This document shows positions 1 through 64,000 of a DNA stretch of 64,000 nucleotides, in pieces. The position numbers were made by a program, and so were the translations under genes. The DNA comes from an uncultured Prevotellaceae bacterium. GTDB taxonomy: Bacteria; Bacteroidota; Bacteroidia; Bacteroidales; UBA3663. Every line of letters starts with the position of its first letter. Positions within the stretch are counted from its first letter, which is position 1. The stretch covers positions 16,150-80,149 of the forward strand of contig CAZMOE010000005.1 of NCBI GenBank assembly GCA_964567855.1. Reading direction: 5' to 3'. The notes under the pieces were generated by a model. It had not been told where the DNA came from, searched no databases, and worked only from the letters and a program-made list of their open reading frames with translations.

Positions 1-603
1 GAGACTCAGTTGCTGAACTACAGTTATATTGAGAACGACTCCTTGAAGATGATCGAAGTATCGCTGATCGGAACCGTTCTTCCGAATGATCAGATCGTTT
101 CCATTTCCGAGCGAATGTCTCTTTACAACCTGAACAATACCCAGTTGAAGGTCGTACAGGGCGGCGCTTCCGGTGTCGATGAAAAACAACTCTCATCTAC
201 CATCATGCAGGGTGTTGTCAAGATTACCCAGGAGCAGCTTGATTATCAGCGTACCCTTTCCGATAGTCTACGCAATATTGTGGAGGCCTATCGTATGCGT
301 GATGGTGAGGCCGACGAGTTACTTCCCGTACTTAAGGTGCTTTTCCCGAAAGTTTCCCATATCGCTATCTCGCATACGATGGTGGCGTCGGTGAAAACAA
401 AGACCTCCAATCCTGCAACCGTTGTCGTCGCCTATGTTTCTTCGTCGCTTTTACCGGAAGAGCGCTCACGTCTTTACGATTGGCTGGTGGCCCGTAAAGA
501 AACCAAGGCATTGCAGCTGTTTGTCGAGCAGGAAGAGAAACTGGGCACTCTGCTTCCTGCGGCTGCCAGTGACAGTGTGGCTTTCGCCGCAGTCCCGATG
601 TAA
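1..603 (+). CDS. hypothetical protein, 3' portion (reading frame open to the window edge)
   Basis: Frame 1 is open from base 1 to the TAA at 601-603, and the track ORF 10..603 is in the same frame. I recognise no family motif. Confidence 0.4.
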   Translation, partial: ETQLLNYSYIENDSLKMIEVSLIGTVLPNDQIVSISERMSLYNLNNTQLKVVQGGASGVDEKQLSSTIMQGVVKITQEQLDYQRTLSDSLRNIVEAYRMRDGEADELLPVLKVLFPKVSHIAISHTMVASVKTKTSNPATVVVAYVSSSLLPEERSRLYDWLVARKETKALQLFVEQEEKLGTLLPAAASDSVAFAAVPM

Positions 604-664
604 TGACAGGTGATGGCGGAACGGGCTTTCCGTATTATGACAGAACAACTTAGAAAGACAGATT

Positions 665-1855
665 ATGGAAAAATGGCTTGAAAACATTTTAGGTGATGAA
701 AGTTCTCAGATAGCACTTCCCATGCGGTTGCTCGTTATTGCCGGAATCGTCATTGCAGCTTATCTGATTGATTTTTTCTGCGCCCGGTGTTTGGTTCCCA
801 TGGTTAAGAAGCTGACCAAGAAAACGCATGCGCAATGGGATAATATCCTGTTGAGTGAGAAAGTGGTCCGGGGATTCTGCAATATCCTGCCTCCTCTGGT
901 GCTGACGTTTGCTTTACCGTTGCTTTTGTCCGGGAAACTGGAAGATCTGCTGCTGCGTTGCTGTGCGGTTTACATCATCATTATTATCATAAGATTTTTA
1001 TGTATTCTGATTTCAGCGATCTATGATTATTTTTGTATCAAGAACGGTGCAAAGGTACATTCGCTGAAAGGTATTGCCCAGACGGTCAAAATCATATTCT
1101 GTGTGATCGGTGTTATTTTGTCGATCAGCGCTCTCATCGACAAGTCGCCGGTATTTTTGATTTCCGGTTTGGGTGCCATGGCCGCTGTCCTGATGCTGGT
1201 TTTTCAGGATTCCATCAAGGGGCTTGTGGCCGGCGTACAGCTTTCGGCCAATGACATGATGCGGCCCGGCGATTGGATCACTTTGCCGAAATGCAATGCC
1301 GACGGTGTCGTGATCGACGTTACCCTGAATACGGTAAAAGTGCGTAACTGGGACAATACCATCATCACGATTCCGCCTTATATGCTGGTGAACGATTCTT
1401 TCCAGAACTGGCGGGGCATGAGCGAGAGTGGTGGCCGTCGTATCACCCGCTCGCTGAACATCGATATGCACAGCATCCGTTTCTGCACGCAGGAAGAGAT
1501 CCGGAAATATGTGGAACAGGGCTTGCTGCCGCCGAATGCGGAAGAAGGGGTGGCCACCAACTTACAGGCCTACCGTTCTTTTCTTCTGAGATATCTAAGA
1601 CATCATCCGGAAGTCAATTCCGAACTTTCGGTGATGGTCAGGCAGCTTGCTCCCGCTGCCGAGGGCCTGCCGTTGCAGATCTATTGCTTCTCCCGCTCCA
1701 AGGTCTGGGCAGAATATGAAGACCTGCAGTCCCGGCTGATAGAATTTTTGGCAGCCTCTTTGCCCGATTTCGGTCTGTATGTCTACCAGCGTACCAGCGC
1801 TTACGACAGCGTGTTGACCGGTGGTGCCTGGCGCTGGCAGGATACCGCCAAATAG
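665..1855 (+). CDS. mechanosensitive ion channel, MscS family
   Basis: 396 aa with N-terminal TM helices followed by an MscS-like beta domain (GVQLSANDMMRPGDWITL...GVVIDVTLNTVKVRNWDNTIITIPPYMLVNDSFQNW). Confidence 0.85.
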   Translation: MEKWLENILGDESSQIALPMRLLVIAGIVIAAYLIDFFCARCLVPMVKKLTKKTHAQWDNILLSEKVVRGFCNILPPLVLTFALPLLLSGKLEDLLLRCCAVYIIIIIIRFLCILISAIYDYFCIKNGAKVHSLKGIAQTVKIIFCVIGVILSISALIDKSPVFLISGLGAMAAVLMLVFQDSIKGLVAGVQLSANDMMRPGDWITLPKCNADGVVIDVTLNTVKVRNWDNTIITIPPYMLVNDSFQNWRGMSESGGRRITRSLNIDMHSIRFCTQEEIRKYVEQGLLPPNAEEGVATNLQAYRSFLLRYLRHHPEVNSELSVMVRQLAPAAEGLPLQIYCFSRSKVWAEYEDLQSRLIEFLAASLPDFGLYVYQRTSAYDSVLTGGAWRWQDTAK

Positions 1856-1886
1856 CCTCTTCGGACTGCTTCCCGGATTATTTTAA

Positions 1887-1918
1887 CCGCCTCCCGGTAA
1901 CTGGGAGGCGGTTTTTTT
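1887..1918 (+). terminator. rho-independent terminator after the MscS gene
   Basis: Stem ccgcctccc / gggaggcgg (9 bp), loop ggtaact, followed by a T7 run. Confidence 0.75.
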
Positions 1919-2251
1919 CGTGCCGTAAGCACCGCATATATTATGAGTAGTAATATCTTTCTTTCGGATACTCGTTTTTATTGTCTTTTTGCTTGTTGAA
2001 TTTTGCAAAATATGGCATAAAGTATGCTTTTTGGCGCTTTCTGTTTGCTTTTTTGTAAAAATATGGGTCTATGTGGTCGTTCCTAACGATTACTTTTTTA
2101 TATTTGCTGTGTCAAGAGGGCCGGCCGCCGTTTATTTTTTATATGATAGGGTGTGGTTACAGCATCGTTTATCGTGGAGGACGACAGTCCGACTGTCTTA
2201 TCTTATTTATGGATTGAATAGGAGTGTAATAGTTTTATAATTAGTTAGGTT

Positions 2252-5200
2252 ATGTATAAAAATCCGGCAAAACAGGGATTGTATGATCCTGCCTATGAAC
2301 ATGATGCCTGCGGTGTGGGTCTGCTGGCCAACATCAACGGCAGCAAAAGCCATGAAATCGTAGAGCGGGGGTTGCAAGTTTTGGAGAATATGGAGCATCG
2401 TGGCGCGGAAGGCGCCGATGAACGGACCGGAGACGGTGCGGGTATCATGGTGCAGATTCCACATGAATTTATATTGCTGCAAGGCATTCCGGTGCCCGAA
2501 AAGGGCCGCTATGGGGTGGGGATGATCTTCTTGCCGAAAGAACAAAAGGAGCAGGAGGTCTGTCAGGAGATCTTGCAGGCGGAAATTTCTGCTGCCGGAT
2601 TGAAATTGATTGCCACGCGTGACGTTCCTGTCAACAGCGATGTCCTGGGTGTCCTTTCCGCTGCATCCGAGCCGGCCGTCAGGCAGTATTTCATTACGTC
2701 GGATCACCTGTTGCCGCAGGAGGAGCTGGAGCGTAATCTGTATCTGGTGCGCCGTCGGGTGGAGAATCGGGTCGCCGCATCCGATATGGGGGCCAAAGAC
2801 GATTTTTATGTGTGCTCCCTTTCGACGCGTATCGTCGTATATAAAGGTATGTTGATATCAAGACAACTGCGGCAGTATTATCCGGATCTTTTGAGCCCTT
2901 GGTTCACTTCCGGTCTGGCTCTCGTGCATTCGCGATTCTCCACCAATACGTCGCCGCGCTGGCCGCTGGCCCAACCTTTCCGCTATTTAGGCCATAATGG
3001 CGAGATCAATACTATCCGCGGCAACCGCAGCTGGATGTCGGCGCGGGAAACGGTGCTCGATCCGGGCAAATTAGGAGGTATGCAGGAGGTTACGCCTATC
3101 GTTCAGCCCGGCATGTCCGATTCCGCCTCTTTCGACAATGTCCTGGAGTTCTTCGTACAGGCCGGAATGAGCCTGCCGCATGCCCTGGCCATGATGGTAC
3201 CGGAGAGTTTCAACAGCAAGAATCCTATCAGCCAGGAACTGAAGGATTTCTATGAGTATCATTCCATCATGATGGAGCCGTGGGATGGCCCGGCGGCCCT
3301 TCTGTTCAGCGACGGACGCTATGCCGGCGGTATGCTGGATCGCAACGGGCTACGTCCATGCCGCTATCTCATTACGAAAGACGGTATGCTGATGATGGCT
3401 TCCGAAACCGGCGTGCTGATGTTCGACGGCAATGAAATTGCAGAGAAGGGACGTCTTCAGCCCGGTAAGATCCTGCTTGTGGATATGGAGACCGGCAAGA
3501 TATCCTATGACTCCGAGGTCAAGGCGGCCCTTGCCGGCGAGCATCCTTACGGCGAATGGCTGAACCGGAACCGCATCTGGCTCGATAAACTCTCTTCCGG
3601 CCGTAAGGCCGTCGAGAAAGTCGAGGATTATATGACTCTCATGTCTGCTTTCGGCTATAGCCAGGAAGATGTTTCCCGTCTTATCGTCCCGATGGCGCAA
3701 AACGGGCAGGAACCTACCTGGTCCATGGGCAATGATACCCCCTTGGCGGCATTTTCCAATCAGCCCCAGCGGCTGTTTGCCTATTTCCGTCAGCAGTTTG
3801 CCCAGGTCACCAATCCGCCGATCGACCCTATCAGAGAGAAACTCGTCATGTCGCTCGACGGATATGTCGGCTCTATCGACAGTAACCTTCTCGAACCCAA
3901 TCCGGAGCTGTGCAAGATGGTGCGCCTCTCCAACCCGATTCTGACAAACACCCAATTCGATCTGCTTTGCAATATCGCCTATAAAGGTTTCAAGGCCGTT
4001 AAGGCTCCGATGCTTTTCGCCGTGAAAGAGGGCGTCGAAGGGATGAAAGCCGCCGTGCAACGCTTGTGCGAAACCGCAGAAAATGCAGTCGACAGCGGTG
4101 CCGACTATATTATTCTGACCGACCGCGGCGTGAATGCCGAAATGGCCCCGGTGCCGTCGCTTTTGGCGACCTCTGCCGTCCATTCCTATCTAATAGGCAA
4201 GCACAAACGTTGTCAGATCGGTCTTATCATCGAGAGCGCGGAACCCCGTGAGGTCATGCACTTCGCTTTGCTCATGGGCTTCGGCGCCAGCGCGATCAAT
4301 CCTTATCTCGCCTTTGCTACGATCGAGGAGCAAATTGCTCAGGGAGAGCTTGCCCTGGATTATAAAACCGCTTGCGCCAACTATATTCAGGCCATCTGCA
4401 AGGGCTTGTTGAAAATCATGTCCAAGATGGGTATTTCCACACTTATGTCTTACAAGGGTGCCCGTATTTTCGAGGTGGCCGGCATTGACCAGAGTGTCAT
4501 GGACGAGTATTTCGGCGGTGCCGATTCCAAAATAACCGGCATCGGGTTACAGGAGATCTGCGAGGAGGTCCTGAAACCGCATCAGACGGCCTATGCGGCA
4601 TTTGCCGACCATACGATATTGCCTAATTTCGGCAATTATGCCTACCGGCGTGACGGAGAGAAGCATGCCTGGAACCCGGAGACGATTTCAACGTTGCAGA
4701 TTGCTACCCGACTGGGCAGTTATAAGAAATATAAAGAATATGCGGCCTTGGTCAATGAGCGGGAGGAGCCGATGTTCATCCGTGACTTCATGACCTTCAA
4801 GAAGGCCGAAGTTCCTGTTCCGCTGGAAGAGGTGGAGCCGGTCGAAAGCATCATGCGTCGGTTTGTGACGGGTGCCATGTCGTTCGGCGCTATTTCTCAG
4901 GAGGCGCACGAGGCGCTGGCCATTGCCATGAATACCATCGGCGGCCGCAGCAATACGGGTGAAGGCGGTGAAGACAGTGCCCGCTTTTATATTGCCGAGG
5001 GTGAACCCAATACCCGTTCCGCCATCAAGCAGGTGGCAAGCGGCCGTTTCGGCGTTACCACCGAATACCTTGTCAATGCGGACGAGATCCAGATTAAGAT
5101 AGCCCAGGGCGCGAAGCCAGGGGAGGGCGGCCAGTTGCCGGGTTTCAAGGTCAACGATATCATTGCCAAGACCCGCCATTCGATGCCCGGTATCACGTTG

Positions 5201-6769
5201 ATTTCTCCGCCGCCTCATCATGATATTTATTCTATCGAAGATCTGGCGCAGCTGATTTTCGATCTGAAGAATGTCAACCCCAAAGCCGATATTTCCGTCA
5301 AGCTTGTTTCCGAGTCCGGTATCGGCACGATTGCCGCCGGTGTAGCCAAGGCCAAGGCTGACCGGATCATTATTTCCGGTGCGGATGGCGGTACGGGCGC
5401 TTCGCCGGCCTCTTCGACCAAGCATGCGGGTATGAGTCCCGAAATCGGTCTGGCGGAGACCCAGCAGACGTTGATCATCAACCGTTTGCGCGGTCAGGTG
5501 AAACTACAGACCGACGGTCAGATGAAAACCGGCCGCGATGCGATGATGATGGCCATGCTCGGAGCCGAAGAATATGCATTTGCGACCACAGCATTGATCG
5601 TGTTGGGGTGTGTCATGATGCGTAAATGCCACATGAATACCTGTCCGGTGGGCGTCGCCACGCAGGATCCCCGTTTGCGGGCCCGTTTCAAGGGGCGCGC
5701 GGAATATCTGATCACCTATTTCCGCTTTGTAGCCCAGGAAATGCGTGAATATCTTGCCGAAATGGGACTGCATACGATGGACGAGGCCATCGGTCGTACC
5801 GATCTGATAGAAACCCGTACTTTCGACACCAACAGCAAGACCCGCAAGATAGATGTCAGCCGTTTGCTGTATCGGCCGGAAGAGGCCCAGGAGACTCCTG
5901 TCCGGAACGTCAAGCCGCAGCATCACAACATCGATGCTGTCAAGGATGTCAATATTATCAAGGTTGCCACACCGGCCATTACGGCCAGCATGCCCATCCA
6001 GTTGAGCTATGGCATTTGCAATACCGACCGTGCCGTCGGGACAATGCTCTCCGGAGAGATTGCCCGTCGTTATGGCAGCAAAGGTTTGCCCGCCGATACG
6101 ATTACGGTTTCCTTCAAAGGTTCGGCCGGACAGTCTTTCGGCGCGTTCCTTGTCAACGGCCTGCATTTTAAATTGCAGGGCGATGCCAACGATTATTTAG
6201 GCAAGGGACTTTCCGGCGGCAAAATCTCGGTCATACCGCCCAGCGGCACCTCGTTTGCGGCCGATGAGAATATCATCTGCGGTAATACGCTTCTGTATGG
6301 TGCCACCAGCGGTGAGGTATATATCAACGGGCGTGTCGGCGAACGTTTTGCCGTGCGTAATTCCGGCGCCACGGCTGTGGTAGAGGGTGCCGGTGACCAT
6401 TGTTGCGAATATATGACCGGAGGTGTCGTTGCCGTATTGGGACCGGTCGGCCGCAATTTCGCGGCGGGTATGTCGGCCGGTGTCGCTTATGTGCTCGACG
6501 AGCAGCATGACTTCGATTATTTCTGTAATATGGAGATGGTGGAGCTGACGCTGGTGGAGGACCGCTATGATGTGCGCGAACTGCAGTCTTTGATAGAGAA
6601 CCATTACCGGCATACCGGTTCGCCCAAGGCCCGCCGCCTGCTTGACAACTGGGCGGAGGCAGTCGGAAATTTCATCAAGGTGACACCGATTGAATACAAG
6701 AAGGTGCTTTATGAGCAGCGGTTACGTGAACTGGAGGCCCGGCAGGGCAGCGTGACGCATCAGGAGTAA
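2252..6769 (+). CDS. gltB: glutamate synthase large subunit
   Basis: 1505 aa. N-terminal Ntn amidotransferase start (HDACGVGLLANING), FMN/Fe-S central domain and C-terminal GXGXG beta-helix region. It is followed directly by the small subunit. Confidence 0.97.
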   Translation: MYKNPAKQGLYDPAYEHDACGVGLLANINGSKSHEIVERGLQVLENMEHRGAEGADERTGDGAGIMVQIPHEFILLQGIPVPEKGRYGVGMIFLPKEQKEQEVCQEILQAEISAAGLKLIATRDVPVNSDVLGVLSAASEPAVRQYFITSDHLLPQEELERNLYLVRRRVENRVAASDMGAKDDFYVCSLSTRIVVYKGMLISRQLRQYYPDLLSPWFTSGLALVHSRFSTNTSPRWPLAQPFRYLGHNGEINTIRGNRSWMSARETVLDPGKLGGMQEVTPIVQPGMSDSASFDNVLEFFVQAGMSLPHALAMMVPESFNSKNPISQELKDFYEYHSIMMEPWDGPAALLFSDGRYAGGMLDRNGLRPCRYLITKDGMLMMASETGVLMFDGNEIAEKGRLQPGKILLVDMETGKISYDSEVKAALAGEHPYGEWLNRNRIWLDKLSSGRKAVEKVEDYMTLMSAFGYSQEDVSRLIVPMAQNGQEPTWSMGNDTPLAAFSNQPQRLFAYFRQQFAQVTNPPIDPIREKLVMSLDGYVGSIDSNLLEPNPELCKMVRLSNPILTNTQFDLLCNIAYKGFKAVKAPMLFAVKEGVEGMKAAVQRLCETAENAVDSGADYIILTDRGVNAEMAPVPSLLATSAVHSYLIGKHKRCQIGLIIESAEPREVMHFALLMGFGASAINPYLAFATIEEQIAQGELALDYKTACANYIQAICKGLLKIMSKMGISTLMSYKGARIFEVAGIDQSVMDEYFGGADSKITGIGLQEICEEVLKPHQTAYAAFADHTILPNFGNYAYRRDGEKHAWNPETISTLQIATRLGSYKKYKEYAALVNEREEPMFIRDFMTFKKAEVPVPLEEVEPVESIMRRFVTGAMSFGAISQEAHEALAIAMNTIGGRSNTGEGGEDSARFYIAEGEPNTRSAIKQVASGRFGVTTEYLVNADEIQIKIAQGAKPGEGGQLPGFKVNDIIAKTRHSMPGITLISPPPHHDIYSIEDLAQLIFDLKNVNPKADISVKLVSESGIGTIAAGVAKAKADRIIISGADGGTGASPASSTKHAGMSPEIGLAETQQTLIINRLRGQVKLQTDGQMKTGRDAMMMAMLGAEEYAFATTALIVLGCVMMRKCHMNTCPVGVATQDPRLRARFKGRAEYLITYFRFVAQEMREYLAEMGLHTMDEAIGRTDLIETRTFDTNSKTRKIDVSRLLYRPEEAQETPVRNVKPQHHNIDAVKDVNIIKVATPAITASMPIQLSYGICNTDRAVGTMLSGEIARRYGSKGLPADTITVSFKGSAGQSFGAFLVNGLHFKLQGDANDYLGKGLSGGKISVIPPSGTSFAADENIICGNTLLYGATSGEVYINGRVGERFAVRNSGATAVVEGAGDHCCEYMTGGVVAVLGPVGRNFAAGMSAGVAYVLDEQHDFDYFCNMEMVELTLVEDRYDVRELQSLIENHYRHTGSPKARRLLDNWAEAVGNFIKVTPIEYKKVLYEQRLRELEARQGSVTHQE

Positions 6770-6825
6770 TCCGGGTGCAGGCTGTATTTATGTTCCATTA
6801 ATTTGTAATTAAAAATAGAAAAGAT

Positions 6826-8244
6826 ATGGGAAATCCAAGAGCATTTTTAACCGTCGATCGCAAGGAAGCCGGCTACCGGCCCAAGGAGGAGCGTGTCCGC
6901 GACTATGGAGAGGTTGAGCAGACTTTGTGCATCGAAGACCGCAAGATACAGGCTTCCCGCTGCATGGACTGCGGCGTTCCGTTCTGCCATTGGGCCTGTC
7001 CGCTTGGAAACCGGATGCCTGAATATCAGGATCTGGTGGCCAAAGGAAAATGGGAGGAGGCCTACCGGGTGCTGAACATGACCCATCCGTTTCCGGAGTT
7101 TACCGGCCGCGTCTGTCCTGCCCTTTGCGAAAAATCGTGTGTGCAGGCCATAGAACATCAGGCGGTCACCATCCGGGAAAATGAGGCAGCGACGGCGGAA
7201 CGGGCCTATAACGAGGGTTTTGTACAGCCTCGTGTGCCGCAGTTCAGACGTGGCAAGAAAGTGGCTGTCGTGGGCGGCGGTCCTGCCGGTCTCGGCGCGG
7301 CCGACCGATTGAACCAATTGGGCTACGATGTCACTGTCTTTGAAAAACATGAGGCTGTCGGCGGTCTGCTCCGTTTCGGTATTCCGGATTTCAAACTCAA
7401 TAAGGCAGTCATCGATCGCCGTCTGCATATTCTGGAGGCCGAAGGCATCGTCTTTAAGACTGGCGTGACGGTAGGAACCGATATTACGGCACAGGAATTG
7501 CTGGATGGCTATGATGCGGTTTGTCTTTGTGCCGGGGCCGAGACTCCGCGCGACCTGTGCGTGGAAGGACGTGAACTGGAGGGCGTCTATTTCGCTTTGC
7601 AGTTGCTTCAGCAGCAGAACAGAATCAATGCCGGCGTGGAGGTGGATGCCTCGGAGCGCATTTCGGCCAGAGGAAAGAATGTGCTGGTCATTGGTGGCGG
7701 TGATACCGGTTCCGACTGTGTCGGGACGGCCAACCGCCAGGGTGCCCGTAGTGTGACCCAGATCGAGGTCATGCCCAAGCCCTGCGAAGGCGATAACCCG
7801 GCCACGCCATGGCCGATGTACCCGATGGTGCTCAAGACCACCTCTTCGCATCAGGAGGGATGCGTGCGCGAGTGGAACCTTAACACGTTGCGCTTTGTCG
7901 CCGACGGGCAAGGACGCCTGGCCGGGGCCGAGGTAGAAGAGGTCGAATGGCAGCCTGCTGCCGACGGCGGCAGGCCGGTGATGCGGGGCACGGGCAAGAA
8001 AAAGGTCATCGAGTGCGAGCTGGTTCTTTTGGCCATGGGCTTCGTTCATCCCGATGCTGCTTTGGTCGACATGTTCGGCCTGGAGAAAGATGCCCGCGGT
8101 AATATCCGGACCGATGCCTGCGGTCGCACCTCTCATCCGAAAATTTTTGCTGCCGGCGACTGCCGTACCGGTGCCAGCCTCGTCGTGAGAGCCATTGCCA
8201 GCGGGCGTGTCGCTGCTGCCGGCATTGACGCAGCGCTTAGATAG
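6826..8244 (+). CDS. gltD: glutamate synthase small subunit (NADPH)
   Basis: 472 aa. Cys clusters (CMDCGVPFCH, CPALCEKSC) and dinucleotide-binding motifs (VAVVGGGPAGL, VLVIGGGDTGSDC). Confidence 0.95.
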   Translation: MGNPRAFLTVDRKEAGYRPKEERVRDYGEVEQTLCIEDRKIQASRCMDCGVPFCHWACPLGNRMPEYQDLVAKGKWEEAYRVLNMTHPFPEFTGRVCPALCEKSCVQAIEHQAVTIRENEAATAERAYNEGFVQPRVPQFRRGKKVAVVGGGPAGLGAADRLNQLGYDVTVFEKHEAVGGLLRFGIPDFKLNKAVIDRRLHILEAEGIVFKTGVTVGTDITAQELLDGYDAVCLCAGAETPRDLCVEGRELEGVYFALQLLQQQNRINAGVEVDASERISARGKNVLVIGGGDTGSDCVGTANRQGARSVTQIEVMPKPCEGDNPATPWPMYPMVLKTTSSHQEGCVREWNLNTLRFVADGQGRLAGAEVEEVEWQPAADGGRPVMRGTGKKKVIECELVLLAMGFVHPDAALVDMFGLEKDARGNIRTDACGRTSHPKIFAAGDCRTGASLVVRAIASGRVAAAGIDAALR

Positions 8245-8519
8245 AAGAAAACTTCTGTTTCACCGGAGTATCCGATAGGCCAAGACCATTATTATTGCCG
8301 TCGAATTTTTGCAGGAGGCGATGATAATGGTCTTTCTCATGTTTCCGGCAGAGCGGATGGGGGTGGGAACGGAAGGTATGGGGCCTCTTTCCGTTTGTGA
8401 ACCTTTTTATATTGTGTCTGTCATGGTCACGGCGGGGCGGGAAGCGGATACGATGAAATGAGACCTGCTTGTTTTTGTGATGGAGTGGCCGAGGGATTTC
8501 ATATTGGTTGTCCGATGAT

Positions 8520-8559
8520 AAAACCGGCGGCACCTGCATTAGTAGGTGCCGCCGGTTTT
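8520..8559. terminator. bidirectional hairpin terminator between convergent gltD and carB
   Basis: Perfect 15-bp stem aaaccggcggcacct / aggtgccgccggttt with an 8-nt loop. An A-run on one side and a T-run on the other allow it to work on both strands. Confidence 0.7.
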
Positions 8560-8572
8560 ATTGTAGGGCCTC

Positions 8573-11500
8573 TCAGTTTTCGCCGTATTCATCCCATGCC
8601 TTGATGGCGATATCGTCAATCGGCATCGTGCAGAAAGCATGGATAAATGCTGCCGCAAGGCGGTCGTTGGTGATGAGCGGCACATTGAAGTCGATGGCGG
8701 CACGACGGATCTTGTACCCGTTGTCGAGTTCGCCGCTGGTGAGGTTTTTGGGGATATTGATCACCAGGTCGATCTTGCGGTCACGTATCATGTCGAGGGC
8801 CTGCGGCTGCATCTCCTCGCTGGGCCAATAGACATGTTGGCATGGAACATTGTTCTCGACGAGGAAACGGTAGGAGCCGCCGGTGGCGTAAAGCGTGTAG
8901 CCGCGCTCGGCGAGCATCTTGGCAGGACGTAGCAACGTAAGTTTTTGTTTCGGGTTTCCTGAGGAGATGAGTATATTTTTGGCCGGGATACGGAGACCTA
9001 CCGACAGCATGGCCTTCAAGATCGCGCAGGAAGTGTCGTCGCCCAGGCATCCGACCTCTCCGGTCGATGACATGTCCACGCCCAGCACCGGATCGGCTTT
9101 CTGGAGGCGGGAGAAAGAGAACTGCGAGGCCTTGATGCCCACATAGTCGAGATCGAATTCTGACTTATGGGGAACTTCATAGGGCGCGCGGAGCATGATT
9201 TTTGCGGCCAGCTCGATGAGGTTCATTTTTAGGACTTTGCTGACGAATGGGAACGAACGCGAGGCACGCAGGTTACACTCGATAACCTTAATGTCATTCT
9301 CTCTGGCCAGGAACTGGATGTTGAAAGGACCGGAGATATGCAGTTCGCGGGCAATCTGTTTGGCAACCTTCTTGATGCGTCGCACAGTCTCGCAATAGAG
9401 TTTCTGTGGAGGGAACTGGATGGTAGCGTCGCCCGAATGCACGCCGGCGAATTCGATGTGTTCGGAGATGGCGTAGGCTACGATTTCTCCTTGGTCGGCC
9501 ACAGCGTCCATTTCGACCTCTTTGGCACCTTCGATGAATTGCGAGATCACCACCGGATGTTTTTGCGAAACATTGGCGGCCAGCTGCAGGAAGCGGACCA
9601 ACTCCTGCTGGTTGGAGCAGACGTTCATCGCGGCACCGCTGAGCACGTAAGAGGGGCGGACAAGTACCGGGAACCCTACTTCTGCGATAAACTTGTCGAC
9701 GTCGGCCATCGTTGACAACTCTTTCCAGGCCGGCTGTTCGACTCCGATGCGGTCGCACATGGAAGAAAACTTCTGGCGGTCTTCGGCATTGTCGATATAT
9801 TGGGCCTGAGTACCGAGAATAGGCACGTGTTGCTCGTCGAGGCGCATGGCAAGGTTATTCGGAATCTGGCCGCCTACTGACAGGATGACGCCGTGCGGGC
9901 TCTCCAGATCGATGATGTCCATAACGCGCTCGAAAGTCAGTTCGTCGAAATAGAGGCGGTCGCACATGTCATAGTCGGTCGAGACGGTTTCCGGGTTATA
10001 GTTGATCATGACCGAACGGTAGCCTTCGCGGCGCACGGTGGTCAGGGCATTGACCGAACACCAGTCGAATTCGACCGATGAACCGATACGATAGGCACCG
10101 GAGCCGAGTACGATGACCGATTTTCCGTCATGTTGGAACTCGATGTCCTGATATTCTCCGTTGTAGGTGAGATAGAGGTAATTGGTCTGGGCCGGGTATT
10201 CGGCCGCGAGTGTGTCTATCTGTTTGACGACGGGCAGAATGCCGAGCCGCTTACGCAAATTGCGGATGGCCATGGCCGCTTTTTCGTTGTCCATGCTGTT
10301 TTCCAGACCTAAGGCGCGGGCGATCTGGAAGTCGGAGAAACCTTGTTTCTTGGCTTTGCGGAGCAGCGTCGAGAATGCGGGAGTTGTAACGTCGGCAAGA
10401 GGCGATTCTTCACAATGTTCCAGTTCTTCTGCCGTTTGGATGATGCCATGCAGTTTCTGAAGGAACCATTTGTCGATTTTGGTGAGATCGTGAATCTGGT
10501 CGATGGTATAACCTGCGCGGAATGCTTTTGAAATGACGAAGATACGTTTGTCTGTCGGGGCACGGAGCGCTTTGTCGATGTCGGCGATGACAAGTTCTTT
10601 GTTTTCGACGAATCCGTGCATGCCCTGGCCGATCATACGCAGACCTTTTTGGATCGCCTCCTCGAAAGTGCGGCCGATGGCCATCACTTCACCTACCGAT
10701 TTCATGGAAGAACCGAGTTCGCGGTCGACGCCCTGGAATTTTCCAAGGTCCCAACGGGGAAGTTTGCAGACGATATAGTCCAGCGCCGGCTCGAAGAAGG
10801 CGGATGTGGTCTTGGTGACCGAATTTTTCAACTCGAAAAGACCGTAACCCAGACCGAGCTTGGCTGCTACGAACGCCAGCGGATAACCCGTGGCCTTGCT
10901 GGCCAAGGCCGACGAGCGGCTGAGGCGAGCGTTGACCTCGATGACGCGATAGTCTTCGCTGTTGGGGTCGTAGGCGTATTGCACATTGCATTCGCCCACG
11001 ATGCCGATATGGCGGATAATCTTGATGGAAAGGGCGCGCAACTTGTGATAGTCGCGGTTGGAGAGGGTCTGCGACGGGGCGACGACGATGCTTTCGCCCG
11101 TATGGATGCCGAGCGGATCGAAATTTTCCATGTTGCAGACCGTGATGCAGTTGTCGTAGCGGTCGCGGACGACTTCATATTCCACTTCTTTCCATCCCTT
11201 CAAAGATTTCTCGACAAGGATTTGCGGCGAGAAGGAGAGCGCTTTGTTACCGATGGTTTCGAGTTCCGCTTCATTGTCGCAGAATCCGGACCCGAGGCCG
11301 CCCAATGCATATGCCGCGCGTATGATGACAGGATAGCCGAGATCGTTGGCCGCAGCCTTGGCTTCGTCGAGTGAGTTGCAGGCGTGGCTTTTGATGGTGT
11401 TGACATTGATTTCGTCGAGTTTTTCGATGAAAAGCTCGCGGTCTTCAGTGTCCATGATGGCCTGTACGGGAGTTCCCAGTACCTGCACATTATATTTTTC

Positions 11501-11821
11501 GAGAACGCCGCTTTGGAATAGTTCTACACCGCAGTTCAGCGCAGTTTGTCCGCCGAAGGAAAGGAGTATGCCGTCAGGACGTTCTTTCTGGATGACCTTT
11601 TCAACAAAGAATGGGGTGACCGGTAGAAAATAGATTTTGTCGGCGACGCCTTCTGATGTTTGCACCGTGGCAATATTGGGGTTGATCAGTACGGAGAAGA
11701 TGCCTTCTTCGCGCAGGGCTTTCAAAGCCTGGGAACCGGAATAGTCAAACTCGCCGGCCTCACCGATTTTCAGTGCGCCGGAACCGAGCAAAAGAACTTT
11801 TTTTATGTTATTGTTGATCAT
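8573..11821 (-). CDS. carB: carbamoyl-phosphate synthase large subunit
   Basis: Track ORF 8573..11863. I prefer the internal ATG at 11821 (MINNNIKKVLLLGSGALKIGEAGEFDYSG), which sits 16 nt after the carA stop. Two ATP-grasp halves and an MGS-like C-terminus are present. Confidence 0.96.
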   Translation of the reverse strand: MINNNIKKVLLLGSGALKIGEAGEFDYSGSQALKALREEGIFSVLINPNIATVQTSEGVADKIYFLPVTPFFVEKVIQKERPDGILLSFGGQTALNCGVELFQSGVLEKYNVQVLGTPVQAIMDTEDRELFIEKLDEINVNTIKSHACNSLDEAKAAANDLGYPVIIRAAYALGGLGSGFCDNEAELETIGNKALSFSPQILVEKSLKGWKEVEYEVVRDRYDNCITVCNMENFDPLGIHTGESIVVAPSQTLSNRDYHKLRALSIKIIRHIGIVGECNVQYAYDPNSEDYRVIEVNARLSRSSALASKATGYPLAFVAAKLGLGYGLFELKNSVTKTTSAFFEPALDYIVCKLPRWDLGKFQGVDRELGSSMKSVGEVMAIGRTFEEAIQKGLRMIGQGMHGFVENKELVIADIDKALRAPTDKRIFVISKAFRAGYTIDQIHDLTKIDKWFLQKLHGIIQTAEELEHCEESPLADVTTPAFSTLLRKAKKQGFSDFQIARALGLENSMDNEKAAMAIRNLRKRLGILPVVKQIDTLAAEYPAQTNYLYLTYNGEYQDIEFQHDGKSVIVLGSGAYRIGSSVEFDWCSVNALTTVRREGYRSVMINYNPETVSTDYDMCDRLYFDELTFERVMDIIDLESPHGVILSVGGQIPNNLAMRLDEQHVPILGTQAQYIDNAEDRQKFSSMCDRIGVEQPAWKELSTMADVDKFIAEVGFPVLVRPSYVLSGAAMNVCSNQQELVRFLQLAANVSQKHPVVISQFIEGAKEVEMDAVADQGEIVAYAISEHIEFAGVHSGDATIQFPPQKLYCETVRRIKKVAKQIARELHISGPFNIQFLARENDIKVIECNLRASRSFPFVSKVLKMNLIELAAKIMLRAPYEVPHKSEFDLDYVGIKASQFSFSRLQKADPVLGVDMSSTGEVGCLGDDTSCAILKAMLSVGLRIPAKNILISSGNPKQKLTLLRPAKMLAERGYTLYATGGSYRFLVENNVPCQHVYWPSEEMQPQALDMIRDRKIDLVINIPKNLTSGELDNGYKIRRAAIDFNVPLITNDRLAAAFIHAFCTMPIDDIAIKAWDEYGEN

Positions 11822-11837
11822 ACTGTTTCTCTCTGTT

Positions 11838-12917
11838 TCAAAGCAGGTTAAAAAACTCTTCAAAGATGAACTCCGTGTCTGTCGGGCCGGAGGAGGCTTC
11901 CGGATGGAACTGGGCCGAGAACCACGGATGGCTTTCGTGACGGATTCCTTCGTTGGTGCCGTCGTTCATATTGATGAACAGAGGTTGCCAACCGGCAGGA
12001 ATTGTGGCATTGTCTACGGCAAAACCATGATTTTGCGAGGTGATGAAACACTGGTTCGTGCCGACGCGTTGTACGGGCTGGTTGTGGCCGCGATGGCCGT
12101 ATTTCAGTTTCTTGACCTGGGCGCCGGCTGCAAGCGAAAGGAGCTGATTGCCCATACAGATCCCGTAGATGGGTTTGCCGGTCTCCATGAAACGGCGGAT
12201 GTGTTCGACCGTGATGCCGCAGAGGTTGGGGTCGCCCGGACCGTTGCTGATGAAAAGTCCGTCGTAGTCGGTCTCATCGGCATTGAAGTCGTGGTCCCAG
12301 GGCACGCGGGTGATCTCAACATCATATTTCAGGAGACAGCGCAGAATATTGTGTTTCACTCCGCAGTCTACCAGACAAATTTTTTTCTTGCCGTTGCCAT
12401 AGCGTATCACCTCCTTGCAACTGACTATGGCAACCTGGTTTACTAAGTTCGGATCCTCGAACTCGATTTCATCGGGAGTATTGAAGACGATTTTTCCTTT
12501 CATCGAACCTTTTTCTCTCAGAACTTTGGTCAGTTCACGGGTATCGATGCCGTATACACCGACAACTCCTTCCTCTTTAAGCCAATCGCCAAGAGAGCGG
12601 ACCGCATTCCAGTGGCTGTATTCAAAGGAATAGTCGCTGATAACCAATGCACGCACATGGATCCTCTCCGACTCATAAAAAGAAGAAAGCCCGTTGGCCT
12701 CAAATGAAGCTAACGGGACGCCATAATTACCTACAAGAGGAAAAGTAACGGTCAATATTTGACCGGAATAGGAAGGATCGGTCAGACTTTCGGGATATCC
12801 CATCATGGCTGTATTGAAAACAACTTCGCCATTGACCGGCTTTTCAAAACCAAAACTAAAGCCTTGAAAGACGTGTCCATCGTCTAAAATCAGGGAAACT
12901 GCTTTTTCGTTTTGCAT
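11838..12917 (-). CDS. carA: carbamoyl-phosphate synthase small (glutaminase) subunit
   Basis: 359 aa. CPSase small-chain N-domain plus class-I GATase (PIYGICMGNQLL, HRGHNQPV). Confidence 0.96.
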   Translation of the reverse strand: MQNEKAVSLILDDGHVFQGFSFGFEKPVNGEVVFNTAMMGYPESLTDPSYSGQILTVTFPLVGNYGVPLASFEANGLSSFYESERIHVRALVISDYSFEYSHWNAVRSLGDWLKEEGVVGVYGIDTRELTKVLREKGSMKGKIVFNTPDEIEFEDPNLVNQVAIVSCKEVIRYGNGKKKICLVDCGVKHNILRCLLKYDVEITRVPWDHDFNADETDYDGLFISNGPGDPNLCGITVEHIRRFMETGKPIYGICMGNQLLSLAAGAQVKKLKYGHRGHNQPVQRVGTNQCFITSQNHGFAVDNATIPAGWQPLFINMNDGTNEGIRHESHPWFSAQFHPEASSGPTDTEFIFEEFFNLL

Positions 12918-12994
12918 ATTATATGATAAATTTCGCTTATATACTTCTTCATTGACACCCCTGGCCGTTGCAATGTAAAGGGCTATATTGGGTG

Positions 12995-13002
12995 CAAAGA
13001 TA
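12995..13002 (-). promoter_or_regulatory. candidate Bacteroidetes -7 box (TATCTTTG) for carA-carB
   Basis: The plus strand reads caaagata, which is TAnnTTTG on the minus strand, about 78 nt upstream of the carA ATG. No clean -33 TTTG was seen. Confidence 0.3.
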
Positions 13003-13368
13003 GCGCAGTTCCGATAAAATCGGGCGTCTATTCAATAAAATATTTTTCGCTTGATGAAAAGAGTTTCTCTATCGGGGTGTTCTGTAAGGTAAACTTTTCA
13101 GTTGAAGTTCTATGTTTTATTGTATTTCGCTTAGAGGTTTATTATATTAATTCGATTTGTCATATATGCAATATCTTAATATGAAAATTAGATATATTTG
13201 TGGCGAAATAAATCACAATAACTGTTATTTTGTCATTATTATTATTCATTGAGCTATTATAATTTGATAAATAAGGATGTACGGAATACTGTTTATGGAT
13301 GATTGGAAAATTGTGTAGCACAAGGAGACAGACATTGACAATTATATTTTAGTAACAAATAATCAATT

Positions 13369-14850
13369 ATGAAAAAGGTAATTATTTCGGCATTAGTGGC
13401 ATTTGTTTTTATGCCGGTTGTGGTGAATGCTCAGACTTCGTTGAATGAAAATATTGCAAATGCGGTAGTCGTTCGGGATCCGGCACGACAATCTTCAACA
13501 GAGATAGATGCAGTTGTTTATAATCCGGCGGGAACGGCTTTTCTTGATGATGGTTTTCATTTTTCTTTGAATGGTATCGGTGTGTTTCAGACTTTGGAAG
13601 GGATGAGCGGGAACGGGAATGACCATCTTAAAAATATAATGCCATCTTTTCAGGCCGCCTACAAAAGAAATAATTGGACATTTTCATTCTCTTGGGCGAA
13701 TGAAGGCGGTTATGGACAATGGAAGAATAGGAACGGATCTGGCTTTTTAAATCATATTATGAAAGAAAGTGAAGTTTTTGATTCTGATTTAGCGGAAATA
13801 AATACTCTCTTTTCTGAAACTATCCAATTGTTATCAACAGCGGCAATCGGGACGGAAATATTGAATGGTGGAGTAAATCCTTTTCCATTGTTAAATGTGA
13901 GCGCGGATGATATGTATAAACCTGTATCCAAAAATCTGCGTTCTAAATTGTATAATTTTACAAACCGTTTGGGGGCGTCTTACTTGCTGAATGAAAAATG
14001 GTCCGCCTATTTGGGGGTAAAATTGAATTATGTGGTGTATCATACAAAGTTAGATGGAGATCTGTGTATGTATCGTCCTTCAACAGGAGAATCATGGACA
14101 TGTCCTGAATATTTTGAAAGTATAGCCCAGGCAATAGAATGTGGCAGGGAAAATTTATCGGAAGATCTCAAGGAAATATGGGAGGATTGGCCGCTTGATG
14201 GTTACCGGGCTTTGGGAAGGTTTGAACCAAATGTACTTATTCGCTTTAAAAAGGAGAACGGGTTGGGTGTCGCTCCTGTGATTGGATTAGATTATCATTT
14301 CAATAAAGTGAATATCGGGGCAAAATATGAATTTAAATCTGTTGTTCATACCAATAAGAATTTTGAAGATTTTGATTTACCTGCAAATCTCTCTTTGGGC
14401 GTCGACTGGCAGATAGATAAACATTGGAATGTTGCTGCTGGAGGGACTTTATATTTTAATCATTTGAATGATAATTTCGGTAAAAATGGATCCGGAAAAT
14501 CTAAATCATATACAGGGGATGTTTCTACGAGCCTATCTTATTCTCCATGTAAGAGATGGTTGTTTAGCGTGGGCGAGACTTATAGTCGATCTAATGAATT
14601 GATGAATACCGGCATAGCTGAAGATGCTATATCTTCAATTTATTCTCGATTAAAGACATCTTTGGGTGTCCAATATGATATTGTATCTAATTTACAGGTT
14701 AATGTTGGACTTAGTTGTATAACTGCAAAGTATAAACGCGAATGTTTAACGAGAGGTTTTTTTAATGGATTTGAATATCCGACATATTTTGCTAAGTCTG
14801 AGATAAAACCACAGGTGGCAGTGGCTGTCGGTTTGAATTATAGTTTTTAA
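13369..14850 (+). CDS. outer-membrane beta-barrel protein, FadL/TodX-like (putative)
   Basis: 493 aa. Signal peptide MKKVIISALVAFVFMPVVVNAQ, an N-terminal NPAG motif (VVYNPAGTAFL) as in FadL-family hatch regions, alternating beta-strand pattern, and a C-terminal aromatic residue (GLNYSF). It lies in an AT-rich stretch. Confidence 0.65.
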   Translation: MKKVIISALVAFVFMPVVVNAQTSLNENIANAVVVRDPARQSSTEIDAVVYNPAGTAFLDDGFHFSLNGIGVFQTLEGMSGNGNDHLKNIMPSFQAAYKRNNWTFSFSWANEGGYGQWKNRNGSGFLNHIMKESEVFDSDLAEINTLFSETIQLLSTAAIGTEILNGGVNPFPLLNVSADDMYKPVSKNLRSKLYNFTNRLGASYLLNEKWSAYLGVKLNYVVYHTKLDGDLCMYRPSTGESWTCPEYFESIAQAIECGRENLSEDLKEIWEDWPLDGYRALGRFEPNVLIRFKKENGLGVAPVIGLDYHFNKVNIGAKYEFKSVVHTNKNFEDFDLPANLSLGVDWQIDKHWNVAAGGTLYFNHLNDNFGKNGSGKSKSYTGDVSTSLSYSPCKRWLFSVGETYSRSNELMNTGIAEDAISSIYSRLKTSLGVQYDIVSNLQVNVGLSCITAKYKRECLTRGFFNGFEYPTYFAKSEIKPQVAVAVGLNYSF

Positions 14851-14894
14851 GAATGCCGATTTCTTGAATTTTTAAATCATCTCTATAACAATAG

Positions 14895-14930
14895 ATCGCC
14901 CCTTGTGTCATTAATGACACAAGGGGCGAT
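14895..14930. terminator. bidirectional hairpin between the OMP gene and rubrerythrin
   Basis: Near-perfect palindrome atcgccccttgtgtcat taa tgacacaaggggcgat, with TTTT downstream on the plus strand. Confidence 0.7.
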
Positions 14931-14964
14931 TGGGTTTTAAATGATAGATACTCTTCTGAATCTA

Positions 14965-15516
14965 TTATTTCTTGAAGTAGCGGTTGAAGAGGCCTTCGAA
15001 GCCTTTGCCGTGACGAGCTTCGTCCTTGGCCATTTCATGAACGGTGTCATGAATAGCGTCCAGATTCTGGGCCTTGGCATTTTTGGCGATGCGGAACTTG
15101 TCTGCACAGGCACCGGCTTCGGCATTCATACGCTTTTCGAGGTTGGTTTTGGTGTCCCAAACAACATCGCCGAGCAATTCAGCGAATTTGGCAGCGTGTT
15201 CTGCTTCTTCCCAGGCATAGCGCTTGAAGGCTTCGGCGATTTCCGGATAGCCTTCGCGATCAGCCTGACGGCTCATGGCCAGATACATGCCGACTTCTGT
15301 GCATTCACCGTTGAAATGAGCGTTCAGATCTTTGAGCATTTCTTCGTCAAGACCCTTGGCTACGCCGATTTCGTGAACGGTTTCAAACTGAAGACCTTTT
15401 GTTTCTTCCAATTCTTTGAATTTAGAGGCCGGAACTTTGCACTGAGGACACTGCTCAGGAGCTGTAGCACCTTCATGAACGTAACCGCAGACGGTACAAA
15501 TCCATTTTTTTTGCAT
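14965..15516 (-). CDS. rbr: reverse rubrerythrin (N-terminal rubredoxin-like domain plus ferritin-like diiron domain)
   Basis: 183 aa. [10 protein letters not shown]...CPQC at the N-terminus, then ExxH diiron motifs ([18 protein letters not shown]). Confidence 0.9.
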
Positions 15517-15574
15517 AATCGTAATGTTTAAAAGTTTATAATTAGTATATTCATATTCGTTTGTCCGGAAGGAC

Positions 15575-17782
15575 TCACGAATGAGTGACTCTGTCTTTTA
15601 ATTCTGCCAGCTTGCCGGAATTCCAGCGGTCGGTGGTACCTACCAGATAGCCGGTGATACGTTGCAGTTTGTCTAAGTTCCTGCTACCGCACTCAGGACA
15701 GATTTCTTCGTTTTCGATGGCATCTTCATGCCCGCAGTCCAGGCAACGGTTTCTGTTGTGATTGACCGATCCGTAACCGATATTGAGCTGATCCATCAAA
15801 TCTACGACCTTATAGATGGCCTCTGGGTTATGAGTCGCGTCTCCGTCGAGCTCTACATAGAAGATATGGCCTCCTCGGGTCAGGTCGTGGTATGGAGCTT
15901 CGATTTCAGCTTTGTGACGGATACTGCATTTGTAGTAAACAGGAACATGGTTGGAGTTGGTGTAATAATCCTTGTCCGTTACGCCGGGAATGATACCGAA
16001 TCTACGTTTGTCGAATTTCGTAAAGCGGCCGGAGAGTCCTTCGGCCGGAGTGGCCAGTACGGAATAATTGTGCTGGTAGCGATCGGAAAATTCGTCAGCT
16101 TTCTTTTTCATGAAGCTGACAATCTTCAGGCCGAGCCGCTGGCTGCTGTCACTTTCTCCGTGGTGCTTGCCTGTCAGTGCGATAAGGCATTCTGCCAGAC
16201 CGATGAAACCGATACCGAGTGTGCCCTGATTGATAACCGGTGCGATCGTGTCGGTTGGTTTCAGTTTGTCCGCACCATTCCATAGGCAGCTCATTACCAG
16301 CGGGAATTGCTTGGCCAAAGCTGTTTTCTGGAATTCAAAACGCTGATGTAATTGTTTGGCGACAAGTTCGCACATCTCATTCAGGCGCAGCATGAAGACT
16401 TCGACACGCTTCTCGGGATTCGGTTCCGACATACATTCGATGGCAAGGCCGACAATATTGATCGTAGTGAAAGATAAGTTGCCTCTTCCGATGGAGGTTT
16501 TGGTTCCGAAGCGATTTTCAAATACTCGAGTACGACATCCCATTGTTGCTACCTCATATTTATAACGTTCGGGATCCTCTGCATTCCAATCTTCATGATA
16601 GTTGAAGGTTGCATCCAGGTTGAGAAAGTTCGGGAAGAAGCGACGGGCCGAAACCTTGCAGGCTAACTGGTAAAGGTCGTAATTCGGATCCTCAGGCAGG
16701 TAGTTGACGCCACGTTTTTTCTTCCAGATCTGGATAGGGAAGATGGCGGTAGAATGATTGCCGACCCCTTCATAGGTGGAATGCAGGAGTTCGCGCATTA
16801 CGCAACGGCCTTCGGCGGAGGTATCGGTACCGTAGTTGACCGAAGAGAAGACGACCTGGTTACCTCCGCGGCTGTGAATCGTATTCATGTTGTGGATGAA
16901 TGCCTCCATGGCCTGATGTACGCGTGACACCGTGCGGTTGATAGCATGTTGTTTGGCGCGATCCTTTCCCTCGAGATTTCCGAGCGAGGCTTTCAGATAG
17001 TCTTTGATCGGCGTATTGTAAAGATCGGCATAATCCGCACCATCCAGTTCTTCAAGAACTCGCACCTCTTCTTTATAGGTCATGCGGACATAAGGCGCGA
17101 AATAGAAATCGAGTGCAGGGATGGCCTGACCGCCGTGCATTTCATTCTGTGCCGTTTCCAACGAGATGCAGGCCTGTACGCTGGCGGTTTCAATGCGTTT
17201 AGCCGGACGGCTTTCTGCATGAGCTGCTTTGAGACCGTGTTGCAAGATGGTATTCAGCGGATGCTGTACGCAGGTGAGCGATTTGGTTGGATAATAATCC
17301 TTATCATGGATATGGATATACCCTTTCTTGACAGCATCTTTTACATCTTCATTCAACAGATAATCATCAACGAACGGTTTTGTGCTTTCGCTGGCGAATT
17401 TCATCATCATGCCGGCCGGAGTGTCGGCGTTCATGTTGGCATTTTCGCGTGTGATATCGTTATTTTTTGCACCGATGATACTTTCAAATATTTCGCGGGT
17501 CTTGGCCTTACGGGCGATGTTGCGCGCGTTGCGATAGGAGATATAGATACGGGCCACCTCTTTACGGTCGGACTTCATCAGTTCTACTTCTACGGCATCC
17601 TGTATGGCCTCCACACTCATCAGAGCGTCCCCGCTCTTGGCGATTGTGTCGGCAATGGTCGCAGCCAATACGGCGTCGATTCCTTTTTCCGAGGCATCCA
17701 TGGCCTTACGGATAGCATCTTCAATCTTGTTGAAGTTAAAATCTACCGTACGCCCGTCGCGCTTAATTACTTTTTGAATCAT
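15575..17782 (-). CDS. nrdD: anaerobic ribonucleoside-triphosphate reductase
   Basis: 735 aa. N-terminal ATP-cone ([16 protein letters not shown]), C-terminal Zn-ribbon (CLDCGH...CPECGS) and glycyl-radical tail ([24 protein letters not shown]). Confidence 0.95.
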
Positions 17783-17867
17783 CGGTTATGTGTGTTAATA
17801 TGGTTATGTTTTTTTACGTGGATGCAAAAATAGATGCTTTTTAGTGAATAACCAAACCGATTTTGTC

Positions 17868-17875
17868 TATCTTTG
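17868..17875 (+). promoter_or_regulatory. candidate -7 box (TATCTTTG) for the LysR-family gene
   Basis: Matches TAnnTTTG 20 nt upstream of the ATG at 17896, in the 113-bp divergent nrdD/LysR intergenic region. Confidence 0.35.
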
Positions 17876-17895
17876 TATTGACAAAATCAATAATC

Positions 17896-18825
17896 ATGAC
17901 TTTTCAGCAGTTGGAATATATAGTGGCCGTCGAAAAATACCGGCATTTTGTGAATGCCGCCACCGCTTGTGGGGTTACCCAGTCTACGCTCAGCTCGATG
18001 ATACAGAAGTTGGAGCAGGAAATCGATGTGGTTATTTTCGATCGTTCCAAGCATCCCATCGAACCGACGGCGTTAGGTCGTCAGATCATCGCGCAGGCAC
18101 GTCTTATCCTGCATACTTCGTCCCAGCTTCGCGAATTGGTGCTTAGCGAGAAGGAGCAGGAGCGGGGTACGGTATATATAGGAATGTCTTCTTCGGTGGC
18201 ACCATCTCTTTATCCGTCGTTCAATCGTCTTGTCACTGCCGAGCATACCGGTATTCATGCTTGCGTCTATGAAAGTGAGACGGAAGCCTTGTTAGGGAAG
18301 TTGCAACGGGCGGAAATCGATATGGTCATAGCAAGTCCCAATGATACAGCGATTCCGGATCTGATGGAAATAGAATTATATGTCGAACGCTTCTTCTTGT
18401 ATGTATCTTCGGCCCATCCGCTTTATCAAAGAGAGTGGGTGCGTCCGGAAGATCTGATGGACGGAGATTTCTGGCTGCTCAAATCTTTCCATGGCGGTTA
18501 CCCGCAGCTTGGGGAGCTTCTCCGGCATGACACGCGCCATCACACGGATTTTGAAATGGGAAGTCTTTCCACCCTGATCAGTCTTATCGATGAGAACGGT
18601 GGCTATACGGTTTTGCCGCAGCTGTTTGTCAACCGTCTGACAGCGGAGCAGAAGAAAAATATCCGCCCGATCAATAGCGGGAAGTTCTTCCGTACGGTGT
18701 CGCTGTTTATCCGCAATGACTATGTACGTGAGCGGATGCTGAATATTATTGCGGACATTGTGAAAAGAATCGTTCCCGAAGATATGATTAACCAACGGTT
18801 GAAGAAGTTTAAGATCACATTATAA
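17896..18825 (+). CDS. LysR-family transcriptional regulator
   Basis: Track ORF 17863..18825. I prefer the ATG at 17896 (MTFQQLEYIVAVEKYRHFVNAATACGVTQSTLSSMIQKLE, a LysR wHTH), followed by a substrate-binding domain. The OxyR redox cysteines are not evident. Confidence 0.85.
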   Translation: MTFQQLEYIVAVEKYRHFVNAATACGVTQSTLSSMIQKLEQEIDVVIFDRSKHPIEPTALGRQIIAQARLILHTSSQLRELVLSEKEQERGTVYIGMSSSVAPSLYPSFNRLVTAEHTGIHACVYESETEALLGKLQRAEIDMVIASPNDTAIPDLMEIELYVERFFLYVSSAHPLYQREWVRPEDLMDGDFWLLKSFHGGYPQLGELLRHDTRHHTDFEMGSLSTLISLIDENGGYTVLPQLFVNRLTAEQKKNIRPINSGKFFRTVSLFIRNDYVRERMLNIIADIVKRIVPEDMINQRLKKFKITL

Positions 18826-18888
18826 TTCGGATGAATGTCGAGAGGATTCGTCTTGCCTGTATGAACGGTATGGCTATCATAAAGTTTT

Positions 18889-18936
18889 CCCGAAGTATTT
18901 TCTATGGAACTGAAAGATACTTCGGGGGTATTTTTA
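18889..18936 (+). terminator. rho-independent terminator after the LysR gene
   Basis: Stem cccgaagta / tacttcggg (9 bp) followed by gtattttta. Confidence 0.6.
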
Positions 18937-18949
18937 TAGGTGAAAGATT

Positions 18950-19954
18950 TTAATAATAGTTTGATAATGCCCTTATTTGGTAAAGAGCATTTTTTGAATC
19001 GTTCGAATATCCTTCTCCATTTGAGTTCCCGTAATCGAATTTTAAGTCGAACTCTATACTTTGATCTGGGGATGTCGCTTCGAATTCAGCAGAGAGTGTT
19101 TTTCGTCCTTGATATTCTTTGGTTTCCGGGGACTTTTTGATTTTTATATTGAATCCTAAATTCTGGAAGATTGAAAGCCATTCATTGTAGGAAAATTGAA
19201 AAGAAAATCCGAATTGATTTGTCCAAAGTGAGGGCATACTTTCATATCTGTTAATGGAAAGCCAGTCGAAGATCCCATCGTTTTTGGAAAAATCCCACCA
19301 GGAATGACCATTGATATCACATGTAAAATCGCCGTCTCCTTTGTCTTTTACTTCCCGGCCTAACCGCCGAGCATCGTCGAGGGTACTTGTACCAAGTGTA
19401 AGACCATCTACAGGAAAGAAGGCGTTGACATTGCGTGATGAGTTGTTTGCGAGATTGTTGGTTGTTCCGATATTGAGGCTGGTGGACTTTTGGACTTTGT
19501 CACATTCTTCAATAACATCATCACTTACATTACTGATTTGTGATCTAAGTTTGTAGAATGCGTATTTAAAAGCTTCTGCATCATTTATGTACATTTCTGC
19601 CTGGATTCTGAAACTTCCGTTCAGGCAGATAAGCTTGACTCCTTTGTATAGGTTTAATTCAGCGGAAGCCATCTTTACGGTTTCTTTGGAATATTTGGTC
19701 GGATATTCAAAAGAGCGGAACATCGTAACATACATAGGTGTGTTATCTGTTTTGCTGACAGATACATAGTAGGTTTTTCCTTCATATTTAAATTTTACAT
19801 CTCCATCAGAGTCTATTTCAGGGACAAATCCTTCTTCTTTAAGGAATTCAGAGATTTGTGTGCGCAGTTGCAGTTGACTGGCGTTATATTCATCCGCATA
19901 AGAGGCAGTTATGTAGCAAAATGCGATAATGATAAATAAAAGTATCTTTCTCAT
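18950..19954 (-). CDS. secreted/lipoprotein-like protein with a YbjN-like N-terminal domain (operon gene G)
   Basis: 334 aa. Signal peptide MRKILLFIIIAFCYITASYA. The N-terminal region (ISEFLKEEGFVPEIDSDGDVKFKYEGKTYYVSVS...) resembles the YbjN/T3SS-chaperone-like fold family. The C-terminal ~170 aa are unrecognised. The start lies 19 nt after the kinase F stop. Confidence 0.5.
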   Translation of the reverse strand: MRKILLFIIIAFCYITASYADEYNASQLQLRTQISEFLKEEGFVPEIDSDGDVKFKYEGKTYYVSVSKTDNTPMYVTMFRSFEYPTKYSKETVKMASAELNLYKGVKLICLNGSFRIQAEMYINDAEAFKYAFYKLRSQISNVSDDVIEECDKVQKSTSLNIGTTNNLANNSSRNVNAFFPVDGLTLGTSTLDDARRLGREVKDKGDGDFTCDINGHSWWDFSKNDGIFDWLSINRYESMPSLWTNQFGFSFQFSYNEWLSIFQNLGFNIKIKKSPETKEYQGRKTLSAEFEATSPDQSIEFDLKFDYGNSNGEGYSNDSKNALYQIRALSNYY

Positions 19955-19973
19955 AATGATTTTGTTTAATGGA

Positions 19974-22900
19974 TTATTTGCGGTATTTGAAGATTTCGCG
20001 GTCTTTGTTATCTTTGAGGATAACGATTAAACGCACTTCAGACGGTAAGACGCTTTTGAGTTGTTGCACGAATATGTCTGTAGCATTTTGGTAGAAAGAC
20101 ATATCCTGCTCCGAAGTTTTGTATTTCGATTCCGGAATACGAAATACCATCTCGGTCGAAGTTTTATTGAGAATGGTCCAGGATTGCAGTGTCAAATGTT
20201 TTGCATCTTCCCCCAAGTCCAAGGGTAAGTTTTTCGCAACTTCCCTTACTTCTTTTTGCCAAGAGGAAGGTTCTGTATTGGAAATGTTCTCCCAATTTTC
20301 GCCATTCCATTGTTGCCTGATGATCCGATTCCCATTTTTATCGTAACCCGATCTTTGAGAGGGATTGGAAGATGCATCATCGTATGCATAGTTCCATTTG
20401 TGGATGCCGTTTTCGGCATTTGTAGGGGATTGATTTTTCCCGAAATATGTTTCGGCGACTTTTCTGCCATATTCATCATAGGCATATGTTGCCATGAAAA
20501 CATTGTAGGCCAATGTAGGTTGTTCTTGGGTGTCGTACACGCTGTAGGATTGTATATTGTTTCTTTCATCGTATACATACTTAATGAGGTGATATTTTGA
20601 GGAAGGATTGATCATCGGTTTGTCATATTGATCGTAGTAACGGGTTTCCAATTCCTTTCCTCTTTGATTTTTTACCATTCTTATTACAGCCCATCCGGTT
20701 GCAGGGTTAATGATGAGATTTCCGTAACCGTCGCCGGCCGCGATATAGTTTATATTTCCCCATTCATCATATTGCACGAATCCTTCGGGAACATATTGAC
20801 TGATAGGGGTGGGGTTGCCATCGGTTCCATAATAAGACTGGCGTATGATACGTCCTGTAGCATCGTACTCGTTTCTGGCAATGGCATATTTATCCGTTTT
20901 TCTGCAAACCAACTTCCCTTTTGCATCGAATGTGGTAGTTTCTATGCAGTTGCCGCGGTCGTCATATTTCCATTGATAGATGGCCGCATTGTCGTTATTG
21001 ATCGGGGTGAGATTTCCGGTCAGATCGTAATATCGGACTTCAGTATCTTGACCGCGGTCATTACACGTGTATTCGGCTTGATAGTATTTTTGTTGGCAAA
21101 GGGCCGGCTTCCCTTCTGCGTTGACGCAAGAGATTTTAATCAGGTTGTCATGTTCGTCGTAGGTGTATCGGTTGTTGACCCAATAGCGGGGCAATTTCCC
21201 TTGCGCATCTGACCAATAGTTGGCGAGAACGTTCCCCCGTTCGTCATATTCCGATTTCTTTATAGCCCAGCCTTCGGAAGTATTGCAGAGTTCCCCTTGG
21301 GCGTTGACGTAACGGATTTCGAGTTGATTTCCTCTGTCATCGTATGTGGCGAACCAGCCAACGTAAGCTTCATTGACGAGATTGGTTTTTTGGCGATGAG
21401 TGTCAAAAAACTCGCGATGGGTCTCGTTACCTGTGTCATCATAATCTGATTTCCATCCAGCGATCAGTTCACTGTTTAGAACCAGGCAGTCTTCTGTTCC
21501 ATTAAAAAACTCGACCAATTCAGAGTTTCCTTGCAAGGAGTATTTGGTATGTACGCAAGGGATTTCACCATTGACAGCAGGGATTGGGTTCCCTTGGGCA
21601 TCGAAATCTTTACGGTAGATTTGCCTGCCTTGGGCATCGTATCGGTATGAGATGCTTGCGGTACCCCACGAAGTCGCGGTCAATATGTCTTCAGCATTAT
21701 AAAAGGAGACATTAATCATGTTTCCTACTTCATCGTAAGTGCTACGTTGGATAGCGAAACCTTCATTCGTCATGAAAGGATCACCGACGCTGTCGAGGTA
21801 GACGATAGTTAAGGGATACCCGTAGACGTCGTTGGTACTCTTTTGTCCGTAATATCCTTCGTTGCATGCAATCGGTTGTTTGTCTTTTCCGAAAAAGGAT
21901 ATTTCTGTTCTAAACCCGTTGGCATCATATTGGTAACGGGCACCGGTGATACCTTCGGAAGAAGAATAAGTCGGTTGATTGTCAATGCCAAAGTAGAATT
22001 GTTCGATGATAACTCCATTGGAGATGGTTTGCTCGGAGCCGGCGACATTGCAATCTCCCCGTAAGGAGAGGTTTCCATTTAGATCTTCATAAGATTGTTT
22101 GATAGTGTTACCCCATTTATCTACATAATTGCGACATACAGGAATGTTAAGATCTTTTTCCCCTGCCGGACCATAAGAGGGAGAGAGATAGGTGAACCGT
22201 ATGGGGTCATCGGCCTCATTATATTCTCGTGTGCGTATGGCCATTCCGCTTTTGGTTGCTTTGGGCTGTCCGTCATAACCGGTAAAAATCTCTTCTTTTA
22301 CGCGTCCTTTTTCATCCAAGACATATTTCCGGCCGTAAAGTCCGTCGGCGTCGCAAACGCGGGCGTTTTGGAAGCTCGCATATTTAAGTTCCGTAACGTG
22401 GCCTGCGTCATCATAGGTAAGTAGGTAACGCGAAACTTTTCCGTGTGCATCACCTTCGTCCATATTGGAGGTAAATGTCGTGACGGTTTGAGCACTTAGG
22501 TTCTTTTCGGTCCCATACTCATCGTCGTAGCGGAAAACCACGACGTTCAGGTCCTTATTGATATAGTCTTTGACCATTAAAACCTTGCCATGAGGGTCTA
22601 AAATTTTTATGTAATCAAGACTGCCGCTCTCGTTATAATAAAATTTACTGTCGGTAGGCCTTTCTATATCATCTGTAGTTGAATGTTTGATAATGCTACC
22701 CTTACTATTGATGTAAGACATGCGCAAAAGTTTGCGGCGGCAATATTCAAGACGATAGGAGGCGGTTCGGTGTGCGACTTCATCGTCAGACAGTTCATGG
22801 ATGCCCACCGGCACGCCCCATTCTTCGACATAGTCTTTGTAATAATATATCTTTGTCCGGGTATAATCCCACCAATAGATGCCAAGACCGATAACGAGAA

Positions 22901-23774
22901 TAAATGCGGCGGCAATAGAGATCTTTATCCCTTTGGGAACTTTGGGCGGATAGATAGCTATGTGAAGGGCTTTTTTAAATTCCTCGCAGCTTTGGTAACG
23001 TTCTTCCTCTTTTTTAGCTACAGCTTTGTCTACGACCTTTTGTACTTTTTCAGAGACGTATTTATAATATGTGCGTAGTCTTGGCAGCGGTTCTTCGACC
23101 ACTTTTTTGTTTATGTCTAACTCGGTCAATGTCGTGGTGTCATAAGGGGCGTTGCCCGTCAGCATCTGATGCAGGAGTACGCCGAGGGAATAGATATCGG
23201 AAGGGGTACCGAGATGCTTGCCCTGCACTTGTTCCGGGCTCATATAGGATGGAGTACCCATGATAAGGTTTTCCTCATCCTCTTCTTTCCCTTGTTTGAT
23301 GATTTTAGCGATGCCGAAATCCAGGATTTTGGGAATTCCTTCGTGAGTGATGATAATGTTGGAGGGTTTGATGTCGCGATGTAAGATGTGGTGCTTATGG
23401 GCATATCCTACAGCATCCAAAATCGGTTCGAACAGGGGGCAGATGCGGTCTTCAACAATAAGGCCGGAGACGGTTTCTATGTATTTGTCCAAACTGATAC
23501 CGTCGGCATATTCCATGATGAGATAAATATTGCCGGTTTCATCGATGTGATAGTTGATGAAATGCACGATATTCGGATGATTGAGTTCCGCCAGATGTTC
23601 TGCTTCTTCTTGCAAATGCCGACGGGTAAAGTCATTGACCATGTCGGCATTGATAACCTTGATAGCGACTTTCTGCTGTTTGATGAATTTGTGTTCTGCT
23701 AAATAGACGCTACCCATACCACCTTTGCCGATATATGAAGTGATGGTATAGTTGAGTATTTCTTTTCCGATCAT
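19974..23774 (-). CDS. Hanks-type Ser/Thr protein kinase - TM - large YD/RHS-like repeat ectodomain (operon gene F)
   Basis: 1266 aa. Kinase motifs GKGGMGSVY, VAIKVI, HRDIKPSNIII, DFGIAK and GTPSYMSPEQ. TM helix IKISIAAAFILVIGLGIYWW. About 950 aa follow, carrying about 20 YD-type motifs (YDDRGN, YDERGN, YDEHDN, YDATGR, YDEWGN, YDEYGR...). Confidence 0.85.
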   Translation of the reverse strand: MIGKEILNYTITSYIGKGGMGSVYLAEHKFIKQQKVAIKVINADMVNDFTRRHLQEEAEHLAELNHPNIVHFINYHIDETGNIYLIMEYADGISLDKYIETVSGLIVEDRICPLFEPILDAVGYAHKHHILHRDIKPSNIIITHEGIPKILDFGIAKIIKQGKEEDEENLIMGTPSYMSPEQVQGKHLGTPSDIYSLGVLLHQMLTGNAPYDTTTLTELDINKKVVEEPLPRLRTYYKYVSEKVQKVVDKAVAKKEEERYQSCEEFKKALHIAIYPPKVPKGIKISIAAAFILVIGLGIYWWDYTRTKIYYYKDYVEEWGVPVGIHELSDDEVAHRTASYRLEYCRRKLLRMSYINSKGSIIKHSTTDDIERPTDSKFYYNESGSLDYIKILDPHGKVLMVKDYINKDLNVVVFRYDDEYGTEKNLSAQTVTTFTSNMDEGDAHGKVSRYLLTYDDAGHVTELKYASFQNARVCDADGLYGRKYVLDEKGRVKEEIFTGYDGQPKATKSGMAIRTREYNEADDPIRFTYLSPSYGPAGEKDLNIPVCRNYVDKWGNTIKQSYEDLNGNLSLRGDCNVAGSEQTISNGVIIEQFYFGIDNQPTYSSSEGITGARYQYDANGFRTEISFFGKDKQPIACNEGYYGQKSTNDVYGYPLTIVYLDSVGDPFMTNEGFAIQRSTYDEVGNMINVSFYNAEDILTATSWGTASISYRYDAQGRQIYRKDFDAQGNPIPAVNGEIPCVHTKYSLQGNSELVEFFNGTEDCLVLNSELIAGWKSDYDDTGNETHREFFDTHRQKTNLVNEAYVGWFATYDDRGNQLEIRYVNAQGELCNTSEGWAIKKSEYDERGNVLANYWSDAQGKLPRYWVNNRYTYDEHDNLIKISCVNAEGKPALCQQKYYQAEYTCNDRGQDTEVRYYDLTGNLTPINNDNAAIYQWKYDDRGNCIETTTFDAKGKLVCRKTDKYAIARNEYDATGRIIRQSYYGTDGNPTPISQYVPEGFVQYDEWGNINYIAAGDGYGNLIINPATGWAVIRMVKNQRGKELETRYYDQYDKPMINPSSKYHLIKYVYDERNNIQSYSVYDTQEQPTLAYNVFMATYAYDEYGRKVAETYFGKNQSPTNAENGIHKWNYAYDDASSNPSQRSGYDKNGNRIIRQQWNGENWENISNTEPSSWQKEVREVAKNLPLDLGEDAKHLTLQSWTILNKTSTEMVFRIPESKYKTSEQDMSFYQNATDIFVQQLKSVLPSEVRLIVILKDNKDREIFKYRK

Positions 23775-23792
23775 AATTTTGTGCTTTGTGTT

Positions 23793-24314
23793 TTATAGAT
23801 TAATGAGAACAGAGACCATATTAATGGCAAATCCTACCCATGCCCAGGTGGCAATTTGAGAGGCTCGGCGGGGTGTTTCTTCTTTCATGGTGAAATACAT
23901 AATCCAACCGACCAATGGTATTAAAAATGCCAATATATTGAGACCTATCGATGGCTCATCTTTTTTTGCTGGCGTGAGAGGTACGTATGCCGGCGCCGCA
24001 GGTTGCACGGCGTGAGAAGAAGATTCACACTTTGTCTCTGCTTCGAATGGCCGGGCACTTTTAAGGGGTAACATGGCGTAGATTTGCGCCCAAGGTAGCG
24101 GGATATGATTTGCCAGCATGATGGGGGCACCGGGAGCTATCTCGATGCTGCGATTGTTGATATATTCGCCGTTTAACGTTGAGCCGTTTTTGCTTATATC
24201 TTTGTATATATAGCGTCCTCCGCTGATGCTGATCTCCGCATGAACTCGGCTGATGTTGTTGTCTGTGACGACGATGTCGCAAGAATTAGAGCGACCGATG
24301 GTAATGGATTTCAT
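23793..24314 (-). CDS. FHA domain protein with a C-terminal 2-TM hairpin (operon gene E)
   Basis: 173 aa. FHA signature (ITIGRSNSCDIVVTDNNISRVHAEI...KDISKNGSTLNG). The C-terminal IGLNILAFLIPLVGWIMYF...WAWVGFAINMVSVLINL is homologous to the C-terminus of kinase D. The start overlaps the kinase D stop (ATGA). Confidence 0.8.
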   Translation of the reverse strand: MKSITIGRSNSCDIVVTDNNISRVHAEISISGGRYIYKDISKNGSTLNGEYINNRSIEIAPGAPIMLANHIPLPWAQIYAMLPLKSARPFEAETKCESSSHAVQPAAPAYVPLTPAKKDEPSIGLNILAFLIPLVGWIMYFTMKEETPRRASQIATWAWVGFAINMVSVLINL

Positions 24315-25678
24315 GAAAATTGTAGGATAAAATTAAGTATCATGTTTATGGCAAAACCGATCCAGGCTATTTTAGCGGCTGTGTGTGCCGCTTGGGGCCT
24401 TTGTTCTTTCCAGACGCCCCAAAGCACCCATCCGACGATCGGCACAAAAAAGGACAAGATTCCCAATCCGATGCCGAGACCTGCTCGTGTCGGAGGCTGT
24501 GGGGGAGGCGGAGGTGGTAGAGTAACGGTTTGGGGCAAACGTTCTTTGAGCATTTGGATTACTGATTCCCATTCAAGCCGAATTTCCGGGCGACCTGCGA
24601 GACAAACTTCCGGCAAGGCATATTCCTGTTGCTCCGGGATAGCATAAGGAAATGACTCGGATCCGTTGTGTAGATAGCGTCCGTCGACACCCGTGCCGTT
24701 AGTACTGTGGTCTTCAATCTCAATGATGGCGCCGGTAGGACTTGTTTTCAGGTATTTATAGTGGATTTTGAGATGGTTAGAGCTTACATATTCATTGTTG
24801 ATGACGATGTCACAATCACCTCTTCCGACTGTCACTACGGCCCCGCTGACTTTTGTCTCGAGTCTTTCCGGTTCTGAAATCATTTCGTCAATGAGGGCCT
24901 GTTTGAATTTTGCTGCCGTTTGGAACCGGTTTAACATATTCTTATCGGTGGCCTTGAAGATGATGTTTTGGATTTCATCGGAAAGTTCGGGACGCAGGTC
25001 CTTGGCTCTTGGGAAATCATGATTCAAGATCTCCATCTTGGTTGCAAAGTCATTACTTTGTTTTGTGATGGCATGTTTTCCGGTGAGCATGTAGTGGAGC
25101 AGACAACCTAAGGAATAGATATCTGTCCGGTGGTCGATGCTTAATCCTTTTACTTGTTCCGGACTCATATAACCGTCGGTACCTACACACATGCCGATGG
25201 TCTGTCCGGTCGTGGTGTTCATGTCTTTGGCGATGCCAAAATCGATGACACAAATGTTGCCATCCGGTCGGATCATGATATTGGACGGTTTTATGTCGCG
25301 GTGGATTTTGTTGACGTTGTGTATATATATGAATGCGTCCAAGATTTTTCCCATCAGCTGTTTCGCCTCTTTTTCAGAATACGGCCCGTGATCTTCTACT
25401 TGCTTTTGTATGGTTTTTCCCTCCACGTATTCCATGGGTAGATAGAGGTTTCCTTTCTCGTCTGAAAAGGTCTCGCCGATAATCTTTACCACCGAGGGAT
25501 GGTTCATGCTTTTGAGGGATTTCGCTTCCGTGTCAAAGAATGCCCGGAAATTTGGAATACTTACGTATTCGCATTTCAACATCTTGATGGCTACGGAATG
25601 ACCATTGGGAGCCTTCCCTCTGTAAACGGCACCCATACCGCCCTGTCCGATTTCTTCTTCGAGAATGTAATTGTGCAT
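24311..25678 (-). CDS. Hanks-type Ser/Thr protein kinase - FHA - Pro-rich linker - 2-TM hairpin (operon gene D)
   Basis: 455 aa. Kinase motifs GQGGMGAVY, VAIKML, HRDIKPSNIMI, DFGIAKD and GTDGYMSPEQ, with a Thr-rich activation loop (NTTTGQT). FHA domain (VVTVGRGDCDIVINNEYVSSNHLKI...DHSTNGTGVDG), a PPPPPPQPP linker, then GLGILSFFVPIVGWVLWGVW...IAWIGFAINMILNFIL. Confidence 0.85.
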   Translation of the reverse strand: MHNYILEEEIGQGGMGAVYRGKAPNGHSVAIKMLKCEYVSIPNFRAFFDTEAKSLKSMNHPSVVKIIGETFSDEKGNLYLPMEYVEGKTIQKQVEDHGPYSEKEAKQLMGKILDAFIYIHNVNKIHRDIKPSNIMIRPDGNICVIDFGIAKDMNTTTGQTIGMCVGTDGYMSPEQVKGLSIDHRTDIYSLGCLLHYMLTGKHAITKQSNDFATKMEILNHDFPRAKDLRPELSDEIQNIIFKATDKNMLNRFQTAAKFKQALIDEMISEPERLETKVSGAVVTVGRGDCDIVINNEYVSSNHLKIHYKYLKTSPTGAIIEIEDHSTNGTGVDGRYLHNGSESFPYAIPEQQEYALPEVCLAGRPEIRLEWESVIQMLKERLPQTVTLPPPPPPQPPTRAGLGIGLGILSFFVPIVGWVLWGVWKEQRPQAAHTAAKIAWIGFAINMILNFILQFS

Positions 25679-25724
25679 ATTTTACTGATTTAGCATTGTT
25701 TGTACTGAAGACTTTATTCCGGAT

Positions 25725-27515
25725 TCAGACCTGAACGGTAGAAGGTGCGGATTCTTCTTTAGGGGATGTTGCAGAAGAATCAGCAGGAGCGGACTCCCCG
25801 TCGTTTTTTATTTCGTGGCTGCTGTCTCCTTCCGTCGATTTATCACTCGGAAGGGTAGTTCCTGGATTGTTTTGGGAAATGCTATCTTTTGCACTATCTA
25901 TTACTTCGGTTATCTTAGGCTTAGACTGGCCGGAATCACTTGTTTCGTGTGTTTGTTTGTCGGGAAATTGAAAGAAGAAAGTGAAGATAGTATCAGAACC
26001 ATTTATAGAAAAAACGGCAGAATCATTTTCAGGATAATCGTTTTTTTTCTTTAAAATGATTGTAGTTGTAGTACTATTCTTAGATTTGATTTCAATTTTG
26101 GGAGAGACCTTTATGATGGAGTCCTGAGCCATTTCAGATATAGATCTCTTCCATAAAGACTTGCCGGCCGGATTCTTGATTTCGATTTGGGAAGAATAGC
26201 CTGGTGTGATGGAAACTAATATTCCATTTTTATTAGCCTTTATGGAACCCAAATTTACCGGTGTGACGGGACGTTTGATGATCTCCTTATTTGCTTCATT
26301 TTTCGAATTGAAAGGGGAAACTTTGAAATGAAAAGTGCGTCTATGGCGGCCGTCTTGCAGAGTGAATGAACATTCTTCTTCTTTTTCAAGATTGACACCA
26401 TCTTTTATTTGCAAGGAAATACGATCTTCTTCCTTTTCGGTGATGGAAAGCATGTCGACATCATACAGAACGGAATCCTGATTGGCTTTAAAGCCGGCCT
26501 CATGCCAAATGAAATCGCCTGAAGAATTTTGTATGAGAGTCTCGTCTTCTCTAAAGATAATGGTACATATTTTTTTGTTTTGAGGAATGTTTATTATTCC
26601 GAAATCTTCAGTGATGGATTGAGGAGAGAGAGATTCCCAAAGGAAATAACCTCCACCACCGAGCAATAACAGCGCTAAAGCAAGGAGGCTAAACTGTAAA
26701 ATGTTTTTTTTGCGCTTGTCATCGTTCTTGGAATGTCCTCTTTTTCCGGTGGTGGTAATCGAAAATTCTACCAATTCGCAGGTGATGTTGTCTAATCCTC
26801 CGTTTTCGCGGGCCTGTTCAATCAGAGTATCGGCACGATGCTGCATATTCGTGCCGATTTTACCGGCAATTTTAGCAATGGTCGTATTCGGCACCATGTT
26901 GCTGAGCCCATCGGAGCAAAGGAGGAAAACATCGCCGGCCTGGGGGAGGATGGCCTCCTCCCTGATGGTTGCCGGTTGCATGTTGGGAATGCCTAAGGCG
27001 TTTGTGATTTCGTTTTTACGGGGATGGTGTTCCGCCTCGGCTTCACTGATCTGTCCTGCGTCGACCAAAGTCTGTACAAAAGAATGATCTTTGGTCAATT
27101 GTTTGATAGTGGATTCTCGGATCAGGTAAATGCGGCTGTCTCCCACATGGCCGATGTACACTTTGCCGTTACGCACCAATAGAAGCACGCACGTTGAACC
27201 CATTCCTGTCAGTTCGGGGTGCATTTGGGCGTGGAGCAGAATGTTTCTATTGGCTGTAAATATAGCTTCGGTGATGGCTTCATTAGGGTCCGCATGGTAA
27301 TTGTCTCGTAAGTAGGCCAATATCGAGTCGACGGCGATATGTGAGGCTGTAGCACCTCCGACATGTCCCCCCATACCGTCGCAAACTACGGCCACACGGC
27401 CGTTAGGAGTATCGTCGAACCCTAAGAAATCTTCATTGGCGGCGCGTTTACAGCCAACATCTGTCGCTCCGACGATTTGGCAATATTGGCTATAGTCCTC
27501 TAAGTTGGTTTTCAT
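25725..27515 (-). CDS. PP2C-family Ser/Thr phosphatase - TM - extracytoplasmic beta-rich region with a Ser/Asp/Glu-rich tail (operon gene C)
   Basis: 596 aa. PP2C motifs (TDVGCKRAANEDF, VVCDGMGGHVGG, LLCSDGLSN, GGLDNITC), TM helix ILQFSLLALALLLLGGGGYFLW, about 240 aa unrecognised, then a low-complexity acidic/Ser tail. Confidence 0.85.
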   Translation of the reverse strand: MKTNLEDYSQYCQIVGATDVGCKRAANEDFLGFDDTPNGRVAVVCDGMGGHVGGATASHIAVDSILAYLRDNYHADPNEAITEAIFTANRNILLHAQMHPELTGMGSTCVLLLVRNGKVYIGHVGDSRIYLIRESTIKQLTKDHSFVQTLVDAGQISEAEAEHHPRKNEITNALGIPNMQPATIREEAILPQAGDVFLLCSDGLSNMVPNTTIAKIAGKIGTNMQHRADTLIEQARENGGLDNITCELVEFSITTTGKRGHSKNDDKRKKNILQFSLLALALLLLGGGGYFLWESLSPQSITEDFGIINIPQNKKICTIIFREDETLIQNSSGDFIWHEAGFKANQDSVLYDVDMLSITEKEEDRISLQIKDGVNLEKEEECSFTLQDGRHRRTFHFKVSPFNSKNEANKEIIKRPVTPVNLGSIKANKNGILVSITPGYSSQIEIKNPAGKSLWKRSISEMAQDSIIKVSPKIEIKSKNSTTTTIILKKKNDYPENDSAVFSINGSDTIFTFFFQFPDKQTHETSDSGQSKPKITEVIDSAKDSISQNNPGTTLPSDKSTEGDSSHEIKNDGESAPADSSATSPKEESAPSTVQV

Positions 27516-27524
27516 ATAGCGAGG

Positions 27525-28094
27525 TTATAATTGGGGGATGGCAAGGAAGATGAATTTTGAGGCTCCGATGACTATGATATCATTGGTATGAATTTTGGTC
27601 TTTTCACTGACGAACGAGCCATTGATGTACACACCATTGGAGGAATTCAAATCATCGGCCCAAAAGATATTATCGCCGTTTCTGTATAAAATAAGCAGGT
27701 GTTCGGATGAAATGTGCGAATCGTTTGTGATTGGAATGTCGCAGGTATTGTTTCTTCCGATGATATTTCGTCCTTCGTATATTTTATACACTTCTCCTAA
27801 GGGAGATTGGTCGTACGAGATGAGTAATCCGACTAATTTACGTCCTCCATCGTTAGGTCCAACGGTGGTGCCGTTGAGAGTGCGGATAACGGTTCTTCCT
27901 CCTCCGACGTTTGCACCGGGGGTGGATATGGGCTTGGTGGGTATTTCTCCTGTACTGCTTTCAAAGGGGTTGTTGACTTTTGTTCTTTCTGAGTTTACTT
28001 GAGTGCTTGTCGCATTGGTAGGACAAAAGGGGCATTGATCGCCATAGATGCTTGAATCGTACTGGTGCCCGTTGGGACATTTTTTAGTTGCCAT
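27525..28094 (-). CDS. zinc-ribbon plus FHA domain protein (operon gene B)
   Basis: 189 aa. CPNGHQYDSSIYGDQCPFCP, a Thr/Ser/Pro-rich linker, then FHA (YEGRNIIGRNNTCDIPITNDSHISSEHLLI...DLNSSNGVYING). The stop is 9 nt before the PP2C start. Confidence 0.8.
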   Translation of the reverse strand: MATKKCPNGHQYDSSIYGDQCPFCPTNATSTQVNSERTKVNNPFESSTGEIPTKPISTPGANVGGGRTVIRTLNGTTVGPNDGGRKLVGLLISYDQSPLGEVYKIYEGRNIIGRNNTCDIPITNDSHISSEHLLILYRNGDNIFWADDLNSSNGVYINGSFVSEKTKIHTNDIIVIGASKFIFLAIPQL

Positions 28095-28130
28095 AAATGT
28101 TGTGGTTTAAATGATGAATGTATGATGTTT

Positions 28131-29645
28131 TTATTTGAAAAAGTCTGATGCTTTTTGCGGTTGGATAGCATGGTTATAACCTTGGGATATGCCGAGGAAT
28201 CCGGAGACAATAACTCCGGCAAAACGGCCGTGACAATCGAAAACAGGCGAGCCGCTGGCTCCTTGATGTATCGTGATATTATGCCCGTAAATGTATTCTC
28301 CTCGTTCTTGGGTGATTTCTCCGCTTTGGTTATTTGCTTCAAGTCCGATTTGGGTGCTGCCCAATGTAAAAGATTTCGGGAAACCGATGGTGTAGATTTT
28401 ATCGCCGACTTCCATATCTTCTGCATGGGCAATGTCTTTAAGGTTTACTATATGTTTTACATTGCTCGGGGTCTCTTTCGTGTTAGTTTGGATGATTGCG
28501 ATATCGACTTCTTCGTTGGAGCTGGTTTTGACAATAGAACAGCGGGTAAGATCATCTGTGCTGGAAACATGAGAATCATTTCGGCCGATACCTATCCATA
28601 GGATTTCATAATTTACTTCGACGGCATTTGCCATGGCATAATATTGATTTCTTTCCGATTTCTGTTGGCATTCATTTCCCAAGGTTATCAGTAAAGACTG
28701 GATGGCTTTTTTGATTGTTTCCGGATCTTTTCGAGCCTCTTTCCCCATTGGAGCAATAACATGTTTGTTGGTCATGATTTCTCCATGGGGTGAAATGAAA
28801 AAGCCAGTGCCGCTTGCTCCGACAACTCCGGGCGCTGCATCTCCGTCTTTGTCGATGTGGCAATAGTTGAGTTTTGAAAGTTGAGGTATGAGATCTCCGA
28901 TCGGACGGTCTTTGATTGTAACACTATAACCGGATTGTTGATAAATGAGTACCACGGAGTTTTTATACATTGCATAAATTTCGGCAGGAGTAAGTTCCTT
29001 GTTGACGTTGAACAACCATAAGAATATTCCTGTCACGACAATGGCAACGCCGGCAATGGCACTCCATGTTTTTACCTGAGGGCGCGGACGGGGAGATACC
29101 GGCGGATATATGCTTTCCCATTGGAGCGGATACTTTTGTGCCAACATGACGATGTCTCCTTTTTTGAGCGGGGCCTCTCCATGGATCCGTTGACCGTTTA
29201 CATAGGTGCCGTTAGTGGAATTACGATCGATGATGCTGATTTCGCCATTGCGTTTGCGGCAGAGAATGGCATGATGGGCCGAAACGTCGGCGATATTTTT
29301 ACAGATAATGTTGTCTGTTGCCCTTCCTATGGTTTTGGAATCTATTGTATCTGGCGTAATGCCGCTTCCTGCATTATTGTTACCGTGAACTATAGTCTTG
29401 TTGGGGGTTGATAAAGCCTGTTTCCAATCTATCACTTTGTTTCCAAGCTTTACTGTTTGTCCGGGAAGCAGTTTGGCTTCAAGAATGCGTTTCCCATCTA
29501 CGAATGTTCCATTCGTAGAGTTGAGATCTTTGATAGTTATTGAGCTTGAATCATCGATGATCAGGAGTGCATGACTTCGTGAAACGGAGTCATCGGCTAC
29601 AACAAAATCATTGGAGGAACTTTTGCCGATTTTGATGGTTTTCAT
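28131..29645 (-). CDS. FHA - FHA - TM - trypsin-like (S1/Trypsin_2-type) serine protease (operon gene A)
   Basis: 504 aa. FHA1 (IKIGKSSSNDFVVADDSVSRSHALL...DLNSTNGTFVDG), FHA2 (KTIGRATDNIICKNIADVSAHHAIL...DRNSTNGTYVNG), TM helix WSAIAGVAIVVTGIFLWLF. Putative triad His (GTGFFISPHGEIMTNKHVI), Asp (VDIAIIQT), Ser (GASGSPVFD). Confidence 0.8.
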   Translation of the reverse strand: MKTIKIGKSSSNDFVVADDSVSRSHALLIIDDSSSITIKDLNSTNGTFVDGKRILEAKLLPGQTVKLGNKVIDWKQALSTPNKTIVHGNNNAGSGITPDTIDSKTIGRATDNIICKNIADVSAHHAILCRKRNGEISIIDRNSTNGTYVNGQRIHGEAPLKKGDIVMLAQKYPLQWESIYPPVSPRPRPQVKTWSAIAGVAIVVTGIFLWLFNVNKELTPAEIYAMYKNSVVLIYQQSGYSVTIKDRPIGDLIPQLSKLNYCHIDKDGDAAPGVVGASGTGFFISPHGEIMTNKHVIAPMGKEARKDPETIKKAIQSLLITLGNECQQKSERNQYYAMANAVEVNYEILWIGIGRNDSHVSSTDDLTRCSIVKTSSNEEVDIAIIQTNTKETPSNVKHIVNLKDIAHAEDMEVGDKIYTIGFPKSFTLGSTQIGLEANNQSGEITQERGEYIYGHNITIHQGASGSPVFDCHGRFAGVIVSGFLGISQGYNHAIQPQKASDFFK

Positions 29646-30373
29646 AGTGTTTGCGGGTGGACCGACTGTTTTGTTAAGGCTGCTTGAAACCCGTTGAATG
29701 AGTTTTGTTTCACAGGAGCCGTTGATAGCCTATAGTTCCCCCGATTCGGCAAAATAAAATCAAGAATACCTTATTAAAAAGAAAAAGCGTGGGAAACTCT
29801 TCTTGCTTACCCCGCTTTTTCAGGCCTTTGCACTTGCCCACTTATCCGGATAAGCAACGCCGTTAGCCCACGCTGATGTATAGTATTATCCCCTCACTAT
29901 CTACGGACATTAATCATGCCCATAGATAGATATTGGGATGTGAATACGTCACATCTCGCCGACATTTCGTTGCTGTTTTTCTTTGGGGATAAGTTTTCAA
30001 ATGTGCAAAGTTTGAAAAAGACCAAAGCAAACGTCGAAAACGTCTTTCTTTTAAATAAAGACCACCACCCCTGTACACTTTCCAATGAAAATTGGTATCC
30101 AACAAGTTTCCCCTTGGGGCTAACAGGCGTTAAATGGTTGGGCAAATATATGGATTTTATCATTATATCATCTTGCTTTATGTGAAATTTTGTAATATTA
30201 AGTGCCTTTTTTGTTCCATTTTCCTGTTGAAAGCGTTAATTCCTTTCTTTATTAAAGGAATTAATCTGTTCAGTAGAGATTAATGAAAGTTTTAATGATA
30301 AAAACAAAGCAGAAAGAAGAAAAGATGGTCTGTGGTACTTTTTTTACAGAATGGTATTCGAAATATGAACGGC

Positions 30374-30429
30374 AAAACACCATGATAGAGTAGTTCCCTT
30401 TTGTAAGGAGAGCTCCATCATGGTGTTTT
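30374..30429 (-). terminator. hairpin terminator downstream of the YidE/YbjL-like transporter gene
   Basis: 13-bp arms aaaacaccatgat / atcatggtgtttt with a 30-nt loop. On the minus strand it is followed by TTTT. Confidence 0.5.
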
Positions 30430-30505
30430 ATATCGGATGATTTATAAAGGGTTCCTTTTCCTTTGTTTTCTTGACGTTTGTTCAACTGAAAAGAAGGAGA
30501 TTGTT

Positions 30506-32182
30506 TTATCCCATCAGAACCAGAATCTGGGCGGAAAGCACCCGCAGGAACATGGAAAGGGGATAAACGGTCGAGTAGGCGACACTGGCCTGGTCGTTAC
30601 CGCAAATGCCGTTGCTGTAGGCCAGCGCCGGCGGATCGGTCATGGCTCCGGAGATCATGCCGGCAATCGTGAAGTAGCTTAACCGGTAGAAAAGGCGGGC
30701 GGCAATGCCGATCAGGAGGCAGGGGACGATGGTAATGATGAATCCGTACAATACCCACCAGTAGCCGCCGGCACAAATGGTATCGACAAAACCTACACCG
30801 GCGCCAAGACCTACGGCGGCCATGAACATACAGATTCCAATCTGACGCATCAGCATGTTGGCGGACGAAGTGGTGTATGTAATCAGTTTCATCTGGGGTC
30901 CGAATTTGGAAATAAGGATAGAGACGATGAGCGGGCCGCCGGCCAGTCCCAGTTTAACGGGTACGGGCATTCCGGGGAAGAAGATCGGCAGGGAGCCGAG
31001 CAGAACCCCGAGAGCGATGCCGAGGAATGTGGCTATCAGATTCGGCTCGTCGAGCTTTTTGACAGAGTCACCCATCATGGCCTGTATTTTTTCCACACTT
31101 TGTCTCTTGCCTACCACCACCACACGGTCTCCAAGTTGCAGGAGCAGATGAGAGTGCGCCATGAGATCGACTCCCGCGCGTTTTACACGGGTAATGGTTA
31201 CATTGAAGGTCTGTCTGAGGGCCAGATCGCCGAGCCGTTTGCCGTTCAGGGAGGGATTGGTAATTACCACCCGTTCGCAGACAAGGTCGTTGCTTTCCAA
31301 GGCGTTCCATTTTTCCATATCCATACCTTCTACTTCGCGGCCGAGCAATATTTTCAGAGCCTCTGCGGAGGTCGGGTCGGTGACGAGGAATAGTTGGTCG
31401 CCTTTCTGTAACTTGGTCTGGTCATTGACCAATTCGATGTCATTGGTTTCCCGGTGCAGGATACGGGAAACGACACAGCGGCGTCCGGAAATGCGCTGGA
31501 TTTCGGAAATGCTTTTCCCGCAGACTGCATCGTTGCAGATTTCAAGGGTCACGGCTTTCAGTACGGCCGCCTGCCTCCGGTTGTTGGCCTGATAAATACT
31601 CTGTTCTTTATCGAAATTGATTTTGAAGATGGCTTTGATGGCGACGATACAGAGGATGATGCCGACTACGCCCAAAGGATAGGCAACGGCATAGCCTTGG
31701 GCAAAAAGCGGATTGCTTTCGCCGTTGTGCATGTCGGTATATGTCTGTTGGGCGGCACCCAATCCAGGGGTATTGGTTACAGCACCATAGAGTACGCCGA
31801 TCATGCTGAACAGATTTTCACCTGTAATAAGATGGATGGCGTAGCAGGTAATCCCGCCCAAGAGAATCAGTCCCGTGGCAAGCATATTGAGCGTGAAGCC
31901 GCCTTTGCGGAACGAAGAGAAGAAGCCCGGCCCGACTTGTATACCGATGGAATAGATGAATAAGATCAATCCGAATTCCTTGACGAAATGACTCGTAGTC
32001 GCGTCAAGTACCAAGCCGAAATGGCTGGCTACAATACCCGTAAACAGGATCCAGGTAACACCTAAAGAAACACCGCAAATTTTGATGCGGCTGAAAAAAA
32101 GACCGACTGCAATGGTCAATGCCACCAAAAGGACGGAGTGCGCCACTCCCGGCTGGGCGAACAGATTAGTAATCCATTCCAT
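30506..32182 (-). CDS. putative transporter, AspT/YidE/YbjL (AAE) family with central RCK_C/TrkA_C domains
   Basis: 558 aa. Two hydrophobic halves flank a soluble region with duplicated TrkA_C-like segments (GKSISEIQ...GDQLFLV; GKRLGDLAL...GDRVVVVG). The N-terminus MEWITNLFAQPGVAHSVLLVALTIAVG is typical of the family. Confidence 0.8.
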   Translation of the reverse strand: MEWITNLFAQPGVAHSVLLVALTIAVGLFFSRIKICGVSLGVTWILFTGIVASHFGLVLDATTSHFVKEFGLILFIYSIGIQVGPGFFSSFRKGGFTLNMLATGLILLGGITCYAIHLITGENLFSMIGVLYGAVTNTPGLGAAQQTYTDMHNGESNPLFAQGYAVAYPLGVVGIILCIVAIKAIFKINFDKEQSIYQANNRRQAAVLKAVTLEICNDAVCGKSISEIQRISGRRCVVSRILHRETNDIELVNDQTKLQKGDQLFLVTDPTSAEALKILLGREVEGMDMEKWNALESNDLVCERVVITNPSLNGKRLGDLALRQTFNVTITRVKRAGVDLMAHSHLLLQLGDRVVVVGKRQSVEKIQAMMGDSVKKLDEPNLIATFLGIALGVLLGSLPIFFPGMPVPVKLGLAGGPLIVSILISKFGPQMKLITYTTSSANMLMRQIGICMFMAAVGLGAGVGFVDTICAGGYWWVLYGFIITIVPCLLIGIAARLFYRLSYFTIAGMISGAMTDPPALAYSNGICGNDQASVAYSTVYPLSMFLRVLSAQILVLMG

Positions 32183-32346
32183 AAATACACAACTTTATAT
32201 TTAAATACCTTAATGAATTGCAACTTTGTTTTTGCAGCATGCAATGTGTCGGGATGCGGGTTCCCGTTTGCTGCTGCAAATGTATAAATATTCAATGTCT
32301 TGTGTTGTCGCTTTTAGTCGATTTACGCCTATTTTGCCGACATTCT

Positions 32347-34473
32347 TTACATTTTTAGGGAGAGTTGCAATCTCTGTCTGTCTAAGTCGACATTTAATAC
32401 GCGCACGGTGACGTGCTGGTGTAGAGAAACAATTTCTGCTGGCGATTTGACGAACCGATCGGCCATTTGCGAAATATGGACTAATCCTTTCGTATGTACG
32501 CCCACGTCCACAAAGCAACCGAAGTCGGTGATGTTGGTAACGATGCCCGGCAGGACCATTCCTTCGCGCAGATCCCGTAATTCTTTGACCGATGGGTCGA
32601 AACTGAACGATTCCAAGGGCTGCCTGGGGTCGCGGCCGGGTTTGTCTAATTCCTGCATGATGTCCAATAATGTCGGTAGGCCGACTTCAGTGGTAATATA
32701 GCGTTTCAAATCGATTTGTTCGCGCAATGATTTGTCGGCCAGTAGGTCCGTGATATTGCAATGATAGTCCCGGGCCATCTGCTCTACCAGCGCATATCGT
32801 TCAGGATGCACGGCCGAATTGTCGAGAGGGTTTCTGCCTCCTGTGATGCGCAGAAATCCTGCCGCCTGTTCGAATGCTTTTTCTCCCATACGCGGCACTT
32901 TAAGCAGATCGCGGCGGGAAGTAAATGCTCCATGCTCGGCGCGGTATGTTACGATGTTCTGGGCCAGAAGCGGGCCGAGTCCTGAAATGTAGGTCAGCAA
33001 ATGTCTGCTTGCCGTATTGACATTGACACCGACGAGATTGACACAATGTTCTACTGTCTGGTCGAGCTGTTTTTTCAGCAGGTTCTGGTTGACATCGTAC
33101 TGATATTGTCCTACACCGATCGATTTCGGATCGATTTTGACCAGTTCGGCCAGCGGATCCATAAGGCGTCTGCCTATCGAGACGGCGCCGCGTACGGTGA
33201 CGTCTTCGTCGGGAAACTCTTCGCGGGCCGCTTTGGAGGCCGAGTAAATGCTTGCTCCGTCTTCGCTGACGACAAATACATCAATTTTATCGAGATGCAG
33301 ATCCCGGATGAAACTTTCCGTTTCGCGCCCCGCCGTACCATTGCCGATGGAGATGGCCTCTATTTTGAACTGTCGTGCGAGACTTTTGATTCTGGCGGTC
33401 GCGGCTGCGCTGTCGTTTTGAGGCGGATGGGGAAAAATGGCTTCATGATGGAGCAGATTGCCTTCTGCATCCAGGCAGACGACTTTACAGCCGGTGCGGA
33501 ACCCGGGATCGATGGCCAGTACTCTTTTCTGTCCGAGCGGGGCCGAAAGCAGCAGCTGTCGCAGGTTGGCCGCGAAAATGGCGATGGCCTCCTCGTCGGC
33601 CTTTTCTTTAGAGGCTGTGGCAAATTCGGTTTCTATCGAAGGTTTCAGCAGTCGTTTGTAACCGTCGGCCACAGCTTTCCCAACGAGGATGGCCGACGGA
33701 GTACCGTTGCGCACGAAAAGTCTGTGTAACCGTTCTCCGCATCGTTCGTCATCTGCGCTGATAGAGACTTTGAGGAATCCTTCTGCCTCGCCGCGGCGGA
33801 TAGCCAGCAACCGGTGGGACGGGCAACGTTTCAGCGGCTGGCTGAAATCGAAGTAATCGCGATATTTCTGGGCCTCACTCTCTTTACCCTTGATGACCTT
33901 GGCCGAAATCACGGCGTCATGGCTGAAATTGTTACGTACGGCATTTCTGGCACGTTCGTCTTCCGAAACCATTTCGGCGATGATGTCACAGGCCCCGGCG
34001 ATGGCCTCTTCCACGTTGTTGACTCCTTTTCTTTGGTCCACGAAACGGGCGGCTTTGTCCTCTGCGGACTGCGCTGTCTGCATCAGCAGGAAGGTAGCCA
34101 GTCCTTCAAGGCCTTTCTGTCGTGCGATTTCGGCCCGCGTGCGCCGTTTAGGCTTATAAGGCATGTAGAGATCTTCCAGTTCGGTTGCGTTCCAGCAATC
34201 CTCGATCCGTTTTCGGAGTTCTGGGGTCAGTTTCCCTTGTTCGGCGATGGTGTTGATGACGGTTGTCTTTCTTTTTTCTATCTCCGACAGCTTTTCGAGG
34301 ACGTTGTGTATGGCAGCGATTTGCACCTCATCCATGGCGCCGGTCAACTCTTTCCGGTAACGGCTGATGAAAGGAATGGTGCATCCGTCGGCCAGCAATT
34401 TCAGCACGTTGGCGGTCTGCGTTTCCGGAAGATGCAGTTCTGTAGCTATCAGATGAGGAAAAAGGGAATTCAT
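32347..34473 (-). CDS. tex: Tex-like transcription accessory protein (S1 RNA-binding domain protein)
   Basis: 708 aa. N-terminal Tex motif (TIPFISRYRKELTG), YqgF-like and HhH regions, and a C-terminal S1 domain (GMVLPGIVTNITDFGCFVDVGVHTKGLVHISQMADRFV). Confidence 0.93.
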   Translation of the reverse strand: MNSLFPHLIATELHLPETQTANVLKLLADGCTIPFISRYRKELTGAMDEVQIAAIHNVLEKLSEIEKRKTTVINTIAEQGKLTPELRKRIEDCWNATELEDLYMPYKPKRRTRAEIARQKGLEGLATFLLMQTAQSAEDKAARFVDQRKGVNNVEEAIAGACDIIAEMVSEDERARNAVRNNFSHDAVISAKVIKGKESEAQKYRDYFDFSQPLKRCPSHRLLAIRRGEAEGFLKVSISADDERCGERLHRLFVRNGTPSAILVGKAVADGYKRLLKPSIETEFATASKEKADEEAIAIFAANLRQLLLSAPLGQKRVLAIDPGFRTGCKVVCLDAEGNLLHHEAIFPHPPQNDSAAATARIKSLARQFKIEAISIGNGTAGRETESFIRDLHLDKIDVFVVSEDGASIYSASKAAREEFPDEDVTVRGAVSIGRRLMDPLAELVKIDPKSIGVGQYQYDVNQNLLKKQLDQTVEHCVNLVGVNVNTASRHLLTYISGLGPLLAQNIVTYRAEHGAFTSRRDLLKVPRMGEKAFEQAAGFLRITGGRNPLDNSAVHPERYALVEQMARDYHCNITDLLADKSLREQIDLKRYITTEVGLPTLLDIMQELDKPGRDPRQPLESFSFDPSVKELRDLREGMVLPGIVTNITDFGCFVDVGVHTKGLVHISQMADRFVKSPAEIVSLHQHVTVRVLNVDLDRQRLQLSLKM

Positions 34474-34506
34474 ATTCTTTAATGAATGTTGCTGGGTTAA
34501 AAATTT

Positions 34507-34536
34507 GCCGGCCTGTCGTTGGGACGGCAGGCCGGA
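34507..34536 (-). terminator. rho-independent terminator after rdgB
   Basis: 12-bp stem ccggcctgtcgt / acggcaggccgg (one G-U pair), loop tggg. On the minus strand it is followed by AAATTTTT. It begins 5 nt after the rdgB stop. Confidence 0.7.
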
Positions 34537-34540
34537 CGGT

Positions 34541-35143
34541 TTATTTTTCTTGCAGGAATCGTATCAATTCGGCTACCGCTTTGCCGCGGTGGCTGATGGC
34601 GTTTTTCTCCTCAAGCGGCATTTCGGCAAAGGTGACATCGTAATGGTCAGGTTTGAAAACCGGATCATAGCCGAAACCTTGCGAGCCGCTGCGTTCGGTA
34701 GCAATTTTTCCATTGCAGATGCCTTCAAACGTGAATTTATCACCATCCGTAAGCAGTACGATAACGGTGCGGAAACGTGCCGTGCGGTCGCTCACCGATT
34801 TCATATTGTGCAGCAGTTTGGTGATGTTGGCGTCCGAATCGTGTCCGTCAGTAGCATAGCGTGCGGAGCGGACTCCCGGCTCCATGCCGAGGGCGCGAAC
34901 CTCAAGACCGGAATCGTCGGCAAAGCAATCGTAGCCGTAATGCACTTTGATAAATTCTGCTTTCTGGAAAGCATTGCCTTCAAAAGTTTCGGAAGTTTCC
35001 GGAATATCGTCCTGACAACCGATGTCTGACAGCGAGAGAATTTCGTATCTGGAAGCGATTTCGGTGCCACCGGCGGCCAGAAGGGCTTTTACTTCCTCTA
35101 TTTTATGGGCGTTGTTGGTGGCAAAAACGAGTTTCTTTTTCAT
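34541..35143 (-). CDS. rdgB: non-canonical purine NTP pyrophosphatase (RdgB/HAM1 family)
   Basis: Track ORF 34541..35227. I prefer the ATG at 35143 ([22 protein letters not shown]), with FGYDPVF and SHRGKA motifs near the C-terminus. Confidence 0.9.
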
Positions 35144-35298
35144 TCTAACGAACTTAAACAGCCGGAAAATTATTTTTGTATCATTTTTTGCGACGGCGAA
35201 GATAGATAATATTTCGCATCTCCCCAAACCGACTCCTCTTTTTTTAATTGCCGCGATAAAAATTTGTCTATTCTGCAGATAGGGGCTATCTTCGCGGG

Positions 35299-35694
35299 GT
35301 GATGAAAACTACAAATGATTGGAAATCCCTGCTCGCCGGTCGGTTTGACCGCGAGTTACAGGAAGAGCGGGAGGCGCAGGCCCAAAGCCCGGTGCCGGCA
35401 GAAGAGTCGGGGGACGGGATGCTTTCCGTGCAGCGCCGTCCGCTGCGTATAGAACTGGACAAGCATGGCCGCAAGGGCAAGCCGGTCACGCTGATTACTG
35501 AATTTCAGGGCGACGAGAAGGAACTGGTCCGGCTGACCAAATTGCTGCAGAGCCGCATCGGCGCCGGAGGTTCTCATTGTTTTAACAGCGAGGAGCCGTT
35601 TGACGGGCAGATTCTGATTCAGGGCGACTGCCGTCAGAAAGCGGCCTCCCTACTTCAGAAAGAGGGCTATAAGATTCGTCTCATCGGTTGCTGA
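35299..35694 (+). CDS. yciH: translation initiation factor SUI1/YciH family
   Basis: 131 aa. The C-terminal SUI1 fold region reads [35 protein letters not shown]...[21 protein letters not shown]. Confidence 0.85.
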
Positions 35695-35719
35695 CAGGCC
35701 CGATAAAAGCATTTTCCTC

Positions 35720-38700
35720 ATGTTATACGTCTATCGTGCTTCTGCCGGTTCCGGCAAAACTCATTTACTGACCGGATTCTATCTGAAACTTCTTTTCCGT
35801 AAGGATTTGGCCGTTCCGGAGATAGGGCGTCCTGCTCTTTTCAAAGAGATTCTGGCTGTCACTTTCACCAATAAGGCTACGGCCGAGATGAAGAGCCGCA
35901 TCATCGAGGAGTTGGAGCTGTTGAGCCGCCGGCCGTCGGACTCCGATTACTATCCTGAACTGAATCCCGGAGAGGCGGAGCCTGAAGAGGTGATCAGGAA
36001 GCGGGCCGCAACCATTATGAACCGCTTGCTCAATGATTATACGGATTTCAACATCAGTACGATCGACAGCTTCTTTCAACGTATTGTCCGCTCGTTTGCC
36101 CGTGAGCTGAATTTGCAGGGTAATTATGAAATCGAGCTCGACGCTTCCAGGATATTGGAGGCGGCTGTCAATTCTTTTGTCAACAAACTGGACAGAGATA
36201 CCGATAAAGAGCTTTTCGACTGGATGCTGAGCTTCTCCCGCGAACGTATCAGCGAAGGAAGCAGCTGGGATTTCAAGCGCGAGTTACTTGCCATGGCCCA
36301 GGTGTTGGTTTCGGAAGAGTATCGTCGTTACAGCGATCGTATCTGTGCTTTTACGGAAGATAAAAAGGCCCTCAAAGAATATACCGGTGTCGTGAAAAGG
36401 AAGATTCATGACTTTCGTGCCGCTTTAAAAAAACAGGGAGAAGAGGGGCTGGCATTGTTGGGGCGCTACGGCCTTGCGCCGGACGATTTCTCGCGCGGCA
36501 GCGGCAGTGCCGTGGCTATTTTGAGCGTTTGGGCTCAGGGTATCGTCAAGGAGCCGACCGCCACATTATATAAATGGGCCGAAAATGCCGACGGCTGGTT
36601 TGCGAAAACCAGCAAACTGCATGGCAAACTTCCTCAAGAGGCCACCGATGCCATTCTCGGCATGCTGCAGAATGCGGTCGCTCTTTTTGGTGACGACTAT
36701 CGCGATTTTCTTTCCGCTCAGGCGATTCTGCAAAATATCTACCAGTTGGGTATTCTTGCCGACATCGACCGCGAAATGCGCGAATATTGTGCCGAACAGG
36801 GGCTCATGCTTCTGTCCGGTACCACCGAATTGCTGAATCGTCTGGTCGATGCGGACAGTTCCCCGTTCATTTATGAAAAAATAGGGACACGGATCCGGCA
36901 TTTCATGATTGACGAGTTTCAGGATACTTCCGGGATGCAATGGGAGAATTTTAAGCCTTTGCTCAGCAATGCGCTGGCCGAGGGAAGCCACAATCTGATT
37001 GTGGGCGATGTCAAGCAGAGCATCTATCGCTGGCGGGGATCCGACTGGGGATTGCTTCATTCCGGCCTTGATAACTATGAAACGGCTTTGCGTCGCGACG
37101 ATAACACGACGTTGCGCACCAATTGGCGTTCCGCGTCTGAAATCATCCGCTTTAACAACGACTTTTTCCGTCTTGCCTCCGGGAAACTGGAAGGAGCGAT
37201 CAACGCAGAATGTGAGAGCCCGGGACATGACATTACCCGGATATATTCCGATGTCGCGCAGCAGGTTCCTTCACGTCGCCGGCAGCAAGGCGAGGGGCTG
37301 GTTCATGTCGAGTTTGTGGAGGGCGAGACGGTAACACAGCAGAGGGAGGCCGCCATGGAACGCCTGCCGGAATTGATCATCGAATTGGAGAAAAATGGTT
37401 ATGAGCCACGGGATATTGCTATATTGGGACGCCGCAAAGACATCTGTGCGCAGTCGGTCGAGACATTGTTGCGCTATAAGGAAGAGCATCCGGAGTCTCC
37501 CTACTGTATGGATATTATTTCCAACGAAGCCCTGCTGCTTTCCTCACGCCCGGTGATCCAGACTTTGGTGGGCTTGTTACAACACATCAATAACCCGGAG
37601 TCGGAAATCATCCGGGCCATGGCGGCGGCAAACTATTTCCAGCTTTCCGGCTGTACGATGAGCGAGGCTTTGCAACGGTATTTTGAAAATCCGGAGATTC
37701 ATCCGCGCCTCAGGGAGATTGCATCCCGTCCTATTTATGAGATGGTGGAGGAGCTGATCGCTATCCTTCCGTCGGCGGCTGTCGCGGGGATATCGGATAA
37801 CCGGAGCGGGGATGCGGTCGTGAATGATGACGTGCCGTTTCTGGAGGCATTCCGTGATCTGGTGCTGGAATTCATTCACGGACGGACTCCGAACCTTCCT
37901 GCGTTTCTGGAATGGTGGGAAGAGTATGGGATCGGGAAATCCATTGCCACGCCGGCCGATCAGAATGCCATCCGGGTCATGACTATTCATCAGGCAAAGG
38001 GACTGGGCATGCCGGCCGTGATTATTCCGTTCGCCTCATGGCCTATGGATATCAAAGCGAGGGCTTCCGATTTGCTATGGTGCGAGCCTAAGGAGGGGGG
38101 ATTCGCCCGTGACAATCTGGTGCTGCCCATCAGATTGTCGAAGGAGCTTCCCCGGACGATTTTCCATCGGGAATATGAGGAAGAGAGGCTTCGCACGATG
38201 ATTGATAACCTTAATACGGCCTATGTAGCCTTTACCCGTCCCAAAGAGGCACTGATTATGCTGGCGCCGACGCCTGCTAAAAAGGCGGAAACTACCTTAG
38301 AGCGTCTTATTGCCGATTACGCCGGGCAGGATACGGGCATTTTTACCAATGGTCTCTGGGCCCGGTCCGGCGATTCGCTTCGTAACAAGGTAGCCTCTTC
38401 TTCCGGCGTGTCGTCAAGTGACGATCATGGTCGTAAGGGTGCTTCCCGCATTTCGGGAAGCGGTTCCGATTCTGTTCGAGGTGAATTCCGTTTGCCGCGC
38501 CTCAGTCTCAAACAAAGTCGTCTGAAGAAAGAGGATGAGAAGATCCGCCGCGGCAATTGCATTCATACCGCTCTTTCTGCCGTTACGACTGTCCGGGATG
38601 TGGACTGGCGTATCGATGTGCTTTATAACCAGGGCCTGCTGGATGAAACTCTGATCGGGCGCGGGGAGATGAAAAAAATGCTTTATGACCTGGTTCGCCT

Positions 38701-38968
38701 GCCCGAGGCGGCCGATTGGTTCGGGGAGGAAAATACGGTCCTGAATGAACAGACGATTCTCTGCGACAATGACGATGTAAAACGCCCGGACCGCATCGTG
38801 ATGCGCCCCGACGGGACGGTTATCGTGATCGATTATAAGACCGGACAGGAGCGGAGCGGTTATCGGGCACAGGTACGGACCTACATGAAATTGTTGTCGG
38901 CAATGGGATTCGGTTCCGTAAGAGGATATCTCTGGTATATAGATACCGGCAAGATCGAGGCCGTGTGA
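35720..38968 (+). CDS. UvrD/AddA-like helicase with a C-terminal PD-(D/E)XK nuclease domain
   Basis: 1082 aa. Walker A (ASAGSGKTH), helicase motifs (TFTNKATAEM, IDEFQDTS, VGDVKQSIYRWRGSD, TIHQAKGL, VAFTRPKE), and C-terminal nuclease motifs (CIHTALS; RPDRIV...VIDYKTG). Confidence 0.88.
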   Translation: MLYVYRASAGSGKTHLLTGFYLKLLFRKDLAVPEIGRPALFKEILAVTFTNKATAEMKSRIIEELELLSRRPSDSDYYPELNPGEAEPEEVIRKRAATIMNRLLNDYTDFNISTIDSFFQRIVRSFARELNLQGNYEIELDASRILEAAVNSFVNKLDRDTDKELFDWMLSFSRERISEGSSWDFKRELLAMAQVLVSEEYRRYSDRICAFTEDKKALKEYTGVVKRKIHDFRAALKKQGEEGLALLGRYGLAPDDFSRGSGSAVAILSVWAQGIVKEPTATLYKWAENADGWFAKTSKLHGKLPQEATDAILGMLQNAVALFGDDYRDFLSAQAILQNIYQLGILADIDREMREYCAEQGLMLLSGTTELLNRLVDADSSPFIYEKIGTRIRHFMIDEFQDTSGMQWENFKPLLSNALAEGSHNLIVGDVKQSIYRWRGSDWGLLHSGLDNYETALRRDDNTTLRTNWRSASEIIRFNNDFFRLASGKLEGAINAECESPGHDITRIYSDVAQQVPSRRRQQGEGLVHVEFVEGETVTQQREAAMERLPELIIELEKNGYEPRDIAILGRRKDICAQSVETLLRYKEEHPESPYCMDIISNEALLLSSRPVIQTLVGLLQHINNPESEIIRAMAAANYFQLSGCTMSEALQRYFENPEIHPRLREIASRPIYEMVEELIAILPSAAVAGISDNRSGDAVVNDDVPFLEAFRDLVLEFIHGRTPNLPAFLEWWEEYGIGKSIATPADQNAIRVMTIHQAKGLGMPAVIIPFASWPMDIKARASDLLWCEPKEGGFARDNLVLPIRLSKELPRTIFHREYEEERLRTMIDNLNTAYVAFTRPKEALIMLAPTPAKKAETTLERLIADYAGQDTGIFTNGLWARSGDSLRNKVASSSGVSSSDDHGRKGASRISGSGSDSVRGEFRLPRLSLKQSRLKKEDEKIRRGNCIHTALSAVTTVRDVDWRIDVLYNQGLLDETLIGRGEMKKMLYDLVRLPEAADWFGEENTVLNEQTILCDNDDVKRPDRIVMRPDGTVIVIDYKTGQERSGYRAQVRTYMKLLSAMGFGSVRGYLWYIDTGKIEAV

Positions 38969-39010
38969 GTCTCCAGGCCGTCCGGGCGTCTGCGCAGGAA
39001 ATCGGCCGGA

Positions 39011-39778
39011 TCAGTCGATTTTCTTGATCAGCAGTTCTTGCAGGCGGTTGGTCGAAAGGTTCCTGTAGAGTTTTGAACGATAGGCAAGTGTGATGCCCCC
39101 GGTCTCTTCGGAGACCACGACCACTTTTGCATCGGAAACCTCAGCTAGGCCGAGAGCCGAGCGATGGCGCAGGCCGCAAGCTTTGGGAATGTGGGGATCA
39201 TGTGAAACAGGCAGGATACATGATGCTGCCACGATGCGGTCTCCGGCCACGATCATGGCACCGTCGTGTAGCGGGCTGTTCTTGAAAAATATATTTTCTA
39301 TGAGGCGGGTTGACACGATGGCGTCGATATGGTCGCCGGTGGAGCTGAAACGGCTGAGGTCGTCGAGTTGTCGGATGACGATAAGGGCTCCCAGCTTCTG
39401 CTCGGACATGTTTTTACAGGCCAGCACTATGCGGTCTATCGTCTGGTGGGCATCTTCTTCTTTGATTTGTGCCTTATTGAAGAAGCGAAGGATGGAATGC
39501 CATTGGCGACGGGATCCGACCCGGATAAGCATCTGCCGGATTTCTTCCTGAAAGATGATGACGAGGGCTACGGCACCCACACTGAAAACCTGGTCCATGA
39601 TAGAGCCTAACAGGCGCATTCTGAATACTTGAGAAACTAAAATCCAGAATAATATCAGTGAAATAATGCCTGTGAAAATCGTGATGGTGCCGCTTTGTTT
39701 CATCATCTTGTAAAGATAGAAAAGCAAAATGGCCACTACCAGAATGTCGATAAAATCTTTAATGCCAAAGTCCCACAC
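39011..39778 (-). CDS. cdaA: diadenylate cyclase CdaA (c-di-AMP synthase)
   Basis: 255 aa. Three N-terminal TM helices followed by a DisA_N/DAC domain (GALIVI, SPLHDGAMIV, GLRHRSALGLAEVSDAKVVVVSEETG). Confidence 0.92.
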   Translation of the reverse strand: MWDFGIKDFIDILVVAILLFYLYKMMKQSGTITIFTGIISLILFWILVSQVFRMRLLGSIMDQVFSVGAVALVIIFQEEIRQMLIRVGSRRQWHSILRFFNKAQIKEEDAHQTIDRIVLACKNMSEQKLGALIVIRQLDDLSRFSSTGDHIDAIVSTRLIENIFFKNSPLHDGAMIVAGDRIVAASCILPVSHDPHIPKACGLRHRSALGLAEVSDAKVVVVSEETGGITLAYRSKLYRNLSTNRLQELLIKKID

Positions 39779-39862
39779 GGTTGTCGATATTTTTGATGGT
39801 TATTGTTATTTTCATTTTTACGAAAGTGAAAAAGGGGGCGAGGATATGATTTTCGCGTCGGT

Positions 39863-40693
39863 TTAAATGCTGTATTTTTTTACCGCTTTCCATATTTTTA
39901 CCGCTTCTACGGCCTCACGGACGTCGTGGACCCTCAAGATGTCAGCCCCCGATTGGAGAGCTAAGGTGTTGAGCACCGTCGTACCGTTGAGGGCTTGTCC
40001 TGCATCCGTGTCAAGCAGCCGGTAGATCATGCTTTTCCGCGAAATGCCTACCAAAAGTGGTAACCCGGCCATTTTTAGTGCCGGCAATCCGGCAAAAAGC
40101 CGGTAGTTTTGCTCCAATGTTTTCGCAAAACCGAAGCCAGGATCTAAAATGATCTGTCGGACTCCGGCCTGTCGTAGCCGGGCAACTTGTCCGATGAAGA
40201 ATGCCTGTATCTCGTTGATAAGATTCTCGTATCCGGTCATGTTTTGCATGGTGCGTGGTGTGCCGCGCATGTGCATTAATATATAGGGTACTTGCAGCGC
40301 GGCTGCGGTCTCGAACATCCGGCAGTCCAGTGTTCCGCCGCTGACGTCGTTGATGATCTCTGCCCCATATTCCCGGACACAACGCTCGGCGACTTCAGCC
40401 CGGAACGTGTCTATGGAAACCGGTATTCCCCGGGCCTCTTCCTTGATGATGGGCAGGGCCTGGGCCAGGCGTTCCATTTCTTCTTCGACCGAAATTTCTG
40501 TCGCGTCGGGGCGGGTGGAATAGGCCCCGACATCGATAATGTCTCCACCTTCGGCGGCGATCTGTCTGACCCGTGCGGCAATGGCTTTTTCATTGCGGCA
40601 ACGGCTATGGGCATAAAAGGAATCCGGCGTCACGTTGAGGATACCCATTACGATCGGCATTTTGCTGTCTGACAGCATGCTTTTTTTGTCCAT
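39863..40693 (-). CDS. folP: dihydropteroate synthase
   Basis: Pterin-binding motifs are present (IVMGILNVTPDSF, DIIDVGAYSTRP, INDVSGG, ILDPGFGFAK). The track ORF starts at a TTG (40723). I prefer the ATG at 40693 (MDKKSMLSDSKMPIVMG). Confidence 0.92.
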   Translation of the reverse strand: MDKKSMLSDSKMPIVMGILNVTPDSFYAHSRCRNEKAIAARVRQIAAEGGDIIDVGAYSTRPDATEISVEEEMERLAQALPIIKEEARGIPVSIDTFRAEVAERCVREYGAEIINDVSGGTLDCRMFETAAALQVPYILMHMRGTPRTMQNMTGYENLINEIQAFFIGQVARLRQAGVRQIILDPGFGFAKTLEQNYRLFAGLPALKMAGLPLLVGISRKSMIYRLLDTDAGQALNGTTVLNTLALQSGADILRVHDVREAVEAVKIWKAVKKYSI

Positions 40694-41650
40694 ATTGATC
40701 TGTTTATCGGCTTTGAATTGCAAAGAAACGGCAAAAATGAAATAAAAGCAAGCATTTTTATATGCTTTTTCCGCGTTTATGCTACATTATATGGAAAACT
40801 CTTTATCTTTACAGCGTAAAATATGCTATGTCTCATTTCCGGGAGCACGACGGGCAGGTTTACGTGCATAAACAATTTTTAAATGTATCAGGTTATGATC
40901 GAAACGTTCAAGGCAAAAGATACCATGTCGCAGGTTTATTGGATTGCCGTTCTTTTGACCAATATCGTTTTTGAGGTTCAGAAGATCTGGATCTGTCGAA
41001 GTTTTTGACGGGAATGTCGTGGCGGTCGAATTGATTTGATTGGCTTTTCGTTTTGTAACTCTCATTTGAATTACTTATTTCATTAACCCTTAAAAATAAA
41101 AATTATGGCTTTGAATTTTATTCTTCCTATTGGCTGGATCGTTGTTGCGATCGTGCTTTTTTCGGCATTGATTAAATGTTTCCGCTGTTGTCCTTCCGAC
41201 AAGATTTTGGTTATTTACGGAAAATCCGGTAGTAAAGGTTCTGTGAAATGTGTTTATGGCGGCTGTACATTTGTTTGGCCTATTATTCAGGATTATTCCT
41301 ATCTTAGTTTGACTCCGATCTCTATCGAGGCTAATCTGACCAATGTGCTCAATCGTCAGAACATCCGTGTCGATGTGTCATGTCTATTCATAGTCGGTAT
41401 CTCTACGGAAGCGGACTCTATGAACAACGCTGCAGAGCATTTGTTGGGACTTCCCGCTTCGGACATCCAGAAAATGGCGCGGGATATTCTTCTCGCTCAG
41501 CTTCGTCCCGTTATCGCCTCTATGAGTATCGAAGAATTGGACTCCGGTCGCGATAAATTCCAGGAGAATATCATGAAGAACGCAGAGATAGAGCTGAAAA
41601 AGATCGGTTTGAAGCTCATCAATATGAACGTTACCGATATCAAGGACAGA
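40478..41650. repeat. tandem segmental duplication, copy 1 (folP 5' end + intergenic + NfeD remnant + flotillin 5' part)
   Basis: Collinear with 41656-43250 by my own by-eye alignment. Divergence is roughly 10-15% in the parts I compared, with about 420 bp internally deleted inside the NfeD-like gene. Confidence 0.85.
40883..41039 (+). pseudogene. NfeD-like gene remnant (internal deletion and frameshift)
   Basis: Its 5' end (ATGTATCAGGTTATGATCGAAACGTTCAAGGCA...CAGGTTTATTGGATTGC) and 3' end (...GTCGAATTGATTTGA) match the intact copy at 42064-42639, but the middle ~420 bp are missing. The reading frame stops at 41006-41008. Confidence 0.75.
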
Positions 41651-41671
41651 TCTGGTATTCTTTCTCGGTAA
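41105..41671 (+). pseudogene. truncated flotillin/SPFH paralogue (N-terminal 180 aa, then junction-derived tail)
   Basis: 188 aa, about 85% identical to residues 1-181 of the 462-aa flotillin at 42706. It diverges at the duplication junction (...NVTDIKDRSGILSR*). Several CGN->TGN (Arg->Cys) changes separate it from the intact copy. It could still be expressed. Confidence 0.7.
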
Positions 41672-41873
41672 AGGGTTCTTTGGCGGCGGGGCAGGTGGAA
41701 CTGGTTCCGACATCGATGATGCCTCCTCCTTCGGCGGCGATCGGTCTGGCTCGTGCGACAATGGCTTTTTCATTGCGGCAATGGCTATGGGCGTAAAGGA
41801 CATCCGTAGTTGTATCGAGGAGGCCCATTACAAGTGGCGTCTTATCGTTTGATAACAGGCTTTTGGGGACTAT
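41656..41873 (-). pseudogene. folP 5' fragment created by the duplication
   Basis: The translation ...YAHSHCRNEKAIVARARPIAAEGGGIIDVGTSSTCPA parallels folP ...YAHSRCRNEKAIAARVRQIAAEGGDIIDVGAYSTRPDA. The position equivalent to the folP ATG (cat at 40691-40693) reads tat at 41871-41873. Confidence 0.8.
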
Positions 41874-42063
41874 ATTGATCTGTTTATCGTCTTTAAGACG
41901 CAGAGAAATGGCGAAAATGAAATAAAAACAAGCATTTTTTTATGCTTTTTGAACTTTTATGTTACAATGTGTGATAAAATTCTTTATCTTTACAGCGTAA
42001 AACAGGCCATGCTGCAATTCCCTGGAGCAGACAAGCCGGTTTTATTATAAAGAACTTTTTTAA

Positions 42064-42639
42064 ATGTATTTTGTTATGATCGAAGCATTCAAGGCAATGG
42101 ATACTATGTTGCAGGTCTATTGGATTGCGGCTCTCTTAGCGAGTGTAGTTTTTGTGGTCCAGGCCATAGGTACTTTTATCGGTTTTGACGCCGATACCGA
42201 TTTCGATGGCGGCGATATGGATTTTGATACCGATGGTTTTAATTTGGTTTCAGTCAAGACGATTGTTTGTTTCATTCTTGGTTTCGGATGGACCGGTGTT
42301 TTGTATTACGACTCGGTCGAAAGCCTTTGGCTTCTTAACCTGATGGCTTGCGGCGTCGGCCTGGTGTTTATGTTTATCATTGCGCTTTTGCTGCGTCAGA
42401 TGATGAAATTGACACAGGACAACTCATTCCGAATCATTACAACGGTTGGTAAGACCGCCGAAGTTTATCTGCGTATTCCGGCCGCTAAAGGCGATACCGG
42501 TAAGATCACTGTCAGCGTAGACGGATCTGTCCATGAACTGGAGGCTATTACCAATGGCGATGCCGACATTCCGACCGGAAGCAGGGTCCGTATTGTCGAG
42601 ACCGTGGATGAAAATACAGTAGTCGTCGAATTGATTTGA
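42064..42639 (+). CDS. NfeD-like membrane protein (TM helices plus C-terminal OB-fold)
   Basis: 191 aa. Hydrophobic N-terminal and central helices, then a C-terminal beta-rich segment (GKTAEVYLRIPAAKGDTGKITVSVDGSVHELEAITNGDADIPTGSRVRIVE). It lies immediately upstream of a flotillin gene, the classic NfeD-SPFH pairing. Confidence 0.7.
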   Translation: MYFVMIEAFKAMDTMLQVYWIAALLASVVFVVQAIGTFIGFDADTDFDGGDMDFDTDGFNLVSVKTIVCFILGFGWTGVLYYDSVESLWLLNLMACGVGLVFMFIIALLLRQMMKLTQDNSFRIITTVGKTAEVYLRIPAAKGDTGKITVSVDGSVHELEAITNGDADIPTGSRVRIVETVDENTVVVELI

Positions 42640-42705
42640 TTGGCTTTTCGTTTTGTAACTCTCATTTGAATTACTTATTTCATTAACCCTTAAAAAATAA
42701 AAATT

Positions 42706-44094
42706 ATGGATTTGAATTTCATTCTTCCTATTGGCGGGATTGTTGTTGCGATCGTGCTTTTTTCAGCATTGATTAAACGTTTCCGCCGTTGTCCTTCCGA
42801 CAAGATTTTGGTCATTTACGGAAAGGCAGGAAAAGGTTCTGCGAAGTGTATTCACGGTGGCGGTTCTTTTGTATGGCCTATTATTCAGGATTATTCCTAT
42901 CTTAGTTTGACTCCGATTTCCATCGAGGCCAATTTGACCAGTGCGCTCAGTCGCCAGAATATCCGTGTCGATGTGCCTTGCCGTTTCACGGTTGGTATTT
43001 CGACCGAAGCCGACTCCATGAATAATGCCGCCGAGCGTTTGCTGGGTCTTTCGGCTACGGATATCCAGGAAATGGCGCGGGATATTCTGTTCGGTCAGCT
43101 TCGTCTCGTTATCGCCTCTATGAGTATCGAGGAATTGAACTCAGATCGTGACAAATTCCAGGAGAATATCAAGAAAAACGTCGAGATCGAGTTGAAAAAA
43201 ATCGGCTTGAAGCTCATCAACGTGAATGTAACCGATATTAAGGATGAGTCCGGATATATCGAGGCGCTTGGTCGCGAGGCTGCCGCCAAGGCGATCAACG
43301 AAGCCAAGGTGAGCGTGGCAGAACAGGATAAAATTGGTGAGATCGGTAAGGCCGAAGCTTTGAAAGAGGCCCGTATCCGTACCTCGGAGGCTAATGCCAA
43401 GGCTATCCAGGGTGAAAATGCGGCTAAAGTGGAAATTGCCAATTCCGATTCTTTGCGCCGTGAAAAGGAGGCCGAGGCTCAACGTCGTGCCATCGCCGCG
43501 GAAAAGGTTCAGCAAGCCAAGGCATTGGAAGAGGCCTATGCGGCAGAAAAAGAAGCTGAGTTGGCCCGTGCCGAGCGTGAACGTTCAACACAACAGGCCA
43601 ACGTGATTGTGCCTCAGGAAATCGAGAAACGCAGAAAGATTATCGAAGCCGAAGCTGAAGCCGAGAAGAAACGTGTAAATGCAAAAGGTGAGGCCGATGC
43701 TATTTTCGCTAAGATGGAGGCAGAAGCAAAGGGTCTCTATGAAATTCTGACTAAGCAGGCTGACGGTTACGACCGGATGATCCAGGCCGCAGGCGGAGAT
43801 GCTACCAAGGCCTATACGCTGCTTTTGCTTGAGAAGTTGCCGGATCTTGTGAAGACTCAGGTTGAAGCCATTAAGGGCATTAACATCGATAAGGTTACTG
43901 TTTGGGACAGCGGTAGCAGTGCGGACGGCAAAGGTTCAACGGCTAATTTTTTAAGCGGTCTGATGAAGTCTGTTCCTCCGTTGAATGAGCTTTTCGAGCA
44001 GGCCGGCATGAACCTTCCGGAATATCTCGGTAAGAAAGAGGAAGTCGTAGAGGCCGAAGAGGTGCCTACAGCAACCGGTTATAGTAAGAAATAA
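42706..44094 (+). CDS. flotillin-family SPFH/Band-7 protein
   Basis: 462 aa. N-terminal TM helix, SPFH domain, then a long Ala/Glu/Lys-rich coiled-coil (EAEAQRRAIAAEKVQQAKALEEAYAAEKEAELARAERE...) and a flotillin C-terminal region. Confidence 0.9.
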   Translation: MDLNFILPIGGIVVAIVLFSALIKRFRRCPSDKILVIYGKAGKGSAKCIHGGGSFVWPIIQDYSYLSLTPISIEANLTSALSRQNIRVDVPCRFTVGISTEADSMNNAAERLLGLSATDIQEMARDILFGQLRLVIASMSIEELNSDRDKFQENIKKNVEIELKKIGLKLINVNVTDIKDESGYIEALGREAAAKAINEAKVSVAEQDKIGEIGKAEALKEARIRTSEANAKAIQGENAAKVEIANSDSLRREKEAEAQRRAIAAEKVQQAKALEEAYAAEKEAELARAERERSTQQANVIVPQEIEKRRKIIEAEAEAEKKRVNAKGEADAIFAKMEAEAKGLYEILTKQADGYDRMIQAAGGDATKAYTLLLLEKLPDLVKTQVEAIKGINIDKVTVWDSGSSADGKGSTANFLSGLMKSVPPLNELFEQAGMNLPEYLGKKEEVVEAEEVPTATGYSKK

Positions 44095-44117
44095 AGTATT
44101 TATTGACTGAAAAGAGA

Positions 44118-44145
44118 AGGCGGGATATTTTGTCCCGCCTTTTTG
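44118..44145 (+). terminator. rho-independent terminator after the flotillin gene
   Basis: Stem aggcggga / tcccgcct followed by TTTTT. Confidence 0.75.
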
Positions 44146-44364
44146 TATCTGACCGGTCGTTTTTTTATGGACGGATTCTAATTTCAGGAAATAGCTGCCA
44201 TTTCTGCCGGATTTTTATTCTCTGGGTCGGGTACGGATGCCGTTTCTTTTCTATAATGTGTTTGCAATAATGAAGAATGAGCATCTTTTTGGCCGGTATG
44301 ATGGGGCAGTTCGTGGAAAAAACTTATCTTTGCGCTCATATTGAACTCAATAAATGAAATTACT

Positions 44365-45114
44365 ATGGCAAAACGTGTATTGATTAAGACCAGCAAGGGA
44401 AACATTATCGTCCGTTTATATGACGAGACGCCTTTGCATCGCGATAATTTTTTGAAATTGGCGGCCGAAGGATATTATGACGGAACGTTATTTCATCGCG
44501 TGATTAAGGATTTTATGGTACAGGGGGGAGATCCTGACAGCAAGGGCGCTCCGGCCGGCAAACAGTTGGGAACTGGCGGCCCGGATTATACCGTTGCCGC
44601 TGAATTTGTCTATCCACAGCTTTTTCATAAAAAGGGAGCGTTGGCCGCTGCACGTCAGGGGGATGAAATGAATCCGGAAAAGCGTTCCAGTGGATCGCAG
44701 TTCTATATCGTCACCGGTCAGGTTTATAAAGAGGGGCAATTGGTCCAAATGGAGAAACAGATGGAGATGCAGCAGTTGCAATCTGTTTTCAACGGTCTCG
44801 TGGCAGAGCATCGTGATGAGATTCTGACTTTGCGCAAGAATCGCGATCAGGCAGGATTACAGGCTTTGCAGGAAAAATTGGAGAAAGAAACCTATGCTCG
44901 TGGCGAGAAGATGGGCACACCCAAGATGACGCCAGAACAGCGTGAGGCTTATACGACTATCGGTGGAGCTCCGTTCCTTGATAATCAGTATACTGTTTTC
45001 GGCGAGGTTGAAGAGGGACTTGAGGTGGTCGATGCCATTCAGCAGGTTGCAACTGCGCCGGGTGATCGTCCCAAAGAGGATGTTTCCATGTCTATGGAGG
45101 TATTGCCTGACTGA
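44365..45114 (+). CDS. cyclophilin-type peptidyl-prolyl cis-trans isomerase (with a helical insertion)
   Basis: I prefer the ATG at 44365 (MAKRVLIKTSKGNIIVRLYDETPLHRDNFLKLAAEGYYDGTLFHRVIKDFMVQGGDP), with SQFYIV and YTVFGEV motifs. An insert of about 80 aa lies between them. Confidence 0.9.
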   Translation: MAKRVLIKTSKGNIIVRLYDETPLHRDNFLKLAAEGYYDGTLFHRVIKDFMVQGGDPDSKGAPAGKQLGTGGPDYTVAAEFVYPQLFHKKGALAAARQGDEMNPEKRSSGSQFYIVTGQVYKEGQLVQMEKQMEMQQLQSVFNGLVAEHRDEILTLRKNRDQAGLQALQEKLEKETYARGEKMGTPKMTPEQREAYTTIGGAPFLDNQYTVFGEVEEGLEVVDAIQQVATAPGDRPKEDVSMSMEVLPD

Positions 45115-45230
45115 AAAGAGATCGTTTACTGTTGATTCCGGCCCATTTTCATATAAACCATGGCGTCGGATTTTCGGGCCGTCTTTCCGGTTATCATGAA
45201 AGAGGGCCCGGCTGGAAATCAGATAGGAAA

Positions 45231-45264
45231 GCGATGGATGTTCCGGATCCGGGACATCCATCGC
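45231..45264 (+). terminator. stem-loop downstream of the PPIase gene (possible terminator)
   Basis: Perfect 11-bp stem gcgatggatgt / acatccatcgc, 12-nt loop, weak T tract (ttgtt). Confidence 0.4.
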
Positions 45265-45343
45265 TTGTTCGGTAAGAGGGTCCTGTTGTTATAAGAAAAA
45301 TTAAAAAAACGTCCGGATACCGGTTTTATATCGGCAAAAAAGC

Positions 45344-45351
45344 TACTTTTG
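45344..45351 (+). promoter_or_regulatory. candidate -7 box (TACTTTTG) for the TonB-dependent receptor/HMA operon
   Basis: Matches TAnnTTTG 30 nt upstream of the GTG start at 45381. Only a degenerate -33 (GTTTTA) was seen. Confidence 0.4.
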
Positions 45352-45380
45352 CAATTTAAAATGGAAAAGGTGAAAGTATT

Positions 45381-47645
45381 GTGAAAAGGTTTGGGTTCAT
45401 AGTATGGCTTGCCGGTGCCATAGCATCCCTCGCAGGGAATGCGGATGCACAGATTTCCGGTACTGTGAAAGATGCTGTCGGGCAACTGCTTTGCGGAGCT
45501 AATGTCTATTGGGCGGAGACGGCCATGGGAATGGCAACTGATGAGAACGGAGTTTTTGATTTTGGCCGTTCGAAGAATAGTGATCGTCTGGTGGCAAGTT
45601 TTATCGGTTTCAAAAACGATACTGTTGTCGTAGCGCCCGGCCGGACCAGGGTGGATTTCATATTGACAGAAAGCACCGATATGGATATCGATATCTGTGT
45701 CGTAGAACGGCGGCGCGGTCTGCTGAAACCCCGTTTCGCAGTCGAGAACAGCGATATGATTTCTGCGGTCGAACTGACGCGTGCAGCCTGTTGTAACCTC
45801 GGAGAAAGCTTTACGACCAATCCGTCTGTGGATGTAAGTTACAGCGATGCCGCGACCGGAGCACGTCAAATCCGTTTGCTGGGACTCTCCGGTACGTATG
45901 TACAGATGCTTACCGAAAATGTTCCCAATTATCGGGGGGCTTCTTCTCCGTATGGGTTAGGTTATGTGCCGGGGCCGTGGATGCAAAGCATTCAGGTATC
46001 CAAGGGCGCCTCTTCCGTCAAAAACGGTTATGAGAGTATAACCGGCCAGATCAATATAGAATTTAAAAAGCCGCAGGCAGATCCTGCGCTTCATGTCAAT
46101 TTATTTACGGCCACCAGTGGTAAATATGAGGCTAATGCCGATGGGAATATACATCTTACCCGACGTTTAAGTACTGCTATTCTGGCGCATTACGAAGATG
46201 CCTCTATGGAACATGACCGCAACAAGGACGGATTCATGGATATGCCTAAACTCAGGCAATACAATTTGCAGAACCGATGGGCCTGGATGGGGGATCGCTA
46301 TATCTTTCAGGCGGTAGTGAAAGGTCTGAAAGAGGAGCGCGTTAGCGGGCAGACGGATCATGGTGGCGCGATGAGTCATGAGGTTTCTGGAAATCGGCCG
46401 GCGCACTTTTACCGTATAGGAATAGAAACCGACCGCTATGAAACCTTTGTCAAGAATGCCTATATCTTTAACAAGGAACGGAATGCGAATATCGCCTTGA
46501 TATTGGCTGGATCGCTTCACAAAATGAGGGCCGACTATGGAGAGGAAACCTATGATGTCGATCAGAAAAACGGTTATGCCTCGCTGATGTTTGAATCCGA
46601 TTTCGGCGAGCATCACTCCATTTCCATCGGTGCAAGTATGAATTATGACGACTATGACGAAACGCTTCCTATGAACCGTTTTTTTGCGGCGGAATCGCCT
46701 TCTGCTTTTAGAGGCAAGAGTTCGGAGACGGTGCCGGGAGCTTATGTCCAATATACTTATCGCTGGCAGGAGCGCTGGACCTTAATGGGCGGCTTTCGAG
46801 TGGATCACAGCGATGTGTATGGAACATTCTACACTCCGCGTGCTCATCTGAAATTTGCACCTAATGATATTTTCAGTCTGCGGGCTTCTGCCGGCAAGGG
46901 ATATCGCACTTCTCATCCTTTGGCAGAGAATAATTTTCTTTTGGCTTCTGCCCGCCGGATATCTATGGATGCCGGGACCTTTCTGGAAGAGGCCTGGAAC
47001 TATGGGGCAAGCGTCGCTTTCAATATCCCTCTTTTCGATAAGCCCCTGGCATTGAATGCAGAGTATTATTATACGGATTTTCTGCATCAAATGGTCGTTG
47101 ACCTGGACACCGATGCCCATGCAATCGCCTTTACTGATCTGCAGGGCGATTCTTACAGTCATACGGTGCAGCTTGAGGCCACTTATCCGGTTTTTAGAGG
47201 CTTTACTCTTACCGGGGCCTATCGTTTGACGGATGCCCGGACGACGTATGGTGAAAAATTATTGCGCCGGCCGCTGACGGGCCGCTATAAAGGTCTGCTG
47301 ACAGCCTCTTATCAGACTCCTTTGGAGTTGTGGCAGTTCGATGTTACCTTGCAATTCAATGGCGGAGGCCGGATGCCCGCTCCTTATGAACATCCCGACG
47401 GGATGTTGTCCTGGAATCATCGTTATCAGGCTTTTGAACAGCTCGGTGCACAGGTGACGCGTACATTCCGTCATTGGTCCGTCTACATCGGAGGAGAAAA
47501 TCTCACAGACTTCCGGCAGAAACATCCCATAGTGGGCACCTCCGATCCATGGGGAAAGGATTTCGACGCCACGATGGTGTGGGGCAATGTAGAAGGCATT
47601 ATGGGCTATATCGGAGTAAGGTTCAATTGGGAGAAAAGAAATTGA
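45381..47645 (+). CDS. TonB-dependent receptor with an N-terminal carboxypeptidase-regulatory-like domain
   Basis: 754 aa. Signal peptide, CarbopepD_reg-like segment (ISGTVKDAVGQLLCGANVYW), plug region (GESFTTNPSVDVSYSDAATGARQIRLLGL) and a long beta-barrel. Confidence 0.88.
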   Translation: MKRFGFIVWLAGAIASLAGNADAQISGTVKDAVGQLLCGANVYWAETAMGMATDENGVFDFGRSKNSDRLVASFIGFKNDTVVVAPGRTRVDFILTESTDMDIDICVVERRRGLLKPRFAVENSDMISAVELTRAACCNLGESFTTNPSVDVSYSDAATGARQIRLLGLSGTYVQMLTENVPNYRGASSPYGLGYVPGPWMQSIQVSKGASSVKNGYESITGQINIEFKKPQADPALHVNLFTATSGKYEANADGNIHLTRRLSTAILAHYEDASMEHDRNKDGFMDMPKLRQYNLQNRWAWMGDRYIFQAVVKGLKEERVSGQTDHGGAMSHEVSGNRPAHFYRIGIETDRYETFVKNAYIFNKERNANIALILAGSLHKMRADYGEETYDVDQKNGYASLMFESDFGEHHSISIGASMNYDDYDETLPMNRFFAAESPSAFRGKSSETVPGAYVQYTYRWQERWTLMGGFRVDHSDVYGTFYTPRAHLKFAPNDIFSLRASAGKGYRTSHPLAENNFLLASARRISMDAGTFLEEAWNYGASVAFNIPLFDKPLALNAEYYYTDFLHQMVVDLDTDAHAIAFTDLQGDSYSHTVQLEATYPVFRGFTLTGAYRLTDARTTYGEKLLRRPLTGRYKGLLTASYQTPLELWQFDVTLQFNGGGRMPAPYEHPDGMLSWNHRYQAFEQLGAQVTRTFRHWSVYIGGENLTDFRQKHPIVGTSDPWGKDFDATMVWGNVEGIMGYIGVRFNWEKRN

Positions 47646-47676
47646 AAAACGATAATTATAAATATGTGAAACAAGA

Positions 47677-48123
47677 ATGAAAAGGAACAAAAGATTTATG
47701 GCGTTGGCCCTTATGTTGTGTGTGTTCACGCTTTCCTGGGGCAAAGACATCCGGACGGTGGTATTGAAAACTACACCTGAAATGCATTGTGCCAATTGCG
47801 AGAAGAAAATTAAAGAAAATATCCGGTTTGTGAAAGGTGTCAAGGATATCATCACCAGCTTGAAAGATAAGACGGTGACTGTCAAATATGATGCCGACAA
47901 AACTACGGTGGAGGATATTGTGAAGGGATTCGGAGAGATAGGCTATAAGGCTAAGGTTGCGATACCTGTGTCAAATGTTGAAGGTACAGATAAAGTGTCG
48001 GTGTCGAAAACGGTTCTGCCCGCAAATGCGAGCGGGGAATGGGTTGTGCCAAGAAATGAACCGGCGAAGGCGGTGTCGGAAAGAAGTAAAGCTGCAGCGG
48101 CTTCCACGGCTGACGTGAGATGA
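47677..48123 (+). CDS. secreted heavy-metal-associated (HMA) domain protein
   Basis: 148 aa. Signal peptide MKRNKRFMALALMLCVFTLSWG, then an HMA fold with a CxxC motif (MHCANCEKKIKENIRFVKGVKDI...VTVKYDADKTTVEDIVKGFGEIGY). The start is 31 nt after the receptor gene. Confidence 0.85.
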   Translation: MKRNKRFMALALMLCVFTLSWGKDIRTVVLKTTPEMHCANCEKKIKENIRFVKGVKDIITSLKDKTVTVKYDADKTTVEDIVKGFGEIGYKAKVAIPVSNVEGTDKVSVSKTVLPANASGEWVVPRNEPAKAVSERSKAAAASTADVR

Positions 48124-48219
48124 ATGCTTTTTCGATAATGGCTGCAGTCCTCCAGCTGCGCATTTTTCTCTTTTTTATTTTGTTTGTTACCGAAATCTTT
48201 CCGTAAGAGATATAAAAGA

Positions 48220-48245
48220 GGCATTCCGGCAATTGCCGGAATGCC
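48220..48245. terminator. palindromic hairpin between the convergent HMA gene and a TonB-dependent receptor gene
   Basis: Perfect 26-nt palindrome ggcattccggcaa ttgccggaatgcc. Confidence 0.5.
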
Positions 48246-48311
48246 GGGATCTGTTATTCGTTTCGTATTGGAGGTGTAATACGGCCCGGAAACATCATAT
48301 AGCCGGGTGTC

Positions 48312-50843
48312 TCACAACTTTATTCCGAGGCTTACATTAAGCATTCGTCCGGTGAGGTAATTGGGGACGGCGTACTGGCGATTATCAACTGCCGTAACCC
48401 AGTAGTAGGAATTGGTATTGTTGATGCCGAGCAGATTGAAAATATCCACGCCGAGGGAAATCTCCTGCACATGTTTCCATTTGCCGCCTGTCATGAAGCG
48501 GGCGTTGTCGGCATTCCAGATCCTGGATGCTCCCAGGTCTACGCGACGGTAAGCCGGCGTGCGGAACGTTCCGGAGGCGCGGCCGCCGATAGGAGAGTAG
48601 AAAGGTAGGCCGTCGTTGAAAATGCCGCGCAGGAAGACCTTGTAATTTTCGTTTCCGGGCCAGTAGTCGCTGAAGAATACGCCGACGGAATAGCGCTGTT
48701 CGGTGGGGCGTGGGGTTTTCAGACCGTCGAAGTCTTCTTTCGATCTCATGAAAGAGAGACTGAGCCACGAGTCGGTTCCGGGCACGAATTCCCCGAACAG
48801 CTTAAAGTCAACACCGGTGGCAAATGCCTTGCCGGCGTTTTCGCCGAGATAACGGATCTGCACGTTGTCGACTTTGTAAGGGATGTAATTGCCGATATTT
48901 TTATAATAGGCCTCTGCGGTAAACTTGAATGGACGGTCATAGGCTTTGAATGTGTAGTCGGAACCTAGAATCAGCTGTATGGAACGTTGCGATTTGATTT
49001 TGTCATTCATGTGCACCATGGTATTCCCGTTTTCGTCGATATAGTTGAGCCTGTATTCTTTATAAAATGGCGCTTGGTAGTAGAGCCCGCCGGAAAGACG
49101 CATGGAAAGACCCGGATTTTGTTCCGGGGTATAGGTGAGCATGAACCGCGGGCTGATCAAAGTCTCGCTGTTGAAACTCCAGTGCGATAGTCTGAGTCCG
49201 GCAATCAGCCGCATCCGGCCGCCCAGTCCGTTCCAGCCGTAGCTCTCTTGTAAGTAGGCCGACATTCTGGTCGTTGTGTTTTCGTAAAAAGAATGCAGGT
49301 TGTAGATCATTTCGACCGTAGTGCCTGTATGGGGCAAGGTATAACCGGAAGAATCTCTTCTTTCCCATTCGGCAATTCGGTCGTCGATGGTCTCGCGTTG
49401 CAGGCTGATTCCGTATCCGAGTCGGTGATGTCCGATTTGCGACGACCCCTTGAATGCCAATGCCATGACTTTTGCGTTCAGGTAGTTGCGGGCGTGCTCA
49501 TGATAGGCGCCCACACCCAGCGAGTTTTGGCCGCCTTCGGTCGCTTCGTCAAGCCAATATTCGCCTGCGATGTCGTAGGAAACTTTTTCATCAGTGGCAA
49601 ATGCCGATGCCATCAGTTCCAGCTCTGTTTGCCGTAACCCTTTAAACCGTAATGTCAGTGCTCCGAAATAGGTGTCGAAGTGATCTTTTTCCTGGCCGTC
49701 GAAGTACACTTTGAAATGATGGGGTGCATCCATGGTTCCGAACGACGTCTCCCGCGTGCGCGGTGTAAAGTTGTAGGTGTTCCGGGCTATATTGCCGAGG
49801 AATGACATCTCCCAGTTTCCGGAGGACGAGAGCGTCAGATAGGTCTGGTAGTCGAAGAAGCGCGGATCGTATTCTCCATCGGTATCCAGACTCGACAATA
49901 TGGAGGTATTGCGTTTATATCGGAGCCCGTGCAGTTGCGTGAATTTTTCTGAGGCTTGCCCTAACGAGGCCGACGCCCCCATCAGGCTGGCCGATGCGGA
50001 GGCTTCGAATTTCTTCGGTTTCTTATAGGTGATATCCAGTACCGATGACATTTTGTCGCCGTATTCCGCTGCGAATCCTCCCGTCGAAAAATCGATGTTG
50101 CCCACCATATCGGGATTGATGAAGCTGAGTCCCTCCTGTTGCCCGGAACTGATCAACTGAGGGCGGTACACTTCGATACCGTTTACATAAACAAGATTCT
50201 CGTCAAACGAGCCGCCGCGGACGCTGTATTGAGACGAGAGTTCATTGTTCATATTGACGCCGGCCATAGTGCCGAGCATATCCTCGATGGCGTTTCCTGA
50301 GGCTGACGGTACGTTTTTTATATCTTTGGCCTCGATACGTTCCAGCGTGTTGGTGCGTTGTCGGGCGGCGGTTACCTCGACATCGCCGATAACGGCGCTG
50401 TTGCTTCTCATCGTCACGTTGAGTTGCAGACGGCGGCGCCCGTTTTCGTTCGGCGGCACGTTGCTGGTGTTGACGATCCGCTCTTCACGCTTGTAGCCTA
50501 AGCTGGTGAAGATGACGCGCAGCGTATCGCTTACCGGTACGTTTAAGTCGTATTCGCCTTTGAAGTTTGTCAGGGTGCCGATGCTTCCGCGCGACAGCCG
50601 GACATGGACGATCTCCATCGGCTGTCCGTCCGTATCGGTTACGATTCCGTGTAGCCGTACGTTGTGATTGTCTGCCCCTTTCATGCTGCTGCTCATGAGG
50701 CTGAAGAACAGAAACAGGAGTATGGCCGGACGCGGGAGATATGCTGTTCGGTCGTTCCGGCGGGAACGGAAAGGCCGGACAGCATATATGAGGTCTTTCT
50801 TTTTATCCGTAAAGAGCTGAAGATATCGACTGAGTATGTTCAT
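48312..50843 (-). CDS. TonB-dependent receptor-like outer-membrane protein (CarboxypepD_reg plus plug plus barrel)
   Basis: 843 aa. Signal-like segment AILLFLFFSLMSSSMKG, then VRLHGIVTDTDGQPMEIVHVRLS, a plug-like region (IEDMLGTMAGVNMN...YSVRGGSFDENLVYVNGIEVY) and a long beta-rich C-terminus. Confidence 0.8.
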   Translation of the reverse strand: MNILSRYLQLFTDKKKDLIYAVRPFRSRRNDRTAYLPRPAILLFLFFSLMSSSMKGADNHNVRLHGIVTDTDGQPMEIVHVRLSRGSIGTLTNFKGEYDLNVPVSDTLRVIFTSLGYKREERIVNTSNVPPNENGRRRLQLNVTMRSNSAVIGDVEVTAARQRTNTLERIEAKDIKNVPSASGNAIEDMLGTMAGVNMNNELSSQYSVRGGSFDENLVYVNGIEVYRPQLISSGQQEGLSFINPDMVGNIDFSTGGFAAEYGDKMSSVLDITYKKPKKFEASASASLMGASASLGQASEKFTQLHGLRYKRNTSILSSLDTDGEYDPRFFDYQTYLTLSSSGNWEMSFLGNIARNTYNFTPRTRETSFGTMDAPHHFKVYFDGQEKDHFDTYFGALTLRFKGLRQTELELMASAFATDEKVSYDIAGEYWLDEATEGGQNSLGVGAYHEHARNYLNAKVMALAFKGSSQIGHHRLGYGISLQRETIDDRIAEWERRDSSGYTLPHTGTTVEMIYNLHSFYENTTTRMSAYLQESYGWNGLGGRMRLIAGLRLSHWSFNSETLISPRFMLTYTPEQNPGLSMRLSGGLYYQAPFYKEYRLNYIDENGNTMVHMNDKIKSQRSIQLILGSDYTFKAYDRPFKFTAEAYYKNIGNYIPYKVDNVQIRYLGENAGKAFATGVDFKLFGEFVPGTDSWLSLSFMRSKEDFDGLKTPRPTEQRYSVGVFFSDYWPGNENYKVFLRGIFNDGLPFYSPIGGRASGTFRTPAYRRVDLGASRIWNADNARFMTGGKWKHVQEISLGVDIFNLLGINNTNSYYWVTAVDNRQYAVPNYLTGRMLNVSLGIKL

Positions 50844-50980
50844 GCAAAAATTTTCTGATGGAAAATGGTCTCTGATAAATAAAACGTGGAAATTTTACTT
50901 TTATTATGGATGATGGTGTTATTCCCTGTCCGGCCGCAACGGGCATCGGTACCGTAGTCTACGGCTCCAGTGTCGCCGTA

Positions 50981-51271
50981 TCATTTGATCACTACCTGTT
51001 TGATGATTTCGGCCTCCAGCTTTTCATTGAGGAGATGCATGATGGCGGTGCGGCGCATGAATAACTCGTTGCGGAGAGAGGGGGAACGCAGAACGATAAA
51101 GAGCAGACCGTTCTGGAGATGTATGCGGTCGGTTTCTGCGGCAACGGCATCGCCGAGGGTTTCCTGCCAGATGGCTGCCAGGCGGTCTTCAAAGATGCGG
51201 TTCTCGAGTTGCGAGGCTTTTAGAAACTGGTTCAGTATCTCCCCGATGGTTTGTTCGTTGCGGCGTTGCAT
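50981..51271 (-). CDS. DUF721 (DciA-like) protein
   Basis: 96 aa, immediately downstream of recF, as is usual for this family. Sequence: IGEILNQFLKASQLENRIFEDRLAAIWQETLG...LLFIVLRSPSLRNEL. Confidence 0.75.
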   Translation of the reverse strand: MQRRNEQTIGEILNQFLKASQLENRIFEDRLAAIWQETLGDAVAAETDRIHLQNGLLFIVLRSPSLRNELFMRRTAIMHLLNEKLEAEIIKQVVIK

Positions 51272-51318
51272 GGCGGTATCTTTTTGTTTCGTGGGTTGTG
51301 GCTGTCGGGATTCGGTCG

Positions 51319-52431
51319 TTATTCCTGCGAGGAAAGGAGACTGTATCTGCCCTCATGTACGCTGAACAGTTTATAACTGTCGGTCAGCGCACCGATGATC
51401 TGGTCCAGATATTCGCGATTGGTGTCGGTAATGAAAATCTGGCCGAAGCGGTTCGAAGCTACGAGCTTGACGATCTGTTCCACGCGGTCGCTGTCCAGAC
51501 GGTCGAATATGTCGTCGAGCAACAGGATGGGGGTCGTATGGCCCATACGGCGCAGAAAATCGAACTGCGCCAATTTGAGAGTGACCAGGAACGTCTTGTT
51601 CTGTCCTTGCGAGCCGAGCTGTTTCATCGGGAAGTCTCCCAACGACATGATGAGGTCGTCTTTATGGGCGCCGCGTGTCGTATACTGGACTGCGATGTCG
51701 CGGTTGCGTACCTCATCGAGAAGCGGAAGCAGAGAGCCGCCGGCAAAATGCGACTGGTAGGTCAGCCTTACTTGTTCGCGGCCCAAGGAGATCTTGTCAT
51801 AGAACTCTTGAAAAACGGGGATGAAGTCGTCGATGAACTGTTTGCGGGCCTGGTAGATCTGCTGACCGTAAAAATCCATCTGTTCCTCCCAGATCCTGTA
51901 CAGCGAACGGTCGTTTACGGGCGGATCCTGTTTTAACAGACAATTGCGCTGGGTGAGTGCCTCATTATAACAGATGAGTGCATTCAGATAGGGCTTGTTG
52001 AATTGTGAAATTACCTGATCCATGAACTTTCTGCGCTCTTCGCTCCCTCCTTGCAGCAGGACACTGTCGGCCGGGGTGAGCATAACCAACGGCAGCAGCC
52101 CTATGTGTTCCGAGAGACGCTGGTATTCTTTCCCGTCGCGACGGAATTGTTTTTTTGTACGGCGTTTCAGGGCGCAGTGAATCTCTTCCGGTTGCCCGTT
52201 CAACTCGTATTGTCCTTTGAGCATGAAGAAGTCTTTACCGTGGCGGATGTTCAGACTGTCCGGTTGCCCGCCGGTGCAGCTTTTGCAGAATGAAAGATAA
52301 TAGATGGCGTCGAGCAGGTTGGTTTTCCCCATGCCGTTTTTCCCTACGAAGCAATTCACGTTGTGGGAGAAGTCCAGTTCTGCCTCTTCTATGTTCTTAT
52401 AATCAAGGATCGAAAGGTGTTCGAGTATCAT
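51319..52431 (-). CDS. recF: DNA replication and repair protein RecF
   Basis: Track ORF extends to 52467. I prefer the ATG at 52431 (MILEHLSILDYKNIEEAELDFSHNVNCFVGKNGMGKTNLLDAIYYL, Walker A), with an SMC-like signature and Walker B (SQGQNKTF...ILLLDDIFDRLD). Confidence 0.93.
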   Translation of the reverse strand: MILEHLSILDYKNIEEAELDFSHNVNCFVGKNGMGKTNLLDAIYYLSFCKSCTGGQPDSLNIRHGKDFFMLKGQYELNGQPEEIHCALKRRTKKQFRRDGKEYQRLSEHIGLLPLVMLTPADSVLLQGGSEERRKFMDQVISQFNKPYLNALICYNEALTQRNCLLKQDPPVNDRSLYRIWEEQMDFYGQQIYQARKQFIDDFIPVFQEFYDKISLGREQVRLTYQSHFAGGSLLPLLDEVRNRDIAVQYTTRGAHKDDLIMSLGDFPMKQLGSQGQNKTFLVTLKLAQFDFLRRMGHTTPILLLDDIFDRLDSDRVEQIVKLVASNRFGQIFITDTNREYLDQIIGALTDSYKLFSVHEGRYSLLSSQE

Positions 52432-52589
52432 CTTGTCGTTTTTTGCACGGCGAAGATAACAAACCACTATGGAAAAGCCAAATTTCTCGTGCGAATTTCC
52501 CCTGAGTGAGATGCTTTAAGTCGTTTTCTTGACAGAAAAAAGGTCGAAAAAGCAGGAAAATCGGGTTAAGATGAAATTTTTGCCGCTAA

Positions 52590-52623
52590 TTTGTTGCTTA
52601 TTGATGGAAAAGTCGTAATTTTG
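52590..52623 (+). promoter_or_regulatory. candidate Bacteroidetes promoter (TTTG-N22-TAATTTTG) for the TPR-ribH unit
   Basis: -33 TTTG at 52590-52593 and -7 TAATTTTG at 52616-52623, about 60 nt upstream of the ATG at 52685. Confidence 0.45.
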
Positions 52624-52684
52624 CACCGCAATTCGGGAATGGAACGCTTTCCCGTCGATTTGAAAACTAAATAACATATTTAAT

Positions 52685-53344
52685 ATGGCACAGAAATCAA
52701 ATAAAAATATCGATAAGACGGTAGAAGAAATGGATGCAGCTCTTTCTAAAACCGAAGTTTTTATTGATGAAAATAAGAAGAATCTTCTTTGGGGGGCTAT
52801 CGCTATCGTGGCTGTAGTCGCCATCGTTTCTTTATGGAATTGGTATAGTAATCGTAAGGATACGGACGCCCAGAATGAGATTTATACCGCACAATTCCTT
52901 TTCGACGAGGGAAAATATGAGGAGGCTTTGATCGCATTCGAGGATGTAATCGATAATTATGGCTCCACCCGCACCGGTAATTTGGCCAAAGCCTATGCCG
53001 GACTTTGCAACAAGGAGCTGAAAAACTATGAGGCCGCCATCGGTTATTTGAAAGCCTATTCCGGCAGTGATATGATGATTGCTCCGGCCATCGAATCGGC
53101 TCTGGGTGATTGTTATGTCGAAACCGGCGATTATGCAAAAGGTGCAAAATGTTTTGAAAAGGCTGCTTCTGCCGCCGACAACGAGGCTTTTTCACCTCTC
53201 TATTTGAAAAAGGCCGGTCTCGCTTATGAGAAGAACGGCGACAAAGCCGCTGCTGCCAAGGTTTATATGACCATCAAGGAATCCTGGTTGCAGACTCCTA
53301 TCGGTCAGGAGGTCGATAAGTATATCTATCGCGTACAACATTGA
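52685..53344 (+). CDS. membrane-anchored tetratricopeptide-repeat protein (YfgM-like)
   Basis: 219 aa. N-terminal TM helix (LLWGAIAIVAVVAIVSLWNWY) followed by TPR-like helices. Confidence 0.75.
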   Translation: MAQKSNKNIDKTVEEMDAALSKTEVFIDENKKNLLWGAIAIVAVVAIVSLWNWYSNRKDTDAQNEIYTAQFLFDEGKYEEALIAFEDVIDNYGSTRTGNLAKAYAGLCNKELKNYEAAIGYLKAYSGSDMMIAPAIESALGDCYVETGDYAKGAKCFEKAASAADNEAFSPLYLKKAGLAYEKNGDKAAAAKVYMTIKESWLQTPIGQEVDKYIYRVQH

Positions 53345-53369
53345 TGCTGAATTAAAGATTCTATTTCCG

Positions 53370-53870
53370 ATGAATTCAAGTGACCCTGCCCATCCTGCGA
53401 AATCTGCTTTATTGGAAATTCCGTCCGGATCCAGTGCAAGTGTAGGTGTTGTCGTTGCCGAATGGAATAAAGAAATAACAGAGGCATTGCTGAACGGCGC
53501 AATTTCTACGTTGAAACAATATGGCGTTGCCGACGAAGATATTTTTGTCGCCCGTGTGCCGAGAGCAGCAGAGCTTACTTTCGGAGCAAGACAGATGGCA
53601 ATCATCAAAGAACCGAGCGCAGTGATTGTTTTGGCCGCTATTGTTAAGGATGACACGTTGGACTTCGATTATATTTGCAGTAGTGTGACGCAGGGGATTA
53701 CAGAATTGAATCTTCATAACGATATACCCTTTATATCCGGGGTCTTGATGACAGAGAATCTGATGCAAGCGAAAGAACGGGCCGGTGGCTCGTTGGGAAA
53801 TAAAGGCATTGAGTGTGCGGAATCAGCCTTGAAGATGGTCGGTATGGTCGCTTCTTTGGTAAATAGTTGA
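53370..53870 (+). CDS. ribH: 6,7-dimethyl-8-ribityllumazine synthase
   Basis: 166 aa. Sequence: VGVVVAEWNKEITEALLNGAISTLKQYGV...VARVPRAAELTF...GNKGIECAESALKM. Confidence 0.92.
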   Translation: MNSSDPAHPAKSALLEIPSGSSASVGVVVAEWNKEITEALLNGAISTLKQYGVADEDIFVARVPRAAELTFGARQMAIIKEPSAVIVLAAIVKDDTLDFDYICSSVTQGITELNLHNDIPFISGVLMTENLMQAKERAGGSLGNKGIECAESALKMVGMVASLVNS

Positions 53871-53901
53871 CGAGCGTTTTGTTGATATATCAACGGTTTT
53901 T

Positions 53902-53974
53902 GCGATAGTAGCTCAGTTGGTAGAGCACTAGCTTCCCAAGCTGGGGGTCGCGGGTTCGAGCCCCGTCTATCGCT
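53902..53974 (+). tRNA. tRNA-Gly (anticodon CCC)
   Basis: Hand-folded cloverleaf. Acceptor gcgatag/ctatcgc, D-arm gctc-agttggta-gagc, anticodon arm ctagc-ttCCCaa-gctgg, variable loop gggtc, T-arm gcggg-ttcgagc-cccgt, discriminator t. 73 nt, with no encoded CCA. Confidence 0.93.
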
Positions 53975-53982
53975 CTAATATG

Positions 53983-54025
53983 CAGATTGTTGGCAATCAA
54001 TTGAAAAATGATTGCCAACAATCTG
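53983..54025 (+). terminator. perfect 17-bp hairpin directly after tRNA-Gly
   Basis: Arms cagattgttggcaatca / tgattgccaacaatctg with a 9-nt loop. There is no strong U tract, so it may be a terminator or a processing signal. Confidence 0.5.
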
Positions 54026-54438
54026 TGTTAATTGGGGTATTTCGGTTTGATTTAAATTAAAAAATCATGCCTTCGATGGCAAATGCTGTCCAGTTGTGGG
54101 AAAAAACTTTACAGAAACTTTACAAAACGGGAGTGGAATCGCTCTCTACAGGAAGGGTAGCGGTTGGAATACTGTCCGAATGGTCGGCGATGCGAATAAT
54201 GGTGACGGCAGTAGACCGGTTGCCACTTGAGTGCGACATGCCGGCTTGAGCATCGAACGGAACTTTCTTTCCCAGGGGTGGAGTGCTGTTTGCATAAACT
54301 ATGCAGGACGGGTACGGGAACTTGGTGGCGGAAGATGTCCGGTTTGATAATCCTTTCTCGCCGTAGGGACTCTTTGTTTGCGGGAATGCCGGAAACAATA
54401 TATCGTATTTCTATGACAACTTAAAAAAATATTGGGAT

Positions 54439-54771
54439 ATGTATTTTGTGAAAAAGAGAATGGAAATTTCTGCGGCTCATAGTCTGCGGCTTTCCTATCA
54501 GAGCAAATGCGAAAATTTGCATGGCCACAATTGGATTATCGATATCTATTGTCGGTCGAGGGAATTGAATGATGACGGTATGGTTGTAGATTTTACCCAT
54601 ATCAAGGAAATGGTTATGTCTCGTCTTGACCACCGGAATTTGAACGATATTATTCCGGTCAATCCTACAGCCGAGAATATTGCCAGGTGGATTTGTGAGC
54701 AAATTCCTTCTTGCTACCGCGTGGAGGTGCGGGAATCGGAAAATAATAGTGCTGCCTATGAAAAAGATTAA
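54439..54771 (+). CDS. queD: 6-carboxy-5,6,7,8-tetrahydropterin synthase
   Basis: 110 aa. Sequence: EISAAHSLRLSYQSKCENLHGHNWIIDIY...DGMVVDFTHIKE...LDHRNLND. Confidence 0.92.
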   Translation: MYFVKKRMEISAAHSLRLSYQSKCENLHGHNWIIDIYCRSRELNDDGMVVDFTHIKEMVMSRLDHRNLNDIIPVNPTAENIARWICEQIPSCYRVEVRESENNSAAYEKD

Positions 54772-55303
54772 TGAGATCTTTTACAGTTTGCAGGGCGAGG
54801 GTTTTCATGTGGGGACTCCGGCGGTGTTTGTGAGGTTTTCCGGATGTAATCTGAATTGTTCATTCTGTGACACCTCGCATGAGTCCGGCACTTTGATGAG
54901 CGATGATGAGATTGTAGGGCATGTCTGCAGCTTTCCGGCCGTAATGGTTGTGCTGACAGGCGGGGAACCTGGATTGTGGATCGATGATGATTTTATAGAC
55001 AGACTCCACGCAGCCGGAAAATACGTCTGTATTGAAACCAACGGTACTAGGCGTTTGCCTGCGACAATCGATTGGGTGACTTGTTCGCCTAAAGAAGGGG
55101 CTGCGGTGTGTCTGGAGCGTATGGATGAGGTAAAAGTCGTATATATCGGGCAGGATGTGACTCCGTATGGACAGTTGCCGGCAAAACATTATTTTCTCCA
55201 ACCGTGTTCCTGTTGCAATACGGAAGCGGTAATTGACTACATTCTGGAGCATCCGCAGTGGCGTCTGAGCCTGCAGACTCATAAATTGCTGAATATCCGC
55301 TAA
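54758..55303 (+). CDS. queE: 7-carboxy-7-deazaguanine synthase (radical SAM)
   Basis: I prefer the ATG at 54758 ([39 protein letters not shown]). It overlaps the queD 3' end by 14 nt. Confidence 0.92.
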   Translation: [181 protein letters not shown]

Positions 55304-55429
55304 AGCAGGTCCGGGAAAAGGAGGCGGACTGCTGGATGTGCCCGAAATGAAATGCGATACCGGTTTATATCCTGAAGATATCATTTCTTTCAAAAAAGGA
55401 ACCGTTATTTATTGTATGGATGTAAAGAT

Positions 55430-55460
55430 TTTGTTCTTTGTAAAAGAAACCTTATCTTTG
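55430..55460 (+). promoter_or_regulatory. Bacteroidetes-type promoter (TTTG-N19-TATCTTTG) for yhhQ-queC-queF
   Basis: -33 TTTG at 55430-55433 and -7 TATCTTTG at 55453-55460, with canonical spacing. It lies about 60 nt upstream of the riboswitch-like element. Confidence 0.6.
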
Positions 55461-55521
55461 CCACCGCTTTCGCAATGAGCAGGATATTCCGCCGATAACA
55501 TTGCATTATGCCGCTTCAAGC

Positions 55522-55558
55522 GGTCGTGTATTCTAGAACACCACGTAAAAAACAGGAG
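55522..55558 (+). promoter_or_regulatory. preQ1-I-like riboswitch aptamer overlapping the ribosome-binding site of yhhQ
   Basis: The sequence is GGUCGUGUAUUCUAGAACACCACGUAAAAAACAGGAG. It has a CGUG/CACG helix, a UUCUAG..ACACC loop resembling the B. subtilis queC aptamer as I remember it (AGAGGUUCUAGCUACACCCUCUAUAAAAAACUAAGG), and an A-rich tail running into AGGAG 3 nt before the ATG at 55561. The downstream genes are the classic preQ1 regulon. Confidence 0.6.
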
Positions 55559-55560
55559 TA

Positions 55561-56241
55561 ATGAAGCAGAAGGTATCTATTCCGTTTATGCTGCTGGGCA
55601 TTCTTTTTAATGTCTGTCTTATTGCAGCGAATTTGCTTGAAACCAAGGTTATTCAAGTATTTGGCCTGACGGTTACGGCCGGGCTGTTGGTTTTCCCTAT
55701 TTCTTATATTATCAATGATTGTATCGCGGAGGTCTGGGGCTTCCGCAAGACCCGTCTTGTCATCTGGACAGGTTTTGCGATGAATTTTTTCGTCGTCTTA
55801 CTCGGTTCCGTTGCCGTATCTTTGCCTGCAGCCCCGTTTTGGGAGGGTGAAGCGCATTTTAATTTCGTTTTCGGCATGGCTCCCCGTATTGTCGTGGCCA
55901 GTCTGACGGCCTTTCTTGCAGGTTCCTTCCTTAACGCTTATGTGATGAGCCGTATGAAGTTGTCCAGCGGTGGGCGGCATTTCTCGGCGCGTGCCATCTG
56001 GTCGACAGTAGTGGGAGAAACCGCCGATTCTCTGATTTTCTTTCCTGTGGCTTTCGGAGGGCTTATCGCGTGGAATGAATTATTGCAAATGATGTGTCTT
56101 CAGATTATTTTGAAATCGGTATATGAGATTCTGGTTCTCCCGATAACGATTCGGGTGGTGGCTGTTGTCAAGAAGGTAGAGGGATGCGATGTTTACGATG
56201 AAGGCATATCGTATAAGTTCTGGAAGATAACCGATATATGA
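55561..56241 (+). CDS. yhhQ: queuosine-precursor transporter (YhhQ/DUF165, VUT family)
   Basis: 226 aa polytopic membrane protein. Sequence: ANLLETKVIQVFGLTVTAGLLVFPISYIINDCIAEVWGFRKTR. Confidence 0.85.
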   Translation: MKQKVSIPFMLLGILFNVCLIAANLLETKVIQVFGLTVTAGLLVFPISYIINDCIAEVWGFRKTRLVIWTGFAMNFFVVLLGSVAVSLPAAPFWEGEAHFNFVFGMAPRIVVASLTAFLAGSFLNAYVMSRMKLSSGGRHFSARAIWSTVVGETADSLIFFPVAFGGLIAWNELLQMMCLQIILKSVYEILVLPITIRVVAVVKKVEGCDVYDEGISYKFWKITDI

Positions 56242-56271
56242 TATTATAACAATTCTATTAACTCGGGATTT

Positions 56272-56940
56272 ATGAAAAAAGATGCTGCTTTGGTCGTCTT
56301 CAGTGGCGGTCAGGATTCCACGACTTGCCTTTTCTGGGCGAAGCGCGAGTTTGAAAAAGTGTACGCTTTGAGTTTTATTTATGGGCAGAAGCATAGCCGG
56401 GAGGTGGAACTGGCAAAAGAGATCGCTCGCAAGGCCGGCGTTGAATTTGAGGTCATGGATGTCTCCTTTATCGGCAGGCTCGGCCGCAATTCTTTGACCG
56501 ATCCGTCCATGGAGATGGATCGGGAGAAACCTGCTGACAGCTATCCGAATACTTTCGTGCCCGGCCGCAATCTATTTTTTCTGAGCATTGCCGCCGTGTA
56601 TGCCCGCGAGCGTGGCGTTCGTCACATTGTCACCGGAGTTTCCCAGACCGATTTCAGCGGTTATCCTGATTGCAGGGATGCTTTTATCAAATCGTTGAAC
56701 GTGACCCTCAATCTGGCGATGGATGAACAATTCGTATTGCATACGCCCCTTATGTGGATCGATAAAGCCGAGACATGGGCGTTGGCCGACGAGTTAGGGG
56801 TGCTCGGGCTTGTCCGCGACGAAACTTTGACCTGTTATAACGGTGTACAGGGGCAAGGCTGCGGGCATTGTCCGGCCTGTGTATTGCGACGCGAAGGTCT
56901 TGAAAAATATTTATCGACTAAAAATAAGAATCATGACTGA
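56272..56940 (+). CDS. queC: 7-cyano-7-deazaguanine synthase
   Basis: 222 aa. PP-loop ([12 protein letters not shown]) and a C-terminal Zn cysteine cluster (CYNG...GCGHCPAC). Confidence 0.94.
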
Positions 56941-57388
56941 ATTAAAGGACCAGTTATCGCTGTTAGGTAACAAGACGACCTATCGGCAGGATTATGCACC
57001 GGAAGTATTGGAGGCTTTTGACAATAAGCATCCGGAGAATGACTATTGGGTGCGGTTCAATTGTCCGGAATTTACCAGCTTGTGCCCGATTACGGGACAA
57101 CCGGATTTCGCTGAAATCCGCATCAGCTATATTCCGGACATTAAAATGGTGGAAAGCAAAAGTCTGAAATTATATCTGTTCAGTTTCCGTAATCACGGCG
57201 CGTTTCATGAAGATTGTGTGAACATCATCATGAAAGATCTGATCCGGCTGATGGATCCTAAGTACATAGAGGTCACCGGTTTCTTCTTGCCCCGTGGCGG
57301 AATCTCCATTTATCCGTATGCCAATTACGGCCGTCCGGGTACAAGATATGAGGAAATGGCTGTCCGTCGGTTGCAGAGCCGGGAGTAG
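56933..57388 (+). CDS. queF: NADPH-dependent 7-cyano-7-deazaguanine reductase (type I)
   Basis: I prefer the ATG at 56933, which overlaps the queC stop by 8 nt. Sequence: [27 protein letters not shown]...[20 protein letters not shown]. Confidence 0.93.
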
Positions 57389-57465
57389 GCCTGTGCGGAT
57401 GTTCCGTTTTTGCCGGCGACAGCATTTTTATCTTTCGGCCGGCTTGCATGAAGATCAAGAGGCGG

Positions 57466-59049
57466 TTATTGTCTCCTGATCTTTCTTGTTGCCGTGCGGT
57501 CGAAGGGTGCTGAAACCTCGACGAGTTTTGATACCTGGGCGAATTTGCTGAGTCGGGAATTGAGATGCTGTCGCATGTTGCGGAGGTAGCTTTCCGTCCG
57601 GCTTACCGCGGAGGCCGGGTCGAAGTAGACCTTCCCGATGATGCGCCCGTTTTCCTGATAGACGAGCGACTCTATGACATCATCCATTTCATTGAGTACG
57701 GCTTCTATCTCTTCGGGATAAATGTTTTCTCCGCTGGGTCCGAGAATCATGGTTTTGCTTCGTCCCCGCAGATAAAGGTATCCGCGGTGCATTTCGCCGA
57801 GGTCGCCGGTCTTGAGCCATCCGTCGGGAGAAAGTACGGCCTCGGTCAGTTCCGGTTCCAGATAATATCCCTGCATGTTTCCGCCCCAACGGACAAGCAC
57901 TTCTCCAACATGATGTTTTCCGGAGTCTCCTTCAAGGCGGTATTCGACCCCCTCTACCGCAGGGCCTACCGACCGCAAGCGGGTGCGTCCTACCGGCGCT
58001 CCGAAAATGAGCGATGAGGTTTCTGTCATTCCATAGCCGCAGGTGTAAGGGAAGTTACCCTCCGAGAGAAACTGCTCTGTCTGGCGGTCCAGAGGTGCCC
58101 CGCCGATGGCCAGTATCTGCAAACGGCCTCCGAAAACCTTATATAGACTTCTCGCGGCCCGCCGGTAGATGATACGGCGTACCAGCGGTATGCGTATCAG
58201 ATGTTTGGCTACCGGATGTCTTTGCAGTCTCGGTTGGATGATGTTGTGATAGATTTTTTCTATGATGAGCGGAACGATAAGCATTGCCGTCGGCCTGATC
58301 GCATGGAGGGCCGTGATGAGAATCTGGGGCGTCGGTTGCTGGGCCAGATAAATCACCTGGGCGCCGACCGATATGGGCAGCAGCATTCCGACCACCATCT
58401 CGTAAATATGGGCCAGCGGCAGGACGGAGAGGAAGACGTCGGACATGGTGACCGGATGAATCGGTGGGATTCGGGGCGGAACGTAGGTCAGGGCGGCATG
58501 CGACAGCATGACGCCTTTCGGGTTGCCGGTGGTGCCCGACGTGTAGATGATGACGGCGGTCTGTCGCTCATCGGTCGTTCCCGCGTCGCGGCGGGCGTTA
58601 TCTGCTGTGTGGATATCGTTTCGGTGAGATTTTCGGGCGGCTCTTTGAAAGACTTCGGTCGTTTCAAGGATGTGGATGGCGGTATTATGTACCAGATTGC
58701 CGTGATTCCGCTTGAAGATCTTCTCACTTACGAGCAAGATGGTGGCTCCGCTGTGGCGTATGATGGTTCCTGCTTGAGAGACGGAGAAATCCGGAAGCAG
58801 GGGAACCAGAACTGCGCCCATGCAGGTCGTCGCCCAGAATGCGGCGAGCCATTGTATCGAGTTGCCGGCCCAAAGCGCCACGCGGTCTCCGCGGCCTACG
58901 CCTTCGGAGGCGAGCCAGCCGGCGACTTCGGTCTGCCATTGGTATAATTGGGCGTAGGTCAGATGTTCGTCGGGGCGATCGGATGTTGAACAGGCCGGCC
59001 GGTTGCCGTAGAGGGCGTTGGACCGGGCTAATAATGCAGCTAAAGTCAT
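57466..59049 (-). CDS. AMP-dependent synthetase/ligase (long-chain fatty-acid-CoA ligase-like)
   Basis: 527 aa. AMP-binding motif IIYTSGTTGNPKGVMLSH, then YGMTETS, TGDLG and a C-terminal lysine region. Confidence 0.85.
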   Translation of the reverse strand: MTLAALLARSNALYGNRPACSTSDRPDEHLTYAQLYQWQTEVAGWLASEGVGRGDRVALWAGNSIQWLAAFWATTCMGAVLVPLLPDFSVSQAGTIIRHSGATILLVSEKIFKRNHGNLVHNTAIHILETTEVFQRAARKSHRNDIHTADNARRDAGTTDERQTAVIIYTSGTTGNPKGVMLSHAALTYVPPRIPPIHPVTMSDVFLSVLPLAHIYEMVVGMLLPISVGAQVIYLAQQPTPQILITALHAIRPTAMLIVPLIIEKIYHNIIQPRLQRHPVAKHLIRIPLVRRIIYRRAARSLYKVFGGRLQILAIGGAPLDRQTEQFLSEGNFPYTCGYGMTETSSLIFGAPVGRTRLRSVGPAVEGVEYRLEGDSGKHHVGEVLVRWGGNMQGYYLEPELTEAVLSPDGWLKTGDLGEMHRGYLYLRGRSKTMILGPSGENIYPEEIEAVLNEMDDVIESLVYQENGRIIGKVYFDPASAVSRTESYLRNMRQHLNSRLSKFAQVSKLVEVSAPFDRTATRKIRRQ

Positions 59050-59219
59050 GGCGCAAAAGATTTTTGAGTGCGGGTATTCGGGTTCCTTATATTTATTGAA
59101 CTTCTACGCTTTGCCGGTGGTTGTCGCCGGCTTGCCAGGTTTTAGTATCTTTTGTCATTTTTCAGAGAAATATTTATTTGTTTATTGCAAAAGTCTGCGA
59201 ATTGCCGTATATTCGCAGC

Positions 59220-59636
59220 ATGGGAAGAATCTTATCGATAGATTTCGGCCGTAAACGTACGGGGATTGCGGTTACCGATCCGTTGCAAATCATTGCTAAT
59301 GGGCTGACTACCGTTCCCACGGCCGGCTTGCTGGATTTTTTGTCGGATTATGTCCGGAAAGAGTCCGTCGAGCTTATCGTCGTGGGAGAGCCGCGACAGA
59401 TGAATGGCGAGAAAAGTGAATCGTGGCGTTATATAGAGCCGTTTCTGGGCCGTTTGAGGAAGGCGTTGCCAGAAATTCCGGTCGAGCTTGCCGATGAGCG
59501 TTTTACCTCCGTACTGGCCCATCAGGCCATGCTGGACGGAGGGTTGCGTAAAATGGCGCGACGGGATAAGGCCCTTGTGGATGAGATCAGCGCATGTATC
59601 ATTTTACAGACTTATCTGGAGTCGCGGCGGCGGTGA
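59220..59636 (+). CDS. ruvX: Holliday-junction resolvase-like protein RuvX/YqgF
   Basis: I prefer the ATG at 59220 (MGRILSIDFGRKRTGIAVTD...DERFTS...DEISACIILQTYL). Confidence 0.9.
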   Translation: MGRILSIDFGRKRTGIAVTDPLQIIANGLTTVPTAGLLDFLSDYVRKESVELIVVGEPRQMNGEKSESWRYIEPFLGRLRKALPEIPVELADERFTSVLAHQAMLDGGLRKMARRDKALVDEISACIILQTYLESRRR

Positions 59637-59758
59637 GAAATGGCGCTCTTTCCCATCTGCTGTTTGCTGCCGGAAAGAATGTCGGCAAGGTCGTCGCGTC
59701 GTCCGGAGCTGGCGGAAAATAAAAATCTTTATATAAAAATCATAATTCAAGTGCATAT

Positions 59759-60313
59759 ATGTTATTACCGATTTATTTATATGGTCAACCGGTGTTGAGA
59801 AAGACTGCGGAAAAGGTCACTGCTGACTACCCGGATCTTAAAGCCGTGATTGAAAATATGTTTGCCACGCTTTCCAATGCTCAGGGTGTCGGCCTGGCCG
59901 CCCCTCAGGTCGGTTTGGCCCTCCGGGTGTTTGTGATCGACGCTACCCCGGCGGCCGACGATTATCCGGAATGTACCGATTTCAGACGTTGCATGATCAA
60001 TCCGGAAATCGTTGACCGTAGCGAGGATACTGTCTCCGGAGACGAGGGTTGTCTCAGCATTCCCGGTATTTATGAGTCTGTGCCCCGTTCCGAATGGGTG
60101 GTTGTTAAGTATGTGGACGAGAATTTCGAGGAGCACACCGAAAAGGTAACCGGATGGGCGGCCCGTGTTGTGCAGCACGAGTACGATCATCTGGACGGCA
60201 AGGTGTTTATTGACCGTATTTCGTTGATCCGCAAGCAGCTCATCAAAGGGAAGCTCTCGCAGATCTTGAAAGGCAAGGCGCGCTGCGCCTATAAGATCCG
60301 CGGCGTGAAATGA
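59759..60313 (+). CDS. def: peptide deformylase
   Basis: 184 aa. Motifs [18 protein letters not shown] and HEYDHLDG. Confidence 0.95.
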
Positions 60314-60354
60314 GAGAAAACAATTATAATTAATTAAAACAAGTTACGCATATC

Positions 60355-61419
60355 ATGAAAGAACCTATTGAAGACGGACGGCAGAAACCGTCGGCAGAGC
60401 GATTGAAAGCTCTGCAGGCTGCGATGGACAAGATAGAAAAGAATTTCGGTAAAGGCTCTATTATGAAGATGGGCGATGACGAAATTGAAAATGTCGAGGT
60501 GGTTCCTACCGGTTCCATCGGCCTGAATGCCGCTTTGGGCGTGGGTGGTTATCCCAAAGGCCGCATTATTGAAATCTACGGTCCTGAGTCTTCCGGTAAG
60601 ACTACGCTGGCGATTCATGCCATTGCCGAGGCACAGCGTGCCGGGGGAATTGCGGCGTTTATCGATGCCGAGCATGCCTTTGACCGTTTTTATGCCGAGA
60701 AGTTAGGCGTAGATACCAACGAGTTGCTCATTTCCCAGCCCGATAATGGCGAACAGGCTCTTGAGATCGCCGAAAACCTGATCCGTTCCTCTGCTATCGA
60801 CATTATTGTCATCGACTCGGTAGCAGCTCTGACCCCGAAAGCAGAGATCGAGGGGGAAATGGGAGAAAACAAAGTCGGTCTGCAGGCCAGGCTCATGAGC
60901 CAGGCGCTTCGTAAACTGACTTCGGCTATCAGTAAAACCAATACGGTTTGTATCTTTATCAACCAATTGCGTGAAAAAATCGGCGTCATGTTCGGTAATC
61001 CGGAGACGACCACCGGCGGCAATGCTTTGAAATTCTATGCTTCGGTGCGTATCGATATCCGCCGTGTCACCTCTTTGAAAGACGGTGACGAGGTGATTGG
61101 TAACCAAGTGCGTTGCAAGGTGGTGAAGAATAAAGTCGCCCCTCCGTTCCGCAAGGCGGAATTCGATATTATGTTCGGAGTCGGTATCAGCCGTGCCGGA
61201 GAAATCGTCGATTTGGGTGTCGATCTCGGCATTATCAAGAAATCCGGCTCCTTCTTCAGTTACAATGGCACGAAGATTGCTCAGGGGCGTGATGCCACGA
61301 AGCGTGTCGTGAGCGACAATCCTGAATTGGCTGACGAGCTGGAAGCACTGATCATGGCTAAACTCCGGGGAGGCGATGATCCGGCTATGGCTGCTGAAGC
61401 TTCTGAAAATGAGGATTAA
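60355..61419 (+). CDS. recA: recombinase RecA
   Basis: 354 aa. Sequence: [15 protein letters not shown], Walker [35 protein letters not shown]. Confidence 0.98.
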
Positions 61420-61452
61420 GTCTGAAGAAGAGTTGTTTTTTGAAAATCAGGG

Positions 61453-61482
61453 AAGGGCAGGGTGTTGTATCCTGCCCTTTTC
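61453..61482 (+). terminator. rho-independent terminator after recA
   Basis: Stem aagggcagg / cctgccctt, 9-nt loop, then TTC. Confidence 0.65.
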
Positions 61483-61772
61483 TATGAGCGGAGAACGGGC
61501 TCGGACGGAGGATTTTAGGGCTTTTGTTCCGGTGCCTGTTGCATGGCGGTTATTTTTACCGGATGTTTCCAGAAGATGTCGGGTGTGAGGAAACGGATGG
61601 ATTTGCCGTGTCGTTTTTTAGTCGCTCATAACAGGCTTTTTGCCCTAAGATGTGCGAATTATGCGGGTAGTGATTTCGTGAACCTTGTGAAAAATGCAAC
61701 TTTCAGTTGTGGCCTGCCGTTAAAAAACGTAATATTCATGGCCGTTGGCATGAGGTGTATGATATTTTTAGC

Positions 61773-61780
61773 TATCTTTG
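61773..61780 (+). promoter_or_regulatory. candidate -7 box (TATCTTTG) for the PPIase gene at 61837
   Basis: Matches TAnnTTTG about 57 nt upstream of the ATG. No clean -33 was seen. Confidence 0.35.
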
Positions 61781-61836
61781 CCATGTTTTTCCAGTAAGTT
61801 CTTGTAATTGCAAATTATAAATTTAAATTTTATCAT

Positions 61837-63807
61837 ATGAAACATTTATTTGGTCTGATTTCAGTAATGATGATGACAGCAACGGTCATTGTGGCAAAAG
61901 ACAAGGAACCGGTTGTGATGAAGATTAACGGAACGCCGGTTTCACAGGCGGAATTTGAATATTTTTATAATAAAAACAATCAGCAGGAGCTGGCCGAAGA
62001 AAAGAACTTCGATGAATATGTGGATCTTTTCATCAATTATAAACTGAAAGTGTGTGAGGCCGTTGCCCGCGGTATCGATACGACCCGTTCCTATAGGGAT
62101 GAGCTGGCCGGCTATCGTTCACAATTGGCCGAACCCTATCTGAGGGATACCACTTGGCAGGATTCTTTGGTCAACGAGGTGCTTGACCGTCGAAAGATAC
62201 AAGTGAGTGCCAGTCATATCCTGGTGACGGTAGACCAGAATGCTTCGGCCGAACAGGTAAAAGCTGCTGAAGAGAAGATTCTCGGTTACAAGGCACAGGT
62301 CGAGGCCGGTGCATCATTCGACTCGTTGGCCAGGGCTGTGTCGGAAGATCCTTCGGCTCGTCAGAACAAAGGCCGTTTAGGCTATTTCTCGGCTATGCAG
62401 ATGGTTTACAGTTTTGAGAATGCTGCGTTTAATGCGCCGGTGGGGGGGCTCGCCGTGTGTCGTTCGCGTTTCGGCTATCATTTGATCAAGGTGCATGACC
62501 GCCGGCCCTCTTTAGGGGAGGTGCGTGTCGCTCATATTATGAAGGCCTTTATTGGAGGTAAAAGGGAGCCTGCCAAGGCCGCCATCGATTCGTTGTATAA
62601 TGTGTTGAAGGGTGGTGCGGATTTCGCCCGGTTGGCTCAGACGAATTCTGACGACCAGTACACGGCACCCAATGGCGGTGAATATCCATGGTTGGGGGCT
62701 TCCGCACAATTTCCGCCGGAATGGCTGTCCGAAGCATTCGCATTGCAGAATGAAGGAGACTATACTAAACCGTTCTCGACCGATTTCGGCTGGCATATTC
62801 TTCGTCTTTTGGGCAAACGTGACGAAATGCCGGTGACGGATGAAATGCGTGCTCAGATGAAGGAGATGATGGGCCGCGATCCGGAGCGTGCCGCTGTGGG
62901 GAAGAGGCTTTTCATCGATCGTTTGACTAAAGAGTACGGAATGAATCGGAATACCAAGACCAAGGCCTCGATTGTTAAGTTGATGGCAGATACCACTATG
63001 ACTAAAGCGACGTTTGTCTCTGCTCTCGGGAAGATGAAAAAGCCGTTGCTGGTCATCGGTAAGGAAAAATATACCGTTGCCGATTTTGCAGTGTTTGTGG
63101 ACAAGGAGGTCGGTAACTATGCCCGGATGAATTTGGATGAACAGCTGGAGGCATGGAGTGAAAAAATGTTGCTGGATTACGAAGACCGGCATCTGGAAGA
63201 GAAGTATGCCGATTTCCGGAATCTTTATAAGGAATATCGTGACGGAATCTTGCTCTTCGATGTTTCTTCCAAGGAAGTTTGGGATAAGGCTGCTGCCGAT
63301 ACTGTCGGCTTGACTGCATATTTCGAGAGGAACCGTTCGAAATATGCTTGGGATTTTCCTCGCTTCAAGGGCGCATTTGTGGAATGTCATGACAACGACA
63401 CACTGGTTAGTGTTCTAAAGTCCATCTATGATTCTGTCGGCGAAGATGCTGTGAAAGCCAGTGAAATTATCAAGGCAACCGTGCTGACGGATTCTGTTCT
63501 GACACCCAATCGCAAGACTCCTCCGTTCCATATTGTAAACGGCATTTTTTCCCGTGGCGATAATGATGCTGTGGATGTTATTCAGTTGAAGTGTAAGGAT
63601 AAATTCCAGCCCCGTGCCGATATGCCAGTGGTGATGACTTTCGGTAAAATCCTTCATGGCGGCCCTGAATGTGTCGATGATGTGCGCGGTCAGGTTATTG
63701 CTGACTATCAGCTCGAATTGGAAAAGCTGTGGGTGGCCCAGTTAAGAGCCAAATATGAGGTGGAAATCAATCATAAGGTTTTGGATAAGATTAAACAGCA
63801 GCAATAA
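61837..63807 (+). CDS. periplasmic parvulin-type peptidyl-prolyl isomerase/chaperone (SurA/PpiD-like, two PpiC domains)
   Basis: 656 aa. Signal peptide, SurA_N-like region, and two rotamase signatures (VSASHILV...GRLGYF...FGYHLIKV; VRVAHIMK...FGWHILRL). Confidence 0.85.
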   Translation: MKHLFGLISVMMMTATVIVAKDKEPVVMKINGTPVSQAEFEYFYNKNNQQELAEEKNFDEYVDLFINYKLKVCEAVARGIDTTRSYRDELAGYRSQLAEPYLRDTTWQDSLVNEVLDRRKIQVSASHILVTVDQNASAEQVKAAEEKILGYKAQVEAGASFDSLARAVSEDPSARQNKGRLGYFSAMQMVYSFENAAFNAPVGGLAVCRSRFGYHLIKVHDRRPSLGEVRVAHIMKAFIGGKREPAKAAIDSLYNVLKGGADFARLAQTNSDDQYTAPNGGEYPWLGASAQFPPEWLSEAFALQNEGDYTKPFSTDFGWHILRLLGKRDEMPVTDEMRAQMKEMMGRDPERAAVGKRLFIDRLTKEYGMNRNTKTKASIVKLMADTTMTKATFVSALGKMKKPLLVIGKEKYTVADFAVFVDKEVGNYARMNLDEQLEAWSEKMLLDYEDRHLEEKYADFRNLYKEYRDGILLFDVSSKEVWDKAAADTVGLTAYFERNRSKYAWDFPRFKGAFVECHDNDTLVSVLKSIYDSVGEDAVKASEIIKATVLTDSVLTPNRKTPPFHIVNGIFSRGDNDAVDVIQLKCKDKFQPRADMPVVMTFGKILHGGPECVDDVRGQVIADYQLELEKLWVAQLRAKYEVEINHKVLDKIKQQQ

Positions 63808-63838
63808 TCTTCCTTACAGAGTTAAATAAGGCGTTCTT

Positions 63839-64000
63839 ATGATGAAAAATTATTTCTGGATTATCTTTTTGTGCTTGCTGTGTGCTTGTCAGAGGCCGCA
63901 TTATATCGATAATGTGGTTGTGGCGGAAGTGGGCAAGTATAAACTGACGAAACCGGAGCTGCGCTCGGCGTTGCCGGTAGGGCTGACGTCGGAAGATAGT
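63839..64000 (+). CDS. lipoprotein, 5' portion (probably a second SurA/PpiC-like chaperone), truncated by the window end
   Basis: My own translation is MMKNYFWIIFLCLLCACQRPHYIDNVVVAEVGKYKLTKPELRSALPVGLTSEDS. It has a lipobox-like LCAC and stays open to base 64000. Confidence 0.55.
   Translation, partial: MMKNYFWIIFLCLLCACQRPHYIDNVVVAEVGKYKLTKPELRSALPVGLTSEDS

Follow-up and report, generated by a model that had tools for sequence, protein, structure and literature searches.

Phospho-readers and membrane-anchored proteases

The HtrA proteases (DegP, DegS, DegQ, AlgW and HtrA1; MEROPS S1C) have a chymotrypsin fold with a His-Asp-Ser triad, and DegS carries an N-terminal transmembrane (TM) anchor that keeps its protease core near the membrane. 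In MarP (Rv3671c) of Mycobacterium tuberculosis the anchor is multi-pass, with four helices, and there is no FHA or other reader domain. MarP is a membrane-anchored S1 protease that works in the periplasm without a PDZ domain (PMC6628586, PMC12183614), where it processes the peptidoglycan hydrolase RipA (PMC6628586).

FHA domains are known as parts of larger membrane proteins. Rv1747, encoded beside the kinase PknF, joins FHA1, a disordered linker and FHA2 to a membrane effector, an ABC exporter. This effector is positively regulated by phosphorylation (PMC3138270), and threonines in its linker are phospho-acceptors (PMC8339232). The layout FHA(-like)-TM-periplasmic domain is that of SctD/YscD/PrgH in type III secretion (T3SS) and of GltG in Myxococcus gliding, where the periplasmic portion serves as a structural ring or scaffold domain. 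At the level of gene clusters, the actinobacterial fhaA-fhaB(fipA)-pstP-rodA-pbpA-pknA-pknB locus groups several FHA proteins with an ectodomain-bearing PP2C phosphatase and two Hanks kinases. To our knowledge most of what is understood about bacterial Hanks-kinase signalling comes from Actinobacteria and Firmicutes; in Bacteroidota, which dominate the gut, the subject is almost unexplored.

The locus described here lies in a 64-kb window (the whole stretch of DNA that was analysed) from an uncultured Prevotellaceae bacterium. Its gene A resembles DegS in its membrane-proximal HtrA-like core, with a tandem-FHA head of ~215 residues in place of the short N-terminus; unlike the HtrA family it has no PDZ domain and carries a two-helix insert between the catalytic His and Asp. 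It shares the anchored, PDZ-less S1 protease with MarP, and the FHA-linker-FHA head and neighbouring kinase with Rv1747, whereas its effector is a predicted periplasmic protease reached through one TM helix. The same protease distinguishes it from SctD and GltG. Its operon, like the actinobacterial cluster, has several FHA proteins, an ectodomain PP2C and two Hanks kinases, but it lacks RodA, PbpA and PASTA and has instead a protease, a YD-repeat kinase and a secreted YbjN-like protein.

Table 1. Positions of the operon genes, the domains and catalytic codons of gene A, and the upstream hairpin
Feature	Position in window	Strand	Basis and remarks
Gene A, FHA-FHA-TM-protease	28131..29645	(-)	504 aa, ATG start; stop codon 28131-28133
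FHA1, residues 2-78, putatively cytoplasmic	29412..29642	(-)	Pfam best stretch 4-68; beta-sandwich in AF2 model
Inter-FHA linker, residues 79-99, Thr/Ser/Pro-containing	29349..29411	(-)	Low confidence: pLDDT <50 at 87-92
FHA2, residues 100-179, putatively cytoplasmic	29109..29348	(-)	Second Pfam FHA stretch; fully canonical residues
Pro/Arg-rich juxtamembrane segment PPVSPRPRPQVKTW, residues 180-194	29064..29108	(-)	pLDDT <50 at 187-195
Single TM helix, residues 195-214	29004..29063	(-)	Kyte-Doolittle 2.26 (196-214); AF2 helix 195-214
PDZ-less HtrA-like serine protease (S1, nearest S1C), residues 215-504, putatively periplasmic	28134..29003	(-)	Pfam, Foldseek, profile vs PDB
Catalytic His295 codon (TNKH)	28761..28763	(-)	120/120; aligned with His of MucD/HtrA1 'TNnHV'
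Two-helix insert between His and Asp, residues 302-340, family-specific	28626..28742	(-)	AF2 helices 302-325, 329-340
Catalytic Asp381 codon (DIAIIQ)	28503..28505	(-)	120/120; aligned with MucD 'DVAVLKI'
Catalytic Ser464 codon (GASGSP)	28254..28256	(-)	120/120; aligned with 'GNSGGP' of MucD/HtrA1
Gene B, soluble Zn-ribbon-like + Thr-rich disordered region + FHA	27525..28094	(-)	GarA/OdhI-like layout; Pfam
Gene C, PP2C phosphatase (Stp1-like)-TM (275-293)-~300-aa variable ectodomain	25725..27515	(-)	Pfam/NCBIfam
Gene D, Hanks kinase + FHA + C-terminal 2-TM hairpin	24311..25678	(-)	
Gene E, FHA + 2-TM hairpin homologous to that of gene D	23793..24314	(-)	
Gene F, Hanks kinase-TM (282-300)-~960-aa YD/Rhs-like ectodomain	19974..23774	(-)	
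Gene G, signal-peptide protein, N-terminal YbjN/T3SS-chaperone-like fold + beta-rich C-terminal domain	18950..19954	(-)	
Terminator-like hairpin + U-run 5' of gene A	29771..29821	(-)	About 125-175 nt before ATG; -23.3 kcal/mol, z -1.79

Architecture of gene A

A sequence-only reading had described gene A as an open reading frame with two FHA signatures (residues about 1-75 and about 100-170), a Pro-rich segment after FHA2, a single hydrophobic helix, and a chymotrypsin-fold protease with ordered His, Asp and Ser contexts and no PDZ. The frame is present, on the minus strand (from 29645 to 28131), which that reading had left unstated, and all the strings it quoted were found in the translation, with the codon mapping checked: PPVSPRPRPQ at residues 181-190, the hydrophobic WSAIAGVAIVVTGIFLWLF at 194-212, TNKHVI at 292-297, DIAIIQT at 381-387 and GASGSPVF at 462-469. 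The rest of this structural description was likewise borne out by the analyses below. The signal for this architecture is far beyond chance, and it recurs full-length in large cluster sets. An AF2 model (pLDDT 90.1) contains both FHA domains, the TM helix and the protease domain; its pTM is 0.60, so the arrangement of the domains relative to one another is undefined.

The FHA family (PF00498) scores 118.6 bits against a cutoff of 20.7, in two stretches (whole-protein E 1.6e-34), and the FHA domain of Rv1747 (6cah) is among the best PDB sequence matches. The contact residues are G7-K8, S22..H25 and N45-G46 in FHA1, and G107-R108, S122..H125 and N145-G146 in FHA2. Among 120 relatives, G107, H125 and N145 are invariant, S122 is kept in 118 and R108 in 100 (Lys in the other 20); in FHA1, S22 and H25 are each kept in 119, G7 in 117 and N45 in 109. 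Position 8 of FHA1, canonically Arg, is Lys in gene A, and the relatives have Arg in 90 cases and Lys in 27. By this alignment both domains keep the phosphothreonine-contact residues (G-R, S-x-x-H, N-G type), and they may dock phosphothreonine. The linker between them contains Thr and Ser; its threonines are candidate phospho-acceptors of the Rv1747 kind, though only partly conserved (T80 is Thr in 55/120).

Pfam assigns the protease domain to Trypsin_2 (residues 279-478, E 9.1e-16) and to Trypsin (residues 371-494, E 1.8e-07). At E<=0.01 Pfam matched no PDZ in gene A, and the protein ends 40 residues past Ser464. Foldseek searches of the AF2 model against the PDB returned the protease domains of DegP, DegS, HtrA1, DegQ and AlgW as best matches (E ~1e-11, TMt up to 0.79), and the top 50 matches are HtrA-family structures. 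In the profile alignment the HtrA blocks GxGF(I/F)IS..TNxHV, DxA(v/i)(l/i) and GxSG(G/S)P line up with gene A, placing H295, D381 and S464 on the HtrA triad. The triad is kept in all 120 close relatives and, beyond these, in 74 of the 75 FHA-bearing representatives of 50% clusters, so catalysis appears to be under selection. Support for the triad geometry comes from the fold matches and the profile alignment, and the domain is predicted to be catalytically intact.

Membership in a described family was considered and rejected in several cases. Gene A falls far below the curated HtrA cutoffs (TIGR02037, 37 vs 416 bits; TIGR02038, 17 vs 423; NF041521, 25.9 vs 450), and the length of its His-Asp insert varies among relatives in the alignment. 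Sequence matches to MarP structures (PDB 3k6y/3k6z) are weak, the MarP family model NF033740 gives 36.3 bits against a cutoff of 250, and gene A has a single TM helix. It also matches Pfam Yop-YscD_cpl and NCBIfam GltG, the latter at 67.7 bits against a cutoff of 650, and its predicted periplasmic part is a protease. Existing annotations of the fusion are generic only. Full-text literature searches turned up no description of an FHA-TM-trypsin/HtrA fusion or of this Bacteroidales operon; conflict-system papers from the Aravind laboratory mention FHA and trypsin separately only. Gene A is confirmed as a real, conserved and uncharacterised variant among membrane-anchored HtrA-like proteases.

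Membrane topology

The hydrophobic stretch is a single segment of 19-20 residues by Kyte-Doolittle analysis and as an AF2 helix, and gene A has no signal peptide. With three K/R in the 15 residues on the N-terminal side and two after the helix, the positive-inside bias appears mild. A hydrophobic segment precedes the protease in the 75 FHA-bearing representatives (FHA and protease content was called with in-house HMMs in a 145-sequence alignment); it is kept hydrophobic across the family, while its sequence is not conserved. In the AF2 model the protease core lies only about 5-15 residues beyond the helix, as in membrane-proximal DegS. These data are consistent with an N-in/C-out protein, a topology suggested by the missing signal peptide, the cytoplasmic chemistry of FHA domains and kinases, the mild charge bias and the analogy with HtrA. 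Could the protease instead sit in the cytoplasm beside the FHA domains, the hydrophobic segment being no membrane span or the topology inverted? The weak charge bias and the indirect nature of the topology assignment leave room for this, but we give it next to no credence: the length of the helix and its family-wide hydrophobicity speak against it, the closest FHA-less paralogues bear N-terminal signal peptides, which places the protease clade outside the cytoplasm, and Cys262 and Cys369 co-occur (Fisher p=0.002), hinting at a periplasmic disulfide.

The operon

Gene A heads a tight operon of seven genes, A-G, with gaps after A of 36, 9, 46, -4, 18 and 19 nt. The first position, also claimed from the sequence alone, agrees with an upstream gap of 860 nt, with the hairpin in it and with the order in 48 foreign loci; the terminator-like hairpin would isolate the operon from upstream transcription. 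An 88-aa ORF in the gap (29897-30163) was rejected as a member: it is without homologue in the loci of other species, and so is probably no conserved part of the operon. Promoter searches gave little. A sigma-70 scan was uninformative (25 matches vs 23.9 expected), and Bacteroidota use promoters other than the sigma-70 consensus; TAnnTTTG was not enriched (43 vs 36.7), and in the gap that separates gene A from the transporter gene it occurs exactly once on the operon strand, at 30143-30150. An Rfam scan of the 860-nt gap yielded chance-level matches only.

Across its seven genes the operon carries five FHA domains, along with two kinases and a single phosphatase. The protease is its sole non-signalling catalytic domain, which fits the earlier proposal that gene A is the effector. 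Gene B gives a weak NCBIfam OdhI match, and in 49 orthologues T38, T53 and T68 of its disordered region are conserved, the last within a T-V-I-R motif present in 98%; these threonine motifs are candidate FHA ligands. Against PDB sequences, the ectodomain of gene F has a weak match to Rhs (Tse5) and nothing else, and the ectodomain of gene C and gene G gave nothing significant.

Distribution and conservation

The full-length architecture occurs in more than 490 clusters of one subfamily (90% identity, E<=1e-3) and more than 1280 of a second (90% identity, E<=1e-20). Relatives are encoded in 186 GTDB species genomes. Genetics is feasible because there are cultured carriers, among them Mediterranea massiliensis, which has this operon type, Bacteroides rodentium, which has type 2, Xylanibacter caecicola and Flectobacillus longus. 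Of 80 loci in other species of Bacteroidota, 73 have a PP2C and a kinase beside the fusion, and 48 have the order A-B-C-D-E-F(-G), at identities down to 28%. Gene order is stably inherited across Bacteroidales families. At one clear locus, L021, the neighbours of the fusion are ABC/FtsX and TssR-like genes and no kinase or PP2C lies nearby, so kinase coupling is not obligatory. OMP beta-barrel genes adjoin the fusion in the type-2 locus and in L021. None of six proteins flanking the operon in the window was found in any of the 80 foreign loci.

Direction of control

The reading we prefer, at about an even chance, is that gene A encodes a bitopic inner-membrane protein with a cytoplasmic, phosphothreonine-competent FHA pair and an intact periplasmic protease, serving as the output of a Hanks-kinase/PP2C/FHA operon under inside-out control by FHA docking. 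The kinases D and F would phosphorylate threonines in themselves, in the GarA-like adaptor B or in the linker of gene A, the PP2C C would remove these marks, and the FHA head of gene A would dock onto them. Since allostery is unlikely to pass through a single TM helix, the expected effect of docking is recruitment or clustering of the protease near membrane-anchored partners. Periplasmic cleavage would then follow the cytoplasmic phosphorylation state. The protease would have candidate substrates in the ectodomains of F and C and in the secreted protein G. Rv1747 and PknF offer a precedent, since there a tandem-FHA head controls its membrane effector through phosphorylation by the kinase (PMC3138270, PMC8339232). 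A more specific version, in which the phosphothreonine state of the receptor-like kinases or of adaptor B sets when and where the FHA-docked protease cuts, amounting to phosphorylation-gated ectodomain shedding, is put forward tentatively, as something short of probable.

Could the signal run the other way, from the envelope into the cell as in DegS? The periplasmic HtrA-like domain would then act as the sensor or process proteins constitutively. Substrate binding makes HtrA proteases oligomerise, and a trimer would cluster six cytoplasmic FHA domains that nucleate or modulate a kinase/phosphatase signalosome, FHA replacing the PDZ/RseA logic. The HtrA fold with its DegS-like placement near the membrane suits this outside-in or scaffold role, the five FHA domains and several conserved Thr motifs of the operon suit a multivalent assembly, and the OMP beta-barrel neighbours recall the sensing of OMP stress by DegS. 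We nevertheless think it unlikely, if a serious contender. The PDZ domain, the signal-input sensor of DegS and DegP, is absent, and two receptor-like kinases and a receptor-like phosphatase already provide sensory input through their ectodomains. In EmbR, moreover, the FHA domain is an input to the fused effector. FHA domains act in the same direction in Rv1747 (PMC3138270).

Two further readings change the task of the protease. The FHA head might direct a processing protease to places where kinase activity marks cell-wall or outer-membrane biogenesis, so that envelope enzymes are matured or degraded there during growth and division. The parallel with the mycobacterial cluster (two FHA proteins, a membrane PP2C, two kinases) invites this, as do the NCBIfam FhaB/FipA model, the best FHA match though below its cutoff (89.7 vs 125 bits), and the weak matches to the MarP family (including PDB 3k6y), whose namesake processes RipA (PMC6628586). 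We consider such housekeeping improbable: the operon is without rodA, pbpA, PASTA or other cell-wall genes, and its low GC (43.8% vs about 50% in the flanks) together with flanks unshared with other species gives it the look of an accessory cassette rather than of a core locus for growth. The same low GC and variable neighbourhood would suit an anti-phage or other conflict cassette with the kinases as infection sensors and the protease as toxic effector, and PADLOC does report PD-T4-6/mad6 for the kinases and RT-Protease/LmuA/HamA models for the protease domain. These matches are generic and at the level of domains, with no defence-specific partner, and a known anti-phage system was rejected since only generic kinase and trypsin matches were found and not a system-specific protein set. 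An effector predicted to be extracytoplasmic and large ectodomains on three of its partners are unlike abortive-infection logic, and gene order is stable across families; a defence role is therefore very improbable.

Implications

One polypeptide joins a phospho-reader to a predicted periplasmic enzyme, which makes testable the proposal that cytoplasmic Ser/Thr phosphorylation controls periplasmic proteolysis. Such inside-out control would be the reverse of the logic of DegS and regulated intramembrane proteolysis (RIP), and the operon would offer a compact model for a multivalent FHA/phosphothreonine signalosome. If the shedding reading is true, the protease would cut periplasmic domains of the same signalling complex or envelope proteins, and the fusion would be a dedicated inside-out route through the inner membrane that gut Bacteroidota commonly possess.

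Fold and catalytic residues of the fusion protein

Gene A, which encodes an FHA-FHA-TM-protease fusion, is an open reading frame of 504 codons at 28131-29645, where the sequence-only reading had placed it without giving a strand; it lies on the minus strand. The motifs quoted in that reading each sit at their residue positions, with codon positions re-derived. Pfam recovers the proposed tandem FHA domains as two stretches (whole-protein E 1.6e-34) and the trypsin-like domain (Trypsin_2 279-478, E 9.1e-16; Trypsin 371-494, E 1.8e-07), and it finds no PDZ domain, as had been claimed. An NCBIfam scan assigns no specific family, all matches falling far under their cutoffs: 89.7 against 125 for FhaB/FipA, 37 against 416 for DegP/HtrA, and 36.3 against 250 for MarP.

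An AlphaFold2 model built from 120 homologues (mean pLDDT 90.1) divides the protein into the segments listed in the table. The structural comparison with HtrA proteases that had been proposed for the C-terminal domain bears out the expected fold: the top 50 Foldseek matches in the PDB are HtrA-family protease domains only (DegP, DegS-deltaPDZ, HtrA1, DegQ, AlgW and Deg1; E about 1e-11, target-normalised TM-score up to 0.79), and the triad residues align in a protease-domain profile. His295, Asp381 and Ser464 are unchanged in 120/120 relatives, and the triad is kept in 74 of 75 FHA-bearing representatives of 50%-identity clusters. The sole other representative, P0157 (410 aa; one FHA, TM and protease), aligns as R-N-S instead of H-D-S; this reflects a misalignment or else a rare derivative that is a pseudo-protease.

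Directly before the catalytic-Ser strand lies the block GLEANNQSGEITQERG (residues 434-449, window 28299-28346), whose near-invariance among the 120 relatives exceeds that of most of the fold. The model is less confident at residues ~421-440, a stretch that overlaps the start of the block. The block is a candidate loop for binding a substrate or partner.

Both FHA domains retain the canonical set of phosphothreonine-contact residues across the 120 relatives. In FHA2, G107, H125 and N145 are found in all 120, S122 in 118 and R108 in 100, with Lys in the other 20. S22 and H25 of FHA1 are each kept in 119 and N45 in 109, while its Arg position is Lys in A itself and in 27 relatives.

Features of gene A, its operon and two loci from other species
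Feature	Position (strand)	Description
FHA1	A residues 2-78	AlphaFold2 model
Inter-FHA linker	A residues 79-99	low model confidence (pLDDT <50 at 87-92)
FHA2	A residues 100-179	AlphaFold2 model
Pro/Arg-rich stretch	A residues 187-195	low model confidence
Single helix	A residues 195-214	AlphaFold2 model
Compact beta-rich domain	A residues 220-503	AlphaFold2 model
Two-helix insert	A residues 302-325, 329-340	between His and Asp; AlphaFold2 model
Catalytic His		GTGFFIS..TNrHV in A; GSGFIIS..TNnHV in MucD/HtrA1 (profile alignment)
Catalytic Asp		DVAIIQ in A; DVAVLKI in MucD/HtrA1 (profile alignment)
Catalytic Ser		GASGSPVF in A; GNSGGPLF in MucD/HtrA1 (profile alignment)
Terminator-like hairpin	window 29771-29821 (-)	GAAAAAGCGGGG...CCCACGCUUUUUC plus U-run; -23.3 kcal/mol, z -1.8
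Gene B	window 27525-28094 (-)	189 aa; N-terminal CxxxH...CxxC zinc-ribbon-like motif, Thr-rich disordered region, C-terminal FHA
Gene C	(-)	Stp1-type PP2C, TM helix, ectodomain about 300 aa
Gene D	(-)	Hanks kinase, FHA, 2-TM hairpin
Gene E	(-)	FHA, 2-TM hairpin homologous to that of D
Gene F	window 19974-23774 (-)	receptor-like Hanks kinase, TM helix, ectodomain ~960 aa of YD/Rhs-like repeats
Gene G	window 18950-19954 (-)	signal-peptide protein; N-terminal half of YbjN/T3SS-chaperone-like fold
L021 operon, uncultured Bacteroidales	176-11647 (+)	Ig-like, OMP-barrel-like, DUF7129, TssR-like VWA, ABC ATPase, FtsX-like permease; fusion gene last
L076 type-2 operon, Bacteroides rodentium	5567-15466 (+)	FHA, STK, TPR, STK, PP2C, FHA, fusion, WG-repeat, OMP beta-barrel, unknown protein

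Membrane topology

On which side of the membrane does the protease lie? No signal peptide precedes the FHA fold with which the protein directly begins, and the single hydrophobic helix described earlier is there as one stretch (196-214, Kyte-Doolittle 2.26), flanked by three K/R residues before and two after. N-terminal signal peptides are present on the nearest paralogues of the protease domain that lack FHA, which puts this protease clade outside the cytoplasm. Across the 120 relatives, Cys262 and Cys369 (window 28860-28862 and 28539-28541) tend to occur together (both in 92, Cys369 only in 22, Cys262 only in 1, neither in 5; Fisher p=0.002), a pattern in the sequences that suggests compatibility with a periplasmic disulfide. 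In MarP, a disulfide reportedly stabilises the active site. We infer that the FHA head is inside and the protease periplasmic; a cytoplasmic protease is very hard to credit. With a spacer of only some 5-15 residues between the helix and its core, the protease sits close to the membrane, as in DegS.

The operon and its surroundings

Genes A to G lie on one strand with gaps of 36, 9, 46, -4, 18 and 19 nt. That A is the first gene of the operon, as had been proposed, follows from the 860-nt gap upstream, which holds the hairpin (~125-175 nt upstream of the ATG) and an 88-codon ORF without homologues in other species' loci. The sole exact Bacteroides-type -7 box on the operon strand between the transporter gene and A (TATATTTG, 30143-30150) is upstream of the hairpin, which could either simply end a transcript coming from upstream or act as a leader attenuator. 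GC content is 43.8% in the operon (18950-29645) and 37.8% in gene G, against about 50% in the housekeeping flanks (gltBD, carB, nrdD, tex), and in the 80 loci from other species none of six flanking window proteins accompanies the operon. With its lower GC and no shared flank, the operon behaves as a cassette, possibly a horizontally moved unit.

In 49 orthologues of B, T38, T53 and T68 are conserved at 88%, 92% and 98%, the last within G-x-T-V-I-R; all three are plausible FHA ligands. The layout and Thr motif of B resemble the phospho-switch of GarA/OdhI, whose motif is ETTSVFR. The C-termini of D and E (window 24311-24475 and 23793-23950, minus strand) are homologous 2-TM hairpins with ..F(F/L)xPxVGW... 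and ...AWxGFAINM..., which suggests a shared membrane-docking module. The F ectodomain matches Pfam RHS_repeat and, weakly, the Rhs toxin Tse5 in the PDB; F is kept full-length in type-1 operons, and a YD-repeat ectodomain seems unusual on a bacterial Ser/Thr kinase. G has no Pfam match; in its AlphaFold2 model (pLDDT 78), the N-terminal half resembles the folds of YbjN and of type III secretion chaperones (Foldseek E 3e-3 to 7e-3, TMt ~0.6). Such a predicted peptide-binding chaperone-like fold is odd in a secreted protein, and G may be a partner of the protease or one of its substrates.

Distribution

The full architecture of A occurs at 44-57% identity in more than 490 clusters, and a second subfamily, about 27% identical and exemplified in Bacteroides rodentium, in more than 1280. 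Relatives are encoded by 186 GTDB species genomes, with record titles mostly from Bacteroidota; the few titled Clostridium, Clostridia, Bacilli, Spirochaetaceae or Chlorobiaceae MAGs are probably mis-binned or from sister lineages. Among 144 nearest representatives (50% clusters) compared by protease domain only, 62 combine a TM helix with two FHA domains and 13 combine it with a single FHA; most of the remainder resemble signal-peptide paralogues, gene-call fragments or forms with other N-terminal heads.

The order A, PP2C, kinase (type 1) is found in 48 of 80 fetched loci, and one or more kinases with PP2C just upstream of the fusion (type 2) in 25. Of the seven in neither type, three (L018, L032, L039) break off about 250 nt or less from the fusion gene, two (L019, L051) have PP2C and stop before any downstream kinase, and L070 has an upstream flank of only 213 nt. 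The clear exception is L021, where the fusion has no kinase or PP2C nearby; the TssR-like VWA protein in its operon belongs to a family already known in the type VI secretion of Bacteroidota. The fusion is constant but its partners change: a Flectobacillus locus (L060) has a kinase with Sel1/TPR repeats in place of the L076-type partners.

Mechanism and novelty

It is firmly supported that A is a conserved, PDZ-less HtrA-like protease with catalytic residues under selection, that one TM helix tethers it to a tandem FHA head, and that its gene is coupled to those of Hanks kinases and a PP2C. How might these parts work together? In a hypothetical inside-out mechanism, the idea of the sequence-only reading and with about an even chance of being right, kinases D and F would write phosphothreonine marks and phosphatase C would erase them; by way of its FHA head, A would be recruited to these marks or clustered by them, and its protease would then act on periplasmic targets close to the signalling complex. 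Recruitment or oligomerisation is preferred to allostery because only a single TM helix joins the two sides. Rv1747/PknF, in which a membrane effector carries a tandem-FHA head (PMC3138270, PMC8339232), provides a precedent that supports this reader-to-effector logic.

The reverse direction, in which the oligomeric state of the protease would organise FHA/kinase assembly from outside or as a scaffold, is rather unlikely. An envelope-growth module, with the FhaA/FhaB-PstP-PknAB cluster and MarP together as its analogue, is less likely again, and a defence cassette, for which PADLOC returned generic matches only, is improbable. Inside-out recruitment leads among these readings.

A resembles DegS and MarP as a membrane-anchored periplasmic protease and Rv1747 as an FHA-regulated effector. 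However, it lacks the PDZ domain of DegS, scores far under the family cutoffs, and differs from both types in anchor and effector, which places it outside both families. No curated family was found for it, public annotations saying only 'FHA domain-containing protein', and literature searches found no published description of the fusion. The FHA-FHA-TM-protease fusion is real, widespread and experimentally tractable.

Follow-up and report, generated by a model that had tools for sequence, protein, structure and literature searches.

Organization of the duplicated locus

The window, the whole stretch of 64,000 nucleotides that was analysed, comes from a Bacteroidales of the rumen/herbivore-gut type that is known from metagenome assemblies. 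Intact copies of three adjacent genes were identified in it. The folP gene (dihydropteroate synthase, DHPS, 276 aa; 39863..40693, minus strand) matched Pfam Pterin_bind (E 1e-74) and NCBIfam TIGR01496 (311.7 bits against a cut-off of 162.6), which bears out the initial annotation. The NfeD-like gene (191 aa; 42064..42639, plus strand) encodes three N-terminal helices and a C-terminal five-stranded β domain. Its match to Pfam NfeD was sub-threshold (E 0.019, 15.6 bits vs 29.1), and the name given to it at first is upheld by its AF2 model (pLDDT 76.5), for which the top four Foldseek matches were all NfeD domains (2K14, 8Z5G, 3WWV and 2K5H). The flotillin gene (SPFH2-type, 462 aa, as first described; 42706..44094, plus strand) matched Pfam Band_7 (E 3e-29), is 82–92 % identical to its orthologues across the genus and is under strong purifying selection (ω 0.008–0.016). 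The NfeD–flotillin pair is conserved throughout the genus.

Parts of all three genes are present twice, in head-to-tail collinear repeats detected by repeat search, MAFFT and blastn. Copy 1 (40478..41658, 1181 nt) comprises the folP 5′ part, the intergenic region, an NfeD remnant, a spacer and a truncated flotillin; copy 2 (41659..43257, 1599 nt) comprises a folP 5′ fragment, the intergenic region, the intact NfeD gene, the spacer and the 5′ part of the intact flotillin, the boundaries of both being set by junction alignment. With blastn, 40496–40981 aligned with 41676–42162 (folP and intergenic DNA; 77.8 % identity, E 1e-107) and 41025–41646 with 42625–43244 (flotillin 5′ part; 86.7 % identity, E 0). 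The gap between these blocks was 43 nt in copy 1 and 462 nt in copy 2, a net loss of ~419 bp from the NfeD gene. The novel junction (41658..41659) joins flotillin codon ~184 to antisense folP codon ~70, and a three-way comparison of the junction with the intact flotillin and folP showed microhomology of ≤2–3 nt. The duplicated interval is ~1.6 kb and only these two copies are present in the genome. The initial annotation, which described 40478–41650 as collinear with 41656–43250 through a tandem duplication starting within folP and ending within the flotillin gene, was right in every structural detail, including the loss of about 420 bp within the copy 1 NfeD-like gene; with the junction placed at 41658|41659 and so little microhomology, its start coordinate of 40478 is exact.

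The folP 5′ 216 nt (40478–40693) fall within copy 1. The corresponding piece of copy 2 is a pseudogene fragment of ~70 codons (41659..41873, minus strand) whose ATG has become ATA, as was noted at first (the plus strand reads TAT at 41871–41873), and a minus-strand ORF overlapping it (41640–41828) matches Pterin_bind profile positions 1–54. The divergent folP/nfeD intergenic region, a putative promoter region, occupies 40694..40882 in copy 1 and 41874..42063 in copy 2, with 54–90 % identity in 50-nt windows. A conserved palindrome (40750–40767) and a 21-nt box (40801–40821) in copy 1 both recur in copy 2 (41930–41947 and 41982–42002).

The copy 1 NfeD-like remnant (40883..41065, plus strand) retains its first 33 codons and was matched by tblastn with residues 1–35 of nfeD2 (71 %). 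The deletion scar at ~40982–41024 leaves a 41-aa ORF (40883–41008) and the frame is shifted; this spare copy, which has lost both ~419 bp and its reading frame, is decaying wreckage. The copies of the nfeD–flotillin spacer that follows (41025..41107, plus strand) differ by no substitution and by a single additional A in copy 2. The spacer shows no conservation among relatives, matches nothing in Rfam and has a fold that does not reach significance (z = +0.41).

The truncated flotillin ORF (188 aa; 41105..41671, plus strand) covers the N-terminal anchor and the SPFH domain, with a partial Pfam Band_7 match (E 4e-17). Its final four codons and stop derive from folP antisense sequence and give the previously described tail, DRSGILSR. 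Amino acid identity with the intact N-terminus was 82.8 %, close to the earlier figure of about 85 %. The reported change of KRFRRC to KCFRCC by CGN→TGN substitutions was confirmed and could be polarised: copy 2 and 15 of 15 outgroups retain KR[YF]RRC, which makes the Cys residues of copy 1 the derived state. There was no CpG excess among GC>AT transitions (11 of 92 CpG sites vs 14 of 168 other G/C sites, p=0.38), and these changes reflect ordinary GC>AT bias with no special CpG effect.

Occurrence in other strains

The junction recurs in three other assemblies, on four contigs that were assembled independently, L013 (99.6 % identical to the window), L014 (98.8 %), L027 (99.15 %) and L108 (98.7 %), of which L027 and L108 span both copies. 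The duplication is real and fixed in every strain seen. The source genome is a 70-contig, MAG-like assembly, in which two strains or species might have been collapsed into one contig by faulty assembly or binning. This is hardly credible here, because four independent public contigs cross the same junction, two of them carrying the whole structure; strain-level differences among these contigs show that they were assembled independently, and the 13–22 % divergence between copies is far above what a repeat-collapse artefact allows.

Differences between strains were patchy, with none in nfeD2 (0/576) or in one intergenic region (0/189) and five clustered at 40974–41030, in the region of the NfeD deletion scar. 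The intact flotillin had no non-synonymous and nine synonymous differences, and the truncated ORF two of each. Between-strain divergence of the truncated ORF (0.71 %) equalled that of the intact genes and was four-fold lower than that of the adjacent dead pieces (2.96 %; p=0.002–0.007), a contrast that weakens to p ~0.03 (a rough estimate, not computed) when all non-coding DNA is pooled.

Origin and age of the duplication

In a search of 39 genomes of the genus, the folP–nfeD–flotillin locus was single-copy in those with a match and ≤76 % identical, and the duplication was absent from all of these sampled relatives. The two copies resemble each other more than either resembles any of the 39, and they formed a clade with support of 1.000. 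Each copy has accumulated ~0.24 neutral substitutions per site since the event. This is ~20 times the synonymous distance separating the strains and less than the distance at 4-fold sites to any species sampled in the genus (at least 0.8). The duplication is old, probably arose within the lineage and is not present in sampled relatives. The earlier view of an ancient duplication now in decay was correct as to age and decay; the decay is, however, not uniform across the pieces.

The folP gene and its fragment differ evenly by codon position (15/14/17), and the fragment has evolved at 1.07 times the neutral (4-fold-site) rate. Of the 24 replacements in this pair, 16 polarise to the fragment and one to folP. 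Because the differences are even and the rate is fully neutral, the fragment was dead at once and has decayed neutrally at full rate since birth; the same pattern implies that the copies were identical at birth. This bears on an already disfavoured origin, the Campbell-type integration, by a single crossover, of circularised homologous DNA from a sister lineage that had diverged, in which the divergence of the copies would be the distance between donor and recipient. Such an integration predicts exactly this head-to-tail architecture and would produce a synonymous excess in the flotillin pair even if the truncated copy had never been under selection, but the folP divergence should then be orthologue-like and mostly synonymous. 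In the folP pair, 19/104 first- and second-position sites and 6/19 4-fold sites differ, whereas functional folP orthologue pairs with that much 4-fold divergence have only 0–2/104 differences at first and second positions. Given also that the copies form a fully supported clade and that no sampled genome exceeds 76 % identity to either, this origin is very improbable.

Probable past selection on the truncated flotillin

Replacements since the duplication number 26–29 in the truncated flotillin and three in the intact copy, and equality of ω with the background was rejected for the truncated ORF (p=6e-15). A dN/dS comparison of the two flotillin 5′ parts, as proposed in the initial annotation, gave ω 0.27 under a same-genome clock, with ω=1 rejected (p=1e-7); without the clock constraint ω=1 was not rejected (2ΔlnL=3.0), and all ω estimates derive from 183 codons with 60 4-fold sites and from outgroups near saturation. 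The model-free relative rate of non-synonymous change was 0.41 times neutral (p=2.6e-9 against neutrality, p=3.7e-4 against the folP pair). The flotillin pair differs at 9.3 % of first and second codon positions, compared with 22 % in the folP pair (p=3.7e-4), at equal 4-fold divergence (0.37 and 0.33, respectively).

The replacements in the truncated ORF are random in kind. They affect 21 of 136 invariant and 5 of 44 variable positions (p=0.63), and their mean BLOSUM62 score is −0.58 against −0.53 expected from random mutations (p=0.58). R25C, R28C, G>C, P>S, R>L and L>P are among the changes at positions that do not vary across 15 species, and R25C is a derived polymorphism of the window strain. 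The probability of a stop-free ORF with ~49 neutral substitutions is ~0.15–0.24, so chance survival is unremarkable under that model; at the full neutral load, the probability of both lacking a stop and keeping the ATG is ~0.01.

Part of the flotillin pair is more similar than the rest. A patch at 41020..41225 (plus strand; paralogous to ~42620–42826) is 92–100 % identical between copies, with 2/15 4-fold differences inside and 20/45 outside it, and includes a run of at least 82 identical bases (P ~2.5e-4). The ~200 nt around the flotillin start were re-homogenised later, probably by gene conversion. Inside the patch the relative rate of the truncated flotillin is near-neutral (0.87 times). 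Upstream of the truncated ORF, the 82-nt spacer is free of substitutions where ~6 would be expected even when counting only from the patch conversion (P=0.002–0.003), which calls for another short and very recent conversion or for selection acting on expression signals. Wholesale gene conversion was also considered as the cause of the low replacement load, but cannot account for the high divergence at 4-fold sites (22/60 observed, where it predicts 0.18; p=3e-4).

Because non-synonymous changes in the truncated ORF are too few (0.4 times neutral) and yet random in kind, its death appears to have been delayed. We infer that the truncated flotillin was not dead on arrival but experienced selection over much of its existence, and that today its reading frame is open but in decay. 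On the best reading of these rates, purifying selection would have protected it for approximately the first 60–65 % (roughly two thirds) of the time since duplication and then been released. Such past selection would imply that the ORF was once expressed. The duplicated promoter region may, as first suggested, still drive it and an antisense folP fragment.

Alternative histories of the truncated flotillin

The explanation that we consider probable, with room for others, is an in-lineage tandem duplication after which the spare folP and NfeD pieces decayed and the truncated flotillin was long protected and is now decaying. One illegitimate recombination would have joined flotillin codon ~184 to folP codon ~70, yielding the head-to-tail duplication of ~1.6 kb with the folP 5′ end, the divergent promoter region, the NfeD gene and the flotillin 5′ end. 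The intact folP would then have been kept from copy 1 and nfeD and flotillin from copy 2, leaving three spare pieces. In a one-step route, the truncated anchor-plus-SPFH protein may itself have been useful for a time. In a two-step route, a larger duplication (cdaA–folP–nfeD–flotillin) may have given a second full-length flotillin, and a later deletion running from mid-flotillin 1 into mid-folP 2 would have made today's junction and killed the extra flotillin. Either route would account for a protected-then-released history. RecA-dependent recombination is known to remove tandem duplications, and the divergence of the copies and the internal deletion may now shield the structure from loss by homologous recombination.

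Some observations run against an ORF that was first protected and is now decaying: its low between-strain divergence hints at constraint still acting, the spacer upstream of it is free of substitutions, and ω=1 was not rejected without the clock. The first two would be explained if the truncated flotillin were still a working gene, encoding a membrane-anchored SPFH-only protein under relaxed purifying selection, which might co-assemble with or modulate full-length flotillin. An ω or relative rate of 0.27–0.41 over a long timescale is also consistent with this, as are the intact ORF and ATG, whose joint survival at full neutral load is improbable. In Bacillus subtilis FloT the isolated PHB/SPFH domain folds and oligomerises and an N-terminal hairpin anchors the protein (Bach & Bramkamp, 2015; PMC4312047). 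The 188-aa ORF corresponds to this anchor and domain, so by analogy its product is biochemically plausible, although the FloT domain is an engineered Firmicute construct and the natural truncation carries changes at invariant residues. A working gene nevertheless seems rather unlikely, given that its replacements neither avoid invariant positions nor are more conservative than random, that the rate within the recent conversion patch is near-neutral, that strain polymorphism is 2:2 (non-synonymous:synonymous) compared with 0:9 in the intact gene, and that its NfeD partner copy has been destroyed.

At the other extreme, all three spare pieces, including the truncated flotillin, could have been non-functional from the duplication onwards and have undergone plain neutral decay. 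The random kind of replacement would follow directly, copy 1 changes by codon position (19/16/26) are not significantly non-uniform (p ~0.14, a chi-square estimate), and the unconstrained test did not reject ω=1. This already disfavoured history is improbable, however, because the folP fragment of the same age has more than twice the flotillin level of first- and second-position change at equal 4-fold divergence, the flotillin rate misses the neutral expectation, ω=1 is rejected under the clock and the frame would seldom have stayed open at full neutral load.

Relationship to known systems

Like other bacterial tandem duplications formed by illegitimate recombination, this one has head-to-tail copies, a single novel junction and minimal microhomology, and, as in duplications followed by pseudogenisation, one intact copy of each interrupted gene remains while the redundant fragments decay. 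Bacterial tandem duplications are usually seen when young, nearly identical and unstable. The present one, unlike these, is fixed and old and is probably stabilised by divergence and the internal deletion.

NfeD–SPFH2 operons are known as yuaF–floT (yuaG) in B. subtilis and yqiJ–yqiK in Escherichia coli (Hinderhofer et al., 2009; PMC2636767). As in these, the gene for a flotillin-type SPFH protein is directly preceded by one for a small membrane protein, which has three hydrophobic helices at its N-terminus and a β (OB-like) domain at its C-terminus, and the predicted fold of the NfeD-like protein matches YuaF, YbbJ and PH1510-C. In contrast to yuaF–floT, the NfeD protein falls below the Pfam threshold, the flotillin scores 150 bits against 700 for the NCBIfam FloT equivalog cut-off, and the 5′ two thirds of the operon are duplicated along with the start of the neighbouring folP. 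Duplication of an SPFH gene beside its NfeD partner is also seen in the tandem SPFH2 paralogues of single operons, cyanobacterial Syc1607_d/Syc1608_d and Shewanella SO4128–4130 (PMC2636767). Those paralogues are full length and retained, whereas the second copy in the window ends just after the SPFH domain and, with its radical replacements, seems to be in decay; under the two-step route, a second full-length flotillin would have been retained here too for a time.

The event is ordinary in kind but unusually well preserved. The duplicated pieces share one birth date and so serve as an internal neutral clock, against which their decay is uneven: the folP and NfeD spares are plain wreckage, and the truncated flotillin seems to have been protected by selection long before it began to decay.

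Structure of the duplicated region

Two collinear direct repeats were detected by blastn, one pairing 40496-40981 with 41676-42162 (77.8 % identity) and the other pairing 41025-41646 with 42625-43244 (86.7 % identity), and the ORF map, a repeat search and a MAFFT alignment concurred. The two blocks are separated by 43 nt in copy 1 and by 462 nt in copy 2. A three-way comparison of the junction, the intact flotillin gene and folP placed the breakpoint, which is the only novel junction, at 41658/41659 with microhomology of no more than 2-3 nt; the duplicated units are therefore 40478-41658 (copy 1) and 41659-43257 (copy 2).

The intact folP gene (39863-40693, minus strand), which neighbours cdaA (39011-39778, minus strand), encodes a dihydropteroate synthase that passed the equivalog cut-off of TIGR01496 (311.7 versus 162.6 bits). 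Copy 1 carries a remnant of the NfeD gene and a 188-aa ORF (41105-41671) with a partial Band_7 domain, here termed the truncated flotillin. Copy 2 opens with a minus-strand folP fragment (41659-41873) matching Pterin_bind profile positions 1-54, followed by an NfeD-like gene encoding 191 aa (42064-42639, nfeD2) and by the start of the intact 462-aa flotillin (42706-44094; Band_7, PF01145, E 3e-29, residues 31-209). Both the collinearity of the two segments and the gene layout proposed in the initial annotation were borne out, the latter by profile matches and the ORF map. No copies of folP, the NfeD gene or the flotillin gene other than those of the duplication were found in the genome.

Occurrence in independent assemblies

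The source genome is a 2.75 Mb assembly of 70 contigs, with the window on contig C5. The structure was checked in independent public assemblies that encode the same 188-aa protein or a variant of it with two substitutions. Four other public contigs encode such a protein: L013 (GCA_009295445.1; window span 38850-41909, 99.6 % identity), L014 (GCA_009295485.1; 40912-41807, 98.8 %), L027 (a 14-kb contig of GCA_009295485.1; 38106-47670, 99.15 %) and L108 (WFLX010045794.1, a 21.7-kb contig; 37605-45167, 98.7 %). The junction is spanned by each of the four, and both copies lie within L027 and L108; their strain-level differences show that the contigs were assembled independently. Support across the junction near 41650, for which the initial annotation had suggested a check of reads, is thus present at the level of independent assemblies. 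When strains lacking the duplication were sought by way of the identical intact flotillin protein, none came up, and the sole contig retrieved carries it.

In L108, Ns occur at polymorphic sites, 12 of them clustered in the 5' part of the intact flotillin gene (equivalent to 42739-42873). Exchange between the copies was rejected as their cause, and since the Ns do not fall at sites that distinguish the two copies they indicate a third strain haplotype in that sample. Gene conversion was likewise rejected for the clusters of strain differences, as the variant bases match the paralogue in some cases only and form no clean tract; several of these clusters are located where contigs end and might be noise from assembly. 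In the NfeD deletion scar (40974-41030) the window strain differs from all four contigs alike by five substitutions in 57 nt, a cluster far denser than elsewhere that looks like one multi-base event in one lineage. The 8-mer AGATCTGG is found at both rearrangement scars of copy 1, in the NfeD deletion scar (40983-40990, where other strains read CCATCTGG) and just before the junction (41648-41655), and could reflect chance or a templated patch. The final ~12 nt of flotillin homology ahead of the junction have diverged to an unusual degree.

A 79-aa ORF antisense to the NfeD remnant (40826-41065, minus strand), annotated as a gene in L013 and L027, is probably a spurious gene call; it has a 66-aa paralogue at 42465-42665, and the first residues that the two share are read from the conserved nfeD-flotillin spacer. 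The start codon of the downstream cyclophilin gene (44341-45114) is uncertain, with 281 aa called in L027 and a 257-aa ORF (TTG start) in the window; in the intergenic region upstream of this gene, L027 further differs by a 1-nt indel at 44316.

Family assignment of the NfeD-like and flotillin proteins

The product of nfeD2 matched Pfam PF01957 below threshold (15.6 bits versus a gathering cut-off of 29.1, E 0.019), with the match falling in the expected C-terminal region (residues 128-189). No PDB entry was recovered when the NfeD alignment served as a sequence profile. An AlphaFold (AF2) model built with 13 orthologues (pLDDT 76.5) predicted helices at residues 14-39, 53-81 and 88-120 and five strands between residues 131 and 190, and its four best PDB matches by Foldseek (E 9e-5 to 9e-4) were all NfeD domains: YuaF (2K14), YbbJ (in 8Z5G), PH1510-C (3WWV) and MTH693 (2K5H). 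NfeD proteins have been defined by three N-terminal hydrophobic helices, a C-terminal β-barrel of the NfeD fold and an adjacent SPFH gene (Hinderhofer et al., PMC2636767). The NfeD-like gene lies directly upstream of the flotillin gene throughout the genus. By predicted fold and operon position nfeD2 is thus assigned to the NfeD family, with the Pfam cut-off not reached.

In the intact flotillin the Band_7 domain lies behind an N-terminal hydrophobic anchor that is visible in the sequence. The protein scored 150.4 bits against the NCBIfam FloT model NF058507 (cut-off 700), and from its sequence it is classed as a flotillin-family protein, not as a FloT equivalog.

Origin of the duplication

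The relatives of this bacterium are Bacteroidales MAGs from the rumen and herbivore gut. In a search of 39 genomes of the genus the folP-nfeD-flotillin order was kept and single-copy; a match was obtained in 37 of the 38 other genomes, each carrying a single-copy locus with at most 76 % identity to copy 1, compared with 78-87 % between copies 2 and 1. A tree built from the 5' part of flotillin joined the two copies as sisters (support 1.000), and the distance at 4-fold sites was 0.50 between them versus 0.80-2.0 to other species. The tree, the distances and the single-copy state of the relatives therefore place the duplication in the bacterium's own lineage, after its split from every sampled relative, and the copies are each other's closest relatives.

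The folP fragment as an internal neutral clock

The start codon of the folP fragment is mutated from ATG to ATA, as initially annotated, and about 70 of 276 codons are left, so that the fragment is certainly non-functional. Differences from intact folP are spread evenly over the three codon positions (15/14/17 in 66 codons), and polarisation assigns 16 of the 24 replacements to the fragment and one to folP. Those in the fragment do not avoid invariant sites and are no more conservative than random changes. Pooled over both gene pairs, divergence at 4-fold sites was 0.487, equivalent to 0.243 substitutions per site for each lineage, and the first and second codon positions of the fragment have changed at 1.07 times that rate. 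The fragment is therefore a pseudogene, with its start codon and most of the gene lost and a neutral substitution pattern.

At first and second codon positions 19/104 sites differ between folP and the fragment, compared with only 0-2/104 between functional folP orthologues at equal synonymous divergence. Nearly all of the divergence of this pair is thus later than the loss of function, and the copies were therefore identical at birth; integration of an already diverged foreign fragment by a single crossover was rejected on these counts. Synonymous divergence between strains is ~0.023, which makes the duplication about 20 times older than the sampled strain diversity. The duplication is real, old, fixed and lineage-specific, and its initial description as ancient and now decaying was correct.

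Amount and kind of change in the truncated flotillin

Flotillin changes were polarised with 15 outgroups. Copy 1 has accumulated 29 replacements, four of them in the junction-derived tail and nearly all at positions invariant in the genus, whilst the corresponding part of copy 2 has three; by codon position the changes number 19/16/26 in copy 1 versus 4/1/23 in copy 2. An omega equal to the background was rejected for copy 1 (P=6e-15), and constraint on it has clearly been relaxed.

The changes are nevertheless too few for neutral decay throughout. Between the two flotillin copies 34/366 first and second codon positions are changed, versus 22/60 4-fold sites, giving a relative rate of 0.41. 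This rate is different from what neutrality predicts (P=2.6e-9) and from that of the folP pair (P=3.7e-4). In a home-made codon model with a same-genome clock, in which equal neutral branch lengths were forced on both copies, omega was 0.27 and omega=1 was rejected (P=1e-7). An unconstrained branch model did not reject omega=1, but it is unidentifiable, with branch length and omega trading off, and its fits were degenerate (an omega of 0.13 went with an absurd branch length); the clock constraint was used instead. Over the whole copy 1 branch omega was 0.27-0.41. Wholesale gene conversion, as a cause of the low amount of change, was ruled out because it would have erased synonymous differences too, predicting a 4-fold divergence of 0.18 versus the 0.37 observed (P=3e-4).

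In kind, the copy 1 replacements resemble random mutations. They fell at 21/136 invariant versus 5/44 variable positions (P=0.63), with no avoidance of the former, and their mean BLOSUM62 score was -0.58 versus -0.53 for random mutations (P=0.58). They include R25C and R28C of the KR[YF]RRC motif. The CGN to TGN changes noted initially in copy 1 are real, but they showed no significant CpG excess, so that CpG hypermutability was rejected, and they form part of a general bias in which GC>AT transitions make up 24 of 52 polarised changes. R25C is polymorphic among strains, the window strain having the derived state, and the ancestral Arg is still found in L027 and L108. The 188-codon ORF is open, with its ATG kept and its sole indel in frame, so that neither a disrupted frame nor a lost start was seen, and the four other contigs carry the same ORF.

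One candidate for a second truncated flotillin, a flotillin-like ORF of 185 aa on a contig of 101 kb (P0003), was rejected, as it is part of a flotillin gene split by a frameshift, in unrelated surroundings that lack a neighbouring folP. In an unrelated organism a flotillin gene adjoining an NfeD-like gene is split by a frameshift into overlapping ORFs of 185 and 288 aa, identically in two independent assemblies (L025, ena:ERZ27318690 k141_354933, 5001-6381, and L026), with ketoacyl-synthase, acyl carrier protein (PP-binding) and methyltransferase genes as neighbours.

Spacer and candidate regulatory elements

A patch of ~200 nt (41020-41225) is 92-100 % identical between the copies and differs at 2/15 4-fold sites versus 20/45 elsewhere; the high identity and the few 4-fold differences mark it as a later gene-conversion tract. 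The conversion was dated to ~0.073, and copy 1 has since changed at 0.87 times the neutral rate at first and second positions, an estimate from only five changes. Within the patch, the 82-nt spacer upstream of the truncated ORF (41025-41107 versus 42625-42708) has no substitutions and one A-run indel, where ~6 substitutions would be expected even since the conversion (P ~0.002-0.003), whereas the coding sequence within this patch has already acquired 11 differences over 120 nt (P ~0.003). A role for the spacer as a conserved RNA or leader was rejected, since it is not kept in relatives, has no Rfam match and forms no significant fold. Its unchanged state would be explained by a further short conversion or by selection acting on expression signals.

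Two elements of the folP/nfeD intergenic region are shared by both copies, the palindrome AAGCAT-N6-ATGCTT (40750-40767 and 41930-41947), with one substitution in its spacer, and the identical 21-nt box CTTTATCTTTACAGCGTAAAA (40801-40821 and 41982-42002), in flanking DNA that is only 54-80 % identical. The box contains TAtcTTTa, a near-match to the Bacteroidota -7 motif. These are candidate promoter or operator elements. The exact motif TAnnTTTG is absent from the intergenic regions, and a sigma-70 promoter scan, a model not applicable to Bacteroidota, showed no enrichment.

Fate of the truncated flotillin

Changes that are few in number and random in kind are the signature of a mixture over time, with strong constraint first and full release later. 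In the fit of such a mixture the neutral phase took up 37 % of the total age, with ~0.089 substitutions per site, corresponding to ~49 neutral substitutions; an ORF would remain free of stops after this number with P ~0.15-0.24, compared with P 0.01 at the full neutral load of ~133 substitutions. The truncated flotillin was thus probably under selection for a long time and is probably decaying now. Two observations misfit this reading and keep a still functional ORF under consideration. One is the unchanged spacer. The other is the divergence between the window and L027, which in the truncated ORF amounts to four differences in 567 nt (two non-synonymous, two synonymous; 0.71 %), the same as in intact genes, versus 17/575 nt (2.96 %; P=0.007) in the folP fragment, NfeD remnant and second intergenic region together; strain differences are patchy, with 0/576 in nfeD2. 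The 188-aa product would then be a living gene, a natural truncation consisting of the anchor and SPFH domain without the coiled coil and retained under relaxed selection. Its unchanged spacer would be due to selection on expression signals, not to gene conversion, and the product could cap, space or regulate assemblies formed by the full-length flotillin, whose gene lies 1 kb downstream. In Bacillus subtilis FloT the SPFH domain folds and oligomerises in isolation, and an N-terminal hairpin anchors the protein (PMC4312047); an anchor-SPFH product is therefore biochemically plausible. Even so, we regard a living gene as unlikely, and favour long selection followed by decay.

Either of two routes could have led to the present arrangement. 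A single duplication of a 1.6-kb interval would mean that the truncated protein itself must once have been useful. Alternatively, a larger cdaA-folP-nfeD-flotillin duplication may have been followed by a deletion from the middle of the first flotillin gene to the middle of the second folP; the full-length second flotillin would have been retained while the redundant folP decayed, until the deletion killed the flotillin copy. Tandem SPFH2 paralogues are known elsewhere (PMC2636767). No sequence features favouring one route over the other were found.

Implications

The duplication is ordinary in kind, with no sign of a new mechanism; tandem duplications, like the pseudogene remains they leave behind, are a familiar phenomenon. 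The locus nevertheless forms a clean natural experiment, in which three gene pieces share the same moment of birth, genome and location. With the folP fragment as an internal neutral clock (~0.24 substitutions per site), the three spare pieces are seen to have had different fates; measured against the clock, the truncated flotillin was probably not dead from the outset, and the later gene-conversion tract comes to light. The 188-aa ORF, now called a Band_7 protein in public assemblies, would be better flagged as a truncated paralogue and probable pseudogene. If an SPFH-only protein were expressed and functional, it would represent a natural dissection of a bacterial flotillin into anchor and SPFH domain without the coiled coil, which would be useful to research on SPFH cage assembly.
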